From the NCBI GenBank assembly GCA_000091205.1, contig AP006496.2: a stretch of DNA of 64,000 bases; one strand, 5' to 3'. Source of the stretch: Cyanidioschyzon merolae (taxonomy: Eukaryota). The notes under the pieces are model-generated. The model had not been told where the DNA came from and searched no databases. It saw only the letters and a program-made list of their open reading frames with translations. Shown here in pieces: positions 1 through 64,000 of this stretch (position 1 is the first letter of the stretch; every line of letters starts with the position of its first letter). The position numbers were made by a program, and so were the translations under genes.

Positions 1-5
1 TTCTG

Positions 6-1571
6 CTAGTCTTCGTCGTCGTCGTCGTCGTCGCCCGAAAGTGCCCCCCAGAGAGATTCTATGAATCCACCAGAGGTATCCGCGTCGGGTGATGTGTCCC
101 AGGCGCCCTCGTCGTAGCCAGCGTCGATATCGGTATCAAAGCTGTTGCCTTGCGATGGGTCCTCGACTCCGGGCTCGAACGTTGCCCAGGGATCTGCTGC
201 TTTGTCCGGATTCGGGCCAGTAGACGCTGCTCCGCCTCCTGATCCATCCTGAGCACCACGTTGCATCCATGGTGGTGTTTCGGTGCTGCCGCTTGCTGCT
301 GCCGCTTCAGCGCCGCTGGTTCCGGTGCTAGTCGCACTCGACGAAGATGTATCCGCGGGCGGCGCATCGTTCTCTGCTTTGGCAGCACCTCCGAATCCGG
401 GAATGGGTATCGGGAAAAAGAAAGGCATGTGGAACATACCAGGACTTCCGCTGTGTAGCGAGAAATAGTCGAAATCAATGCTAATGGCTGCTGCTAAAAT
501 AACTGCGCGTTTGGCCATGTCCAGCTCGCTCAGGCTGCAGTCCGAAGCGGTACTTGTCGATGCATACGGCGCGTAGAGTCGTCCAGCGTGCCCGTCATGC
601 TCCAGTGACTGACGATGACGTTCTCGTTCCCGCTGGAGAGCCTCCGCGGGAGTCTCTAGGCGGCTTGGTACGGCCGCCTGAGCGGGCTCCACCGGACCTG
701 AGGCCGAGGCTAGCGGGGCGCCCTCCGGTAAACCGAGCTTACGTTGCGCATCTGCGATAACGCCTTGAGGTGTCACTGCTGGGTCCATTCGAATCACGTA
801 CTGCCGGGCGTCCGTGAAAAGTTCTCTTCCGAGGCCTGTCCAGTCCTTATCAATCGAAGCGAGAACACCTGGCCCTTCCGTGGAACCCGCACCTTCACCT
901 CGAATGGGAAACTGAACCGATAAGAGAGGCGCGTCGATTTCGCCAAACTGACGACCTTGGGCATCGAACAGATCATAGCGACGACGCCACAGGTGCCAGT
1001 TCATATGCACTTCGCCAAGCAGTGGACCCACCGTGTCTCCAAACAAACGATACACCGAAATCGATGAGGAAATCAGGTACGCCGGTCGATGCACCCGAAG
1101 AACTGGCGTTCCCATTGCGTCCATGACCGTCGCCTGAAAAGCGCGATGTGTGCGGAGTGCTTGTCGTAAAATAGCTCGCCCAAGCGATGATTCCTCTGCA
1201 ATAAAGCCAACAATGCGTCCATCCGCCAGTCGAATGGCATACTTATTGGCTTGTTCGAATCCGATCAACAGGTTTCCCCATTCAATTTCGCGAGTCACGA
1301 CAAGAAGTGGATGGTCAAGCACCGAGGCGAGTTGCGAAATATCCGCTTGTGTCTCTGGAGTAACCGAGTCGGCCGCTTTATCCGCCTCAGCAGCAGCGTG
1401 CGGCTGCGCACCGTTCTCTGCAGGTACCGAAGGCGTCCGGGCCGGCTCCAGGGAGCTCTTGCGGCGCTGGACGACCAGGTTCCAGAGTGCAGCACCCCAG
1501 ACGCTCGCTGCTGGCGGAGTGAAAGTCTTTGCGTTGCTCAGCAACCACGACGCTGAGCTCAAGCTGCGCAT
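6..1571 (-). CDS. phospholipid scramblase family protein (PLSCR-like) with N-terminal extension, G/S/T-rich low-complexity segment and poly-Asp C-terminal tail
   Basis: 521-aa uninterrupted ORF; the stop codon is inside the window at 6-8. The core 'LLVVTREIEWGNLLIGFEQANKYAIR...KDWTGLGRELFTDARQYVIRMDP...AAAISIDFDYF' matches the scramblase beta-barrel and C-terminal helix pattern. The tail is DDDDDDDED, encoded by a (GTC)n tract at 11-37. Confidence 0.7.
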   Translation of the reverse strand: MRSLSSASWLLSNAKTFTPPAASVWGAALWNLVVQRRKSSLEPARTPSVPAENGAQPHAAAEADKAADSVTPETQADISQLASVLDHPLLVVTREIEWGNLLIGFEQANKYAIRLADGRIVGFIAEESSLGRAILRQALRTHRAFQATVMDAMGTPVLRVHRPAYLISSSISVYRLFGDTVGPLLGEVHMNWHLWRRRYDLFDAQGRQFGEIDAPLLSVQFPIRGEGAGSTEGPGVLASIDKDWTGLGRELFTDARQYVIRMDPAVTPQGVIADAQRKLGLPEGAPLASASGPVEPAQAAVPSRLETPAEALQRERERHRQSLEHDGHAGRLYAPYASTSTASDCSLSELDMAKRAVILAAAISIDFDYFSLHSGSPGMFHMPFFFPIPIPGFGGAAKAENDAPPADTSSSSATSTGTSGAEAAAASGSTETPPWMQRGAQDGSGGGAASTGPNPDKAADPWATFEPGVEDPSQGNSFDTDIDAGYDEGAWDTSPDADTSGGFIESLWGALSGDDDDDDED

Positions 1572-3364
1572 GGCTGGGTTGCGTCAGGCGGCCTCCAGAA
1601 CAGCGTTACCGCACCGGTAACGAGCCCTGCCAAAGTTCGTGCCCTCAACTCGAACCTCTTTGAATGATCGCGTAACCGCAACGTTTACCTTCCGGAATCC
1701 CAGCCGCTGCCAAGCTTCGGGTGTACAAAAACACTGGGCAATAAGGCGCGTAACAGCAGCGGTACCACAAAACTGACCTTCGGAGCACCCGTCAAGTCAA
1801 CGTACCTGAACGAGCACGGGGCGCCAAGGCGTGCTATAGCAGCGCTGGTGAAACCTTGACTTTTTCGGGACTGTTCCGCTGTCAAGCTTTGCACGTGAAC
1901 GAGCACTGGGCAGCGAGTCGTGCGCTAGCCACAAGTCTGGGCACAGGTCCGGAACAAGTCGCTGCTAAGCGCACCTGTACTCGTGGCGCACACATAACTT
2001 CGGGATATTGCGAGGCCGCGGAAGCTTCACGACGCACGCCCGGACAACAAGGCTAGAGCGCAAGCGTCGGACTTGATGAGAACGTTCTTGCGATCGCTAT
2101 GTGTGTCAAGTGTGTGCAACCGAACGGAGGTAGTCGGTAGCTGTGGCGTGCACCGAACACGGAACGGAAGCCTGTTGGCTGCTTCTCGGGGTCGGTGCTG
2201 GAGGCCCAGTGGCGAACTCGTGCCCCCGGCGCTATGCCCAGGAAGATTGCCAGTTATTTTCTTTCGGTATTGAGCGGTTCGGTTCAGGATTTTGAGCAGT
2301 TGCTCAGTCGATGAAGTGCTGATCAAACTGCTTCCCGGAGAGAGAAAGTGACTACGATAGAGCGCGACTGGAAACGCAAGGTGCACTTTGAAGAGCAGTT
2401 CGTGGGGCCTGGTGCCTTGGTTGCTGAAGCGTTTCGGAATACGCGATACATGCTGAACAATGCATGGAGAGTACCTGAACACGAAACATGAATGACATAG
2501 CGTGAAAAGCTTGAAACCTGGCAGCACAGCGTACTGCGATGACAAGCCGATGTCACGTTAGTGTTGCATTCGAGCCCTCGAGCCTACAGGCGGCGACATG
2601 GATGCCTCTCCACCTACTCGAGCAGACCTGGACACTGCTGCTGATTGTTCTATAGCTTTCTTCGCGACCGTCGTGTCTAGAGCTTGAAAGGTAGAGTAGG
2701 ATCTGGAGGCTGCTGCTGGTTGCTCTGGGCTTTATTCTCCATTCTCGTTTCCAGAGTTTTAACGGTAGCGCCGTTCGTGTGGGCTCTGACATTGTCGCTG
2801 AAGGCCATGGCGCTGCTGGGTGTTGTCCGCTTTCGCGCCTGATCGTCGTTTCCAATGTGAGCAACCGTGGCCGTCGCACCGGGTCATTCAGAGTACCTGC
2901 ATCCAAGACCTGCCATGCGACGCACTTTTTGATGCACAGCGCGAGTACTTTCACTGGAATGCGTCATTTGTTTTCTGAGCGCGTTCCGGCTGTAGGCATC
3001 GGGGGCGCGTTCGAGTGTGCATCCTCGGAGAGACCGAGGCTATGTGCTTCCACACAAGAAGCGATCTTCTGTGCTCTGCGCACAAAGTTTCCCTTTACCG
3101 CAACGTCAAACTTCTGCGAAACGAACCCACCGATGGTATGGTCACCAAGACGCCGATTCGTATGATCCGTATCACAAGTGCGCGAAGCCGCCACTTGCAC
3201 AGAGACTTTATCCATACCGCTTGGGATCCTAACCGCCTCCGCGATGCCGTCGACTCGATGCAATCGGGTTTCCAACTGGAATATCCGCAGCAGCACTCTC
3301 AGGAGCGGACGCTGGCGTGCAGCGCCTCCTATAACAAAAACCGCTCCCGCATCGTCCGCGCGAG

Positions 3365-4204
3365 TCACTGCGACAACTCGCTTGACAAGAGCGAATCGAT
3401 ACGTTCCTTCCATTCCTGCACTGTCCACGAACTTGATGCATTTAATTCCGGAATACCATTGATGTGTACTGTGGGCGTCACGTGAACCCCGCGAACACGA
3501 TGGTAGCGACACGCGAACTTGACATCAGCACCGACTGCGTTCCCGCTGTTGCCGGATGCAGTGAGCAGGCGTTCCGTAATCAGCGACGCGGACGATACAA
3601 CGCCGGCTTTCGCCAAGCACTGTGCCAACTCCTCGTAAACTTGGCGACGTGTCTTGTCGAGTACTTTCTCATCGACCCAGTCTTCCTGCTGCGCGAAGAG
3701 TGCAGCGCTCGCTTTCCAGAAACCCGCATCACCACTCACTTGCCGCGCTGCTAACGCTGCCTCGTGCATGTAGCAGGTCTGAGCGTGCCACGGTTGCGGC
3801 ACGAGGCCGAACGCAAACTGCACCCGCGAATCAGCACGATAGTGTGGCAGAACTTCCTGCCAGAGCGTTAGAAAAGCTTTTTTGCTGTAGGGGCAGTTGT
3901 AGTCCAGGAACACTTCGACGAGTACCTGCGGGTACGGGCGCTCGCCATAGAACGGTACCGTCACCGGCCGCTTGGGTAGCGGTGTAGCTGTACTGGTCGC
4001 TGCCATTCGAATGTCGATACGCAAGGATTTCGATAATAGCTTGTGAGCGCTAGTCCACGCACGTGTGTGCGCAAATCCGTAATACCGTCCAGTGCAGGCT
4101 CGGGGAGTCGCTGCTGCCGTTACCGCTGGTCTGCCTACTATCGCTTTCGAAAGGCTCGGTAGCGTCAGATAAGCAGTGCTCGTTACTTGGCACGAAAGAC
4201 GCAT
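3365..4204 (-). CDS. DsbA-like thioredoxin-fold (Thioredoxin_4) protein with monothiol CPYS motif
   Basis: 279-aa ORF. 'VLVEVFLDYNCPYSKKAF...' matches the DsbA-family pattern 'v.lvef.Dy.CPyC..f' but with CxxS. A C-terminal 'HVTPTVHINGI' is also present. An alternative start is the ATG at 4006 (MAATSTATPLPK...); the longer N-terminus could be a targeting peptide. Confidence 0.5.
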   Translation of the reverse strand: MRLSCQVTSTAYLTLPSLSKAIVGRPAVTAAATPRACTGRYYGFAHTRAWTSAHKLLSKSLRIDIRMAATSTATPLPKRPVTVPFYGERPYPQVLVEVFLDYNCPYSKKAFLTLWQEVLPHYRADSRVQFAFGLVPQPWHAQTCYMHEAALAARQVSGDAGFWKASAALFAQQEDWVDEKVLDKTRRQVYEELAQCLAKAGVVSSASLITERLLTASGNSGNAVGADVKFACRYHRVRGVHVTPTVHINGIPELNASSSWTVQEWKERIDSLLSSELSQ

Positions 4205-4736
4205 ATAGATCGGGACTCACGGTCCGCGAAGAACGTAAAGCAGTCTAGGAGGACGCTTGAGTGAACGCCAATAAAGCGGGCTCGGGGGTCGACGAGCGCT
4301 CTCGGGTGCGCTGAACGCGTTGCGCATGGTCCGGAGCACGTTTCTGGGGCACGGAGTGGAAGCCCATGCGCTTCTTCCCGATACCCCGGACAGCGTGTGC
4401 GTTTCGGAGAGCGCCCAGGGAGACTCGCGTACGACTCGTTAACCAGAAGGATAGCAGGTGCAGCGGCAGATGACGGTTCTGTGGAGGAGCAGCACGGTGC
4501 AGGTCGCTGAGCCTGGTTTGGGTCCAAGGAGTGCGTCCAGGCGCGAGCTGTTTCCGATAACCCCCAGTAGTCGGGTACCTGGAAGCGGCTAGCGAGGCTC
4601 GCTTCTGGACAAGGTACTGGGGGGCATGGCGCTCACCCAGACTGTTACTGAGGAGCGATGACGGAGCAGTTGGGGTGGGAGCTTTGCGGGCTTTGCTTGT
4701 CGCGAAGGATAGACGTTTTTATTCCCCATGGTTGTG

Positions 4737-7625
4737 CTACCAGGCCCGTTGAAGGCTTCCTTGTTCGAAGCGCCGCAGATCGGGGTAACGAACAGTGGCC
4801 CCGAGCCCAGCGCTAACACCACCTGGTTGTGAAGCTGCCGCCGCTGCTCCCGGAGCGGACGCAGACGATAGCGCAGCACCCGCACCTGCCGAGTCTTGCG
4901 GGTAAGGCAATCCCGCGTGGTAGCCAGTGAGTTGAGAGTTGATCGCGTTGAACATCTCCTGGAGTTTCTCGACACGTCGTCTTTCCTGGAGTAGTTCCTC
5001 GCGACGACGTTCGAGAGCTGCCCGCGCCTCAGCGATATTGAAGACATCGTTGAGGTCGCCGCCATAGAGACGGTCGAGCTTTTCGCGGCAGAAACGTGGG
5101 AACTCCTCTACAACTGGCATCAGGAAGAAGCAATTGAACTTGAGTTCTACAACTTTGGCAAAGTGCATCCGCCAGGCGTCGACAATATGGTCAACAAGCG
5201 AGGACACGACTGCCATGCTGGAGGGCGTCACGACGCGACTCAGGAGGAGGTCGTCCATGAACTGCAGGATGACTTCCTGAGCTGCAACGCGGCTGGGAAG
5301 GATCAGCTTACCATCCTTGCCGCGTTCTAGTTTCCGTGGCAGCATAACCCGTGACCCAGCGCTGCCTGCTAACCGCCCAGCAGCGGGATGCGCATACGCT
5401 TTCGCAGTTCCAGCACCTGCGCTCGTGCCGTCGGAGTCATGCGCTCCATATTGCTGACTCGCATAAAACTCATCCACTGCCTCGGAAGCTGCCTGTTCGG
5501 GACTAACCGGTGATCCGAATAGGCTCTCCTGAATTGCAGCCGGGGCGCCGAGCTCTTCAGCGACGGGCTGAAGGAAGCGCCGCAGTGCAGCCTTGCTGGG
5601 CTGGCTCAGGTTCCAAGTAACAAAACGCGTCATGCTCTCGAGGTCTTCGCGGCAAATGCGCTGCACGTTCGCGGCTGTTCGGTCCAAAAACTCACAGAAG
5701 ATCTGTTCCATAATGCGCCTGAATGGGATATCGAGTGCCTCGTTGAGGGTGAGATTATCACGCCTCATGATAAATTCGACGACCGGAAACATGCGTCGGA
5801 AAATATGTAGGCAACGCAGGGTTAGGCGCTCAAGGAGCGGATCGAAGGCATCGCGCGCTTTCTCCACCGCAATGACGCAAGCCGCTCGCATGTAGTTCGC
5901 ACCGTCGTGAGCGTCGTCGATACCAGTTGCGTTGACGATTTCCTCGGGTGTGACTGGTGGACGTTCCATCTCAGCGACAACAGTCTTAAATTCTCGGAGA
6001 GCGCGGTAGTACTGGGCACCACCAAAGAGCCGCGCTTCTTCGTTTTCCACGCGCGACTCGCCCCGGGACGAAATGGCCAGTCGTGCTATACCGCCAGCTT
6101 GCGCGGACTGAAGATTGGTACCAACACTTCCCAGGTCATGATAAGAGCCTCCACGAATGCGCTCATCGGCCAGAGATTCGCCCCAGAGTGTAGGCGGTGC
6201 GCGAATCGTGCCCTTGATGACGGCTGCGAGCCGGCGGAGAAAGTCTTCTGCGTAGACGCGCCCCTTTTCTTTTAGGCGCTCGAGACTCATGGACTCGAGC
6301 TCCTCGAGCGTGCGCCGGAGCGCCTGGTCGACGTTGCGGAACTCGCCCTGCAGCAAAGGCACTATAGATGGCACGCTTTGCATGTACCGAGTCTGCAAAA
6401 GGTCTTCCAGAAAAGCCCGTAACTTACTGACTCCTATGCGATCACGGAGCGCACGAGGAAGCGGCTTGCCGATTTTGCGCTCGATATAAGCACGATCTTC
6501 AGCTTCACGGCGGGCGATCGCTTGACGGAAGCGCTCGTTACTCTCAAAAACATGCTCCCGTGTATGGCCAACCCGCCCTGCCGGAACTGCCGTGTAGAAT
6601 GGACCTCCGAGAAGCTCCGGGTGGGCGTTCAGAACCGGGCGAGCGAGAAGAAACTGCTCAAGGTCGGCACCCAGTGCGAATTGTGGCAGCTTGGCGTCCA
6701 GCTTGGTGTTCACGAGCACCGTCCGAGACAAGTCCGGGTCGACCTGCATTGCAATACGTCGCGTCGTTGCCGTATGCCAGTCTGCTGTGTCCTCTAAGCA
6801 AAGGATGATGTACTCGGGGCGCGATATTTTTGCCAGCACCAGGTCTTCGACTTCGCGGCTCGCTTGAATAGCTTGTTGTTGCTGGGGATTTGCCCGGCGT
6901 CCAACCGGCGGTGGTGAGAGCAACCCCGGTGTATCAATAAGCGTCAAGTTTGGGCAGTATTTGTATTCTATGCGGATGATGATCTCCTCTGGGTCGAAGG
7001 AGCGAAACGGATCAGTTTCTAGTTTGAGATTCTCCGCCTCGATGTAGGCCTGGATTTCGGCAAGCGATCGCTGTTCTTCGCCTTGATCGGTGGAGAGAAA
7101 ACAGAGTGGCTGCGCACAGCGTGGATTGTACTGCATATGAAGCGTGACTGGCCGACGCGTTTTCGTGCCGCCACCGACGTGCGAGAACTGGAACCCAACG
7201 AGTGCCTCAATCAGTGCAGATTTTCCATCCGTTTGGTGGCCGATCACGACGATTGCAGGGGCGTCGAACGGTTTCTTGAAGTCCTGCGCCAGTGCATGCA
7301 GCAAGTTATATGCCGAGTAAAGCTCCTCGTGAGCAGAGGCGTTCAAAATCGTAGGATCCGCGTGTTCCCCTGACGTCGTGCCGAAAGACGTGCGGTTCAT
7401 CGTTCTCTCTTCGGCGAGTGGTGTACGCGGCGCGGCAAGACCTCCGCCAAGCGAGTTGTCGGCAACACGCGGCTGACGACGGCTCCCGAGCATTCCACTC
7501 GAATTCAAAGCGGCTTCGTTGGCATAGTTTGATGTACTCAGTCCACCACTCCCTGTACCGAAGTTTTCCCATGCGGGGTCAAAGTTCTCTTCCATTCCAG
7601 AGAGATTCAAACGCCTTGCGGTCAT
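4737..7625 (-). CDS. dynamin-related protein, DRP5/ARC5-like (organelle-division dynamin)
   Basis: 962-aa single ORF. GTPase motifs: 'AIVVIGHQTDGKSALIEALVGFQFSHVGGGTKTRRPVTLHM', 'YKYCPNLTLIDTPGL' and 'TKLD'. The N-terminal 'AYNLLHALAQDF' and the C-terminal 'ELKFNCFFLMPVVE' GED-like helix are characteristic of ARC5/DRP5 rather than classical dynamin. It has a low-complexity A/G/S-rich C-terminus. Confidence 0.8.
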   Translation of the reverse strand: MTARRLNLSGMEENFDPAWENFGTGSGGLSTSNYANEAALNSSGMLGSRRQPRVADNSLGGGLAAPRTPLAEERTMNRTSFGTTSGEHADPTILNASAHEELYSAYNLLHALAQDFKKPFDAPAIVVIGHQTDGKSALIEALVGFQFSHVGGGTKTRRPVTLHMQYNPRCAQPLCFLSTDQGEEQRSLAEIQAYIEAENLKLETDPFRSFDPEEIIIRIEYKYCPNLTLIDTPGLLSPPPVGRRANPQQQQAIQASREVEDLVLAKISRPEYIILCLEDTADWHTATTRRIAMQVDPDLSRTVLVNTKLDAKLPQFALGADLEQFLLARPVLNAHPELLGGPFYTAVPAGRVGHTREHVFESNERFRQAIARREAEDRAYIERKIGKPLPRALRDRIGVSKLRAFLEDLLQTRYMQSVPSIVPLLQGEFRNVDQALRRTLEELESMSLERLKEKGRVYAEDFLRRLAAVIKGTIRAPPTLWGESLADERIRGGSYHDLGSVGTNLQSAQAGGIARLAISSRGESRVENEEARLFGGAQYYRALREFKTVVAEMERPPVTPEEIVNATGIDDAHDGANYMRAACVIAVEKARDAFDPLLERLTLRCLHIFRRMFPVVEFIMRRDNLTLNEALDIPFRRIMEQIFCEFLDRTAANVQRICREDLESMTRFVTWNLSQPSKAALRRFLQPVAEELGAPAAIQESLFGSPVSPEQAASEAVDEFYASQQYGAHDSDGTSAGAGTAKAYAHPAAGRLAGSAGSRVMLPRKLERGKDGKLILPSRVAAQEVILQFMDDLLLSRVVTPSSMAVVSSLVDHIVDAWRMHFAKVVELKFNCFFLMPVVEEFPRFCREKLDRLYGGDLNDVFNIAEARAALERRREELLQERRRVEKLQEMFNAINSQLTGYHAGLPYPQDSAGAGAALSSASAPGAAAAASQPGGVSAGLGATVRYPDLRRFEQGSLQRAW

Positions 7626-10545
7626 GGCCGGGACAGCGCCAAACGCTTCGACAAGAGAGCGCCTCCTGGCATGCGCGCCGCCCTATCCGCTGTGGCGCCT
7701 TCATGTTTGGCGATTTGAAATTTCGAAAGCGCAGCGGCTGCCATCGACAGATGGCGCGAGCGCTGGAGGCGACAGCCATCGTCGAAAGTTCGTTCTGTCT
7801 CAAATTTTGATGCCTGTGTGCAGCAGCGAAGATCTGAAGCTCCAGCTCGTGGTCCCCGCAAGCGGGGCGCCTTCTATATACAAGGCTTGTGCGTCTTCCA
7901 AGTGCGAGGCGCAGAGAACGCTCGGATTCGTGAAAGAGCGCTTACCAGTGGCCTGCCGGCTGGCTCTGCTGCATACACGCGTGATGTAGAATGCCGGGCG
8001 GAAAGCTTGTAACGAACGTGGGCGCCTTCAGGTTCTACCATGTTCGGGGCGGTAAGCGCCAAGTGACTTGATCCCCTATCGATCCAGCGACACGCCGAGC
8101 GCTGAAACGTACGCGATACGGGTTTCTCACAGCCGGCCTCGTGCGGTTGGCGCCTCATAGTGGAATTTGGTGATACTTGCAGCAGCGAGCCAGCGAGTGG
8201 CGGAAGCGTACGGACTGCGCGAGGCGTCTAGCGTCACGCGGGGCCTCATGGAAGGCCTCGGGGCTGGCGCCTGGAGGTGATCCGCTGATGCAGCTCCAAG
8301 AGTATTATGCCTGAGAAGCACTGGAACGCTGTCATTAGGGTGATTTTTCACTCTTTGGCACAGGTCAGGTACTCTGCGGCAACGTGCGGAGCCAGTGTTT
8401 CCAAGACCATGAAGTTTGCTCCCGCCGTGAAAACGGGTGCAATGCTCGGCTCTGACTCCGGGCACCATCTCTGCATCCGCAGTGATCAGATCGGGTACTC
8501 TTGCTTTTGTGGTGCGGTCTTCGAATTTGCTCACCATTTTTTTAAAGCGATGCGGAATGTACACGTTACCATTGAGTGAAAGGCAGCAGTATCCGTACTG
8601 ATGCAGACAGACCTCTTATGAATTGTAGCGAATGGTGAGCAAGTAATGGGCAACGCCATCGTATTCGAATGCCGCGGATGGAACGGTTACGCGGCCGTGG
8701 AGATCTGCTCAGCAGATGATCCACAGCTTCTTTTCGGGAACAAAAACGTTTCTCGCCATACTCACCATGCATGCCGCTGGTTTGTTTCCAGAGCATTCCA
8801 GTACCTCACTGCGAGTCGCCGGTGAATCGCCTGCGGGCTGTATGATGGCGCGGTGGCGCTCCCGAAACCTGCGGATCTAGACACCCACTTGAACGCTCTC
8901 CTAAAGTCAGTTTCCTGCGTGCTTCGCATGTCGGCGATCGAATCGCCGTCCTTGAGCTCTACGTACTACAGCCCGATTTCTATCATATGCACTCGCCCGT
9001 TCGGTTATCATCGACCAATGGCGAGGATATCAATCCTTCATGATGGAACGGAAGACCTGAATCCTTGCCCCCAGAAAAGGGATCGGTTTGGAATCCACTG
9101 GGCCCCGCAATGCACTTCAGCTTGGACCCTGGTTCCCGTTGAATTCGCGTTCGCATTGTTCTTGGCAGCTAGGCTCGCTGAAGCCAGTGTGCAAGCATGC
9201 AGCTCGCTCGCCCACGAGCTACCGACTCTCTCTTCAGACTAGAAATATGTTGGCCTGGGAGCCAGAAATTTTTACATCTCCATGATTATCGCGCGGCAGG
9301 TGCGTGCGAGAGTATCTCCGACCTCCGTAAAAGTTTGACGCCTCGACGAATACTACTGAACTGGTTCCGTACCTAGATTGACGGCGGACCGAAAGCTGTT
9401 CGTTCCCAGTCCACAAATGGAGCATATTTTGCATCGAGCAATATTTTGGTGAACGTACTGCTTCGCGCTGTTCCAGCCGATCACGACAGAAGCGTTGCTG
9501 GCCAGCGCGATGCGTGTCATCCGCCTCACCCGATCGCATGCGTGCACGCAACACAGCACTGCGGCATCTGTTCCGATATGTCCCCGAATGAAGTGCTATA
9601 CTTTACCAAACGGACAGGCAAGGCTCGATTGGGTTTCCTGCCGTCTGCCCAGGATGCCCCGGACGACGCACGCGATGCGAGGTGTCGACCCCAAAATCGG
9701 CATGGACGCTGTCAAATGCTAGGCTAGGCGCTTCCACAGCGCAAGTCCGTCAGCGCATACGTGTCCACCGCTGCGCTGTGCAACGACAGGCTCGCATTCA
9801 GCGCCAACGGCCGATCCATCCTTGAACAGTGAACCCGCTTCGCAGAATTTGATACCAAAGAGGCATCGCCAGCGCAACAGTGATCCCGGCGCTTCCCGAT
9901 GTCTGCGTGTGTAGCAGAGCGCACGCCAACCGCACCCGTCACACGCGGCATGGGAACGCTAGGAGTGCAATGTACCGTTGCTCGATCACCGAGTCGCGCC
10001 AGAGCCCCAGCCGCGACTTGGAGATCGTGCGCCTCATCGGACACCTGAACGATCTGCGGGACGCATTTCCCGTTCACCGTTCACACTGGGAGCGAACATT
10101 CGCCCTCAAACGCTTACGGATTCCCATTATGCTAGCCATTTCGTGCAGTCCGCAGCCGCCTAGCCACGCACCCACAACGTTACCTGGTTGTCAAAGCGTG
10201 GCCGTGCGAATGTGCATCGATCGCCGCGCACGCACGCATGCGGCCGGCGGCGCGTCTACGATGCTGTAAGGATCTGCGATCGCGAGCGGCGCTTCTGTGA
10301 CATTCGTGCCGTTTAGGACGCGATCGTTACACGCGCCGTGCAGCGGCCAGCGCACGATCGTTTGGATTCAAATTCCCCCGCGTGTCGCGCAGCAGGCGGG
10401 GCGATTCGCGCGCGCGCAGCGCGGGCTGTGCACTGCGGCCGTTGCGCGGCACTGCTGTGCAGGTAGTGCGCTACGTTGTTGGCGTTCGCTACCGAAACCG
10501 CGACCCAAACGTTTCCTTCTCTTGCTGGTGAAGAAAGAATAGGTC

Positions 10546-11931
10546 ATGCGTGAGATACTGCATATTCAGGTTGGTCAGTGTGGAAACCAGATCGGGCGCA
10601 AGTTCTGGGAAGTGATCTCCGAGGAGCATGGGGTCGACGCCCAAGGCTTCTATCACGGCGACTCGGAGCAGCAGCTCGAACGGATCAGCGTCTACTACAA
10701 CGAGGCTAGCACTGGTCGCTATGTCCCGCGAGCGGTGCTCGTTGACCTTGAGCCAGGGACGATGGACGCAGTGCGCGCTTCCGAGTACGGTACGCTTTTC
10801 CGGCCCGATAACTTTGTCTACGGTCAGTCCGGTGCTGGGAACAACTGGGCGAAGGGTCACTACACAGAAGGTGCTGAGCTTGTTGACGCAGTGATGGATG
10901 TTGTTCGTAAGGAGTGTGAGAGCTGCGAGTGTCTGCAGGGATTTCAGGTTACGCACTCTCTCGGCGGCGGCACTGGTTCCGGCCTTGGGACGCTGCTTAT
11001 CAGCAAGATTCGCGAGGAGTATCCCGATCGGATGATGTGCACATACAGCGTGATGCCGTCCCCAAAAGTGAGTGATACTGTTGTGGAACCGTACAATGCA
11101 ACGCTTTCGATCCATCAACTTGTCGAGAACGCTGATGAGGTATTCTGCATTGACAATGAGGCACTCTACGATATTTGCCAGCGCACGCTGAAACTGACGA
11201 ATCCATCATACGCGGACCTGAACAAGCTGGTTTCCGGTGTGATGAGTGGAATCACCTGTTCCCTTCGGTTCCCTGGCCAGCTCAACTCAGATTTGCGCAA
11301 ATTGGCTGTCAATCTCATTCCCTTCCCGCGCTTACACTTCTTCTCGGTCTCCTTGGCGCCTCTGACGGCAACTGCAAGCACTGCATACCGTCACCTGTCT
11401 ATTGCGGATCTGACGCAACAAATGTTTGATGCGAAGAACCAGTTTGTGGCCTGTGATCCACGCCAGGGTCGTTACCTCACAGCAGCGGCTTACTTCCGCG
11501 GCTCGCGTATCTCGACCAAAGATGTCGATGAGCAGATGAGCATGGTGCAGAGCAAGAACTCGGCGTACTTTGTCGAGTGGATTCCGCACAATATCAAGAG
11601 CTCCGTGTGCGGCGTTCCACCGAAGGGTCTCGATATGTCCTGCGTGTTCGTCGGCAACACGACTGCCGTGCAAGAGATCTTCAAACGGGTCGGGGAGCAG
11701 TTCTCTGCCATGTTCCGGCGCAAAGCTTTCCTTCATTGGTACACAGGCGAAGGCATGGATCCCATGGAGTTCACAGAAGCAGAGAGCAATATGAATGACC
11801 TCGTAAGCGAGTACCAACAGTACGAGCAGGCCGTAGCAGAGGACGAAGATGAAGACGTTGAGCAGGAGTTTGGAGCCTACAGAACTGGCGAAGAGGACAG
11901 AACAGCTATCGAAAGCTCGATCATGAGTTAA
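10546..11931 (+). CDS. beta-tubulin, divergent, with C-terminal extension beyond the acidic tail
   Basis: 461-aa intronless ORF. It starts [17 protein letters not shown], and has the GGGTGSG nucleotide-binding loop and beta-tubulin-wide conservation throughout. The acidic tail '[31 protein letters not shown]' is about 15 aa longer than usual. Confidence 0.9.
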
Positions 11932-12708
11932 ACTAGCTATTTATCTGGTACATATCATTCATAAGCACATGTTTTTGCGTTGAAACCCGGTAAAACACTC
12001 ATGACGTTTTGTGTTGAATTGCAACCAGCACGTTATCGACCAGCTCTCGAACAAAACATCGCTTTATACGGGAGAAGTTGCTGCGGTATTGACCAGAGCG
12101 TACGAAAACTTGTGCAGGCAAAAAGTGTCTGGAGCGCGACATGCTCGGTACAAGGCAGCATCAGGAAGCGTACGGAGCCGCCGCTGCACACCGCGCCGGA
12201 CGCTCTTGACCTGAGATCAGCTCCTCGCCATAACGGATAATTCAAGTTCAGGTTTCGGCGTTACCAAAGTCTCCAGTGCGAAAGCATCTTTGGGCCACGG
12301 CTGTGAATGGCGAGACGCTTTTGTCGTCCAGTAGAGTTGCACAAGGCACTATTCAGAGCCACTTTCAAAGGCGACTGGGCTCGCGCTCAACACGCAGCGT
12401 GCACCTGGACAGCGCTCCTGAAGTTCATACAGAGCAAGTCCGGAACTCCTGTTCAGCACTTGCAGCGCACGTATAGAACATTCCCCAAGCGCCTACAGAG
12501 CTTTTATAGACCACCGCGCTCGAGTCCAGGCAGGCTCCGCTCAGCTGCATGGAACCTCAACGCCTCCGCTGAACTACAGAATCATCTCCGTTCGAGCGTT
12601 GACCTGTAGCCGGGCAGGATCCCGACATCCACCTGGCGTTGTCCTCGTGTGGTACTTTACATTACAGGAAACAGTTCCAATAGAAGGGCTGTTCTCAGTT
12701 TAGACTAC

Positions 12709-14178
12709 TTAACCGTACTGATCGTACTCTACACCGCTCGGGCAGTGCCGTACCCGACCACTCTCGGTTACCCTACCGACGATCTGAACACCGGGAACAC
12801 GCTCAGCCAACCAGCCACAGACCTGAGCAGCAGCGCTGGTTTCGACCACCAACACCATGCCCATGCCCATGTTAAATACACGATACATTTCCGCATCGCT
12901 GATAGATCCTGCAGCAAATTGCAGCCAGCGGAACTCCGGATGAACCGGCAACGGATTCTCAATATCAAAACCAAGATCTGATCGCCAACGCAGGAGGTTG
13001 CTGAGGCCACCGCCCGTGATGTGTGCGAGCCCGTGGAGCGCCTCATAGGAGCAAGGTGCTTGCGCGTGTTGCTCTCTGCAGAGACGCACAAGATCGGCTA
13101 TTGGGTTCACATAGATTGCCGTTGGGTACAGGAGCACCTGCCCCAGCGTGGTCATCGACCAAGTCGGTTGGTGCTCCTCGCCGGATACCATGAAACGCAT
13201 GCATGCTGACGCTTCTGTAGCTACATCGAAGGGTGGCGGTGCGTTCAGGTCAGCGCCTGAACGCGCCACAACTTTGCGAACCAGCGAATACCCGTTACTG
13301 TGAAGGCCCGATGAGGGCAGGCCTAGGAGCAAGTCACCTGGCTCGATGCGCCTACCGTCGAGCTGCGCTCCGCGTGGGAGCCAACCAAGCGCTGTTCCAC
13401 TCATGTCCAAGTGGGTCACCATATCCGGCAGACTAGCGGTTTCGCCGCCTGCTAGGGTAACGCGAGCAAGTCGACACGCTGCACCGAGTGCTTTCCCCAG
13501 TGTAGCCCAGAGGGCTGGTTCCGGATGCGGCGCTGCGATGTAGTCCACAAAGGCGAGTGGCTCCGCCCCGATACAAAGCAGATCGTTCACATTCATGGCA
13601 ACGCAATCGTACGGGATGCCATCATACAAACCGAGCTGTGTAGCGAGTACGAGTTTGGAGCCAACACCATCAGTGCATAGGGCGAGCAGTGTGTTTGGTC
13701 CAAAGTCGATCAAACCGGAGAAGCCCCCTAGTTGGTCGGCTGGCGCGCCTAGCGCAGGTGGGGTTCGGCCCGGTGCACCCAGCGCTTTGACAAGCGCTCT
13801 CACAGAGGCAGACTCGACGTCCAGATCCACGCCCGACTCTGCATAGCTCGGCGACGGAGCCGTTGCTTTTATCGCTGCAGCAGCAGCTATTCCAGGTCGT
13901 GTCCCCAGACCGCTTCTTCTGCGACAAACAAAGCGCACCGACGATCTCGAAGGTTGCGAATGACGTACTCGCGCTTTCACTTGGCGCGTGCTGGCCGCTG
14001 CTCGAAGACCAGGCGTGAAGAGCGCGTTCTTGAAGGCCACGATCGAGCGTTGACGTGAGGGCATTGCGAAGCGACCGCGTGAAGTGTTATGCTGTCTGGG
14101 GAATCCCGAAAACGCCTTTAATTGATTTCTCTGGTGCGCCAAACTTTCAAACTGCGTAAAATAGAGCGTTGTGTGCAA
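12709..14178 (-). CDS. purM: phosphoribosylformylglycinamidine cyclo-ligase (AIR synthetase, PurM), standalone, with about 100-aa N-terminal extension
   Basis: 489-aa ORF. 'YAESGVDLDVE', 'DGVGSKL', 'DCVAMNVNDLLCIGAEPLAFVDYIA' and 'LAGGETASLP' are PurM N- and C-domain signatures. The R/S/A-rich N-terminus is consistent with an organellar transit peptide. It is not fused to GARS or GART. Confidence 0.8.
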   Translation of the reverse strand: MHTTLYFTQFESLAHQRNQLKAFSGFPRQHNTSRGRFAMPSRQRSIVAFKNALFTPGLRAAASTRQVKARVRHSQPSRSSVRFVCRRRSGLGTRPGIAAAAAIKATAPSPSYAESGVDLDVESASVRALVKALGAPGRTPPALGAPADQLGGFSGLIDFGPNTLLALCTDGVGSKLVLATQLGLYDGIPYDCVAMNVNDLLCIGAEPLAFVDYIAAPHPEPALWATLGKALGAACRLARVTLAGGETASLPDMVTHLDMSGTALGWLPRGAQLDGRRIEPGDLLLGLPSSGLHSNGYSLVRKVVARSGADLNAPPPFDVATEASACMRFMVSGEEHQPTWSMTTLGQVLLYPTAIYVNPIADLVRLCREQHAQAPCSYEALHGLAHITGGGLSNLLRWRSDLGFDIENPLPVHPEFRWLQFAAGSISDAEMYRVFNMGMGMVLVVETSAAAQVCGWLAERVPGVQIVGRVTESGRVRHCPSGVEYDQYG

Positions 14179-15015
14179 CGCAAACCGAGCGACATGGTAA
14201 GAGGCGTATCAGCTGCACCCGTTTGCGATTGAAATGGAACGCTGAACTGTTTGCGCTTTTCATCCATTTCGATCGCTTTTCCGAACTTTTTGGGCGTGGA
14301 TGGCCTTGATCGTCAAAAAAAGGCAGCAATAGGGGCTCACGGATGCATACACGGTAATAGGAATTTTGGGCGTTATTTCGAAGTTGCTCCTTTCGCTGTT
14401 TGGTTTTGGAATTCGTTATTGCTCCGGATTCCAGATCATTTGCGACGACCTCGAATAACGCATTCGTAACATACCTGAAATCATTATCCAAAACAAGCGC
14501 ACAAGCCCCAAATATTCTGAATTCCTTGCGTGTGGATGCTCAAAGCTCGCATTCCTCAAGTTTTCGATCTTTCTGTTTCAGGGCATCTCGCGGACGCAGC
14601 AACTTGTGCCGCTCGATCGACGACGAAAAGAAAGTCAACTTCGTTCCCTAGAGGACTTGTTCAAAAGCTGATGCCGAAACCTTACTGAGCGTGTCAAGTC
14701 TTGTATTCGATTCCGTCCGAGTTACAAATTCTTCCCGCAGAAAAGCCCTACGAGGCGACAGTCGGAAAAGAACTACACTTTCGTGCGTATGCCCGTGTAC
14801 GACATCCTCGTTGATTGTATGCTGATACGGGTAGAAAGGCGAGGCATCAGCGGCTAAGAGCGGTCTCTCCTCCCGCCAAAGTCGCTTTGAAGCTCTCCGC
14901 GCATCGTCTCGCCAAGTCCGCAAGCCTGCGAAGCGATTCCTGTTAGCACCGAACGTCGACATCCTGGCATCGCAGCTAACGTTGCGCAAGCGTTACCGAC
15001 AAAGGCCTTCCTTGT

Positions 15016-17034
15016 TTGTATCCCTTTTTCTTCATGAATCAGGCTCGACTGATGAACTTGATTAGAAGCGTAAAGACCCATGTTTGTGCGGGATCACTGC
15101 AGAAGAGCGTTTACAGAGGGCTTTTGAGGAGGCAGTGGCTTCGTCGCTCGAGCAGCGCCGCTTCCGAGCAACCGCCTGCGTCGACAACGGCCTCCACAGC
15201 GACTCCGAGTCGTTCAACCGTGAAGCCTACCACACGGAATCACCGTCTCTCGCTATGGTACGTCGCGCTTGTGGTGCCATCCCTGACTTTGGGTGGTGTG
15301 CTCGTCGCGCTGGACTTGAACGATGCGTTTCGAGCACGGGCAGAGCGGCTCCTGCCGGGAACGACGCGCTGGCTCAGCCAGCTTACCGGGAAACCGTATG
15401 GTCAATCAAGCGAGAAAGATAGGATTCACAAAGCGACGGTCCAGCGTTCCCGGCTGCTTCACGCGGCTGCTACGCAGCTGGACAACGAGTTGCGTCTCGA
15501 GGAGGCACCGCCAACGGACAAGTCGTTCATAGGTCACGAGTCAACCGATAGTATACGAGCAGACGCAGAAACTGCTGCGACGCAGATCGCCTCGCATGAG
15601 AAAGACATGTTGAACATCTCCGCTTCGGCTGGTTTCGAAGAAGCACAATCTTCTGAATCAGCTGAACTCCAGGGAGCTGCAGATGAGGGATCTGCTACAT
15701 CTTCAGCGCATGCCTCCACGACGCAGCAGATGACTGCAGCCGAGTCGAGCGAGCACGAGGAGGCTTCACCGGTCAGCACAAAGCAAGCAAGCGCTTTGAC
15801 ATCGACGAGCACCACGTTAAGCGCGTCCACAGAAGCAGAGGCAACTGCGCAGCATGCCCCAGACACATCCGAGTTGTCCGCGTCGCGGGAACATATCCTT
15901 CCAACTGCCGTGGAAATGCAAGCGCTTGTCGAGCAACTTAGTGTGCTAGTTTTGGCAGAAGCCCTACGTGTACGGGAACTTGTGAAACCCCTAGAGTCGC
16001 AGTCTAAGTCCGGGTTACTTGGCGGACGCGGAGCGAATCCGGTGGAGCAACGACGTCAGCTGGCTTTAATGCTCATGAAAGAGGAAACCGCTCTCCAGCA
16101 GGACCTGGAACGGGCCCTGCGGCGTCTGGAAAAGCACCTACGGCAAGCGCTGGAGCCCCAAATCCTTGCCCAACTGCGTCCGCAGTTCGAGAAGGCCTGG
16201 AGCGACCACGAGGCTCTGCTGCGGCAGCAGATGCAAGATGAGCTCGATACACAACGATTGGCACTGCAGCGTGAGCAGGTCGATCGACTTTTAGAGTTGC
16301 AAATGTTGATGGAGCGCGTGGAGGCTCGAGCGCTCCGCGACCGCCTCTACAAACAGTATGCACACTGGGCGCAACGGACTGCGCTGTTGTGGCAGGCTCT
16401 CGCTGTGCGGCTCACGCGGGGAGAGCCATTTTTCGCTGAACTTTCGGCTATGCAACAAGCCTGGCGCTCATTAGCAACCTCCAAAGAAAACCCTGAAAGT
16501 TCGCTCGATACTTGGCAACAGTCCGCCGCCTTGGTTGAGTGCGTGCTCTCGGGTTTGGCCCCTGCCATTGCGATGCAGGGTATACCACCAGCGAGCGCTC
16601 TCCAGGAACGTTTCCTCAATCACGTCTTTCCGGAGAGCCGAGTCGCAGCGCTCATGCCGGCCAATCGAGGGGTCTGGGGTTACTGGCTGGCAAGAATAGC
16701 TGCCTGGTTGAAGACCAATCGACTTGAAGAGAACCTTGACCAAGTCAGCGTCATCCAGATTCTGGACGCCGAAGACGCAAGAGCGGAAGAGCAAACAAAG
16801 CCAGGCACAGGTTTGGCGCTAACGATGGAGCAGCGGCTGCTGTGGGCTCGCCGTTGCGTGGAACGCGGTGATCTTCGGCACGCGCTCCAGCACCTTCAGC
16901 AGATTCCTGCAGACTCACTGGTCTCGCGAATCTGTAAGGATTGGATGACGCAAGTTGAGCGATATCTTGTGACCGAACAGGCAGTCCGGATTATTCGCGC
17001 GGAGTCTACGAGCGTTACCGCAGCTTTGTGTTAG
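15016..17034 (+). CDS. MICOS subunit Mic60/mitofilin-like inner-membrane protein
   Basis: 672 aa. It has a basic N-terminus, then one TM segment 'LWYVALVVPSLTLGGVLVALDL', then a long coiled-coil and acidic/low-complexity middle. The C-terminal 'LLWARRCVERGDLRHALQHLQQIP...ICKDWMTQVERYLVTEQAVRIIRAE' fits the mitofilin C-terminal domain pattern. Confidence 0.5.
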   Translation: MYPFFFMNQARLMNLIRSVKTHVCAGSLQKSVYRGLLRRQWLRRSSSAASEQPPASTTASTATPSRSTVKPTTRNHRLSLWYVALVVPSLTLGGVLVALDLNDAFRARAERLLPGTTRWLSQLTGKPYGQSSEKDRIHKATVQRSRLLHAAATQLDNELRLEEAPPTDKSFIGHESTDSIRADAETAATQIASHEKDMLNISASAGFEEAQSSESAELQGAADEGSATSSAHASTTQQMTAAESSEHEEASPVSTKQASALTSTSTTLSASTEAEATAQHAPDTSELSASREHILPTAVEMQALVEQLSVLVLAEALRVRELVKPLESQSKSGLLGGRGANPVEQRRQLALMLMKEETALQQDLERALRRLEKHLRQALEPQILAQLRPQFEKAWSDHEALLRQQMQDELDTQRLALQREQVDRLLELQMLMERVEARALRDRLYKQYAHWAQRTALLWQALAVRLTRGEPFFAELSAMQQAWRSLATSKENPESSLDTWQQSAALVECVLSGLAPAIAMQGIPPASALQERFLNHVFPESRVAALMPANRGVWGYWLARIAAWLKTNRLEENLDQVSVIQILDAEDARAEEQTKPGTGLALTMEQRLLWARRCVERGDLRHALQHLQQIPADSLVSRICKDWMTQVERYLVTEQAVRIIRAESTSVTAALC

Positions 17035-17338
17035 GCGAGTCTCGAGAGCGAGTGATCCTTTCCGAAGAAATTTTCATATGCAGCAATCGCCCCTGTAGTC
17101 TGCTGACGGAAGAAGCACATTCTCGAGCGGGCAAGGTGCCAATTTTCAGCACGGGATGCAGCTTGTCGACATGAATTGCGTTCTTTGGGAAGTAGACGCG
17201 GCTTCTCGATCGCTGATGCAGTCTGTTCTCGGCGAGCAGCGGCATCGCTCGCGAGTGAGCCATGCTCGTTGATCCTTCAACGACCTGGAATGATCTGCTC
17301 TCGCGGGCACACCTTTCACAGGTGAGCACGAATGAAAC

Positions 17339-17812
17339 CTAGATTTCTTCCGGTACGGCGATATCGCTCGCTTCTTCACTGGTGTCCGCGCTGGGCAGGC
17401 TCGCCAAAGCCGCTAACGCTCTCCAGCGCAGTGCAACGGCTTCCAGGGTACCTCGCTGTCCACTTGGAGTATCCCATCCGAATGCAATGACGTTATCGGT
17501 AGTGTATACTAGATTCAGTCGTCTCCAGTCATGATCGGAGCCAGGAGCAGCGCTGCTTGGACCGATGACGGTAAACTGGGGGCAGTCTGTCGGACACGGA
17601 CCGCATGTCGGGCTAACGGACTCGTTCAGGGTGACCTGCTCGCCACAGAGGCGGTGACCTCGGAACGAACTCTCCCAGAGTTCACTTTCTGGTCCCTGTT
17701 GCTGTCCGGTGTCCGTGGCGCTCTTCCGCACAACCCAGTATGCCACGGAGTGCGCGGTCAGCGCACCGTCCCGAGCTATTGTACAGGGTAGACGAAAGAG
17801 ACCCTCTGACAT
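17339..17812 (-). CDS. hypothetical protein; weak ApaG/DUF525-like motifs
   Basis: 157-aa ORF in the gap between Mic60 and the hydrolase. 'FRGHRLCGEQVTL' and 'FGWDTPSGQRGTLEA' resemble ApaG 'VRGEGVVGEQPVL' and 'LETPSGTMQGTY'. This is weak. Confidence 0.25.
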   Translation of the reverse strand: MSEGLFRLPCTIARDGALTAHSVAYWVVRKSATDTGQQQGPESELWESSFRGHRLCGEQVTLNESVSPTCGPCPTDCPQFTVIGPSSAAPGSDHDWRRLNLVYTTDNVIAFGWDTPSGQRGTLEAVALRWRALAALASLPSADTSEEASDIAVPEEI

Positions 17813-18197
17813 GTGACTCGACTCCTCGGAAGCAAAAGCCCTCTCTCACGCTGCTGCGATGTGGTAAACCGTGTGTTGTTTTCGACGATGTGTCTTCTCG
17901 CGCGAGCAAGTCCCTGAAAGCAACAGTGTTCTTCTACAGTGCCGAGTTTTCGTGGACTACTCGGCGTTTCCGAAGTCGTACCTTCGCAAACAAGCGTGTC
18001 AATTCCTTGGAAGCAACAGGTTTATTCTTGACTGTCAAGTTCGTGTCACCGGATGCAAAGCCCAGCACAAAACCCGGAGCAAGTTCACCGGACCTTTCGA
18101 GCCTGTTCGGGGCTGTCGACTTGCACCGCTGCGCTCGCCGCTCGACGCCTTGTTCTGTTTTATGCGCTGCACACAAGCGAGACTGCGTTCTCCGTAA

Positions 18198-19145
18198 GTG
18201 GTTCTATGCTGCATGCACCCAGCCGCAGCACAACCTTCACGAATTGTCGTGTGCATTCATGGGTTTGGCGGATTCCGCTGGCAACTCGTACCGCTCGCGA
18301 GCTCCCTCAAGCGCTGCGGCTTCAACGTGTACAACTACGGCTACGCTGCCCGAAAGCACACGCTTGAGGAGCATGGACTGCACTTGGCAGCGTTCCTCGC
18401 TTCTATTGCCACTGAGTCCGGTCTCAGATCAGACGCTTTTCCGACACGACTCGGTTCCATCTCCTTCGTAACACATAGCTTCGGTGGCGTGGTGCTGCGG
18501 GAGGCGCTCACGGGTACCGCCTGGCACACGGCACGCTTGACGCCAGAGGCTGCACGTCGAGGGCGAGCAGTCTGTCTGGGACCACCGTTTGGTGGTGTTG
18601 CACTTGCCCGAGCGCTTCGACACCGTGAGGCTCACGGCCGAATGCCGTATCGAATTATCGAACGGCTTGCGAGGACACTACTGGGGCCTGCCGCGGGTCG
18701 TGAGTTGCTCGAAATGCCTGCCGAATGGTTTCTCCGCCGAGGAGGCATGCCCGATTCCATGCCTGTGTTGGTGATTGCCGGCGACATGGGACCCATTAAC
18801 CCACTTATTACGCGAACGCGGTCTCCCGAGGTCCGGTCCCAAGAGTCTGCATGGGGGCGTGGACAAATTATCAGCAGTGCAGCGTCGGAGGTTGCACCAA
18901 GTGATGGTATTGTGGGCGTTCATGAGACCTGGCTACCGAGTCGACATTGGTTCCTGCGGGTGCGGCTGCCTCATCACATGTTATTGTATGCGCCGTCTGT
19001 CATGGAGGCAACAGCGCAGTTCCTGCTCGCACAAGGTGATGATGCGTTGTTTGACTACAAACTCGCTGGTGTTGCGTTCAGGAACGAGAGGTACAAAGTA
19101 GCCGGAGACCCGGATACGGAAGCCGAGAGCACTGATCGACGTTGA
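18198..19145 (+). CDS. alpha/beta-hydrolase fold protein (putative lipase/esterase, DUF676/PGAP1-like)
   Basis: 315 aa. 'IVVCIHGFGGFRW' is an oxyanion/HG motif and 'SFVTHSFGGVVLREAL' is the GxSxG nucleophile elbow, both in the order expected for the fold. Confidence 0.6.
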   Translation: MVLCCMHPAAAQPSRIVVCIHGFGGFRWQLVPLASSLKRCGFNVYNYGYAARKHTLEEHGLHLAAFLASIATESGLRSDAFPTRLGSISFVTHSFGGVVLREALTGTAWHTARLTPEAARRGRAVCLGPPFGGVALARALRHREAHGRMPYRIIERLARTLLGPAAGRELLEMPAEWFLRRGGMPDSMPVLVIAGDMGPINPLITRTRSPEVRSQESAWGRGQIISSAASEVAPSDGIVGVHETWLPSRHWFLRVRLPHHMLLYAPSVMEATAQFLLAQGDDALFDYKLAGVAFRNERYKVAGDPDTEAESTDRR

Positions 19146-19272
19146 GCTAGTGTATGGAAGGTCGTTCTTGTGCAACTATTCGGAAGCACTAAGGCACGGC
19201 GTTGTGAACGGTGAGGCGTCGGCGCGAAATCCTCCAGACTGCCGCAAAGCTCTCTGCCGACCGCAAGGACCT

Positions 19273-19374
19273 GCATCTTCGTAGTCACGCGGTGTCCACG
19301 AAAGGATGACTATGCTGCGACCTTCATCTTCGTAGTCACGCGGTGTCCACGAAAGGATGACTATGCTGCGACCT
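19273..19374. repeat. 51-bp tandem duplication (x2)
   Basis: 'catcttcgtagtcacgcggtgtccacgaaaggatgactatgctgcgacc' occurs twice back to back, just downstream of the hydrolase gene. Confidence 0.8.
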
Positions 19375-19911
19375 GTCACCTGCTCGGGATCCGAGCCGCT
19401 CAGCGCCGAGCGCTGGTCAAGGACGCGAATGCGAGCTTCTTCTCTGTTCGATGCTGCATTCAGGAAAGACTTTAGGGGGCGTTCTACGTGGCATTAGGAA
19501 TGGCGACGCTCGGGATGGCCTCTTTCCGCAGCGGTTTGTTGTTCTACCAATACGAGCCTCTGTGCCTTGCAGCGGTTCCCGTTATCGAATGAAGCTTTTA
19601 CGAAGCAGATCTCAGCGGGAAACGCGGTAACTGTCGCAGTGTAGCGACGTCTCGAAAACTCGCATGTTCGGCGTGTTACGCGGCATCATCACAAAGCGAG
19701 GTTCTGGACACTGGCGATATATCGCCGAGTTTTGACTTGTTTCCAGAACATTTTCTTCGATTGACGAGCTTCAGCAGGCATGGAGTTGGGTCCTGCTTTA
19801 GAAGTCGGTGCTGCTCGCGAAACTTATGCCGCGGTCAGCACAGCGCTTCTGTGACGGGGAGCATGCAAGTCAGCTGGCTAGTCGCATTACTTTGCAGTGG
19901 ATCACGCTGCC

Positions 19912-20613
19912 TTACACGTTGAAATTGCTAGTCGAGTTATCCACAGATGAGCTGTTGTTCCAGAGAGGCTCCTCATCGAAGATGGACTCAGCCGAAGTGA
20001 GGAACTGGGCGAGGCTCGGCCCCGGCAGCGACCTGGATGCACGTCGAGCTCGCTTCACCACAGATGATTTTGCGCTTGTATCTGTCAACTTGTATGGAAG
20101 TGTCTCGTGCTCTGTGCGGACGTTACGCGGGTTCTGCATCTCTTGCATAAACCCAGTGATAGCTGCGTCAAGTTCGTCCGGGACGGAGCTCGGATTCTCG
20201 TGCGCTTGTGGCGCTATCAGGTCTGCATTTCGAACGAGCAGAGGTTCTGTTGAGTCGCTGCTCTCCAAGCTATATAGATGGGCATCTTTTCTCGGTCGGA
20301 GGGCGAACCTAGCGCGACACCGAGGACAGCACAGCAGGTACCGCCAGTTGCGGTGCTCCGATGGAGCGTGCACCGCAGTACTCGACTCTCGCCGAACGGT
20401 TAGCTTGCGTCCCCGCTGTATATAAGTCTGACACCGTAAACACTGCAGTGTGTAGGGCAGTACCAGTCGTTTCCGTTGCTGGGTCGTTGTGAGCACCGGG
20501 TGCGGGTGACGTTCCGAAACGGACGAAAACGGTGTTTGTGCGTCCGCTCCCCGTTTACGTTCTGTGCCAGGTGGCTCTGCGTTCATGTCCGAAATCTGTC
20601 GTCTGGAACACAA
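19912..20613 (-). CDS. Yju2/CWC16/CCDC130-like zinc-ribbon (DUF572) protein, putative splicing factor
   Basis: 233 aa. 'LVLPYTLQCLRCQTYIQRGRKLTVRRE...WRYLLCCPRCRARFALRPRKDAHLYSLE' parallels CCDC94/CCDC130 '...[21 protein letters not shown]...[25 protein letters not shown]'. The N-terminus does not match; an intron or a different start is possible. Confidence 0.4.
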   Translation of the reverse strand: MCSRRQISDMNAEPPGTERKRGADAQTPFSSVSERHPHPVLTTTQQRKRLVLPYTLQCLRCQTYIQRGRKLTVRRESSTAVHAPSEHRNWRYLLCCPRCRARFALRPRKDAHLYSLESSDSTEPLLVRNADLIAPQAHENPSSVPDELDAAITGFMQEMQNPRNVRTEHETLPYKLTDTSAKSSVVKRARRASRSLPGPSLAQFLTSAESIFDEEPLWNNSSSVDNSTSNFNV

Positions 20614-21774
20614 TTTTTACATGCGTCGAGCGCTCGCATAGTAAATAATGCCCTGCGAGGGTTCACAATGAACGCAGAAACTCTGAAATCCTGTCCTCAG
20701 CAACGGCGACGAAGCAGCTTGTCTACAGTGCGGCTCGTTGCTCACACGCAGCAGGTGTGCGTACTGGCGGAGGTGTCCAGCAAGTCACCTCAGAGGCAGC
20801 CAAGGTATTGTCGTTTCGTGCGCCGTCAAAGCTAATCTAAAGTCGGCGGGGCTTGGACGACCCTACGCGTCATTGTCCTGAAGGTCGAGAACAGCAATAT
20901 TCGCTGCACGATGCACCGACTGGAGAGCGATGTACGGATATACCGGTGAATGGGTGAGGGCTTCGTAGCGCACCTGCGGTACACCTGCTTGCTGGATGCT
21001 GCACAGAGCAGGCAAGGATATTCGTCTATGTCGATGCATGGAGTAGTTCTCGGTTGCATACCTGTTGAGCATCTTCCTCGGAAGACGATGTACATCTCAC
21101 TTGCAGCATGCGCTCGCCCCGATGGCAGACTCGCAAGCGCAGCACAGAAACTTGTGACTCGCAATATTCTGAGTCACTGAGCAAGCGGCAAGTCTGAGGG
21201 CACTTATTTGACAAGTGCACTGGAGAGGCACTCGTCTCGACACCGAAGAGTAGGAAATATCTGGATAGTCCTCAGCATGCGTCCAGTTGGTTGTGCGAGC
21301 CATTAGCGGATAGCGCTCAGTGGTCATCCTGAGGAACTTCCCCGTGATTATAAAAGTTACAGCGGTGACGGCCAGAGATTCACCTCGGAGGTTGTGGAAT
21401 AAGTTGATTCGTTTTCTAGATCAGCAGAGAACTCTTCCCATCTCACTCGTTCCAATGCAGCCGTACGGTAATATGATAGAGTCATTCCTCATGTACCTGC
21501 AGAGTGAGTATCCAGAGCTTGGTCTTTACGATGTGCTTCAAACTTTATAAGAGATGCCAGAACGCGTCTGGAAACGTGCCGAACACTCCAATGTGCTCGT
21601 CTTTCTTTCAAACCGAGGAGAGAGCCTCACGCCCCAACCGCGATACATCCGAGCCTCCGTCATGCTAGGCGGAACACGGCGGTCGAGGCTCAGGAGCTAT
21701 ATCGAGCCGTTTGCGTTTCGGGGGCCTTGATCTGGGCACTCGGCCGCTATCATTGACAGCTCCCTAGGAAACGC

Positions 21775-24147
21775 TTGAACATGTCCAAGCATCGTGGACG
21801 GGATCAAAAACGTGAGCCTCAAGAGCCGCAACGGCTGCTGCAGATGCACCAGAGCTATGCGCAGCTTTGGTCGCCTCCTTTGCCCAGAGTGACTGAACTG
21901 CGGTCTGCGGGGCCAGCAACACCGCCTCGGGTATACGTTGCAGCTCGGAGCACTTCAATGCCTGCAGCTCACGATAGAGGTTATGCTTTTTTGACGTCAT
22001 GGTCACCGAGTCTATCTCATCTAAGGCGGTTCACGCCTCAGCGAGGCTGGAGACAGCCCACACGTCGTTTCCAACGGACTTGCTCCGGGGCTGGGCGCCA
22101 GTACCAGACCGCTCGTCAGCGTCCTGAGCGGCACGGAGCACCACAGCTGAGCGCTAACGTAGACGATGGAGCAGCTGCAGTTGCTACTGCAGCTCCGGAG
22201 ATACGCACAGCTTTTGACGCACTCGTCATAGGTTCCGGGATTGGTGGACTGGTCACAGCGACGCAGCTGGCCCAGAGAGGCGCCAAAGTCGCTGTATTTG
22301 AGCGTTATTTGATTCCAGGAGGCTCCGCTGGTTTTTTTCGGCGCGGTGGCTACACTTTCGACGTGGGAGCATCCATGATCTTTGGCCTCGGAGAACAGCC
22401 TGGCTCCACGAACCTGCTAACTAAGGCACTCGCTGCAGTTGGCGAACACCTGGAAACCATCCCCGACCCGGTACAGATTCATTACCATTGCCCTGATCCT
22501 GTGCTGCAACATCTCCTTGTCTATCGAGATGAAAAGCGATGGCTGCAAGCGCTCACGGAGCGCTTTCCTGCAGAAAAAGAGGGGATTCATCGTTTCTACG
22601 GCGAGTGCTGGCAAGTGTTTCGAGCACTCAATGCATTGGAGCTGCGCTCTCTCGAGGAGCCTCGTTACCTCTTGCGAGTTTTTCGCCAAAATCCTGGTGC
22701 TTGTTTCACGCTCCTGCGCTACCTCGGGGTCAATGTCGGTACGATCGCTCGCAGGCACATCCGCGATGAGACCTTGCTCCGTTTTATCGATATTGATTGT
22801 TATGTATGGTCGGTGATGCCCGCGGATCGCACCCCAATGATCAATGCCGGTATGGTCTTCTGTGATCGCCACTATGGAGGCGTCAACTACCCTCGTGGCG
22901 GTGTAGGCCAGATTGCCCAGCGGCTTGCTGCAGGTCTCGAGAGGTGCTTTCCAGGCTGCAAGGTCTTTTACGGTGCTCGTGTGACCGAGATAGAGATGAT
23001 GTCGGATCCTAGTGCTCCAGGTGGCAAACGAGCGGTAGGCGTTCGGCTCGCGGATGGCAGGCGTTTTCGAGCCAGAGCTATTATTTCGAATGCAACACGC
23101 TGGGACACGTTTGGCCTTGAGCCAGAGACGGTGCAGGAAGTGGCTAGTGCGACCACCGCAGCGCATGCCTCGCTTCCGGTAGCAGCAGCGGTCGTTGCTG
23201 ACACACCAACACGCGGCAGCGTCGCGGACAACTCGGGAACGGTATTAGAAGCGCTGCTGCCTCAGAAGAGCCGTTCGTATGAACCTGCCGTATCGCCGGA
23301 ATTTTCATCACCCACGACGACAGTTTCTTCGCATGATCGCAAGACTGGAGAGCACTTTAGAGCTGCTGCAGCTGTTTCTGGAGCAGGCGCGCAAGAGTTT
23401 AGGCCAGGACGACGGGCACTCGTGAACGCTGAACACGTTCCGGAAATAGAGCGTCTCTGGTCGCAACTCTACGTGAAAGCACCTTCTTTCCTGTCGGTGC
23501 ATATCGGCGTTAGGAGAGATGCGCTCTCAAATAAGGATGGCAACCTCGAGGACTGCCATCATATCATTCTGGAGCGCTGGGAGGATATGGAGACAGCGCA
23601 TGGCGCGCTGGGCACGCTGTTTGTTTCGATACCCACAGTTCTCGACCAGAGCGTTGCCCCCGAGGGCCGCCACATCTTTCACGTCTTTACGCCATCGTGG
23701 ATGGAGGAGTGGAAACATTTATCGCCGACCGCGTACCGGGAGCAGAAGGAGCGCTATGCGGCGCGACTGTTGGAGCGTCTCGAGCCCCATTTTCCTGGAC
23801 TTGCTGCAGGCATCGAGGAAATGCATGTGGGGACGCCTCGCACGCACCGGCGTTTTCTAGGTAGGCAAGACGGAACCTACGGTCCAATGACGCATCGCCT
23901 GCTTCAAGGCTTATTCACGATGCCTTTCAACTGTACTGCAGTGCGTGGTCTGTACTGCGTCGGTGATAGCTCGTTTCCCGGCCAGGGTCTCAATGCGGTA
24001 GCGTTCAGCGGTTTCGCTGCTGCGCACCGAGTCGCTGCCGACTTGGGCCTGGAGCCGCGTTTACCGAAGTTCATTGACGATTGGCTTGTTGACTTGATTG
24101 CGATCAAGCGCGTGAACTGGTTTAGTCGCAGAATGCTTCGCACTTGA
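21775..24147 (+). CDS. FAD-dependent oxidoreductase, carotenoid isomerase (CRTISO)-like, with N-terminal extension and internal low-complexity insertion
   Basis: 790 aa. 'FDALVIGSGIGGLVTATQLAQRGAKVAVFERYLIPGGSAGFFRRGGYTFDVGASMIFG' matches the CRTISO dinucleotide-binding N-terminus nearly motif for motif. The C-terminal 'GLYCVGDSSFPGQGLNAVAFSG' is the FAD-binding tail. About 130 aa before the core and about 130 aa in the middle (A/S/T/P-rich) are low complexity. Confidence 0.75.
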   Translation: MNMSKHRGRDQKREPQEPQRLLQMHQSYAQLWSPPLPRVTELRSAGPATPPRVYVAARSTSMPAAHDRGYAFLTSWSPSLSHLRRFTPQRGWRQPTRRFQRTCSGAGRQYQTARQRPERHGAPQLSANVDDGAAAVATAAPEIRTAFDALVIGSGIGGLVTATQLAQRGAKVAVFERYLIPGGSAGFFRRGGYTFDVGASMIFGLGEQPGSTNLLTKALAAVGEHLETIPDPVQIHYHCPDPVLQHLLVYRDEKRWLQALTERFPAEKEGIHRFYGECWQVFRALNALELRSLEEPRYLLRVFRQNPGACFTLLRYLGVNVGTIARRHIRDETLLRFIDIDCYVWSVMPADRTPMINAGMVFCDRHYGGVNYPRGGVGQIAQRLAAGLERCFPGCKVFYGARVTEIEMMSDPSAPGGKRAVGVRLADGRRFRARAIISNATRWDTFGLEPETVQEVASATTAAHASLPVAAAVVADTPTRGSVADNSGTVLEALLPQKSRSYEPAVSPEFSSPTTTVSSHDRKTGEHFRAAAAVSGAGAQEFRPGRRALVNAEHVPEIERLWSQLYVKAPSFLSVHIGVRRDALSNKDGNLEDCHHIILERWEDMETAHGALGTLFVSIPTVLDQSVAPEGRHIFHVFTPSWMEEWKHLSPTAYREQKERYAARLLERLEPHFPGLAAGIEEMHVGTPRTHRRFLGRQDGTYGPMTHRLLQGLFTMPFNCTAVRGLYCVGDSSFPGQGLNAVAFSGFAAAHRVAADLGLEPRLPKFIDDWLVDLIAIKRVNWFSRRMLRT

Positions 24148-25547
24148 GTCAGCGTTTGCTACTGCCAAAGCCACAAGTTTTTTCGCTTCGTGTGTGTAAA
24201 CGGAAGACATCGATTCCAGTGCACTGCTTCGGAAAGTGATATGTGCTCGATCTCATAAACGGGCATTCATGTTGTTGAGAGGTTTTGACGCTGACCAGAG
24301 TCCGTGTAAACGCTGAATCCGATGAAGAGTCTGGCGGAACGGTGCAATGAAGGTCTACGACCGCTTCCTCGCGCGAGCGCCATCTGTCCGTCGTGGCGAT
24401 GTAGACTTTGGTATGTTGAGAAACAAAAGTTTCTCTATGAACAGCTCTGGTCATATGATGTGCTGCTGCGCATGCTGCTCTGAAGCGAAATGTGGTCGCC
24501 TACATGCACCGGCGTCGAGTCGTCCACGTTTCATGCCGACACCCTCCAGAAGAAGCGATCCAGCGTTGCTATTCTTTAAAAGCAAGTTGCCCACAGTGGT
24601 GTGTTCAGCGCAGTTGCGGGCAAGCACTAAGCGCATGGCTTCTAGAGGAGCAGACGAGCGAGTCAGAATGTCCCAGGAAGAAGCTCGACTTTGCTTGCTG
24701 GAAATAAAAGTATCTGTGGAGGGGTTATAGTTGCGGCTTCGATAAACAGCAGTGTTTACGACTCTGGGAGCGTGTTGATGGACTCAAGGGTCTTGTATTT
24801 CGAAAAGATTGCATGAATCAACGCGAGCACCAGTTTATGTATCCATACAAGCAACTATATCTGCATAGGTAAATGCATCAACGAAAGCATTTAGATATGG
24901 AAGCATTTAGATATCCATCTATGCATGTAGCTCATTGTTCGCTACATGTGGCACATTGGCGGGTGTCTGCGTATTCCTTTTATAAAAAGTGCACGAAAGA
25001 AACGTTCCTTCGCTGCAACCGGCAACAGGCGTTTTGGCGAGTTTTCATCCTCGCAGCTGGCTTGTAATGCGCCCGCTCTCGGGGGTGCATACGTGCAGTG
25101 CATTCCAAACCTGCTTTCGGGACGTTCATTCGCTTCTTCTGCGCATTCGCATATCAACTAGAGAGCTCTTCATCAGCTGCCAGATCCAAGACTGCCGGTT
25201 CGTCATAGCTCCTTGTCGTGGAGGCTCCCGCGCTGTGTAGGATGCGCTTCTCTAAGAATCATGTGGCTCTCTCTACGTTCCTCCGCCGCACACCAGAGAG
25301 CGCAACCCTGGTCGCGCAGCACAACTGCTTCTGAAGTAGCTACGAACAGCAGGTCTTTACTCGGCTGTGAAAACTTGTCCGCTTTTTGAGCAGCGTCGTT
25401 TCGGGGCGGGAGAAAAACCCACTGCGCCATGCTGAACGATCGCAAAGCAGGCGGGTATGCACTTGGCTTACGTCATGAGCTTTGTCGCTGGAACGCATGG
25501 AATACGCCAAATGCTTCTCGATTTGGTCTCGAACGTAAATGTCCTCG

Positions 25548-26549
25548 TTACGAAGATGTCGACGGTCGCGATGCTCGTGGGGGACCCCTGCGGCGACTGC
25601 GATGACGCGGCTTGGGCGAATGGTTTCCGCTTTCGCTGGACTGCTGCTCAGCAGCGGCATTCAAGGAGTTAGGAACCGCGTGCGAGGTTTCTGTAGCGGG
25701 CCCTGTTGTCGGTAGCGTTTCTGCTGTAGCATGCACCGTAGCTGTCGCTCCTAGTTTGTCCATTCCAGCAGTAGGTGTGCCTTCCGTGATCCGCGAACGA
25801 CGCCGAGGCCAGAGCTGGGCGAGCTGGAGCACAGAGGACAGGACGCCAGCAGCCCCTACAAGTGTCTGAGAATGCTGTCCTGGTTCGGCCATATTCAAGC
25901 CTACAAGGATGTCACATCCGTAACGCACAGCTCTGGCGAGCACGCCAGTCTCAAAGCTTCCGGGAGGTGGTCGCTCAGGCTCCAACGCAGTAGCTGCCAG
26001 TGCTGAGATCGAGTCCTTGGCACCCTTTTCATCAGAGCGTCGTTTCCGATTAAGAATAGACCAGAGCTGATAAACATAGAGCGCAAATGAGGCAAGGCTG
26101 GATAGGAGGAGGCTGTATCCCGCACAGCGACCCCAGAAGCGTGCGCGCTTTTGGCCAGGAGGTTCCAAAAACAGTCCCGTTCTGTATAACCAGACGAGAT
26201 GATCAAAACCAAAGTAACAGAAAAGGCCCAAATCAGCCAGCAGCTGCAAAATTGGTGTTCCAAAGATCAGTTCAAGTGTGCCGCCCTTTGTGGTGCGTTG
26301 GTGGTTCCAGTACTTTGCAAGCACGTTGAGGCCGCGAGCCAAACGAAAGAGCTTCCGACCATCTGCGAGCACCAGTTCCAAAGTGAGCGCTTTTTGTGCA
26401 AGTAGTGGAACACGCTCCGGATCTTTTATAAGCAGTTCAGTATAGGGTCCGCGCACGAACTTTGCAGTAAATTGAACCAGGCGGTAGACTTTATCACGAC
26501 CGTCGGTCGTTGCGAGCACCTCTCGCAAGCAACATACTTGGTGTTGCAT
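25548..26549 (-). CDS. PEX11: peroxisomal membrane protein PEX11-like
   Basis: 333 aa. 'TDGRDKVYRLVQFTAKFV', 'LADGRKLFRLARGLNVL' and 'LGLFCYFGFDHLVWLYRTGLF' match the conserved PEX11 N-terminal amphipathic and GRK/LW motifs. There is a basic S/R-rich C-terminal extension. Confidence 0.65.
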   Translation of the reverse strand: MQHQVCCLREVLATTDGRDKVYRLVQFTAKFVRGPYTELLIKDPERVPLLAQKALTLELVLADGRKLFRLARGLNVLAKYWNHQRTTKGGTLELIFGTPILQLLADLGLFCYFGFDHLVWLYRTGLFLEPPGQKRARFWGRCAGYSLLLSSLASFALYVYQLWSILNRKRRSDEKGAKDSISALAATALEPERPPPGSFETGVLARAVRYGCDILVGLNMAEPGQHSQTLVGAAGVLSSVLQLAQLWPRRRSRITEGTPTAGMDKLGATATVHATAETLPTTGPATETSHAVPNSLNAAAEQQSSESGNHSPKPRHRSRRRGPPRASRPSTSS

Positions 26550-28592
26550 GCCGAGAAAAAGTGGCTAGTGGCGGAATTGAAACACCTTTCAAGCGCACAT
26601 AACGTTCCGAAAGAGAAGAGACTGAGCTCCGCGGGTCACCGCAAACATAGTCTGTGCAAGTGTCGACGTACGACCGTAACGGAGATTGTTTGCAAAGACG
26701 AGGCAGATTTTCTTCGGAAACCGGCTGCGCACTCGACTGCGTTGGAAGATGAAGACCAGGGTCTGTGCACCATAGCGGAGACGAATCTCTGTTTTGATTG
26801 CTAAACAGTACATACATAAGGTGCATGTCTTGGTTTTAGGGAAATAGGGATCGTAAGCACGCGTAGAGACGAGCACTGGAGACGGCGTCGAGAAGTATGT
26901 TGGAAGCACCGACTCGTTGCAACGAGCGAGGTACCTCCAACCACGGCTCTTCAGGTTATTTTGCGCGTGGTGCAGCTGCTACCAACGAGATCCATGTACG
27001 AAAGGGACGTTAGTTTGTCGTTCATAGGTAGTATCGAGAAGAGGCGCCGGCAATCCGTCCACGCACTCGTGGGTGTAAGTTCGTGCTGCGCTCCGGACGT
27101 TGTATAGGGTCTGTCATGAACGCCGGCATTTTTCTAGAGGCTGCGCGGTGTACAGCGTCCAGTTCTTCGGCCGGTTTAAACGTGTGTGCGCTCAGAGAGA
27201 CAGGCTTTATGGTGCCACAGGCAAGCCGGCCTCATCAGCAGCGGACAAGACGTTTGAAAAAACTCTCGATGCGGCTATCCAAAGAAGTACGCAGCGGAAT
27301 GTTCTCAGTAATATCAGACTAGGAGAAACCATTATTGTCTATCGACTGCCGGGAAAAGTCTTTACCAGTGTTTCTTCAAGGCGCTCCAGCCCTGCTAGAT
27401 TTCTGAACTGTATGATACGAGTGCCTTGGTCTTTTCGAGCGTCCGATGCCCTACCTCCTGTCTAGTGATTTTATCGCGCAAGTCTTCCGCGTTTCACCAC
27501 AATACACACAAGAAACACAAAACGATCTCCTCGAAAGTTCGCTTGACACAAAGCTGTTGCACGCTCCGAACCAGGAGACGTTTCCGGACGCTGGTCGAGG
27601 CGTTCAAGTCTCGGTGCAGCACGTGCCTTCGCGCATGCTTACTAGTGTTTTCACGTTATCGCGAGTCACTTGCCTTCCATTGCCTCGCCATGTGATGCTC
27701 AGTCAGCATGAAGAATACCAGATCGTGCATGCGTCTATGTTTCATGCCCTGTTTCCCTGCAAGTTTCAGGATGCACCGGCGCTGTGTTCAAAAGGAGGTG
27801 AAAATGTCATGCAAAGCCGAGAGCGCAACTTCCGCCTGAGCATGCCATACGTCGACACCTGACGGAAGCTGCGAAACCCGGACTTGAACGCTCCCAGCAA
27901 TATTCCATCGACTGCTGTCATTTGAGCTCGAGTGACAGGAGATACCGATATATTGAACGTCGGAGATAAGCGTTCAGAAACGGAAGAGGCTGCAGAAAGA
28001 GCTCGCAAAATCTGGTATTCATCACAATGGGAGCAGACCCAAACTTTAGAGTGCACGCTCGAGTCAGCATGCCCCTTCCATTTGACTCTGAAATGGGTAT
28101 CAAGGACGAATCCTACGACTAGCACAGGTTTCCTGGGCGAACGCCGAAGATCAGGTCGCCGCTCCACGGCAGCGTTGCCATCCGCTAGACATGAGAGCTG
28201 ACGAGCTCATGCTACGAACGCTTCGCCAGCTCTTGGCTATGGAATACACAACACCGAATTCGAACACGAGACTGATTCCAGGGCAAGGACATCGAATCTC
28301 TGCGAAGCGATCGTCAGAGGCTTCTGGAATCGCATCAGAAGAGCAACTGTTAGGCTCGTCATTACTGGCTCACGCTCTGCTGACGTCGGTTCGTAACATC
28401 TCTCTATGAGCGTGCGGAGCACGCTGCGACGAGGCATGTCCGAATATGCTCATTCCAGGCGGCAGGCACTGTGTTAGGCCTCGCGGTAGCACCGGGACGA
28501 TGGCGCGCTTCCACCAGGTTCGCCTGCTTGCCATCGAACTCCTCAGTGCTCGCTGCGGTCATCTCGCCCGCCATGCAAGACACGGGAATAGT

Positions 28593-29873
28593 TCAGGTCT
28601 CCATGGGCATCGCACCTGGTAGCGGACGGACTTGTGGCAGTGGTCGCGGTGCCATGAATCCCACCAAGCGATCGTGAACGGTATACACGAGCCGCCGTCC
28701 CTTGCTAGCGTGGCGCTCTTCCGCAGCATACTTGCGCAGCCGATGCTTTGCCCGCTCAATGATGAGCGCTGTTGTTGGATCCAGATGTTCGTTGTGTATG
28801 AGGCTCGCCATGGTGCCTTTTGATCTTTCGGCCGGCAAAGAGCTCTTGTCCCAGTCATTCTCAGCGATTCGTTGCTGCATGATGCGATAGAAAAGTTCCG
28901 CGTCATCGAAATGCTCCGGATCATACCTACCGGAATTTCCCGCCTGTGCGACTCCTCTGTTGACAACCGGCTCACTTCCTTTGCGTCGGGCCTGGAAAAT
29001 GCGACGAATGCGTTCGCGAGAGTGCACGTCCGACAGCAGGCGCTGCAGCTGGCTTTCAAGACCCTGTCCCAAGGTCGTCAGCGCCTCGTTTCGCCCAGTC
29101 GTCGTTGGTGTTTGTTCAGGTACCACTATCTCTTGATGTATGCGCTCCAGTACGCTTTTACGCAGCCCAAGCAGCTTTTGGTGCCTCTGGGCCAGCGACG
29201 CCTCGAGCGCTTGGCTGCTCGCCGGTGCCTGTTGCGCCTGCTGGCCCGCCGCCTCGCGAAGCCACAACTCGAGCACTCTTCGCGCGGCAGTGGAAGACTG
29301 AACGCACAAATCCTGAGTTTCCGGACTGGATTCGCAGAAAGCTCTGTACAGTGGGGCATGCGGAAGCTTCGCTGCAGTCTGGAGTGGCTTGTGTAAGCGT
29401 GCGCGGGCCTCTAACAAAGCGTCAATCCGAGCACGCAGCTCTCGAGCTGTTGCCAACCAGGTCGTTGGATCGCTACTCTCTGTGGACGCTGTTTCCGAAG
29501 AACTTTCCGAACCATCCTCTGAGGAGCTGTCGCGGAGACTGTGCGGTCGTTTTCGCCGCATTTGTTCAAAGCAAAACTCGGTCGAGCTACAGCGAGTATC
29601 GAACGCTGTCAGTGCAGTGCAGTGCAGTGCCGTTCGAAACGTTCGCCGACTGCGACTGCGACTGCGACTGCTCGAGGACGCGCTGGCCTGGGACGTGCAC
29701 ACAACGACCAGTAGCTCCGTTCCGAAGTATTGGCGGTGGGTACCAGATCTTGGAGATATGGTGTGCAGTAATGGTTGCTTTCCTGTATGATGCTGTCCAA
29801 CGAGCGATTGGGGTTTTCTGCTCAGTATGACTGTTCTGTCCACCAAAAACTTGGCGAGGCGCGAGGCCGGCAC
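28593..29873 (-). CDS. AATF/Che-1/Bfr2 family nucleolar protein (TRAUB domain)
   Basis: 426 aa. The C-terminal 'PEHFDDAELFYRIMQQRIE...SKGRRLVYTVHDRLVGFMAP' matches the AATF/TRAUB motif '...ASKGRKIRY.VHEKLVNFMAP'. The N-terminus is acidic and serine-rich, as in Bfr2. Confidence 0.7.
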   Translation of the reverse strand: MPASRLAKFLVDRTVILSRKPQSLVGQHHTGKQPLLHTISPRSGTHRQYFGTELLVVVCTSQASASSSSRSRSRSRRTFRTALHCTALTAFDTRCSSTEFCFEQMRRKRPHSLRDSSSEDGSESSSETASTESSDPTTWLATARELRARIDALLEARARLHKPLQTAAKLPHAPLYRAFCESSPETQDLCVQSSTAARRVLELWLREAAGQQAQQAPASSQALEASLAQRHQKLLGLRKSVLERIHQEIVVPEQTPTTTGRNEALTTLGQGLESQLQRLLSDVHSRERIRRIFQARRKGSEPVVNRGVAQAGNSGRYDPEHFDDAELFYRIMQQRIAENDWDKSSLPAERSKGTMASLIHNEHLDPTTALIIERAKHRLRKYAAEERHASKGRRLVYTVHDRLVGFMAPRPLPQVRPLPGAMPMET

Positions 29874-32574
29874 GCGGCATCGAGTGCGGGGTACTCAGCC
29901 GCTGCTGCTTGTACAGAAACGTATATGAATCGTAAGTATAATTGGCAACAGATATCGAGACAGGTGTGCAGCAGCGAAGCCAGCCGCGATACAGGTACTC
30001 CAAGCGCACGCCCTGCTCAGTTCTGAGGGCGACTCCGAGGCGAGGTTGTTTGCGCGATCGCGACGTTGACGACGCCCTAGGACGGCATCATCGCCAGCGG
30101 GGGGACGCTCACGCATCGCAGAGCACCCGACCAGAGGCCAGTGACACTTCCAGGTGCTTGACACCCGAAATGAGGACCCAGCTTATGCTTCGTTCCTCGC
30201 TGCACGGTGCAGGTTCTCTGGCACATGGGATGGTTCTCAGTTTCTACACCGACGTCTGCATATTGCTTCCGTTTGACGGTGCAGAACCGATGGATCAAAG
30301 CAGGATACCCCGATGAGGCTACTTGTACCAGCCGTTTGGACAGGCACTTTGGTTTCTTCATGGGCGTTTCGATGCTCTCGCGCTCACAGTACAGTGCACC
30401 CGAATGGAAAAGCGACCTGGTCCATCTTGCGCTCCTACGGTAGTAGCGTTGACTACCCGCGCTAGAGGGAATCGCCAGTGCGTGTGCTGCTGTAGACTTG
30501 TTACAGAGGCGCGACGACTTTGCGATGACTCTCATGGTGTCGGTTGGAGGAAATATTGTTCTTCCAGCGAGTCTATCAGGTACCAGTGCGAAGCATTTCG
30601 AGGAGTTGCCTCTGTCGTGGCACCGTGTGGGACGGAAATCGGAGCGCCCAACACAGCGCTTTCCGTGAAGGTGCCGCAGCCGCCTTTTCACCTACTTTAC
30701 GCTCCAATTTCCATCTCAGATGCCATGCCAGCAAGAGGCACGCATCAGCCATACCTGGGGGCTTCTATGCCGCATCGACGTAACGTGGACGCTTGGCCGA
30801 TGTTGCGGCTCTGGGCAGTTTCGCCGCAGCCTTGCCCGAGAGCACGCATTCGCAGCTCGCCGTTGGGTGCGTGCCAGGCAATCAGTGCCCTATGGCCTGT
30901 TGCTGGGGTGCTGTCCAACATGTCACTGCGAGCGTGTCTGTTGGCGTCGATGCCGCTGCGCGATGCACGCATCGTGCACGACACGCATTCGCCGACACGG
31001 ATGCATGAACAGTTTGCAATGGGTGCTATGTGTACTGTAGACCGTTTGCGCAAGCTGCTAGTCGCTGTGCCTAGTGCTCTTCACGGACGCTTAGAAACGC
31101 AGCGAATCATAGTTTTTCAAGAATAAAATTTATTCCACTCTCCCTATGGTGCACTGCAGGAGATCGACATCACGATGCAATGCATAGTATAGATCGTGGA
31201 CGAATTGCCCGTACGAGATATATTCTTAACTGAACAGTGCACGGTGGAATGGATTTCTCCTTCAGGTCAGTCATAGCACCTTGCTCCAACGGTTGAGGAA
31301 CACTGGAAGAACCAAGAATATGCGCTCCGCGCCAAAACCCGATATTCTCAAAGCGTGCTTGCGGTCAACGATAGAACAACATCCGTAGATAACCTTTTAC
31401 GGAAACCAAAAGCGATGATAATAGACACCATGGGTGTGTCTGATACTCTATATCTTATTCGTGTGGTCCTGAAAAAACAGGGATAAAATCGCAAAAACGT
31501 CCTAGTTCAAGCACGGCCATCTTCGACCGAAATCGCAACGCCAGCGTTTCTGGAACGTCGCAATCGGGATGAAGCATGGGGGCGTCGGGTTGTTTCCTTT
31601 TTCTTCGACGAGACTCTGCTCGGATAAAACCGTCGGAGCGTATATGGGTATGCGCGGAGAGGGAGCCCGTTGTATGTACGACCGAAAGTCGAATGCGAGG
31701 CCCAAGCAGCAACAGCATTCACTTTGTCGAATTATTGATGACTTTCACCGGACACCTGGCTACGTTCCTCCGCTGAACCACAAGACATTTCACCATTCCG
31801 ATTGCGTCCGAGTTTTTGCCGATTCTGGCGGTTAATGGAGCTCCTTTTCATTCCTCTGTACAGCCCGCGGTTGAAACCCATCGAAGCAGAGTTTTCTCTT
31901 GTGATACGCAATGATCGCTGCATTGGGCGAATCGCTGCAGCGTTCATCACACAGTGACGTACGGAGACACAATTCGTCTCCCATCCGCAAGTCCTACTTC
32001 CTCCAGGAACGTCCTCGCCTACCGGCACAATGGAGTGTATTCGATTTCGAAAATAAGTGGATGCGCTGGGGTGCACACATCAGAACGTCGAAATGGAGGC
32101 GAAAGTTCGAGGACTTCTTGAATTGATGAGTTCCACCACAGGTAACGGACACGTGGAGTGCGTGAACCGAGACTTGCACGCCACGAATTATATGAGGCGA
32201 TGTGTTGTGCTGATGACGAGACTTAAAGAGCTGACGCCATCCAGCTTTGTGGAGCAGCCTCTCAGGCAGGAATTGCGCCTGGATGAACTGAAGCCGATAG
32301 CAGGTGAGCGATCCAAAAAGGCTGGGTGGTGTCAGCACGAGGGTATCCATTTCATCCACATGACCGTAGAACATTTTGCGTTTGACTTACATACATAGGT
32401 TCTATTCTGGAGTGACAGAAAGAGCTTGTGGTTGGCGATAACTCTATCCCAGTTCGTGGCAGACGTTATCTTCGGGCACCCGTGCTTGGTACGCGTCTTG
32501 CGACGTTCTAGTTGATCTTGAAAGCGCTGCTTGCACTGAATGGAGTGCGCCCCTGCGGATGCAAACGTGTACCT

Positions 32575-32790
32575 GTGCATGCATCGACGTTCATACAGTG
32601 CACGCATCGCTATGCATACGTTCATACAGTGCACACATCGCTATGCATACGTGTCCGTGCACGCATCGCTATGCATACGTTCATACAGTGCACGCATCGC
32701 TATGCATACGTTCATACAGTGCACGCATCGCTATGCATACGTGTCCGTGCACGCATCGCTATGCATACGTGTCCGTGCACGCATCGCTGT
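32575..32790. repeat. tandem array of a 28/31-bp unit, about 6.5 copies
   Basis: The units 'gtgcacgcatcgctatgcatacgttcataca' (31) and 'gtgcacgcatcgctatgcatacgtgtcc' (28) alternate head to tail with no spacers, about 250 bp upstream of the giant ORF. Confidence 0.8.
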
Positions 32791-33044
32791 TCGGCGCCCT
32801 GCGTGCTCGCCCGAAATCGTCACTGCGCTGCCTTGGCGCGCACGCGGGGTCCGGAAGCGGCAGTGCGCAGCGCACCGTTTTGGCTCCTCTTCGGGAGCGC
32901 GCTCTCGGCTACCAGTGCCGTTCTCTACCAAAAGTCATAGGGAAATAGGTGTGGTTGTTGATTTTGAAGAGGTTACCGAAGCAGTTGCAGTGAAAGAGCA
33001 CGTTGATTGGATATAACTTGTAGCAACGGGAAGCGCGCCTATGC

Positions 33045-36000
33045 ATGCAGTCAAGCGCTAGCGCCGCGGTGTGCGGTTCAGCAACCGTTGGGGATCCCAG
33101 TTCGCGGCGAATCAGTTTCATTCTTACACGAAGAGGATCCCTGGGACTTCAGGAACTCTGTACGGCGTGGGTAGGAACGGCACGCTCTATCCACGGAACG
33201 TGGATCTATCCTGACGGGAGCGGATCGAGCGTCACGGAGCGAGCCTCAGCGGACCGACGGAAAACCGGAGCGGTCAGCGAAAGTGCTGTTCACAGCAACG
33301 ACTGGTTTGAAGAAGCCACCCAGGTCACCCATACAATCGTCACTGAGCTTCTACCCGCGCGCTTTGAGATAGCACACGGCGCTCGCTTATTGTGTGCGAT
33401 AGCGACTGGCCACTGGATCCTGCGGGCATCATACCTGCGGGCATCCGCGAGTGCGGGCTGTTGGCTCGACAATGAGATCGACCATGAATGGGCAGCTTCA
33501 CTAGAGTCGCTGAGCGATGCAGAACGCAGCGTCGCGTCTGCCGCACGATGGTGGCGTGAGTCATTACAGAGCGGTCGGTGCAAACGCCTGTTGCAAGATT
33601 TGCGGGTTTATTTGCTCTGCCCAGCTGTCAACGGAGCATCTAATGAATCGCGGGGGAGGACGTGTGCCTCATGGATGGTCGCTGTTGCTTCCAATGCGCG
33701 CGCCGTTGCTGCCATTGTTCGGGCTACCGGTGCCGAGCTCTGCGGCGTCGGGTCAACCTGCACAGCGTCTGATCACTCGATCGATGTCGTTGTCGAAGTG
33801 TACAGCGAGAATGGGCAAAACAGAATTCCACCAAATACCAGTTGCCTTGAGATGCAACAAGGCCGATGGCTTAGCGCTCTGGATATTGTAGTGGGCCTCA
33901 TTGGCTGCGCTGACGAGCAGCTTCGCTTTGCTCAATTGCGAACGACTCGAAACATCCCAGGTTCGGAGAGTCATCATGCTACAAATAGTTGCAGATTCGG
34001 CTCTTCTGGCGGTGAGAATTCCACGTGCGTATCCGCGCTGGCATGGACGGAGACGGCGACTTCCACGAAGAACGAGGCGGTTCCGTCCAGTGACCCGTCG
34101 CCGTCTGCGGGTCGCCTGCGACAAAGTCCGGGTGAGCGGCAGGAATTGTCGGATGCGCCAGCGCCGGCGACCGTGCTTGCGGCTCAACGCGCTGAATGCC
34201 TCCAGCAGCGACCAAGCGGAGCGTTATCCGGCACGCTATCTCCAGATGGGAGCGTGCTCGAGTCAGCTTGCCATGATGATGATGCACTGGGAGAGGTACG
34301 GCACGGGGTCGGTGCACAGAGGCTCCCTTCAAACTCATTACTTTCGCAAGACGAGACGCATGCTGTCACTCTGAAGCATCCCGACACAACTGGCAACACC
34401 GGAATTTTTACATCATATGGCTCGACGCCCGTTGCTTCCAGCAACAACAGCAGCAGCGGCAGCTCTACCCGATCCGCTCGAATCGTGGCGACAAAATTCG
34501 CCGCGGCTCACGCTCTAGGTGAGTCAGAATCCCGAAGTAGCGGCGAGATTGCGCTGTTGCCTGCAGCAGATTCTGGGACTCTCACGGCACTCGAGGACGA
34601 GGCCCCCCTCGAGCAGCTGTCTGGCATTCGCCGGGACGGGATCACTCGGCAAGACCCAGACAACTCATGCAGCGCGTCGTTCACACGAGTCCTGGGTACG
34701 CTCAGCGAAGACAACCGCTCCTGCGCGCCGCTGAGCGACCACTCTCCGAGCGGGTCTATTGAGAACGCTTGCTGGCCACCGTACCGTCAGACTCCAGATG
34801 ATGCAGCTGCAGACGGGTCGGCAAGTCCCTTTGATGAGTTCGATCTCAAAGGCCTTTGGCAAGCGCGCGAACGAGCCACGGCTGCTTTGCCGGCGCACGG
34901 TACGCGGACGCTGTCGCCACGTAAGCGCCAACGTATTCATCAATCGATAGAAACGCACGACGGCACTTCACGCTGCACCACCAGAAGGGTTTTATTCGGC
35001 TCGATAGCGTCCCCGACGACGCCAGAGGGAGTGGCATCTCATTCAGTCGAAGCGCAGACAGCGGGAGCGTCTTCGCACCGGGCGCTTCCAGAGTCTCGAG
35101 CGCGCGTCGAAACTCGAGTGGAATCGCCCGAACGAATTCCTGTGGACAGCAAAGCGTCTCCGCGATCCTCGCTAGACTGTGATGATGTCTCCACAAGTTC
35201 CAGTCCGATGATGGCAAGTGTCTGCGGCAAGCGCATCAAGCATGAGCCATGTTCATGGCCAGAAACGCGCTCCCCTGGGACCACTCCAAAGACGGATACT
35301 CGCGTAACTGGCGCTTCCACCGCAACGAAATTGGAGACGGGTTCGATTTCCTCACCGGATGCCAAGTTCGGAACGTATGGCTCAACAGCGTGGGATGCGG
35401 TGCAACCGCTGCCCCGAACACACCTGGAGAAGAGAGTCTCGCCAGGGCCGCCACGGCGCCAAGCGCCCGCCCTGAGCCCGAAGTTCCACGTTGCAGCCTC
35501 TGATGCTCCAAGTGTCCTGAATCTTTCCCATTTGCTAGACCTGATCCAGGAATTCGAGAGCGCCGTTCAGCGTGATACGAACGAATGGCGACGTGCAGTT
35601 CTGACGCTTGGGTATTCACGAGCGACAAAAGCTCCGCTGTTTCTCCGGGTGGCGGCGCGGAACTTGCGCCGTCTTCGCTTGTTGATGGAGTCGGGTTGTG
35701 TGCGGGTGCCCATGTCGTACGGCAGACGACTGTGGTATGACAGCGGCGCTACAGACGCGCATCGACTGCAGGCAGCATCGTGGCTCTCGTTTGATGATGC
35801 AGCATGGTGCTTGCGTCGCTCGTCGCTGTTGCCGCCCAGGGATATGGGGCAATTCCGGGAGCGTCTCGTGCAGAGTGCCCGCATCCGGGCTCGCGGGCGC
35901 AGCGAGCTTCACCGCCTTGAACCTGTTCAGGCGATTGTCGGACTCGCTCGCGTTCCGCATCGACAACTATTGCGTCTGGCTCCGGATGCGCAACGACGCG

Positions 36001-39000
36001 TGCACACCCTGCGCCGCGTTGTGAGTCGCCAGTGGACTCGTGAGGCCGTTGCCTCCTGGTCAGAAGCGGCCCTCAAAGCGTGGCGAGATCGCCACGAGAA
36101 CGCAAATGCCTACTACTACCGGCATACCGATCCTGGTGAATTTGAGGGCGAGGAGACGCAGTCGCTCCACACGTGGACGCCTGCGGAACGGCGCCTATTT
36201 TTCGCTGAACTAGATCGCTGGCGTGCCAACCAATGGCGCCTAGGCACCTGCTGGGGCATTTTCAGCAAAGCGATTCCGTCACGATGCGGCTACCAGTGTT
36301 CCAATTTTTACCGGGCATGTATCCGCAGCGGCGAGATCCACGATCCAACGTACGGCTTCAATGCCCGAGGAGAGCTGAAGCGACTTTATCCGGAGCGCGA
36401 GGACCCGAACACGCGCGCTCCGCCTGACGCGCTGAATTGTCTCAGCGAGGTCTGGCAGTGGCCCGAGATCCAGTCCATGGAGCGGCAAGTCGATACGTGG
36501 ATTCGGGAACTGCATCCGAGCCTGGCTCTGAATGCAAATTGGTATCGACAGCAGCGCCCTGCAGGCGAACCGCAACGACGCAACGTGCGCGCTGCCTCTG
36601 GTGGACAGCGACAGGCGCGCAGTATTCGCCGCTCACTGCCAGCGACACACATCGACCTGCTTGGGTCGTACCCCGACGCATACATCACCACAACTGATGC
36701 AGCATACGAAGAAGCGGATGTGCGGCATCGACGCGAACGCAGACTCGCGTATCGTTCCGCCTCCGTCGCCTCGACAGGATGCTGTGTGGTCGCACCTGCA
36801 CCTGATCAGCGACGCCTTGAGTCGCGCACTGGCAGCCGCCAAACTTTGCGTTCTCGATCGCAAGCGGAAACGCCCGAACTGGCCTTTGTTGAGGTCGACG
36901 GAGGCGCGCTGATGGAAGTGATGCAAGCGCCCGCCGCAGACCCAGTGGCTGTACCGCAGCGGCGCCGTCTTCGACGTCTCGCCTCACCAGAATCCGACCT
37001 TGTTGACCAGGATGCATTTGGAGTCGATGACGCGCGCTGTCCTACTGTGGCATCTCCAGAGAGCCATAATGCAACAGCGATGCGGTATCAGCAGCGCCCG
37101 AATCGTATCGTTCTTGAGGCAGAGCATGCTGGCACCTCGCTGGGTGCACCATCAGGCCAGAGAAGCGACCGCTGCAATGCAAACCTCGACAAGGTTGCTA
37201 TTGGTGTCGTTCGCTCCATGCGCTCTATGACTGCCCGCAGGCAGCGACTAGAAAGCATTCTGGAACGGATTCGGGCAGGCAAGGCGTCCACGCGGGGACC
37301 AGCACCTGCGCCGGTGCATTCGCTGTTGCAGGCGTCCATGTCAGATGGCAAAGAAGCGTCCTTGTCGGGCAGCACTTCACCAGTGCATGAAGCTCCCGAC
37401 TGGCGCGTACAGCGCCTGCGTCACCTGGTTGGGGCAGCTGATCAGCCTCAGCGCACCGCGCTACTCCCAGCGTTGGAGGCATCTTCTGGAGCGGTCGGCG
37501 GAACATCGCAGAGGTTACCGGCACCGTTGGCGACAGCAGAGGGGCATTCTGGCCGCAAACGCCGCCAACCACAACGACTACTCATTGCTGGACAGACGGC
37601 GGCGACGACGACGACGACAGGAGCAGCAGCAGCAGCAGCAGCAGCGATGAACGCATCTGGTGCAATAGTGCCGCCGATGGAAACGGAGACCCGCTCTGCA
37701 CAGAGGTCAGCAGTCGCACAGCATTGTTACACGGAACAGATTGTACAAGAGACAGGAAACGACTTGCCGGGTGATGAAGGCGACGCTGCGCATCAGCGTA
37801 CAAGTCGATTCTGGGCGCACCAGCATCAGCAGCGTTCACCCGCGAGCATCGTACCTGCGTTCAGAGCCAGTAAGCAACAGACACGCCTCCCGGAATGGCG
37901 TCCGCAGACGCTTTCGGACCATTTGTTGCGACTTTGTCGATTGCTGGACTTGTCGTCGTCGTCGTCGTCGTCGTTATCGAATGCGTGGTGCGATAATGCG
38001 CTCGGGCTTCCACCAGCCGGGGTGCCGCTCGAACGGGCGACACTCGCGCACCCCGAGTGCTTCGACGCTGGCAGATCACACCCTCTACCGCTGATTGTCG
38101 CGGAACGTTCGACTGTGACGGCAGCAGGGACGCGCTCGCAGGCTACAGATTCGTGGAATGCTGCTGACGCTTTTATTGACGGCTTGGACGGTGTGGATGC
38201 GTCGTCGTCGTTGTTGCAGCAGGACAGCGCGCCGCCAGCAACCGCTACAGACGCAGCTGGACGCAGCCGGTATGCTGGCGATAACCCAGACTCTAGCTTC
38301 TACGCAGCCTGGAGTGGCTACTTGAATCAAATGTTGCAGAGAATCCTTCAACGGCGCTGCGGGGATGCTCCTGCAGATCCGCATGCGGAAACGAATGTGA
38401 GCGGTGCGTGGAACGCGCACGACGAGCATGCTTCTGGAACCGGTGCGTCGCAAGCGTGGAGCTGTTCGCTTTCGACACGCGACACGAGCTGCCAGTTCAC
38501 GCTCTGGCCGATGTTGCAAACGCTGTTGGAACGGCTGGCGAACGACGTGGTGCTCTTGTACACGGACGCGGACCCAGTGCTAGGACAGTGGCTGCGACAA
38601 TCGGGTTCTCGCTTCGCCGATGGTCAAGAGGGAGCGGAGCCCGCTCTCCCGCACCTCATACAGCTGGTGATGCGATTGACGGCGCTGCATGCCGACACGC
38701 AAGTCGTTGTGGCGGCGCATTCGCTGGCGACGTGTGTGCACGAGGCGCTCGACGGCACCAGTGCCTCGTCGTCGGGAATATGTTGCGCGCGAGACGCCCT
38801 GTGGATAGCCGTCGCTGTTGGTCTTGAGCGAGCATCGGCAGCGCATGTTCGTCTCCCGACGTTACCGTTGACGATTCCGCAAACGATACCGGTAACCGCT
38901 GCAAACGCGGCGGAAAGCGTGAATGAGCAAGCAAATGCCCAGCAGCAGCTACGTTCGGCACTACGTCTTTTCTGCTGGCACCTGCTTTGTAGCGAAGCGC

Positions 39001-40588
39001 TTCATTGTGCGCCCGTGTTGCTGACAAGTCCGATGTGCTGGCGCCTTGGAGCATCGGCGCTGGCCGAAAGCCTCCAAGGATGGCGGACACTGCGTCAGGA
39101 ATGCACGTCGTCGTCGTCGTCGTCGTCGTCGTCGGGGTCAGCAACGTTGACGATGCCTGCGTTGGCGGCGCTTCTCGCACGCTGGCATGAGCGGGTGCTT
39201 GCGTGCTGCACCCGACACTGGCGCCAGGTTGTGAATGCGGCATGTACGCATCATACTGGCGGCTTCTCGTTGGACACCTGTGCTCCGCTGCTGGAGCAGG
39301 CGCTTCACCTCGGCGCTGAGGCCGCGACCTGGATCGCTTTTCCGCTAGCAACCACCACGAACGCTGAAACAACACTAGGACATGCTGCTCAGCGTCGGCT
39401 TGGTCGTCATGATTGGCGTCTGCAGGCACAGGCGCTGGACGAATGGGCCACGGAGCTGATGCGACCGTTCAGTCCCGAAAGTGACGCGCTTGGCTGCACG
39501 GTGCTGCGTCCTGCTGCTGCTGCTGCTGCTGCTGCTGCCGCCGCCGCCGATTATGATGGTAATCATAACGACGGTCATGATGATCACGGTACACCCGCAT
39601 CGCTCCAAAATATCTGCAATGTTGACTCGTCAACCGCTGTAGTTGCCCTGGCGGGCGTACCCAATGCATGGCATTCGAATACGCTGGGTGCGCCGTTTTC
39701 GCAGCCGTCCACATCAGTCGACGGATTCTATGTCCAGGGCGCTGCGGCGCTGAGCGCACCTGTCACTCTTGGCGCGTTATTTGGCGTGCTACGCTCTGCT
39801 CTGGAGATGTTGGCCGTCTGGAGAACAAGCTGCTGGCAGCGTTTCATCACCAATGCATCGAGTCCGGTGGCAGCATGCAGCGTGGTGGTGGACGACGCGA
39901 ACGCCACCCATGCTGGAGCGCGCTTGCTAGCCAGCACACTCGAACGACGCTGGCTGCAGTTGCTACGCGCGTCGTTGGCACGTCTCTGGCAGGTCAGCGG
40001 GCCCGCAGACGACACAGCAGGCGATGGTGTCTGCCACTGGATCGACCGTAGCTACGGCCCATATGTGTTCTACCTGTACGGGACAGCGCTGCTGGCGCAG
40101 ATGCTCCCTGATCCAGAACGGCAGGCACTCTACAGACAGGTGCGGCATCGCTGCCCTAACTGGATACTGCCGACGCTCCTGCGTCTACACGGGGCGTTTA
40201 TGATATGGTGCTGCACTCGTGTGCGATTCCTCGAGACGTCGCAGCATGCGGCATCATCTGCAAACGAAACGGCGATGGCGTCTCCAGGCAGTGCAACGCC
40301 GCCGCTGCTGCTGCTGCTGCTGCATGGACTTGTCCATGTGCATGCGACGGAATGGGTGACGCTTTCGCAGCAATTGCTGCGCTGGCTGGAGACGGCTGGT
40401 GCGGCACCAGCCGGATTGCTTCCGTCAGCGGGTATGGCGTATGCATCGGAACGCGCGCCCCTGCCGGCAGTCTTGGCGCAACGCGTCCTTGCGCAGCGGC
40501 TCGAGACCAACCGCGTGATGCTTGGACAGATTCCAGCGCTCGATCATGTGACCGCATGGGTCGAGCGTTGCGTGGCAAGCAGCAGCAA

Positions 40589-40620
<32 letters not shown>

Positions 40621-43559
40621 ACAACACCATCCCGAGTGTCGGCAAATGTGCGATTGGCGCGTCCACTTGGACGTGCTGGGAGACGCTGTGGCAAGCGCTG
40701 CCTTGGTACTGGACATGGCTGACGCGAGTCTTGGAAAACGCTGCGCTTGGGAGCAGCGGATCGACTGCGCCCAGCACGCGGTACGCGATCACGCCTGCAC
40801 TAAGCATGGTCACCAGCGGTGTCGTTGTACGCGTCGCCCGTTTCATTCAAGTGGTACTGGCGAGTGCGCTGCTCGAGCTGACGCCCTGTGCAGAGAGCGC
40901 AGGCGCCCAGTCGGATGATGCGCGGGATCCACCGCGTGACCCAGACGCATGGATATGGGCACCAGAAATGACGGCAACGACAACGGTCGACTGGTGGGCA
41001 GCACACACCCAGCGCGCACTGCTGTTACACGCGATTGGCCCGTCGAGTGAGCGCCTCGCCGCGTTTCTCGAGCTGGTGCTTCCGCAAAACCAGTCTGGTG
41101 CTGCTGGTAACTCGACTGGTCTGCTCTGGTTTGTTCCAGCGTCACTGCAGGAGGCACACGCGCACCTCGTTGCCGATATGGTGCGTCTCTTGCATCAGGT
41201 CGAAGGCGCTGCGACGGTCCATCGTTTCTTGACGCGGCTGACGCCTCTCCTTGGAGGACGCTCTGAATACCTGGAAAGCTGGACGGGCATTCGGGCCTGT
41301 CAACGGCGTTGGTCGATCGGATTTCTCACTCGACTGGTGTTTTTGGCGAAACTGCAAGAGCCGGTACGCATACCTGGCAACGTGCACGCTCCCAGAGGCG
41401 TATCAGCGTCCGAAATCCACTGCTGCGGCAGCGACGAATGCAGCGAGACTGCTGACGCTTACGGAGCGCTGGGCGAGTCGTCGGCAAACGCTCTGTGTAG
41501 CGACCAGGAGGCAGCACTGCGACTGGCGGCCGCGTTGCAGCATCTTCTGACACAGACGCTGCTGCATGGACTGGTAGCCTCGCCGCTGCTTTGGGCCTCG
41601 GAACAGGCCGGCGCTCGTGAACGACCGGCCAGTCGCCTATGGTCGAGCATGGAGCCGCTTGTGCGCGCCCTTTGCCAGAGCGGCGATGTTGAAGACGAGG
41701 ATGCAGGAGCAGCAGCAGCAGCAGCAATGCCGTCGTGGCCGCTCTTTCTGGCGCGGTATGCAGCACGCTTCTGCAACGGGCTGGTGCGGCATCCAGCGAC
41801 AAGCGTAGCAACATCGACAACAATAGCGGCTGCAGCACCGCTGACGCATGTGCGGCACCTCTGGCTACCGTTGCTGGCGCGTTTGCGGCAGCTGGTGCCT
41901 ACAGCTTCGGCTGCGACGGTTAACAGCGAAACAAGCTGGCGCCGGCACCAGGTGTCGACGCTGCTGGCCAAGCTGGTAGACGAGCTGGAGGCGCTGCTGA
42001 CAAGTGCGCTCGCCTGGAATCATATGTGGTTGCAGGGGCGGCGTGCGGCAGTCACGGGTGATGAAACACCTGCTCTGTCGCGAGCTGCTCTGCAACTGTT
42101 CCAGTACCTCGTGGAGTTTGCTGGTATTCTTTTGGTGTTGTGTGCGCGCCTTTTGCGGGTACCAGGGCGCGCTCCGTTCTGGTCGCGAGTGATTCGTCTT
42201 GGTCGTCGAGCGCTGGAGGAGTACGCAAACATCGTTGCTGGTCAACGGCGGCAACTGCTACAGACAGAAACGTCCTATGCGCCTGGTAGGTCGCGTTCCC
42301 TGGAACACTTGCGTTGTGTCTGGATCGCTACGGTATTGCGAGGTCTCGCCCAGATGGATCTAGTGCCTAACGATAGCTACTATGCGAGTTTTCGGCGACA
42401 CTTGATTGCGGCAAGCCTCGCCCAGGATGCCCTGGATGCGCTTGTACTGGGTCTATGGCCTGGTTTGTCACCGACTTTGTTGCAGCAGCCGGTCGGCGAG
42501 AGCACGGCTGCCAGGTCCGAACGACCAGCGGTTGGTGCTTGTGTTCGCGAGTCGGATGCCGCTGCTGAGGCGACTGCGTTGCTCGCCCTGCTCGATTGGT
42601 ACTGTCGACCGGAGACGCTGTTCCCTGCAGGCACTGCTGCTCTGCAGCGACTGGAACGTTTTCAACAGGAGTGGCTAAGCGATCTGTGCAGCCGGTGCCT
42701 AGCCCAGGCGCAGTCCGAGCGTTGTGTGAACCTGTTGCAGCGCTGGCTCCAAGGTCGGCTTTTGACGTGTACCCGTCAGTCGTGCTTGTCGCATCTCAGC
42801 GGTGCTGTGTATTACGCAACGATGGCGAGAACGCTTGCCGTTGCCTGGTGGTCCGGTTGCATGCGCCACGTTGCTGTGCGTCTGAATCACGCAGGTTCAC
42901 CATCGATGACGACGACGACGACGACGACGCCAGAACAGCAACAACAACAACAACAACACAGGGCGGCGTTGCGCCCTGCAGACCGAGTGGCGACGGAAGT
43001 GATCAGCGACCAGTGCTCGGGCCGACGATTTGCACAGCGTTTTCGCAACAGCGTCGACTTGGCTGCTGCTCTAATGGAGTGGCTCGCGGCAAGCACCCGA
43101 GTGGATGCCCCCGCTCAAGCGACATGCGAGGAGACGTTGGCATTGCTGCTGGAAGCGCTAGCTGCACATGTCAGTGCCGGTTCATGTCCACATTGCGGTG
43201 ACGATCCAAGTCCGGCATCGATATCGTCTGACGAGCGCGTGCAGTTGCTACGTCGTCGACTGGCGGAACAGCGAGCACGCTCTGCCTGCGCAGCGGTACA
43301 CGCGGTATGGACGGATCATCTGGAGCGACTCGCTCGCAAGGAAGCGATGGACGCCAAGTTGTTTACCCATCCTAGTTGTTGTCGAAACTGGCTGGTGATA
43401 CAAGTCAATGACGTAGTGGAGAGAGCGGCTTGCTGGCGTCGGCGACCCGGTGATATCTGGCGGACCGCTGGACCTAGCGTCTTCGATGGAATGAAAGACG
43501 CTACGACGACGACGAGGACGCCACCGCCATGGTTGTGCTGGTCTGTACCTGAACGCTAA
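33045..43559 (+). CDS. giant low-complexity nuclear-type protein with Myb/SANT-like domain (possible N-terminal BRCT-like fold)
   Basis: Uninterrupted 10.5-kb ORF of 3504 aa. There is a SANT-like 'WTPAERRLFFAELDRWRANQWRLGTCWGIFSKAIPSRCGYQCSNFYRACI' around aa 1015. The N-terminal 'LLCAIATGHWILRASYLRASASAGCWLDNE' is BRCT-like but weak. Many homopolymer tracts (polyQ, polyA, polyS, polyT, polyD) are encoded by CAG, GCT, TCG, ACG and GAC runs. Confidence 0.6.
37604..37644 (+). repeat. (GAC)n(CAG)n trinucleotide tract inside the giant ORF
   Basis: 'gacgacgacgacgacag gagcagcagcagcagcagcagcag' encodes RRRRRQEQQQQQQQ. Similar tracts occur at about 39100-39135 (TCG)n, 39510-39550 (GCT/GCC)n and 42905-42958 (GAC)n(CAA)n. 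Confidence 0.8.
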
Positions 43560-43910
43560 CCGGATCAGAATGGATGTTGAGAACGGGAACGTTGGCTTCG
43601 ATGCTCATTTCCTGTACTTGACGGAGACTCGCGGGGTTTTTCTCGCTGTCATGGTGGCACAAGGCGACGTGTACAGCGCGTCCAAGGTGATTCTTGTAAA
43701 TAGACTGTGTGTTCTGGGATCAGTCGTGCAACGCTGCGTAGACGCCGGAACGCTAGTCCAGATTCAAGACTAGACTCGTGAAGCAGTAACGCCAAAGACG
43801 CGGGCATTGATCCTGAACTCTGAGTCCGAGCTCTTTCCCGGTTTTGTGTTACCAAAGCGAGAATAGATTAGGAGGAACTGGTGTTTGTTTGAGTAGATGT
43901 ACTGGAATTC

Positions 43911-44487
43911 TCTTCTCGCATGCAATAGATCGTGTTGCTAGATAGTTGCTCCTTATCAAAGAATGCGGGAAACGGATCCAAGTACTGAATAAAGTGTACT
44001 AGTCAAGGTGGACTTGCCAGTAACAGATCCTCTCTAACCCCAACGTGCTGACCTCTTTCTTCTCGCATGCAATAGATCGTGTTGCTAGATAGTTGCTCCT
44101 TATCAAAGAATGCTGGAAACGGATCCAAGTACTGAATAAAGTGTACTAGTCAAGGTGGACTTGCCAGTAACAGATCCTCTCTAACCCCAACGTGCTGACC
44201 TCTTTCTTCTCGCATGCAATAGATCGTGTTGCTAGATAGTTGCTCCTTATCAAAGAATGCTGGAAACGGATCCAAGTACTGAATAAAGTGTACTAGTCAA
44301 GGTGGACTTGCCAGTAACAGATCCTCTCTAACCCCAACGTGCTGACCTCTTTCTTCTCGCATGCAATAGATCGTGTTGCTAGATAGTTGCTCCTTATCAA
44401 AGAATGCTGGAAACGGATCCAAGTACTGAATAAAGTGTACTAGTCAAGGTGGACTTGCCAGTAACAGATCCTCTCTAACCCCAACGT
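43911..44487. repeat. 147-bp tandem repeat, about 3.9 copies (intergenic satellite-like array)
   Basis: The motif 'tcttctcgcatgcaatagatcgtgttgctagatagttgctccttatcaaagaatgc...' restarts at 43911, 44058, 44205 and 44352, a period of exactly 147. The copies are near-identical. The array lies between the giant ORF and the AVL9-like gene. Confidence 0.85.
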
Positions 44488-44697
44488 CGACATCGCAATA
44501 GCGCAAAAACGACCCGCCACCGACGTCGGCGCTTCTGTTGGACGCGAACTGAACGTTGACAACGCTTATTGGCCATTTGAGTTTGTTTTCGTGTCGAATA
44601 CCGGAGTGGTAAAGTGTTCAGCCGCTCTTTTGGATCTTAGAAGACTGCTGCTGCTGCTGCTGCTAGTTGAGTTCCACAACGTGCCCAAGGGCGTAGC

Positions 44698-46731
44698 GTG
44701 GGCGTGTGCAGAAGCACCGAAGAAGGGGTGCTCGTGGCAGAGGGCATGCTCACCGGCTGGACCGTGCACTCGCCGACGGTTCTGAGCTGGGTTCTCGTCG
44801 GGTTTCACGCCAAACATGGACACCAAATTGAATGTGCAGAGTTAGCGGATGAGCTGTCGGTGAACTGGCAAGTGAACCAGCCAGAAGAACGCTCCGGAGC
44901 TTCAGCGCAGAACCTCAGCAATGACTGGCTTCGCGAGGTGGCCGTGCGAGCGCTTCCCGACGGTGCCCATGAACGCGACCACGACATCGTGTACTTCACC
45001 GTTCGACACTGCGTCACTGTCGACACGTTGTACGGTGTAGCTTGCTACCGACAGCGTCAGGTGGACTGCAGTCGCATCGCTAGCGCTGAGGAGGCTGCTG
45101 CAACAGCCCGAGGTCTCGTCCAAAAGTCTGTGGTATTGTTGAGTCGCTGGCCTCTGTATGCGCTTCTAGCGAGTCGACTAGAGCCGGTGGTTGCCAGTTA
45201 CTTTGCGAAACATAACTTTGGGCAGGTAGACTGCTTCCGGACCTTGGTTACGACGCTGAATGAAGAGGTAGCGGCTGCATTGGGCGACCCTGAAGTGCAA
45301 CGACTGCCGGTATCGACACCAGTGCCAGTGCAGCGACTACCAGCGTGCCTGGATCGCTACGTCTTTGGCGACACGTGTCTCCAACAGCTGGTGACGCGGC
45401 TTCGACGGGACTTGTTGCGCCTGATCAAACTCGTTTTATTAGAAAGGCGCGTTTTGGTCGTTGGGTCACCAGTCGAGCTCGTGGCTAAGGCAGTGCTTTC
45501 GCTGGTCAGCGTTTTCCCGGCCGAGTGTCTGGAGCCGCCACCGAACTCGGGGCGGGACGCTGCACTTGACCTAGCGACGTGCTGTACACTAGCACAACTT
45601 CCTTTTGGTCTGTTCGACCTGTATGGAAGCACGGGCGTGATTCGTGTTGAACCGTATGTGCCGCTGGCGTCTCTACAACCAACGTTAGCCGAACGAGACG
45701 CTGATACTGCTGCTGCCACAACAACGCGCTGGATCGTTGGGGTATCTACACCTGTCGGTCGACTATTTGCGGATGCTTGTCGGTCTGCTGGGGTCTTTGA
45801 ACGCTCACCGGTGCGATCCCTATTCGTAACAGGGCGCTCGGCGTCTGCGCAGACACCACACTCGGTACCTGAGTCGATGTCTCCGGAGCGCAGCGACACC
45901 AGGCCAGCCAAGGCTTCGTGGCGGCCGATGAACGCCTTCCCGCAGCCGCCAGATGCACTGGTGCACCTTGAGCGAGGTCGGGTCTATTTCACGCCGGAAC
46001 TCGCGTCACTTTTAGAGCTAACTCGTTCAGAGAAACGTTTCATAGATGAGCTGGTCCATGCGACTGCACGCGGAGCACTGAACGAGTCAGCAGTGCGAGC
46101 ACGCCTTCAATGGTACATCGTGAAGCTTGCCTTGATAGCTGCAGTGGCTGGTGATGATGCCCCCATGCCCGCTGAACAGCAACCTGCTCTGATCGATGAA
46201 CTAGGTCTCCCGTTTTTCCAGCACTGGAATCGTCATACAACGCATTTTCGACGCTGGCACGCTTCATTGCATAGGGCACATGCGACGCTGCGACGCAACG
46301 CACTGGGACATGTGTTGCGGTACGCGTCGAGCATGCCGACTGCCGTCGATGAACAACAGCAACAACAACATTCGATGCGCGCCTCCTTCGAGGAGCTGGA
46401 CGCGGGGCTGGGGCTGCATTCGCTTCGCCAGGCTTGGATGCGCTGGTGGCGCTCCGCTACCTCCACGGACGATACTCGACGGCAGTCGTCGTGGAGAGTG
46501 CATCACGGAACTGCGGTCACTCGAGTCGAGAGCCGTGGAGCCAGCGATGCTTGGCAGCGCTCCTGGGCACTGCCGTCCATCTCCGCGGGTACCATTGCCG
46601 ACGAAGCATGGGCGTCATCTGGCGAAGCGTCAACGATTCCGCAGGCGAAAGCGCACCTGATGACGCCAGCGGTTGCCGCTGCCTTCACGTCGACGGATAT
46701 CACGTTATTGCGGGATCGCTTGTCGCCCTGA
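44698..46731 (+). CDS. AVL9/DENND6-like (DENN-related longin-fold) protein
   Basis: 677 aa. The N-terminal 'VLVGFHAKHGHQIECA' resembles AVL9/DENND6 'vvGFhH.rG.eiEy'. A central 'LLERRVLVVGSPVELVAKAVLSLVSVFP' matches the DENN-core motif 'LLtEkkilf.S...'. The rest is low complexity. Confidence 0.45.
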   Translation: MGVCRSTEEGVLVAEGMLTGWTVHSPTVLSWVLVGFHAKHGHQIECAELADELSVNWQVNQPEERSGASAQNLSNDWLREVAVRALPDGAHERDHDIVYFTVRHCVTVDTLYGVACYRQRQVDCSRIASAEEAAATARGLVQKSVVLLSRWPLYALLASRLEPVVASYFAKHNFGQVDCFRTLVTTLNEEVAAALGDPEVQRLPVSTPVPVQRLPACLDRYVFGDTCLQQLVTRLRRDLLRLIKLVLLERRVLVVGSPVELVAKAVLSLVSVFPAECLEPPPNSGRDAALDLATCCTLAQLPFGLFDLYGSTGVIRVEPYVPLASLQPTLAERDADTAAATTTRWIVGVSTPVGRLFADACRSAGVFERSPVRSLFVTGRSASAQTPHSVPESMSPERSDTRPAKASWRPMNAFPQPPDALVHLERGRVYFTPELASLLELTRSEKRFIDELVHATARGALNESAVRARLQWYIVKLALIAAVAGDDAPMPAEQQPALIDELGLPFFQHWNRHTTHFRRWHASLHRAHATLRRNALGHVLRYASSMPTAVDEQQQQQHSMRASFEELDAGLGLHSLRQAWMRWWRSATSTDDTRRQSSWRVHHGTAVTRVESRGASDAWQRSWALPSISAGTIADEAWASSGEASTIPQAKAHLMTPAVAAAFTSTDITLLRDRLSP

Positions 46732-47563
46732 TAGCAATGACGACACTCATCGCGCGGGAGAGGCGGTGGAGGTGGCGCTCTATGAGCAGCACAGATATTT
46801 CTCGATGTATCATTGTAAACGCGGGACTTGTAGATTCGTGTCTTTGGCACCAACGGACACCTCTTCTGTACAGAGCGGTGCATGCTGGAATGCTTGTACC
46901 AGTTTATCCTTATTGTTTTCGTTTGTTTCTCGTGCAAGGAGTTCAATAAAAGGAATGTGTCTCGTGGACTGGACAGAGATCGCGGAAAGCTTTGATGTTG
47001 TGGTCGCTATTGGCTTGCGATAATGAGCGACCTGACTATCCCAGGGCTCGGTATTGTCGAGCGTTGGGCATGCGCGCTCTCAGGGCCGTATCGAGAAGCG
47101 CGGAATACCTGGCACACTTCATGCCGTGAGCACACGAGCGATCCAGTGGCACACGCGGACGATCTTTGGTAGGTGTACATGGTGCTGCACTGGGGTTGCA
47201 AAGCGTTTCTTCTGCATGAAGGCAAGAGGCGTGCATTCGCTAACTTGTTCAATGCGTTGGAAAATAAAAAATGACTCCCAATTCGCGTCATGTGGTGGTA
47301 GCCTCCAGCGATGGATGTGCGGTTGCGCGCAAGAGCTGCCTGGTCTCTGCTGCTTCGAGGAGCGCGTAGAACGAGTGCAGGAATCGATGCTGCAAGATTC
47401 ACGTCAACTCATTCAGGACGACGTACAGGCATCACGAGCTCTGGTCAAAATTGAAATACGTAGAGAAGAAGAGAGCGCAACAGAGACGGATGCATGAAAT
47501 GGTGTACGGTATGCTGAGCGTACGTCAGCATGGGTTCCAAGTGAATCCAACGGGCTTGCACAG

Positions 47564-47590
47564 GTGTGTGTGTGTGTATGTGTTTGTGTG
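47564..47590. repeat. (TG)n microsatellite
   Basis: gtgtgtgtgtgtgtatgtgtttgtgtg. Confidence 0.8.
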
Positions 47591-47953
47591 ATTCCATCAG
47601 CTACGAAGCACCCATGTACGTTCTATATGGGGAATCGCATGCCCCGACGAACACCGGAAATGTATTGTGCTTCGAGAGCGCCCGTCGGTTTTGTGTGGAG
47701 CGAACTGGCGAGTGAATCGTTTAGTACTCAGTTTGGGCCCTGCGCTGAAACGCTGCAGAGTTTCGATGCAAAGTATCAGTTGCCAGAATCGAGGCGTTGA
47801 AATCTCGCTTGGATCGAGGCACTCTTCTGGTGCGGTCAACAGCCAAGCAAGGCTGGGGCACCATACAGATACACCGGCAACGGAGTTCCTGGAATTTTCG
47901 TGAACAAAAATGGTGTCCCGTGATCCCATGCTCCAGAGTCCAGATCGTTGGGG

Positions 47954-48742
47954 TTAGGATACAGGCTCCACGCTGGCCATGATGCCCTCTGCTAGCAGAC
48001 GTCCACAGCAGCACTCGGCGAGCCGCTCACTCGGCATGAGCACCTCGGCTCGTCCGCACCGCTCCAGTATTCGAGCGGTCGCCACGGCCGTGCCAAAGCC
48101 CATTTGCGGGACATGGCTTACGAGAGCGCGCACAACGTGCTCCGTGGAGTGGCCCTGCTCGAGCGTCTGTGCTCGGAAGAGCACAACTCGATAGACCGGC
48201 GCGCGTATCGTCCAGTTTTCGGGGCCTGTGGTCGACGGCTGGGCGCTGCTGGCTCCAGCGGCGCTGGGCGCAGCGGCGACAGCAGCGTTCGCCGGAGCGC
48301 TGCGACTGGACTCTCCCTTAGTATCACGGAAGAAAGACGGCAAGCGTTGGACGCGTTCCAACTCGCGAGCAGAGGCGCGCGGAGCGCCTCGTCGTCGGGC
48401 AGCAAGCCACGCTGCCGTGGTCTCCAACAGCACCATCAGCTGCACGCGAACAACTGCAGGCGCAGGTCGAGCCGGTTGTGCGTTTCCGTGAGGACTCCCA
48501 TTGGGCGTTGCTGCGTGCTGCTCAGGAGGTTGCCCAAAACGACGCTCCTCATCAACACCGTCGTCACTGCTGCCGCTCGCCGCTGTACTAGCGTAACACG
48601 AACAGCGCCGACGCTTCGGAGCAACCACGCCCGCGGGCGCTCCGCTGACGCTCCAACGGTGCCCAGGTTGTAGGCGTTGCAAGGTACACACGACGAAAAC
48701 CATACCGGTGTTTACGCCAGAGTCGAGCGTCACGATGTGCAA
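47954..48742 (-). CDS. organellar ribosomal protein bL12 (L7/L12)-like; alternative assignment ClpS-like adaptor (same alpha/beta fold)
   Basis: 262 aa. The N-terminus is basic and A/S-rich (targeting-peptide-like). An Ala-rich hinge 'APANAAVAAAPSAAGASSA' is followed by 'VYRVVLF...VVRALVSHVPQMGFGTAVATARILERCGRAEVLMPSERLAECCCGRLLAEGIMASVEP', which aligns with the L12 C-terminal domain 'FDVILK...[21 protein letters not shown]...AEALKKALEEAGAEVEVK'. ClpS 'YKVILVNDDYTPMEFV...' is a weaker alternative. The real start may be internal (e.g. M at about 48436). Confidence 0.4.
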   Translation of the reverse strand: MHIVTLDSGVNTGMVFVVCTLQRLQPGHRWSVSGAPAGVVAPKRRRCSCYASTAASGSSDDGVDEERRFGQPPEQHAATPNGSPHGNAQPARPAPAVVRVQLMVLLETTAAWLAARRRGAPRASARELERVQRLPSFFRDTKGESSRSAPANAAVAAAPSAAGASSAQPSTTGPENWTIRAPVYRVVLFRAQTLEQGHSTEHVVRALVSHVPQMGFGTAVATARILERCGRAEVLMPSERLAECCCGRLLAEGIMASVEPVS

Positions 48743-48789
48743 CTTTCAGCAACACTTATGCGCAGTAGATAGTACGTACGGGCGCCGCA

Positions 48790-51700
48790 GCCAAACGCCT
48801 TTCGAAAGTCGAACGACGTCGGGCGTGTACAGTAGCGGCGACCGGCGGCCTAGACGTAACGCTTCCAGCTGGTGTGCAGACGCCTCCCAGCGTTTCTCGG
48901 CGGGCCACGTACTATTTCTTCTAATTTCGTCTCATATACTTCTACTTTTCGAGATTGTCCAACAAAATTCCCTCTTGTCTACTCTGGAGGTCTGTTCTCC
49001 AGCACTGCCCATCTCCGGATATTGATAGCGGCGTTAAAGTCACGATTCACAAAATCCATACGTCTCCTGCAATCTCTGGTTGTACTTTCTGATGCAAGTA
49101 GTCCACGAACTTTCGCTCTCCTTTCAATTTGCTCTTCCGTCAGCGGTTCGTGCTTTGCTATTTCCGAACGGCTCGTTGGCACTTTTCCATCTCCACTGTC
49201 TGAAGTGTACAACCCATTTCATGGTGTGTATAGGACGTTCGGAACTCATGTACAGGTATCGTGAAGAAACGCCTTGCGCACTCTTTGTATGTTCTTGCCG
49301 TTGGAACTGGCGCAGTCCCTTTTTTCGACGCCGAGCACCCTGCTCTGTACGCTACTACGAGCCTCTGACTTTCATCCTCCTTCAGGGCGCTCAACTGATT
49401 GAAAAAATTCGCGAACGCCCGCTGCTTCCCACAATACAAGTTCATTCACAAACGAGCCCACCGGGGCTTGGTATACTCCTCCCACAGCGCCTCCCAATGA
49501 GCAGCGCGAACTTTCATGAATTTCCGAAAAGCTTCAAAGTCCGCTCCTCGGCTAGTCACCTCGCTCAAAGCTTCCATGTGATCCTTCACTCCTGAATTCC
49601 ATTTCTCGATTTTCTTCCTTGCATTCATTATACCGGATTCTCGATAGTATCTTGGTCTCGAGAACCTCAAAAGACGCATGTCTCTCTAACGAAAGTTACC
49701 ACCAGTACTATCTTCCGCACGCTTCGGTGCTGCGATGGTGATGATATTCGTATTCCCGGGGTCCGCGCCAACGACAAAGTCGTTATCTTGTACTTTCTGT
49801 GCCGCAGGATCCGCCTTCTTGTTTTCTTCATGCTTCGTCGCGCCAACGACAAAGTCGTTATCTTCCACTTTCTGGGTCGCAGGATCCTCCTCTTTCTTTT
49901 CTTCATGCTCCGCCGCGTCAACGACAATGTGGTTATCCTCCACCTCCTGCGTCGCAGGATCCTCCTCTTTCTTTTCTTCATGCTCCGCCGCGTCAACGAC
50001 AAAGTCGTTATCCTCCGTCTCCTGCGTAGCAGGGTGCGCCTCCTTCTCATCTTCATGCCTCGCCGCATCAACGACATGGTCGTTATCTTCCACCTCCTGC
50101 ATGAGAGGATCCTCCTCTTTGTTTTCTTCATCCTTCGTCATGGGCGCAGTCGAGGGCGGAATTGGACGATCTTTCTTCAACCGCCGATAGTGTATACACA
50201 TGGCTACTCCATCGGTTTCGATCAACCCAGTAAATACCTTTTGTTTGGTCTCTTTGAGACGTTTGAAATTGAAGATATTCTTCCAGTACGTCTCCCGGTT
50301 ATCACCGGAGAACTCCTTGTTGCTAACATTGAACTCCGGACAGATCTCCTTCATGATGCCATGAAGGATCCTGGAGTCGATACTCACAAAATGTGACTTG
50401 ATGTTGCACAACGGAACCACGTTGAACCGCTTACCCATTAGGAAAGCCTTCTGTCTCTCCCACTCTTCATTTTTCCTCACTCAGCTTCATCTCCGCCTTG
50501 CGTTCGAGTTCTCGATTCAGGAATACGAAATAGAGCAGGATGAGTTGATAGCATCTTTTTTCATCTTTTTTGAACTCTGATATTTTTTCTGTTGGATTCG
50601 CCAGCCCCATGACTGCACGGTGCTCTTGTATAACCGCACGGATTACAGAAGCCTCATTCGTGCTCTCGTTTGGCGCCTTCTTGTCGACAAATTCGACCTC
50701 ATCTTCATACTTTCGATCGTTCGTGATGCCATTGATAATCGCCCATATTCCTTTGCGAGACAGGCCCGGGTAGAGTGGAAACACGGTGCGTATTATGAAA
50801 CGTTCGAGGTTCATTGTCAAATGGTTCTTCAGGTTCGTGATGTGCTTCATCGCCCCGTAGCCGTAAATACCCCGGTCACCCTTGTATCGAGTACCGTTGA
50901 AGCTGTAAAAGGGATGTTTTTCGTGGGGGCCATGCACTAGCACATTTTCCCTCCGCGTTTTCTCTCCACCAAGCATCAGGTGTCGAATAAAGGTGATGTC
51001 GAAAAACTCGTCTGGAATCTCGACCGTTTCGATGTGCGTCACGTCTTTGTACATCTCCCTCGCCAAATGCATCAGCCCTGACGACGCCTTGACAATACTC
51101 TTGGAGTACGAGTCGACGCGTTTTTCGATAGCGTCTCGCAACTTTTCCCTGTACGGATCCTTGATATGGCCAAGAAGAAAGGCTCTCATCACCTTCTCGT
51201 CGTACAGTCGTCTTTCTTGCCGCCTTCGACGTAGGACCTCTCCCCTTCGGTTCTTTTTCTTCTCCTTTTCTTCTGGGCTCGGCACTGTTTTTCGTTTTTT
51301 CTGGCAGCCAGCGATACTGGGCCTCCAGGATCGTCGACTTGCTTTTTCATAGCTTTCCTTTTTCAGTTTTTTTAAATGAACCCGCTGTGAATGCTTCGGT
51401 TATATACTGCGAAAAAACACTTGGCCAGACTTGTTTGAGGGTTGAAACACCAATGAACTGAAAACTATATTTTTGTTCGACTCCGACGCAAATACAACTT
51501 TTACAGCTGAACAACACGCTCCTGGTCAGCATCGCGGTTCCTTTCAACGGCGGCATGTGCATCGCGTCAGTTGACTGCCTGATCTCCGAGATGCGTTCAT
51601 TAAGCGCAATGCGTCCATCGCACGAGACGCCACTCCAGTCGATGAAGGACACGTGTCCGACACCCCGCATTGGCACATGCGTGTTCGCATCGCATTGCAG

Positions 51701-51790
51701 CCAAACTAAAGTATCGTAGATAGGAAACTCACGTAGAACGATCTCTTGCTATAGACGCTGTCGCTGGTGCCGAAGCTACTGCCCATCGCA
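48790..51790 (-). mobile_element. Fanzor/TnpB-like (OMEGA-family) nuclease element, copy 1; AT-richer than surroundings; frame-disrupted
   Basis: The encoded protein pieces carry a basic NLS-like N-terminus (EKEKKKNRRGEVLRRRRQERR), the RuvC-I motif '[15 protein letters not shown]', the mid motif 'VHEFRTSYTHHE' and the RuvC-III motif 'FVNRDFNAAINIRR'. Non-coding homology to copy 2 extends about 500 bp 5' of the ATG and about 190 bp 3' of the stop. Local GC is clearly lower than the flanks. Confidence 0.65.
48979..51350 (-). pseudogene. Fanzor/TnpB-like RuvC nuclease coding region, copy 1 (split into 5 ORF pieces by frameshifts)
   Basis: The ORF pieces are 50467-51285, 49686-50480, 49446-49679, 49158-49445 and 48979-49212, all on the minus strand, and concatenate into one Fanzor-like protein. 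The breaks after KLSEEK and after EKCQRAVRK are absent in copy 2. The breaks at GNFR/MRLL and near the N-terminal MKKQ ORF are shared with copy 2. Confidence 0.6.
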
Positions 51791-52563
51791 GTACCGCCTG
51801 GACATACATGGAAATGTTGGGACCTAACGCGATACCTCGTGATGCTTCTATCAAAAGCGTAGCGTTCTCTGCGGCTTACCGTTGTGTGGATGACGTATGC
51901 ATCACTCTTCTCACTAGGAATTTCGTTAGTTTTATTCATCGTAACCAAACTAGGTACGGTGGGATTCCTGAACACGGACATACGTTTAATGCCGATGCTT
52001 GTCACGCATGCTACACTGACGCTGGAATGAGGAACTGACCTGAATTGTGCTTCTATCCTGCGTCATAGGCTGGTACTGATGACCGTTCAAGTCATTTCCA
52101 TGCTGCTGTCGTTGTCTAACTTATGGTGCCTGCTTCGTCCTCCGGATCCGGTGATCTTGGCAGAGGCATAGCACACTCGACCGGCCCCCTGCTATCGGTT
52201 TCAGCTTCTCCTTGTTCACCTCTGGCCTGGGAGGTTCCCCCAGAAAGTTGGACCGCGTCAGCTCCGCCGGTCGCGCGTTCATCACCATTCATCATCTGAT
52301 ATTGATGGCGTTTTGTCTGAAACGCTCGTGATAGAGCTGAGGTCAAGAAGCGATCAATCTTGACCGACGCTATCAAACGAGCGGTACCAGAAGCTGAGGG
52401 CTGCAGCCGGCACCAGGTGCTCTGATGCCTACATGCTGGCCGTGAATAGTGCGTGACGAAGTCGCACAGCATGCCACGGTTTCCTAGTACGTAAACCAAG
52501 CACGTATTCGAAACGTTCGGGTTCAGTGTGATGACGAGTCGCCGCTACGGCATTCTGGGAAAA

Positions 52564-53079
52564 TCATCCGAGTGCGCTATGGTTGTTCGAACATCGAGCA
52601 TCATCACGTGTATGGGTGCGTTTCACTGCACGAGTTGCAACGATCATCGAATCCACCATCATCCAAAAGTGACGAAAATTTACAAGCGTACCGGGCTCGC
52701 ACCTCCAGGTCAGGACGTGCCCACCAGCACGCAAACAAATTTCGTGCCCTGCTGTGCTTTCACCAAAAACGAAAGGAAACATGCGTTTCCTCGACCAGGG
52801 ATAGAGGGTTCCGAATTCCTTCAGATACTGCCGATGTTTCGTCCGAACCCAGACCAGCATCTGCAGTGTGCCCACGAGCATACACAGGATGCCTGCGATT
52901 GTTCGCATCATCGAGATCAATCCTACCCACGCCAGTACCTCAAATATGCAGTTCGGATACGACACGAACTCGAAAAGCAAGCCGAATGGGATCCGCCACC
53001 AGCAGCGGCCGCGAAACCCGATTGCAAACCGCTCCCGCAAGCCATTTGGGCAAACGAGTGGTGCAGCGCGCATATTCAT
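52564..53079 (-). CDS. 3-oxo-5-alpha-steroid 4-dehydrogenase (SRD5A/polyprenol reductase) C-terminal-domain protein
   Basis: 171 aa. 'RIPFGLLFEFVSYPNCIFEVLAWVGLI...RTKHRQYLKEFGTLYPWSRKRMFPFVF*' matches the SRD5A C-terminal signature 'GG.feyvS.PNY.gE..eW.G.......H..Y...F..YP..RkalIPfif'. It is shorter than full-length family members; the N-terminal TM helices were not found. Confidence 0.45.
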   Translation of the reverse strand: MNMRAAPLVCPNGLRERFAIGFRGRCWWRIPFGLLFEFVSYPNCIFEVLAWVGLISMMRTIAGILCMLVGTLQMLVWVRTKHRQYLKEFGTLYPWSRKRMFPFVFGESTAGHEICLRAGGHVLTWRCEPGTLVNFRHFWMMVDSMIVATRAVKRTHTRDDARCSNNHSALG

Positions 53080-53664
53080 ATAATGCAGCAGCAGTAGCAG
53101 CAGCAGAGTGCATCTAGGGGTGTGCGTGGATGGTGAGCATGCGTTGCGCAGCTACGATGTGCTTTCGTTGAATGCGGCAGATAGCTGCATGGATCGTTGC
53201 GTGCGGTGCGCTGCTGTGATGCGCTTTACGGGCGGCGTTCGGGAAACCTGCTTTTGCCTCACGGGAGCGCGCGTCAGTGTCGAGTAGCCCGTCGGCAGGG
53301 CCGGACAGCATCTCTTGCAAACGAGTCCGCTGGCAGCGAATCGAGCAGGCGATACGACGTTGCGCTCGTCATCGGATATCGGCACTGCAAGGCACACGGA
53401 TACCTGTAGAGCTCGTAGTTGATCGGTCTGCAACACGGTTCGGCATGCGCCTCGCCAGGGAACTGCAGAGCAAGTGTGTGCGTGCACAAACGATGCGCGC
53501 TCTGGGCTGGAAAACGACGCTGCGTCGCAGCTTGTGTCCGCAAAATATACGTACTCCTCTGGTTCGGTATCGGAAACCGCAGTAGCTACTCGCGCAGGTG
53601 CTGCTGACACAGGTATCGATTGCGCGGCGCCTGAGCGCAATATCCAACCGCCGCGACTCTGCGC

Positions 53665-54240
53665 TCACATGTGCGCTTCGATGCCACGGAGGATTTCTTC
53701 GGCCTTGGCGCCGTTAATCGTGAGCACGCGGTCACCATTCTTGTAGAAATGAAAGCTCGGTACGCTGCGAATACCAGCGGCCTTCATCATCATAGATGTT
53801 TCCTTGGACTTATCCCCCACCACTTTTAAGAACACCACGTCGGTGTACTCCTCACTCCATGATTCCATCTTCGGTTCCATGAGTTTGCACGGCCCGCACC
53901 AGGTGGTCCCGTAATCGACAACAATGAGCTTGTTCCCCGCTTCCGACAGGATGCGTTCCATTTCCTCTTGTGAATCAACTTCCCGAACCGCCATCCTAGG
54001 CCGAAGCGAACCCAGAGGCCTGCGGCGGCTGTAGCTGTAGCTGCAGCGGTGGTGGTGGTGGTGGTGGTGTCCAGACCCAACGCCCTGCTGCACCGTTCCG
54101 AGGGCGTGTCGGCGCCATAGCGGCGCTTTACTGCCACTAGCAAGCAAGGCCCGTGTACACACCGCGCCACTACCGAGGTCAGCGCGTTTCCCGACCGATC
54201 CCGCAACAGGTACTGATACAAAGCAACTGATTCCTACCAT
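53665..54240 (-). CDS. TRX: thioredoxin (WCGPC active site); core domain from ATG at 53994, upstream in-frame 82-aa extension with (His)7 may be a presequence
   Basis: 'LIVVDYGTTWCGPCKLMEPKMESWSEEYTDVVFLKV...GIRSVPSFHFYKNGDRVLTINGA' is a canonical thioredoxin. The longer ORF adds an R/S-rich N-terminus containing HHHHHHH encoded by (GTG)n. Confidence 0.8.
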   Translation of the reverse strand: MVGISCFVSVPVAGSVGKRADLGSGAVCTRALLASGSKAPLWRRHALGTVQQGVGSGHHHHHHHRCSYSYSRRRPLGSLRPRMAVREVDSQEEMERILSEAGNKLIVVDYGTTWCGPCKLMEPKMESWSEEYTDVVFLKVVGDKSKETSMMMKAAGIRSVPSFHFYKNGDRVLTINGAKAEEILRGIEAHM

Positions 54241-54425
54241 TTCCGTCTCTCAGGGTCCTGCTTGTGTGGAGTACACGTTGCCCAGCAAAGCACCAGCGTA
54301 GAGCAGTCGCCACAACGATCTCCGCGCCTGTGCGCTGCGGCTGGCGCACTGCCGCATCTCATCGAGGCGAGATCGCGGCGCCTGGAAGTGGACATCAGCG
54401 GCGGCAGCGGCGGCAGCGGCAGCAG

Positions 54426-54626
54426 GTGTCACGAGCACGGGGTGCGGACATATACCAACGAACATACGGTGTGTCGATGGGTGCTGCTTTGGGTGTCACG
54501 CGCACGGGGTTCCGAAGTATATCAGTGAACATACGATGTGTCGATGGGCGCTGCTTTGGGTGTCACGCGCACGGGGTGCGGACGTATATCAGTGAACATA
54601 CGGTGTGTCGATGGGCGCTGCATTGG
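54426..54626. repeat. 67-bp tandem repeat x3 upstream of the thioredoxin gene
   Basis: The unit 'gtgtcacgcgcacggggtgcggac.tata.cagtgaacatacggtgtgtcgatgggcgctgctttgg' is repeated three times contiguously, about 190-430 bp 5' of the thioredoxin ORF. Confidence 0.8.
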
Positions 54627-56406
54627 ATGAGCGTCGATTGCGATCGTTTGCCAGATGAAGCATTTCTAGAAGCGGATGTACACCTCCTAACGCATGATAT
54701 TTCCTGTATGGATGCGTCCGTTGCTTGACAAGGCCAGGGTGATCTCGACTTCGGATCGGATGCTGTTGATGATACGCCAATGATCGAGAGATCATTCGGG
54801 TATCGAAAGCATGATCGGTCTCGTGTACCAGATAGATTGCAATCGCGAATACTGGAACCGAGGAGCACCCCAGTACGCGAGCGCTCGCAACACGTGTCCC
54901 CACTGAGCGAGCGCCTCACTGGGCGACATCGGCCTCGTGGTGAAGCGTCGCAGCGTGCCCCTATTCATAAGCAACGACGATGCTGCAGTCCTGGCGCTGC
55001 GATTGTGCCGTTTGTGGTCTGCTAGTATTATTTTGACACGGTTCGACACCTGATACCGAGGGCTCGCGCTGCCGCGGGATGCCCAGCTCCGGTTTTCGAT
55101 CCCCGCCTTCGAGCGCTGCCTTTCGGATTCAACGACCGGCTCAGCAGCGAGACTAGTGACGAATCGTCTGAAAGCGCTGCTAGGACGCTGCGCACTGCCT
55201 CTGTGTACACGCGTAGGCGGTGGGTATCTGGATGCGACGCGCTCGGCTTTGCTCAGCGGAGCGCTTTTGTGCAACCATTGCGCATGTTGCTGCTCGGTTG
55301 CGACTTGGTCTGGATGGCAGTCTATTCGAGTCTGAAAGTCACGCATTAGGTCATGAGGGTCATTTTCACTTTAGTGACATGCAAAACGGAAAGCAGGTAC
55401 TCAATGTTCCAATGGGGTTTGCTTGCGTGCATCCATAGACGGCCCGCATCAAGCTTCCGCTCGATGCTGTTTCTGGCGCTGAGCATCGCGGGCACGCGGC
55501 ACTCGGCACTGTGAGGTGAGCAGCGACCTGCGCGAGCGCAACACATTACGGCCGCAGGAAGAGGTGTCGATCAAAGGGGTCGAACGGATTCCACTGCCCA
55601 TGGGTCACTCGGTGAAGCCGTTCGCATGTACCCGTTCCCAGTCATCATCAGCGTGTTGGGTATCGATCAGCGTTTGCGTTTCGCGCTTGAAGCAACTGCC
55701 TCTCTTCATATACCACGGATGCATCCGTATGCTCGGCTTGTATGGACCACGAACTGGATCCCATGTCAAGCAGGCAAACGGACGCGCTCTTTCGTGACCA
55801 ATACACAGCATCTGCTGAGCGTCGCTCGATCGCTTTCTTCCTTCCAGTCCGCGAATGCTCCGATGCGTGCTCGTTCGACGCGAAGTCGCACCAGAGAAAC
55901 TGCATCGAACAGAGTCCGTCATGCATCGTCGCAGGAAACACAGCATTATCATAAACACGCACGCTGCCTCGGGTCTTTTGAGCCTTGCGCACATCAAAAG
56001 TCAACAGGCCCGCTGCCGGGTGCATCGCGACGATCGTCAGCGATCAGTGCGTACCGTCCGAGATCGTGATTCCCTAACCAGCATGAGCGCGTCGTTCCTT
56101 GTACATCATCCACACTATAGTGCTGCGTCATCCACGCTCAGTGCTCACACGACGCGCCCAGCTCTAACAGATGCGCCGCCTGACTATTGCGCAGACAACC
56201 GGAGGCACACATCCGCGAAACCAGACATCGCCGGTATTTCCCCAGGCAAGTCATTTGCTGAACGCGCGGTCATTCAAGGGAGCCTATCGGGAAATGCCTA
56301 GAAATGACGAGCCCCTATGGCAGGTGCATGAGCCTTCACTGCCACCGTTCTATGCCTTCTGTCCTGAGACGCGCCGGCGCTGTCGCGGCCGTCGGTAAGC
56401 CAGCGC

Positions 56407-57075
56407 TCAAGCACCAGCGCTGTAACAATGCTGGCTGGGATCCGAGCCCAAGATGACGTAGGTGTAAATTTCGTCGTTCAGCATTTGTGCGGTATACGAT
56501 GCGATAAACTTGTACCGACCAGAGGTCAGCGCTGAACGGAATACCCGTTCCATCTCTGGAACCACCAGCATTGCAGCTTCAAAGGCCTCCCGTCCAAAGA
56601 GGCCCTCGCCGCCGTATGCATACGGACTCGACCAGTTGAAATAGTGCGCTGGCAACTTTGTGGCATGCGCAGCGCCCATATAGTCGGTGCTGGTCCAGCC
56701 GCCCACGGCGAGCGCTGACTCGACAGCTGCCCGTCCGAGCGCACTGCAGTTGCCAGCGGCCACGTCTGCTATCGGACACTCCACCATGTTATCCACGACG
56801 TTCGCAGCACCAATGATCAGTCCCTTGTTCAGACACAGGTCATGATCAAGGTCTGCAAGCGCATTCATGATGGTAAAGTCGTATTGCGACACGTTCAGGG
56901 CCATAGCGTCGGTCTCGTTGATGTAGATGCCACCGAGCGCCCTGCTCGGCACCCGCAGGATACTCTCTTCGAGCGTCTCGAGGTTCAGCGGCGTAACCAC
57001 TGTCGCAGCACAACGAGACAAACATCCCGCAAGCCCCCACAGGCTAAGAAAAGCGAAAAGAAGCCACGCTCGCAT
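56407..57075 (-). CDS. secreted protein, paralog A of a small family (signal peptide, N-glycosylation sites, conserved C-terminal LGxDPSQHCY)
   Basis: 222 aa from the ATG at 57075, which starts 'MRAWLLFAFLSLWGLAGC' (a signal-peptide-like hydrophobic N-terminus). It shares 'LN.SQ..FT..NAL..L...LCLN', 'CSAL', 'GWTST', 'YFNWS' and 'LGSDPSQHCY' with the ORF at 62544-63191. The ORF-track extension to 57528 is probably non-coding. Confidence 0.5.
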   Translation of the reverse strand: MRAWLLFAFLSLWGLAGCLSRCAATVVTPLNLETLEESILRVPSRALGGIYINETDAMALNVSQYDFTIMNALADLDHDLCLNKGLIIGAANVVDNMVECPIADVAAGNCSALGRAAVESALAVGGWTSTDYMGAAHATKLPAHYFNWSSPYAYGGEGLFGREAFEAAMLVVPEMERVFRSALTSGRYKFIASYTAQMLNDEIYTYVILGSDPSQHCYSAGA

Positions 57076-57439
57076 ATTAATCAGAACAGAGCCACGTTCC
57101 AGGAAAAACAGCAATGTCTCTATCGTGGGTGGTGCTGCATTGGGGATCAAGGCGCACCGCGTGTGCGTGCGTCTGTGCGCGGAGCGCCCTGCGGCGAACA
57201 GGCCCCGGTGCAGGCCCTGCGAGACGCCGCGGTGGCACCACCGGCGCACGCCTCGGGAGCCGGCACACTCGATCCGTGGCGATCGAACAGGCCCAGCGGC
57301 AGCGCCAAAATGGGCGTTCGGGACGTCGGCGGCGCCACCAGCATCAGCGATCGGCGCCAGATTAGGAAGCGATGCGTGCCGGCGCGCGCTGTTTCCGACG
57401 TTCCAGGCGTCGACGCGTCGATGTCGGTGGTGGTGGCTG

Positions 57440-60250
57440 CGGGCGCCTGCATCTCCACTTAGGTGAGGGCGGTACTGAGATGGGCAGGAGCGTCGGCACC
57501 AGCGACATAGCATAGAGCAGGAGTGCATTCTACGTGAATTTCCAATCTAGGACACCTGATTTCAGCTGCAGTGCGATGCGAACACGCATGTGCCAATGCG
57601 GCTTCGGACACGTGTGCTTCATCGATCGGAGCAGCGTCTCGTGCAGTGCACGCATCGCGCTCGGTGAGCGCACCCCGGAGATCAGGCAGTCCATTGACGC
57701 GACGCGTATGTCGCCAATGAGGGGAAACGTGATCTTGATCAGTAACGTGTAGCCGCAATGTAAAATTGTAATTTCATTGAGTTCGTATCCAGGTATAGTT
57801 TTTATTTCAATTGTGCTTCACCCTTAAAACAAGCGTAGTCAAGTGTTTTCTCGCGGTATATAACAGAAGCGTTCAAAGAACGTTCTTTTTCAAAAAAAAA
57901 TCTAAAAAAAGGAAAGTTATGAAAAAGCAAGTCGACGATCCTGGAGGCCCAGTGTCGCTGGCTGCCAGAAAAAACGAAAAACAGTGCCGTGCCCAGAAGA
58001 AAAGGAGAAGAAAAAGAACCGAAGGGGAGAGGTCCTACGTCGAAGGCGGCAAGAAAGACGACTGTACGACGAGAAGGTGATGAGAGCCTTTCTTCTTGGC
58101 CATATCAGGGATCCGTACAGGGAAAAGTTGCGAGACGCTATCGAAAAACGCGTCGACTCGTACCCCAAGAGTATTGTCAAGGCGTCGTCAGGGCTCATGC
58201 ATTTGGCGAGGGAGATGTATCGCGACGTGACGCACATCGAAACGGTCGAGCTTCCGGACGAGTTTTTCGACATCACCTTTATTCGACACCTGATGCTTGG
58301 CACAGGGGAAGCGCGGAGGGAAAATGTGCTAGTGCATGGCCCCCACGAAAAACATCCCTTTTACAGCTTCCAGGGTAATCGATACAGCGATGACGGAAAT
58401 ATTTACACATGCGGGGTAATGAAGTACATCACGAACCCGAAGAACCATTTTACAGTGAACCTCGAACGTTTCATGATACGCGCCGTGTTTCCACTCTACC
58501 CGGGCCTGTCTCGCAAAGAAATACGGGCGATTATCAATGGCATCACGAAGGATCGTAAGCATAAAGATGAGGTCGAATTCGTCGACAAGAAGCCGTCACG
58601 CAGGAGCACGAATGAGGATTCTGTAATCCGTGCGGTTGTACAAGAGCACCGTGCGGTACTGGGGCTGGCGAGTCCAACGGAAAAGATATCAGATTTAAAA
58701 AAAGATAAGGAAAGATACTATCGCCTCGTCCCGCGATATTTTGTGTTTCTGGACCGAGAGCTCGAACGCAAGGCAGAGGTGAAGCTGAATGGGAAAAATG
58801 ACGAGTGGGAGAGACGGAGGGCTTTCCTAATGGGAAGCGCTTCAACCTCGTTCCAATGTGCAACATCAAGTCACATTTTGTGAGTATCGACTCCAGGATC
58901 CTTCATGGCATCATCAGGGAGATCTGTCCGGAGTTCGATATAAGGGAGACAGAGTTCACCGGTGAAAACCGGGAGACATACTGGAAGAATATCTTCAATT
59001 TCAAACGTCTCAAAGTGACCAAACAAAAGGTATTTACTGGGTTGATCGAAACCGATGGAGTAGCCATGTGTATACACTATCAGCGTTTGAAGAAAGATCG
59101 TCCTGGTCCGCCCTCGGCGAACCACGAAGATGAGACGGAGGCGGTTCCTGCCACGTAGAAAGTGCAGGAAAACGACTTTGTCGTTGGTGCGGCGAAGCAT
59201 AAAGATGAGGAGGAGGAGGATCCTGCGACGCATGAGGTGGAGGATAACGACTTTGTGGTAGGCGTGAACCCCGGGAACACGAATATCATAACCATCGCTG
59301 TATCCAAGCGTGCAGAAGATGGTACTGACGGCAACTTGCGTCAGAAGACATGCGACTTTTGAGGTGCTCGAGAGCAAAATGCTATCGAGAATCCGGTATC
59401 ATGAATGCAAGGAAGAAAATTGAGACATGGAATGCAGTAATGAAGGATCACCCGGAAGCTTTGAGCGAGGTGACGAGCCGCGGCGGGGACTTTAACGCTT
59501 TTCTGAAAATCATGAAACTTCGCGTTGCTCGTTGGGATGCGCTGTGGGAGGAGTATACAAAGCCTCGGTGGGCTCGTCAACGTATGAAACTATACTGTGG
59601 TAAGCGGCGCGCGTTCGCGAATTTTTTCAATCAGTTGAGCGCCCTCAAAGAGGATGAAAGTCAGAGGCTCGTAGTAGCATACGGAGCAGGGCGCTGGAAG
59701 ATCCAAAAAAGGACTACGCCAGCTCCATCGACAAGAACGTATAAGGAGTGTGCACGGCGTTTTGCTACAATACCTGTTGATGAGTTCCGAACATCGTATA
59801 CACACCATGAACGGTGATGTACGCTCCAGAGAGTCGAGATGAAAAAGCGCCAGAGGAGCCCTGAGGATATAAAAAAGTACGGAGCGCAAACGGAAGAGCA
59901 AATGGAAAGGAAAGCGAAAGTTCGTGGACTGATCGCATTGGCGAGTACAATCAATGGCAAGAAACGTATCGAATTCGTGAACCGAGACTTTAACGCCGCC
60001 ATCAATAGAAGGAGATGTGCGGCGATGGAGACGAGACCTGCGGAGTTGACAAGAGAGAATTTTATGGGGCAACCTCTCAAGGTGGAATTATACGATACGA
60101 AGCTGAAGTCAGTAGTAGGTGGCCGGTCGAGAAAGACGGGGAGGCGTCTGCATTTCAGTTGGAGACGTCTCGTCTAGGACGAGTTCGCCGCCACTGCTGT
60201 ACACCGCTGGCGGCAGCGTTGTTCTTTTGGAAAGCGTTTGTTGTTCGTGG
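57440..60250 (+). mobile_element. Fanzor/TnpB-like (OMEGA-family) nuclease element, copy 2, inverted relative to copy 1
   Basis: It has the same architecture and flanking non-coding homology as copy 1 at about 80-90% nucleotide identity. The RuvC-I motif reads '[15 protein letters not shown]' (Asp to Asn). The RuvC-III motif 'FVNRDFNAAINRRR' is present. There is an in-frame TGA at 59816-59818. Confidence 0.65.
57919..60180 (+). pseudogene. Fanzor/TnpB-like RuvC nuclease coding region, copy 2 (frameshifts plus in-frame stop)
   Basis: The ORF pieces are 57984-58883, 58805-59158, 59162-59362, 59350-59817 and 59839-60177. There is a 1-bp deletion in 'ggaaag' after AFLMG relative to copy 1, and a TGA within '...THHER*CTLQRVEM...' where copy 1 reads HHEMGCTLQTVEM. 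Confidence 0.6.
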
Positions 60251-62543
60251 TGCTCTTGCCGTTTGTCTCATGCGCGTTTGAAGGTGCGAATTTAGCAAGT
60301 CGAGTTGGGCTCGTCACGGGTGTGTGTGCACCGCAGGCGCGGGCAACGTGGTACACGACGCTCGTACCTCCACGGATGCTTCCAAGTGAACCACTGGTGC
60401 CGGACTGGTGTTCCTCTCAGAGATAGTGGTTTAACCGTTTCCGTTTCCCCGCGGTTGCTGAGCGCAGAAGGGACAGCTTTGCTGTACGAATGGACGAATA
60501 TCGCTTCGAGGTGCACTGTCCAGCATACCGGGCATAGAGGCTGATAGATCGGGCGCTTTGGTATCGGTGCGTTGCGAAACCGCGCAAGGTTCAAGAAGCA
60601 TGCAGTCCGCTTTACTTTCTGGATTTTTGGCACCAGTGCCCATATACGGTTGCTCGAACCGAATACAGTGCTTTCGCTAGGCGCTAGCGGCAACGGAGCT
60701 CAATGATCATGCGCTGCTCCAGTGTCAGAGAGAAATGGAGCTGGTGTGCTGATTCGGGTGTATTCGCTGAAGTTTTGATTTCTTTCCCTTGTGATGCGCA
60801 CCAGCTTTTGCGGACATCTTCCGCGCCCGCTTCCTTTTCGTATCTCGCATATCGGCCTCGGAATACGCCGGTGCCGTGTCTCGCCTCAGCTGCGGTGTCA
60901 GCAGCGGAAGGATGTTGATGACAGCGTTGGAGCCCGCGTTTCGTTGTTTCCCACTGCTGTTGGAGCATTTTACGCAGAGGCGCAAGTTCCTATCTACGAT
61001 TCGCTTTCCTTTTTCTGCTTCATTGTATGGAGCGTCGGTGTGCTCTTCACAGCCGTCATACGTGACTGTGGTGAGGTGTTTTCGTATATCCATCACTAGA
61101 CCCTTTCTCCTCCTCCTCCAAGGTTTTTTTGCGATGTGGCGCATGAACGCTTGCATCAGCGCTCGGTACGTGTCCTCGACTGGTACAGATGGCTCTTTTC
61201 GATGTTTTCATCAGGCGCCGCGCCCGGTGCTGTGCCCAGTGATCACGGCTCGCGTCAGACGATTCCCTCGGCGAGTACTCTGTCCACCGCACATGCAAGC
61301 GAAGGCTGTTCCACTCGATACGGGATTAGCGGCACCCGATATCGTCCGTAATCAAACAAGTGCGGGAAGGGTAATCCAGTTTAGAGAAAAGTTGAGAACA
61401 TTCGATCCGTCTCCGTTCCCTTCGCGCACAGCAATGACGCACTCTCTAAAGGGAGCGGTCGCTTCGATGACGCAAGTCGCACTCTGAATCCAAGACGATT
61501 TTCCATGCGAACACACGGGACGAGAGCCCGCTGGAGCAGTTCCCGCAAAATGTTTCGTACAGGTGTGAGATTTCTTTTCGTAGACGACCGCTAAAAGAGG
61601 CGGATTTGTGTTTTTCGAACGGAATCGATAAATTGACATGACAAGTTCAGTGGTCTTTTGGCAAGAGTTTTTGATCAAGAGGTCATGGTGCGACGTCGAG
61701 GATGCTTCTGCGTCATTCCAGCGGGGCGAGTTGCCGCGCGCACGAGTTTCCATGCAGGATATTGATCGAAAACTTGAAGAATACATGGTTTGAGCGTGGG
61801 GCACGTAGGGATCGGAAAAGGACGGAGGAACACAGGTATGCATTGGATAACGATATCGGTTATTTCACGAACCCTCGCTCGAGGGCGTCGCAAATCATCG
61901 CGATTCAACGGACGTCACGAATTCCAGCTCTGTACTGTATCGAAAGAGCCTCCCAAAGTAAATATGGCCGAGAATCACTGACCTACATATCCATCCGTAC
62001 GCCCGTATTGTTGCGCTTAGAATACCGCGGTTGTAGACCCAAGAACGCGTTCGGAATAGAGTCGGAAAGCAGGAGCAGAGTGAGCAGTTCAGTGCTCCAG
62101 TTGAGAGCCTGGCACGCGTATGAGCTCGACGCGCGCATCCATCGCCTGCCGCCGTGCACGGCAATTTGCCAGCGGCGGAAATCATCGCGCCATCGACAGG
62201 AGCCACTGTGCGCGCTGAACGACGTCGCCTTGCTGTGGGCGCGCCTCGACCCGAACGCGTCGGTGTTTGCTTCACAAAATCGCGTGCAGCAAAGGCATCG
62301 AAAGACGGGGATTCGGAGCGGCTCATGAGCGCGCGCACCATGGAATGCGTGACACGTGTCCCACAGCGGCGCGGTGACGTGCACGTGCCGAATTTGGCAG
62401 CGCTGTGTGTTGTATTGGGATGTGGATGCGGTGCGAAACGCTCGGTGTGTATCGACACGAACGCATTTGCATGTTTTTTTGCGACTGTAGCAGATACTTC
62501 AAGGCTAACCTGTGTCTTCGACTACAAGTCGTTTATTATTCCG

Positions 62544-63191
62544 ATGGTTTCGAACAGGTCTGCGTTTAGGCTAGCCGTGCTCGCTCTTGCGCTGATACTC
62601 TTTACTATGATCTGGGACGCTGCTGTCTATCGGGGAACCTCAGCGCTGCCGCTGAGCACCCAGGTACGCGCTGCAGAGAACAGAACGCACCACCTCCCCG
62701 ATGCCGTTGCAGCGGCGCTCAACTACACGCAGTTCGAGTACACGCTCGCAAACTCACTGTATAAAATCAACCCGCATATATGCCTGAACTATGCCTTGTC
62801 AGTTGCGGCAGCGAACCTGGCGGATCTCCTCACCTACTGCACGCCAGATCAGGTTGGGAATAACAGCTGTAGCGCTCTGACGCCCGGTGCTATCGCTCGG
62901 ACGCTGCTCGCTGCGGGATGGACCAGCACGAATATCCAGCTCGTGGACCTCGCAGCCAAGGTGCCAGCAAGGTATTTCAATTGGTCGACCAGTGACGGGC
63001 TCTCGGGTCTGCAAGCGTACCACGTCGGTCTTCAAGCTGCACCATACGTTGTGAACCAACTGCGGCCTTACCTACATAGTGGACAACTCAACCTGGTTGG
63101 GGTAGGTGCAGTGGCTCTCCGCACAGACTACGTGTACGCGATGGTTGCCCTGGGCGGGGATCCATCGCAACACTGCTACGAAGCGAGCTAG
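62544..63191 (+). CDS. secreted protein, paralog B of the same family as 56407-57075
   Basis: 215 aa from the ATG at 62544, which starts 'MVSNRSAFRLAVLALALILFTMIW' (signal peptide). It has several N-x-S/T sites and the same conserved blocks, ending 'LGGDPSQHCYEAS*'. Confidence 0.5.
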   Translation: MVSNRSAFRLAVLALALILFTMIWDAAVYRGTSALPLSTQVRAAENRTHHLPDAVAAALNYTQFEYTLANSLYKINPHICLNYALSVAAANLADLLTYCTPDQVGNNSCSALTPGAIARTLLAAGWTSTNIQLVDLAAKVPARYFNWSTSDGLSGLQAYHVGLQAAPYVVNQLRPYLHSGQLNLVGVGAVALRTDYVYAMVALGGDPSQHCYEAS

Positions 63192-64000
63192 TGAACGGCG
63201 TATCGTGGCATGCAGGCATCGGGCTTGCGAACGGGCGCATGGTGTCGATCTGCACGGTGAGCGGGATGTACGAGGCGCTGCCCATCACTGCGCACAGCGG
63301 TACCCCATGGGAATGCTCGCTCCGCGCTGTGACGCAGCGAGTGCCGGCGACAGACACCGTGCCATGCCGTGCTGTGCTTTGCTGCCTGTGTATTGGAAAC
63401 GTGTATGGTTGGAATCCTCGGTGCTGGAGCACCGACAAACTCGACACCTTGGAGTATCGCCATGTGAGCTATGCGGATACGGGACACGCGTGCGTGCAGA
63501 CGTGTCCGTGCATCGACGCTTGTGACAGCGCCACGAAGGCTAGCGTGCGATCCTTGGTATCTTGGCGCCTTCTGCAGGCACCAGGCGCCGCCGACGGAAA
63601 GCGCATCGGGGCATGTTCTGCACGCAATGGTGCTCGCTCTCGAGAGCGTGCTGCGGGAGATACGGACGGCATTCGAGTGCAAACCAGCGGTGGACGTGAC
63701 GTGGGATCCGCATCGTGTGTTTATTAGCTTTTGTCTGCTGCAGTCGGATGTCGTTTCTATGTCGTCGACGCGAATGCTCCCTATCACATTTCTGGGGTAT
63801 TTTTGGGACACCCACTTTTACTAGCAGCCCACTGATGCGCACCGTCTCTCGGCAGGATGAGGCAGCATCGATTCCGAGGCGTGCGCGTCGCGACTCGGCT
63901 GCACGCACTGGCGGGCATGCAGCTCGATGCATGCATGCATGCGGTCAAGTTGAAGCGGCTGCTGAACGCATTTTACGGGATGATCATATCGACTGCCTGT

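Follow-up and report, generated by a model that had tools for sequence, protein, structure and literature searches.

A cyanidiophycean family of small, putatively secreted glycoproteins with a predicted CAP-type fold, represented by two neighbouring genes of Cyanidioschyzon merolae

Two open reading frames in a 64,000-nucleotide stretch of DNA (the window) from chromosome 14 of Cyanidioschyzon merolae 10D, a red alga of hot springs, raise the question of whether they encode real proteins and, if so, of what kind. The original prediction had described them as paralogous, secreted and rich in N-glycosylation sites, with no recognisable domain. Both were found where it had placed them: gene A (CMN280C) occupies 56407-57075 on the minus strand and encodes 222 amino acids plus stop, and its paralog, gene B (CMN283C), occupies 62544-63191 on the plus strand and encodes 215 amino acids plus stop. 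The ORF products correspond by identity to BAM81357.1/XP_005537393.1 and BAM81358.1/XP_005537394.1 (215 aa), respectively. For CMN280C, a 373-aa database model was dropped in favor of the 222-aa ORF, as its N-terminal extension of 151 codons (57076-57528, minus strand) is not conserved. In comparison with the ortholog, this noncoding 5' region shows an in-frame stop, 52% nucleotide identity and indels whose lengths are not multiples of three, and its bases 57450-57528 fall within the arm of a repeat. The same start methionine is used by CMN280C and its orthologs in two species, and the present analysis corrects the database gene model. Long spurious ORFs are numerous in the GC-rich DNA of this window, and no tRNA genes were found within its 48-64 kb segment.

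The abundance of such frames lends some plausibility to the idea that A and B are chance ORFs or pseudogenes, and we weighed this against their conservation. Both genes retain 69-77% amino acid identity in two other species (P0023 and P0024 being the CMN283C orthologs), while synonymous sites are saturated: pN and pS were 0.19 and 0.74 between CMN280C and its ortholog, and 0.18 and 0.76 for CMN283C. The frames, cysteines and sequons are kept across 16 homologs, and the fold prediction is confident (pLDDT 90 in the AF2 model of B). Because of the pN/pS contrast, we regard a nonfunctional origin as effectively refuted and give it practically no credence. CMN280C and CMN283C are genuine genes, and they are under strong purifying selection.

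The proposed paralogy was borne out. The similarity of the two proteins is real and not confined to low-complexity regions, since BLASTP with compositional adjustment gives an E value of 5e-36; the alignment shows 35% identity and 52% positives over 170 aa, so that the 40-45% identity quoted earlier was an overestimate. The sequence blocks first used to relate the proteins are all present in both (LN.[ST]Q..[FY]T..N[AS]L, [LI]CLN, CSAL, GWTST, YFNWS and LG.DPSQHCY). The duplication is old, as had been suspected: in the tree, orthologs from three species form an A clade and a B clade, each with 100% bootstrap, and the A and B orthologs are adjacent, as a divergent pair, in Cyanidiococcus (CCYA08G2278/2277) and a third species. 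The two paralogs are intron-less and divergently transcribed, and the product of each is about 20 kDa.

To place the pair within a wider family, 1.84 billion representatives were searched exhaustively with a profile, which returned only about a dozen clusters. All clusters with a species name were cyanidiophycean, in agreement with the suggestion of a lineage-specific family, and several had no species name. Core members had profile E values of 1e-109 to 1e-39, and two divergent ones scored 3e-9 to 5e-4; no further family member was found next to the gene for the divergent P0036. Two bacterial tandem-repeat proteins (P0034 and P0035; 1009 and 1360 aa), in which a short stretch was matched many times, were discarded as compositional or spurious. 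Members were seen only in Cyanidioschyzon, Cyanidiococcus and Cyanidium, and the profile search detected none in Galdieria. The third C. merolae member is CMS349C, and according to a metagenome scan, C. merolae-like populations carry only the A, B and CMS349C types. The thick-walled Cyanidium has at least six members and C. merolae three, all of which are retained intact in the haploid, wall-less strain 10D. Members share a predicted signal peptide, one domain of ~165 aa, four invariant cysteines, the motifs CLN and GW[TS], and the sequons LN[YV][ST] and FN[WF][ST].

The N-termini of A and B consist of a basic n-region followed by a hydrophobic core of 15-16 residues. Read heuristically from the hydrophobic core and the -3/-1 residues, the predicted signal peptide of A covers residues 1-24 (57004-57075, minus strand), with the cleavage site, here marked by a slash, at MRAWLLFAFLSLWGLAGCLSRCAA/T; that of B covers residues 1-34 (62544-62645, plus strand), with its core at residues 10-24 and a conserved x-A/LP site. 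Cleavage sites with small -3/-1 residues align among orthologs (RCAA/T in A, TSA/LP in B), the site of A aligning with VG[SN]A/[AT]VV. Every full-length family member has such a core at its N-terminus, together with a conserved -3/-1 context (P0002 being a 5'-truncated gene call), and a membrane anchor is absent from the family proteins as judged by sequence. In published data, SignalP scored the Cyanidium homolog g1201 as SP(Sec/SPI) with 0 TM segments (PMC13353863). This heuristic reading upholds the secretory signals noted originally: CMN280C and CMN283C would enter the secretory pathway via a cleavable N-terminal signal peptide, and the mature proteins are probably extracellular. In the AF2 model of B, residues 5-29 form an isolated helix and residues 33-47 a disordered linker, and the hydrophobic segment of B could be a signal anchor rather than a cleaved peptide.

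Mature A and B each carry four sequons (N53, N61, N109 and N147 in A; N46, N60, N106 and N146 in B, the first of these just upstream of the domain described below), approximately three times the shuffled expectation (P about 0.015), and the description of the proteins as N-glycosylation-rich holds. Conservation is stronger evidence than this excess, the sequons LN[YVIL][ST] and FN[WF][ST] each being kept in 15 of the 16 members and a third in 10-13 of the 16. Glycosylation of this type is documented in the lineage: secretion and N-glycosylation have been proven for LOXL, and a secreted protein of these algae was found by MS to bear high-mannose N-glycans on an N-Y-S sequon (PMC6508830). The four invariant cysteines (81, 100, 110 and 217 in A; 80, 99, 109 and 211 in B) follow the pattern C-x18-C-x9-C ... 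Q-x-C near the C-terminus. We infer that the sequons are occupied and the cysteines paired, C99 with C109 and C80 with C211 being the expected partners in B; N-glycans at up to four conserved sequons would then probably stabilize the protein, and two family-specific disulfides its fold.

What kind of domain this is was suggested by structure prediction on both paralogs. The models contain a CAP-like alpha-beta-alpha domain, extending over residues ~50-218 in A (56422-56928, minus strand) and ~50-212 in B (62691-63179, plus strand). The predicted structures show the alpha-beta-alpha sandwich, with helices ordered as in CAPs and an antiparallel sheet of three strands. An independent model of A returned the same list of structural matches as the model of B, and Foldseek matches were likewise mostly CAPs, with weak E values of about 1e-2 (the best being 3.6e-3, TM 0.39/0.57). 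A Cyanidium member, A0AAV9J0W3, is named 'CAP domain-containing protein' in UniRef. On these models, A and B adopt a stripped-down CAP/SCP/PR-1 fold, each protein probably being a single sandwich of this type, and the earlier view that no known family could be named for them no longer stands.

The absence of a recognisable domain, on the other hand, was confirmed for sequence methods and fails only for the fold. Pfam hmmscan, run at E ≤ 10 on 12 family proteins (A, B and ten homologs), detected neither CAP (PF00188) nor any other credible domain. Across the Pfam searches of family proteins and repeat fragments, the weak matches (DPC2 for P0033, Apex, RepB_primase_C and Umbravirus_LDM) all lay far below the cut-off and were rejected. 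An NCBIfam search of 16 members was empty, PDB searches by phmmer and profile hmmsearch gave no match, and hhalign against a profile of PR-1/P14a, Pry1 and GAPR-1, built from a small alignment of PDB sequences, gave a probability of 0.06%. Because there is no sequence link and the Foldseek E values are weak, it is the predicted structure that carries the case for common ancestry with CAPs. The same gaps, from Pfam and PDB to hhalign, together with Foldseek E values of just about 1e-2, a differing cysteine pattern and two additional helices that the AF2 model places after helix 2, ahead of the first long strand, would fit a convergent CAP-like fold or an over-interpretation by AlphaFold, the family then being an unrelated novel secreted domain. 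We consider this quite improbable and retain the CAP fold.

Structurally, the closest proteins are bacterial SCP/CAP surface proteins (Bacillus anthracis 4IFA, Staphylococcus aureus SAV1118 4H0A, Borrelia BB0689 4D53 and Enterococcus PrgA 6Z9K), with 9-14% identity in the structural alignments and no detectable sequence homology. Unlike these, the algal family is eukaryotic and predicted to be N-glycosylated, and has its own four-cysteine pattern and the extra helical insertion. From the eukaryotic CAP superfamily (PF00188, including PR-1/P14a, Pry1, GAPR-1, the CRISPs and nematode VAL/ASP), it differs in matching PF00188 nowhere at E 10, in its disulfide positions and in the lack of a conserved His/Glu tetrad. 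Regular-expression patterns for CRISP_1 and CRISP_2 (PROSITE PS01009 and PS01010) matched 0 of the 16 members but both controls, P14a and Pry1. In prototypical CAPs, a His/Glu/Glu/His tetrad in the central cavity binds divalent cations (PMC4921858). By column conservation, as distinct from superposition, His occurred in at most 6 and Glu in at most 9 of the 16 members at any position of the family alignment, and the invariant or near-invariant columns included no His and no Glu. Judged in this way, the family lacks the CAP1-4 motifs and the metal-binding tetrad, through loss or because they were never there. The proteins are therefore most likely not metal-dependent CAPs but noncatalytic modules for binding or scaffolding outside the cell.

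A binding module could also be a carrier. Secreted CAP-fold proteins such as Pry1, SmVAL4 and tablysin bind sterols, fatty acids and other small hydrophobic molecules and either export or sequester them, and A and B might act likewise, for example by detoxifying lipids where the plasma membrane faces acid. Nothing in the family alignment is recognisable as the caveolin-binding-motif loop of Pry1, however, and the conserved aromatic loop of the family precedes the long helix instead of following it and bears a conserved predicted N-glycan. Expression, described below, also better suits a role in the wall or extracellular matrix, and lipid carriage seems to us rather unlikely.

The expression data come from Cyanidium, where g1201 adjoins the thioredoxin f ortholog and thus holds the position of gene A. 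It is highly expressed and about eightfold higher in cell-walled diploids than in wall-less haploids (TPM ~915 vs. ~120; logFC 3.2, FDR 0; PMC13353863). It is the one family row among those listed in the supplements of PMC13353863, PMC12112623, PMC12770821 and PMC4549557, so this diploid bias is known for a single Cyanidium member, and a full-text literature search found no paper with expression of CMN280C, CMN283C or CMS349C. The wall of these genera is largely proteinaceous, and 35-50% of the genes for secretory proteins are phase-biased (PMC13353863). The PDB titles of the closest structural matches, BB0689, PrgA, SAV1118 and the B. anthracis SCP protein, denote extracellular or surface proteins. 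We infer a surface or wall role for A and B: they may be soluble or wall-associated components of the acid-exposed cell surface or extracellular matrix, mainly in the cell-walled diploid phase. Taken as a whole, the reading of A and B as secreted, N-glycosylated, noncatalytic CAP-fold proteins of the cell surface or wall is one that we hold to be probable, if by no means certain.

The phase bias also bears on another role, recognition or adhesion between cells during the newly discovered sexual cycle, in which haploid isogametes mate, by analogy with CRISP in animal fertilization. CAP proteins have been implicated in cell-cell adhesion at fertilization (reviews as quoted in PMC11784157), the genes are kept in the haploid, wall-less 10D, and the family is restricted to genera with this life cycle (PMC13353863). 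Yet g1201, the sole member with data in the sources considered, is diploid- and not haploid-biased, the proteins have no membrane anchor, and Galdieria has a sexual cycle (PMC13353863) but no detectable family member. We therefore judge a mating function very improbable. A bolder version of the surface role, in which the motif-less CAP-fold family is a dedicated builder or organizer of the proteinaceous, reportedly proton-tight diploid wall in Cyanidioschyzon, Cyanidiococcus and Cyanidium, is speculative and in our opinion unlikely. If true, it would represent a structural use of the CAP fold and either an invention of this lineage or an old acquisition from bacteria, linked to life at pH 0.5-3, and paralog number might track wall thickness.

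The surface role would place the family beside the FAS1-domain proteins, the lysyl oxidase-like CMN144C and the trefoil-factor-like/Hog families, which have the same predicted destination in the same organisms and are unrelated to it in fold and sequence. Those are signal-peptide proteins that differ between walled diploids and wall-less haploids (PMC13353863); the algal CAP-fold family is unmentioned in the texts on such phase-biased secreted proteins (PMC13353863, PMC6508830). What is new is a lineage-specific branch of a known fold, and it implies no new mechanism. Such a family will not surprise specialists; divergence is common among CAP domains. It would join SmVAL4 and the bacterial SCP proteins as a CAP fold that endures although its signature motifs and metal site are missing, and as such bears on the function of CAP domains in general. 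For a model alga, two proteins listed as 'hypothetical' become testable candidates for small secreted CAP-fold glycoproteins, and their family is restricted to genera whose wall is rich in protein and whose habitat is extremely acidic. Homologous recombination makes C. merolae amenable to genetics, and tagging and single to triple knockouts are therefore straightforward.

The region between the two genes differs from that in related species. It measures 5.5 kb in C. merolae and ~1.15 kb in the sister species, and in comparison with two sister species, a repeat of about 2.7-3 kb is inserted there only in C. merolae; the A/B duplication is thus separate from the recent repeat, as had been argued. 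The degenerate copy 1 (57450-60181, plus strand), recognised from the inverted-repeat pairs I1-I10 and broken ORFs, starts 375 bp upstream of the gene A ATG, and the inverted copy 2 lies at 48846-51816 on the minus strand. Between them, the two copies enclose gene A and CMN279C, the gene for thioredoxin f. The description of this segment as Fanzor-bracketed holds for the bracketing by two inverted copies; the Fanzor identity itself went unconfirmed in sequence searches, as the concatenated ORF fragments of the repeat gave no supporting Pfam or PDB match. C. merolae has a published Fanzor1 element, CMe-1A, and on this attribution from the literature the ~3-kb repeat is probably the CMe-1A/Fanzor1 transposon (PMC3627910).

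The window was matched by exact sequence to chromosome 14 of Cyanidioschyzon merolae 10D, and both open reading frames (ORFs) of the original prediction were found at their exact positions: CMN280C (A; 56407-57075, minus strand, 222 aa; BAM81357.1/XP_005537393.1) and CMN283C (B; 62544-63191, plus strand, 215 aa; BAM81358.1/XP_005537394.1), the latter with the start proposed originally. The two are genuine paralogs and not an artefact of low complexity, as BLASTP with compositional adjustment still gave E = 5e-36; the identity was 35% (52% positives over 170 residues) rather than the predicted 40-45%, and each of the conserved blocks quoted for the pair was present in both proteins. The GenBank/RefSeq model of CMN280C has 373 aa (56407-57528, minus), and we rejected it as over-extended by 151 codons (57076-57528, minus). 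The sister-species ORF starts at the matching Met and is preceded by an in-frame stop; the 450 nt upstream of A align at only ~52% with the sister species, with indel lengths not divisible by three; and ~26 codons at the start of the long model fall within the terminal arm of a repeat. For these reasons the 222-aa ORF is preferred and, judged from sequence, the true start of CMN280C is the Met at 57075.

Searches of Pfam, NCBIfam and, by phmmer and a family profile, PDB gave no domain match for A, B or their homologs, and the earlier statement that the proteins have no recognisable domain thus holds for sequence methods. It does not hold for the fold, as structure prediction gave a CAP-like fold (CAP/SCP/PR-1 superfamily) for both paralogs. 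The AlphaFold model of B, built from a 16-sequence alignment, had pLDDT 90 overall and 92-98 for residues 50-215, and that of A, from six sequences, 70 overall and 70-90 across most of the domain. CAP/SCP/PR-1 proteins made up 18 of the 19 best structure matches of A; Foldseek matches (best E 3.6e-3, TM 0.57 on the target) were weaker, yet mostly CAPs. The predicted order of elements (helix, short strand, helix, an insertion of two short helices, long strand, long helix and beta hairpin) is that of the CAP domain, the insertion bearing two of the four cysteines that are invariant in all 16 aligned family members, and UniRef names one Cyanidium member "CAP domain-containing protein".

CAP domains are defined by the CAP1-4 motifs and a His/Glu/Glu/His cavity tetrad binding Zn or Mg (PMC4921858). 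Our family lacks both, the tetrad as judged by alignment columns: His reaches at most 6/16 and Glu at most 9/16, no column being predominantly either. The PROSITE-type CRISP motif was found in none of the 16 members, while the controls P14a and Pry1 both matched. Since motifs and tetrad are absent, we assign the family to the CAP superfamily by the fold of its predicted structures and not to the Pfam sequence family PF00188; this assignment replaces "no known family" for A and B. A comparison of the family profile with a PR-1/Pry1/GAPR-1 profile gave no signal, and the CAP-like fold may, less probably, be convergent. Motif-less CAPs have precedents in SmVAL4 and in bacterial SCP proteins, to which the predicted structures are closest. 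SmVAL4 retains sterol binding (PMC4921858), and the family may likewise be a lipid or sterol carrier of the Pry1/SmVAL4 kind. A motif-less CAP-fold family is not surprising, but helps to annotate and dissect the cyanidialean cell surface.

Of 1.84 billion representative proteins searched exhaustively with a profile, only ~12 clusters matched. All species-named family clusters came from Cyanidioschyzon, Cyanidiococcus and Cyanidium, as anticipated for a lineage-specific family, and several lacked a species name; with a cut-off of E ≤ 1e-3, Galdieria and other organisms yielded no member once two long bacterial repeat proteins had been discarded as spurious. CMS349C is a third C. merolae member, and a metagenome scan of C. 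merolae-like populations recovered only the A, B and CMS349C types, while Cyanidium caldarium has at least six. In a neighbour-joining tree the orthologs of A and of B formed separate clades (100% bootstrap each), each with orthologs of three species, and the A clade joined Cyanidium 04G1188 (69%). This topology dates the A/B duplication before the Cyanidioschyzon/Cyanidiococcus split, in agreement with the old duplication originally proposed, and probably before the Cyanidium split also. Two C. caldarium members, CDCA18G4580 and CDCA18G4582 (P0030, P0048), are >90% identical and two gene numbers apart, which indicates a recent tandem duplication; UniRef calls one of them "Peptidylprolyl isomerase", apparently through misannotation or a fusion of gene models (EukProt has a 626-aa fusion).

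The A/B orthologs in Cyanidiococcus yangmingshanensis (the adjoining CCYA08G2278 and CCYA08G2277) and in a third species, on metagenome and NCBI contigs (L001-L003), share 69-77% amino-acid identity. Against the third species, pS was saturated (0.74-0.76) and pN low (0.18-0.19), so that A and B are, on sequence divergence, under strong purifying selection. A divergent member of the third species (P0033) weakly matched PF25195, "Diatom pyrenoid component 2", over residues 119-229 (E 0.018, 15.9 bits vs a cut-off of 70), probably by chance. Gene order is kept as Na/H exchanger, PEPCK, dehydrogenase, B, A and thioredoxin f. In the sister species A and B are divergent neighbours ~1.15 kb apart; the gap is 5.5 kb in C. 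merolae and ~5.6 kb on a 95-kb metagenome contig. The wider C. merolae gap is due to a degenerate ~2.7 kb repeat copy (57450-60181), an insertion with no counterpart in the sister-species intergenic region. A second copy lies inverted at 48846-51816; the two ~3 kb copies are 75-91% identical with ORFs broken in both. The bracketing of A by inverted copies is thus real but incidental. Their attribution to Fanzor gained no support from Pfam or PDB sequence searches, which gave no TnpB/Fanzor match; RuvC-like strings (VDEFRTS, NRDFNAAIN) are visible, and the repeat fits the description of CMe-1A Fanzor1, ~3 kb long with ~150 copies in the C. merolae genome (Bao & Jurka 2013; PMC3627910). One copy contains four 75-nt tandem units (49763-50137; 78-100% identity) encoding a charged repeat, expanded in comparison with the other copy.

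All full-length members have an N-terminal hydrophobic core, and in the A and B groups the aligned predicted cleavage site has conserved small residues at positions -3 and -1, upholding the signal peptides predicted for both proteins; no C-terminal hydrophobic segment or ER-retention signal was found in family members. The mature parts of A and B contain four sequons each, ~3 times the shuffled expectation. LN[YVIL][ST] and FN[WF][ST] are each kept in 15/16 members and a third sequon (GNCS) in 10-13/16; in the same algal lineage, mass spectrometry has shown a secreted protein N-glycosylated at an N-Y-S sequon (PMC6508830). A literature search found no publication on these genes, and PMC13353863 gives data on one Cyanidium member: C. 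caldarium g1201, which adjoins the thioredoxin f ortholog in the position of A and is very probably identical with CDCA04G1188. Its product is SignalP-positive and lacks a TM segment (Hirooka et al. 2026, PMC13353863), and the TPM of g1201 is ~915 in cell-walled diploids vs ~120 in wall-less haploids (logFC 3.2; PMC13353863). The wall of these genera is largely proteinaceous and restricted to the diploid phase, and 35-50% of secretory-protein genes are phase-biased (PMC13353863). Most likely the family is an extracellular CAP-fold module, non-catalytic and stabilised by disulfides and glycans, that acts at the acid-exposed surface or wall, mainly in diploids; a mating or adhesion factor is less likely.

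The Cyanidium block g1200-g1208 (PMC13353863 Data Set S9) keeps thioredoxin f, the family member, cinnamyl-alcohol dehydrogenase, PEPCK and NHE8 in synteny (compare window 53665-63191) and is broken by two hedgehog-like (Hog) genes. Within it, g1204, a possible counterpart of B, is a signal-peptide "hypothetical protein" (best match CMX055C) with near diploid-specific expression (TPM ~190 vs ~2). Elsewhere in the window, a perfect 147-nt tandem repeat (43911-44487; ~4 units, 100% identical) lies between a 3504-aa ORF (33045-43559) and an Avl9-like gene (44698-46731).

Follow-up and report, generated by a model that had tools for sequence, protein, structure and literature searches.

Two Paralogous Element Copies Lie Head to Head in the Window

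The window, a stretch of 64 000 nucleotides from Cyanidioschyzon merolae, harbors two pseudogenized copies of a Fanzor1 element of the CMe-1A type: copy 1 occupies positions 48790..51798 on the minus strand and copy 2 positions 57468..60245 on the plus strand. Both were delimited by homology and profile matches, copy 2 additionally by family conservation. The two copies are real paralogues that are 81–86% identical over about 2.9 kb (51798..48830, minus strand, versus 57468..60196, plus strand) and differ by some 415 substitutions; they are arranged head to head, 5.7 kb apart. Homology of copy 2 to the family loci L001 and L002 begins at 57679 and 57839 and ends at 60209 and 60219, respectively. 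Across 54 copies of the family, conservation drops at positions corresponding to about 60235–60250 of copy 2, and the family profile A2 described below matches five ORF fragments of copy 2 between 57999 and 60084. Elsewhere in the window, five ORFs are identical to proteins of C. merolae 10D (BAM81342, BAM81344, BAM81345, BAM81351, and BAM81356), and these exact matches include CmDnm2/DRP5, β-tubulin, CMN269C, and a thioredoxin. Scanned over its full length for Rfam families and tRNAs, the window gave no match.

Directly upstream of the RuvC-I strand, copy 2 carries 1.9 units of a 75-bp (25-amino-acid) tandem repeat (59115..59256, plus strand), of which copy 1 has 5.0 units (49763..50137, minus strand). 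The region matching this repeat in P0001, the uninterrupted relative introduced below, is disordered in our structural model (residues 385–469, pLDDT <50). Terminal inverted repeats were sought in the copies and none were found, which is in line with the literature. The 3′-terminal 250 nt of the family are strongly conserved as DNA and include a terminal hairpin that occurs in two sequence variants; it is found in copy 1 (GACGTCGTTCGACTTTCGAAAGGCGTT; 48794..48820, minus strand) and in degraded form in copy 2 (60216..60237, plus strand). RNAalifold predicts helices in the 3′ end, yet these are essentially devoid of covariation (−0.07 kcal/mol) and for this reason we do not claim an omegaRNA.

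Profile and Predicted Fold Place the Protein Family in Fanzor1

To both copies, a preliminary description of the window had assigned a Fanzor protein. A word-indexed homologue search yielded 40 relatives, all of them metagenomic and mostly 54–77% identical to the frame-repaired query; among these, P0001, the nearest relative with an uninterrupted frame, is an ORF of 752 codons. A profile search over 1.84 billion cluster representatives retrieved 2016 representatives at E ≤ 1e-3, and the alignment termed A2 comprises 84 diverse, mostly full-length family members. Seven columns of A2 are invariant (P292, D359, D484, G486, G623, P637, and E656 in P0001 numbering) and D725 is nearly so, with Asp in 82 of the 84 sequences. 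The A2 profile matches three Fanzor1 proteins of solved structure, PpFz1 from Parasitella (9cf0; E = 5.9e-22), SpuFz1 from Spizellomyces (8gkh; E = 3.1e-15), and GtFz1 from Guillardia (9cer; E = 2.1e-10). Moreover, when P0001 was modeled with AlphaFold2 on the basis of A2, the confident model obtained (pLDDT 83.2, pTM 0.82) gives seven Foldseek matches in the PDB at E ≤ 0.001, all of which are Fanzor1 structures (about 1e-16 to 6e-14; TM-score up to 0.74), followed in the list by Cas12 structures at E of about 1e-2. Because the profile matches and the fold matches of the model agree, we assign the family to Fanzor1, which bears out the earlier reading and specifies the type.

Several other searches were silent on this point. 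Pfam returned no significant match for the ten ORF fragments, for frame-repaired copy 2, or for the intact relatives, and the OrfB_Zn_ribbon/Cas12f1-like_TNB family (PF07282) stayed below threshold at E = 0.23. Searches of the PDB by phmmer with the repaired protein and with the narrow A1 profile missed Fanzor; only the diverse A2 profile, made after the search of the 1.84 billion representatives, detected it there. A precomputed PF26935/DUF8286 tag was weak and uninformative.

The element itself fits a family that is already on record. CMe-1A is a Fanzor1 family of C. merolae, represented by about 150 copies whose identity to the consensus is about 80% each; it is about 3 kb long, has no terminal inverted repeats, and includes some copies that are still intact (Bao & Jurka 2013, PMC3627910). 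The window copies share with it the host, the Fanzor1 assignment, the length (about 2.8–3.0 kb), the absence of terminal inverted repeats, the inter-copy identity of about 80%, and the mixture of intact and broken copies. No difference was found and, matched through this published description, they appear to be members of CMe-1A. One feature of the signature given by Bao & Jurka, D-X-[TS][TS]-X-X-[C4 zinc finger]-X-RD, is missing from them, namely the C4 zinc finger: the CMe-1A copies read TSYTHHELGCTLQ...VRGLLALVST...NRD and lack CxxC pairs. The family consensus retains a single Cys (LLWC) in this region, and some relatives keep a CxxC, e.g., P0043 (TTCTSC).

Copy 2 Carries Asn at the Position of the RuvC-I Asp

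Within the whole window the 15-mer GGCGYGRACCCCGGG has exactly two matches, GGCGTGAACCCCGGG in copy 2 (59261–59275, plus strand) and GGCGCGGACCCCGGG in copy 1 (49755–49769, minus strand). In a codon alignment that takes P0001 as the reference (CDS at L002 6001–8259), the RuvC-I strand motif of copy 2 reads GTA GGC GTG AAC CCC GGG (VGVNPG; 59258..59275, plus strand; family consensus VGADPG) and that of copy 1 GTT GGC GCG GAC CCC GGG (49772–49755, minus strand). The codons that had been quoted for both copies, VGADPG versus VGVNPG, are correct as written, and the G-to-A transition described for the Asp codon is real: it lies at 59267, the first position of an AAC codon (Asn; 59267..59269, plus strand), where copy 1 keeps GAC (49761..49763, minus strand). 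Since the outgroup loci L001 and L002 have GAC like copy 1, AAC is the derived state. A second codon difference adjoins the first, GCG to GTG (Ala to Val) at 59264–59266 of copy 2; the two codons had been shown in the preliminary description, but the exchange was left undiscussed.

The affected residue was identified by counting along the HMM alignment with the chain of MBP-SpuFz1 (offset 394). The A2 profile aligns the Asp of vGvDPGr (D484) with SpuFz1 D383, the Glu of vDEFRTt (E656) with SpuFz1 E541, and the Asp of NRDlNAA (D725) with SpuFz1 D606; in SpuFz1, D383, E541, and D606 constitute the catalytic triad, which coordinates two Mg2+ ions (PMC10432273, PMC11423790). As all three positions align with this reported triad, the earlier identification of the substituted residue as the catalytic Asp of RuvC-I was right. 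In Fanzors, the canonical RuvC-II position is characteristically taken by Gly or Pro, and the Glu is relocated (PMC10530073). Both features are found here in 84 of 84 members: G623, in the motif vvAYGaG, occupies the canonical RuvC-II position, and E656 is the alternative Glu. Copy 2 keeps the two (59683..59685 and 59782..59784, plus strand), and copy 1 keeps E656 but has an Arg in place of G623. The RD motif of RuvC-III reads NRDFNAAIN in both copies, with the Asp at 49039–49041 (minus strand) in copy 1 and, intact as well, at 59986..59988 (plus strand) in copy 2.

The catalytic Asp of RuvC-I, which is absent from copy 2, is present in copy 1 and in all 84 members of A2. In the same column, 37 of 39 close homologues have Asp and the remaining two have Gly. 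At the level of codons, 66 genomic copies, taken from 72 metagenome loci plus L001/L002, show GAC (60), GAT (3), AAC (2), or TAC (1). A check of Asp versus Asn elsewhere, which had been proposed along with the original observation, hence finds Asn to be uncommon, with none among the 84 diverse members and two among the 66 genomic copies. The counts indicate that the RuvC-I Asp has been strongly constrained in the active lineage of the family, as it is retained in 63/66 (95%) genomic copies despite a nucleotide divergence of about 18%.

Both Copies Are Pseudogenes

The reading frame of copy 2 is broken four times on the plus strand: by a 1-nt deletion in a GGGG run at codon 284/285 (58830..58832), by an in-frame TAG at codon 397 (59156..59158) where relatives have CAG, by a 1-nt deletion in CAGAAAGAC at codon 510 (59342..59346), and by an in-frame TGA at codon 667 (59815..59817) where relatives have GGG or GGT. 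Together with D484N, this amounts to two frameshifts, two in-frame stops, and the loss of one catalytic residue. The Asn codon lies between the first stop and the second frameshift, inside an ORF fragment of just 66 codons (59162–59362).

Copy 1 has been hit in a comparable manner. On the minus strand it carries a 2-nt deletion at codon 272 (50471..50473), a TAG at codon 509 (49686..49688), a TGA at codon 589 (49446..49448), a 1-nt deletion at codon 680 (49173..49175), and a TAG at codon 745 (48979..48981), i.e., two frameshifts and three in-frame stops. Additionally, it has lost the family-invariant Gly through G623R (49344..49346) and shows D655H, an exchange directly beside the catalytic Glu. 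At a poly-A tract, the frame of the upstream ATG (MKKQVDDPGGPVSLAARK) loses register with that of the main ORF in copy 1 and copy 2 alike. Each of the four frameshifts of the two copies falls in a short homopolymer run, where a sequencing error is conceivable; the stops that arose by substitution speak against this, and both copies are pseudogenes.

In the preliminary description, copy 2 was considered the more degraded copy, with its in-frame stop as part of the argument. The stop is real (TAG, 59156–59158), but it is one lesion among several and copy 1 is comparably affected. Judged by coding capacity, the ranking does not hold, given two stops in copy 2 versus three in copy 1 plus G623R and D655H; it stands only narrowly, by the number of derived point substitutions (111 in copy 2 versus 77 in copy 1). 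Non-synonymous and synonymous changes number 99:60 in copy 2 and 77:50 in copy 1, a ratio of about 1.6:1 that suggests largely relaxed constraint in either copy. Transitions exceed transversions by a factor of only about 1.3, and CpG transitions account for just 5–10 of the derived changes per copy. With a ratio this low there is no RIP-like bias, and RIP or CpG-driven mutation was ruled out on these two figures.

The Asn Codon Is Part of a Rare Haplotype

Among the 66 genomic copies, the only other carriers of Asn are L050 and L052, two near-duplicate metagenome contigs. Over 11 nt around the codon, copy 2 has three rare derived bases in common with them (GTG/GCG GTA GGx GTG AAC), so that a rare haplotype of 15 nt including the Asn codon also occurs in this metagenome copy from environmental Cyanidiales; in a 360-nt segment, all other loci share at most one rare state with copy 2. 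L050/L052 were considered as orthologues of copy 2 and rejected: their overall identity to copy 2 is about 82%, other loci are closer to it, and the DNA on either side is unrelated. Both are broken as well, the longest plus-strand ORF at each locus being 382 codons. The short Asn-bearing tract of copy 2 and L050/L052 is probably identical by descent, and it could stem from an old Asn-carrying sub-lineage or from gene conversion among copies. Because the haplotype is found in a non-orthologous element, the substitution may predate the insertion of copy 2 or may have come by gene conversion instead of arising in place. The haplotype, one short tract in extent, is the sole part of the locus that holds residual interest.

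Consequences of the RuvC-I Substitution

An intact CMe-1A protein would be a Fanzor1-type RuvC nuclease which, by homology to the solved Fanzor1 enzymes, would be guided by an omegaRNA. Its predicted triad comprises D484 (RuvC-I), E656 (the relocated Glu of RuvC-II), and D725 (RuvC-III), with G623 at the canonical RuvC-II position, and the RuvC-I Asp would bind catalytic Mg2+ as it does in characterized Fanzor1 and TnpB enzymes. In copy 2, a G-to-A transition has turned the codon of this Asp into one for Asn, and D484N is one of many substitutions gathered without constraint at the protein level. Because the exchange is accompanied by two frameshifts and two nonsense codons, we regard it as functionally inconsequential at this locus, and we put the probability that both copies are decayed, non-coding CMe-1A Fanzor1 copies in which the Asp-to-Asn change has no functional effect at about 0.92. 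Since the copies fit the listed features of CMe-1A, the finding comes down to a missense substitution within a single dead member of an old, abundant, and already known transposon family: the element has been known since 2013 and the change in copy 2 is ordinary decay. Decay is to be expected for most of the roughly 150 CMe-1A copies, and a catalytic missense change in an already broken copy belongs to the expected background.

It had been predicted that copy 2, if expressed, would be nuclease-dead. In E. coli RuvC, the D7N variant binds Holliday junctions and does not cut them, and an exchange of a metal-binding Asp of RuvC for Asn classically retains binding and abolishes cleavage. By analogy, Asn at the RuvC-I position would most likely abolish cleavage in Fanzor1 as well; replacement of the RuvC-I Asp by Ala in ApmFNuc (D324A) led to a loss of cleavage (PMC10530073). 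At the third catalytic position, an exchange of Asp for Asn is tolerated and even beneficial: GtFz1 naturally has N658, and SpuFz1 D606N performs above the wild type (PMC11423790). Because position III of Fanzor1 tolerates Asn, inactivation by the same exchange at position I is a prediction, and whether an Asp-to-Asn exchange means a dead enzyme depends on the position in Fanzor1. Both the loss of cleavage through Asn and the RNA guidance of the intact protein are expected from characterized relatives, and for the locus of copy 2 the question of a dead nuclease is moot.

These considerations also bear on three other explanations. Copy 2 had been proposed as a possible domesticated derivative, that is, a dead Fanzor that retains RNA-guided binding without cutting. 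The intact state of its other two catalytic residues and of the invariant Gly is compatible with such a role, as is the retained binding of RuvC variants like D7N. A domesticated binding-only protein is nevertheless untenable because the Asn sits in a fragment of 66 codons: four lesions disrupt the frame, copy 2 has more derived substitutions (111) than copy 1 at a relaxed ratio of 99:60, the 3′-terminal hairpin is degraded, and the other carriers of the haplotype are themselves broken, with no plus-strand ORF above 382 codons. We therefore give this proposal next to no credence. Hardly better placed is the idea that the enzyme tolerates Asn at RuvC-I or is even activated by it, comparable to the natural Asn of GtFz1. 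It draws on the third-position Asn of GtFz1, on SpuFz1 D606N, which surpasses the wild type (PMC11423790), and on the presence of the Asn haplotype in at least two non-orthologous copies. These enzymatic precedents concern RuvC-III and not RuvC-I, the RuvC-I Asp is found in 84 of 84 members and Asn in broken copies only, and ApmFNuc D324A is without cleavage (PMC10530073), all of which makes tolerance very improbable.

An origin of the Asp/Asn difference in a sequencing or assembly artefact, or in directed mutation of repeats such as RIP, would agree with the single transition and with the location of the frameshifts in homopolymer runs. Yet AAC and the rare changes that flank it were seen independently in two metagenome assemblies, the genome of C. 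merolae 10D is a finished assembly, and the roughly 415 substitutions combine a transition:transversion ratio of 1.3 with few CpG transitions, so that such an origin is extremely unlikely. Rather than being a private hit that arose in place, the Asn allele might also mark an old CMe-1A sub-lineage that went on being copied to new sites after losing the RuvC-I Asp, or gene conversion might have spread it. This is improbable, too. If it held across the approximately 150 genomic copies, it would speak for Fanzor nuclease activity being dispensable in cis for propagation of the element or, alternatively, for position I of Fanzor1 tolerating Asn like position III. One useful result of the analysis is that the triad of a divergent, zinc-finger-poor clade of Fanzor1 is mapped residue by residue (D484/E656/D725, with the former RuvC-II position taken by G623).

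Relation to Characterized RNA-Guided Nucleases

The best structural match of the P0001 model is SpuFz1 (PDB 8GKH, 9CEU–9CEZ; Foldseek E of about 1e-16, TM-score 0.72–0.74 normalized to the target). The two proteins share the DPx motif of RuvC-I, the relocated Glu in DE[FY]xTS, and an NRDxNAA-like RuvC-III motif, but their sequence identity is only about 15%. Moreover, the CMe-1A protein is without a recognizable C4 zinc finger after DEFRTS, where SpuFz1 has CPRC...C..C, and unlike SpuFz1 it carries a variable insertion of 25-amino-acid tandem repeats ahead of the RuvC-I strand. Inverted repeats of 30 nt are present in SpuFz1 elements (PMC10432273), whereas none were found in the window copies. 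With GtFz1, copy 2 has in common a natural replacement of Asp by Asn in the catalytic triad of a Fanzor1 (PMC11423790); in GtFz1 the Asn is located at RuvC-III and the enzyme is active, whereas in copy 2 it is located at RuvC-I and the gene is broken. Bacterial TnpB proteins (IS200/IS605, IS607) and Cas12, whose structures are the next Foldseek matches, resemble the family in the RuvC fold and the D-E-D triad. From these the CMe-1A protein is set apart by the lack of a significant match to OrfB_Zn_ribbon/Cas12f1-like_TNB, by its eukaryotic host, and by the relocated Glu of RuvC-II.

Mosaic Identity and the Asn-Bearing Haplotype

When copy 1 and copy 2, the two head-to-head CMe-1A-type Fanzor1 pseudogenes, are compared in inverted orientation, their identity is patchy along the length: The 5′ halves are ~90% identical, values toward the 3′ end fall to 73–82%, and a single 150-nt block (58013–58162 vs the 51256–51107 region) reaches 99.3%. 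Gene conversion acting on the neighboring inverted copies could account for this mosaic. The haplotype of copy 2 that carries Asn in place of the RuvC-I catalytic Asp (59258–59272) also occurs in a non-orthologous family copy, represented by the near-duplicate hot-spring-type metagenome contigs L050 and L052. Copy 2 and this relative have three rare derived bases within 11 nt in common, despite a total identity of only ~82% and unrelated flanks, which suggests that the haplotype derives either from an old Asn sub-lineage or from a short gene-conversion tract.

Variable Segments of the Coding Region

On its N-terminal side, the RuvC-I strand is directly adjoined by a 75-bp tandem repeat encoding an acidic 25-aa unit, with five units in copy 1 (49763–50137, minus strand) and 1.9 units in copy 2 (59115–59256, plus strand); unit counts in relatives differ from both. 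Every unit closes with a duplicated start of the RuvC-I strand, DNDFVV[G/D]A, and the repeat region is predicted to be disordered. Further upstream, a hypervariable poly-A tract (~51290–51315, minus strand, in copy 1; ~57950–57975, plus strand, in copy 2), ranging from A6 to A10 across the window copies and loci L001–L074, separates the main ORF from an ATG (MKKQVDDPGGPVSLAARK...) on its 5′ side. The two window copies share with 22 of 35 loci, among them L002 (the locus of P0001, with no other interruption), a main ORF that is read in the −1 frame with respect to that ATG. The junction has an A_AAA_AAC-like sequence and may represent a hotspot for indels or, alternatively, a place where programmed or transcriptional slippage occurs.

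Downstream of RuvC-I, the C4 zinc finger, which is part of the Fanzor/TnpB signature of Bao and Jurka (PMC3627910), was not found in the CMe-1A clade in the A2 alignment of 84 diverse family members (window 59791–59990). Instead of CxxC...CxxC, the clade has TSYTHHELGC...VRGLLALVST at this site, whereas some more distant relatives in the same alignment retain CxxC.

The 3′ Terminus and Neighboring Features

Family homology ends ~60–70 nt past the stop codon, just beyond a terminal hairpin (48794–48820, minus strand, in copy 1; 60216–60237, plus strand, in copy 2) that is also found at the 3′ ends of the compared loci. Its structure is kept in two sequence variants, a CGUUCGA-CUU-UCGAACG type and a CGUUUUUC-UUUU-GAAAAGCG type, and of the six copies tested, five have z-scores between −1.9 and −3.9; the hairpin of copy 2 is degraded (z 0.18). 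Together with a predicted long-range helix, AGUAGUGGGUGGC/GCCGCCACUACU, for which covariation is almost absent, it constitutes a candidate, unproven omegaRNA scaffold.

The window also holds two Fanzor1 remnants from this family that are far older and more decayed than copies 1 and 2: one at 47179–47483 (plus strand; profile positions 456–555), just past the 3′ end of copy 1, and one at 32093–32269 (plus strand; profile positions 553–608). Copy 2 is adjoined by an intronless 373-aa ORF (56407–57528, minus strand), and on its other side lies an intronless 345-aa ORF (62154–63191, plus strand); the two are paralogous, with a common C-terminal domain (...GGWTST...YFNWS...G[SG]DPSQHCY). A 67-bp tandem repeat of three units (54425–54626) is located between a thioredoxin-like gene and copy 2.
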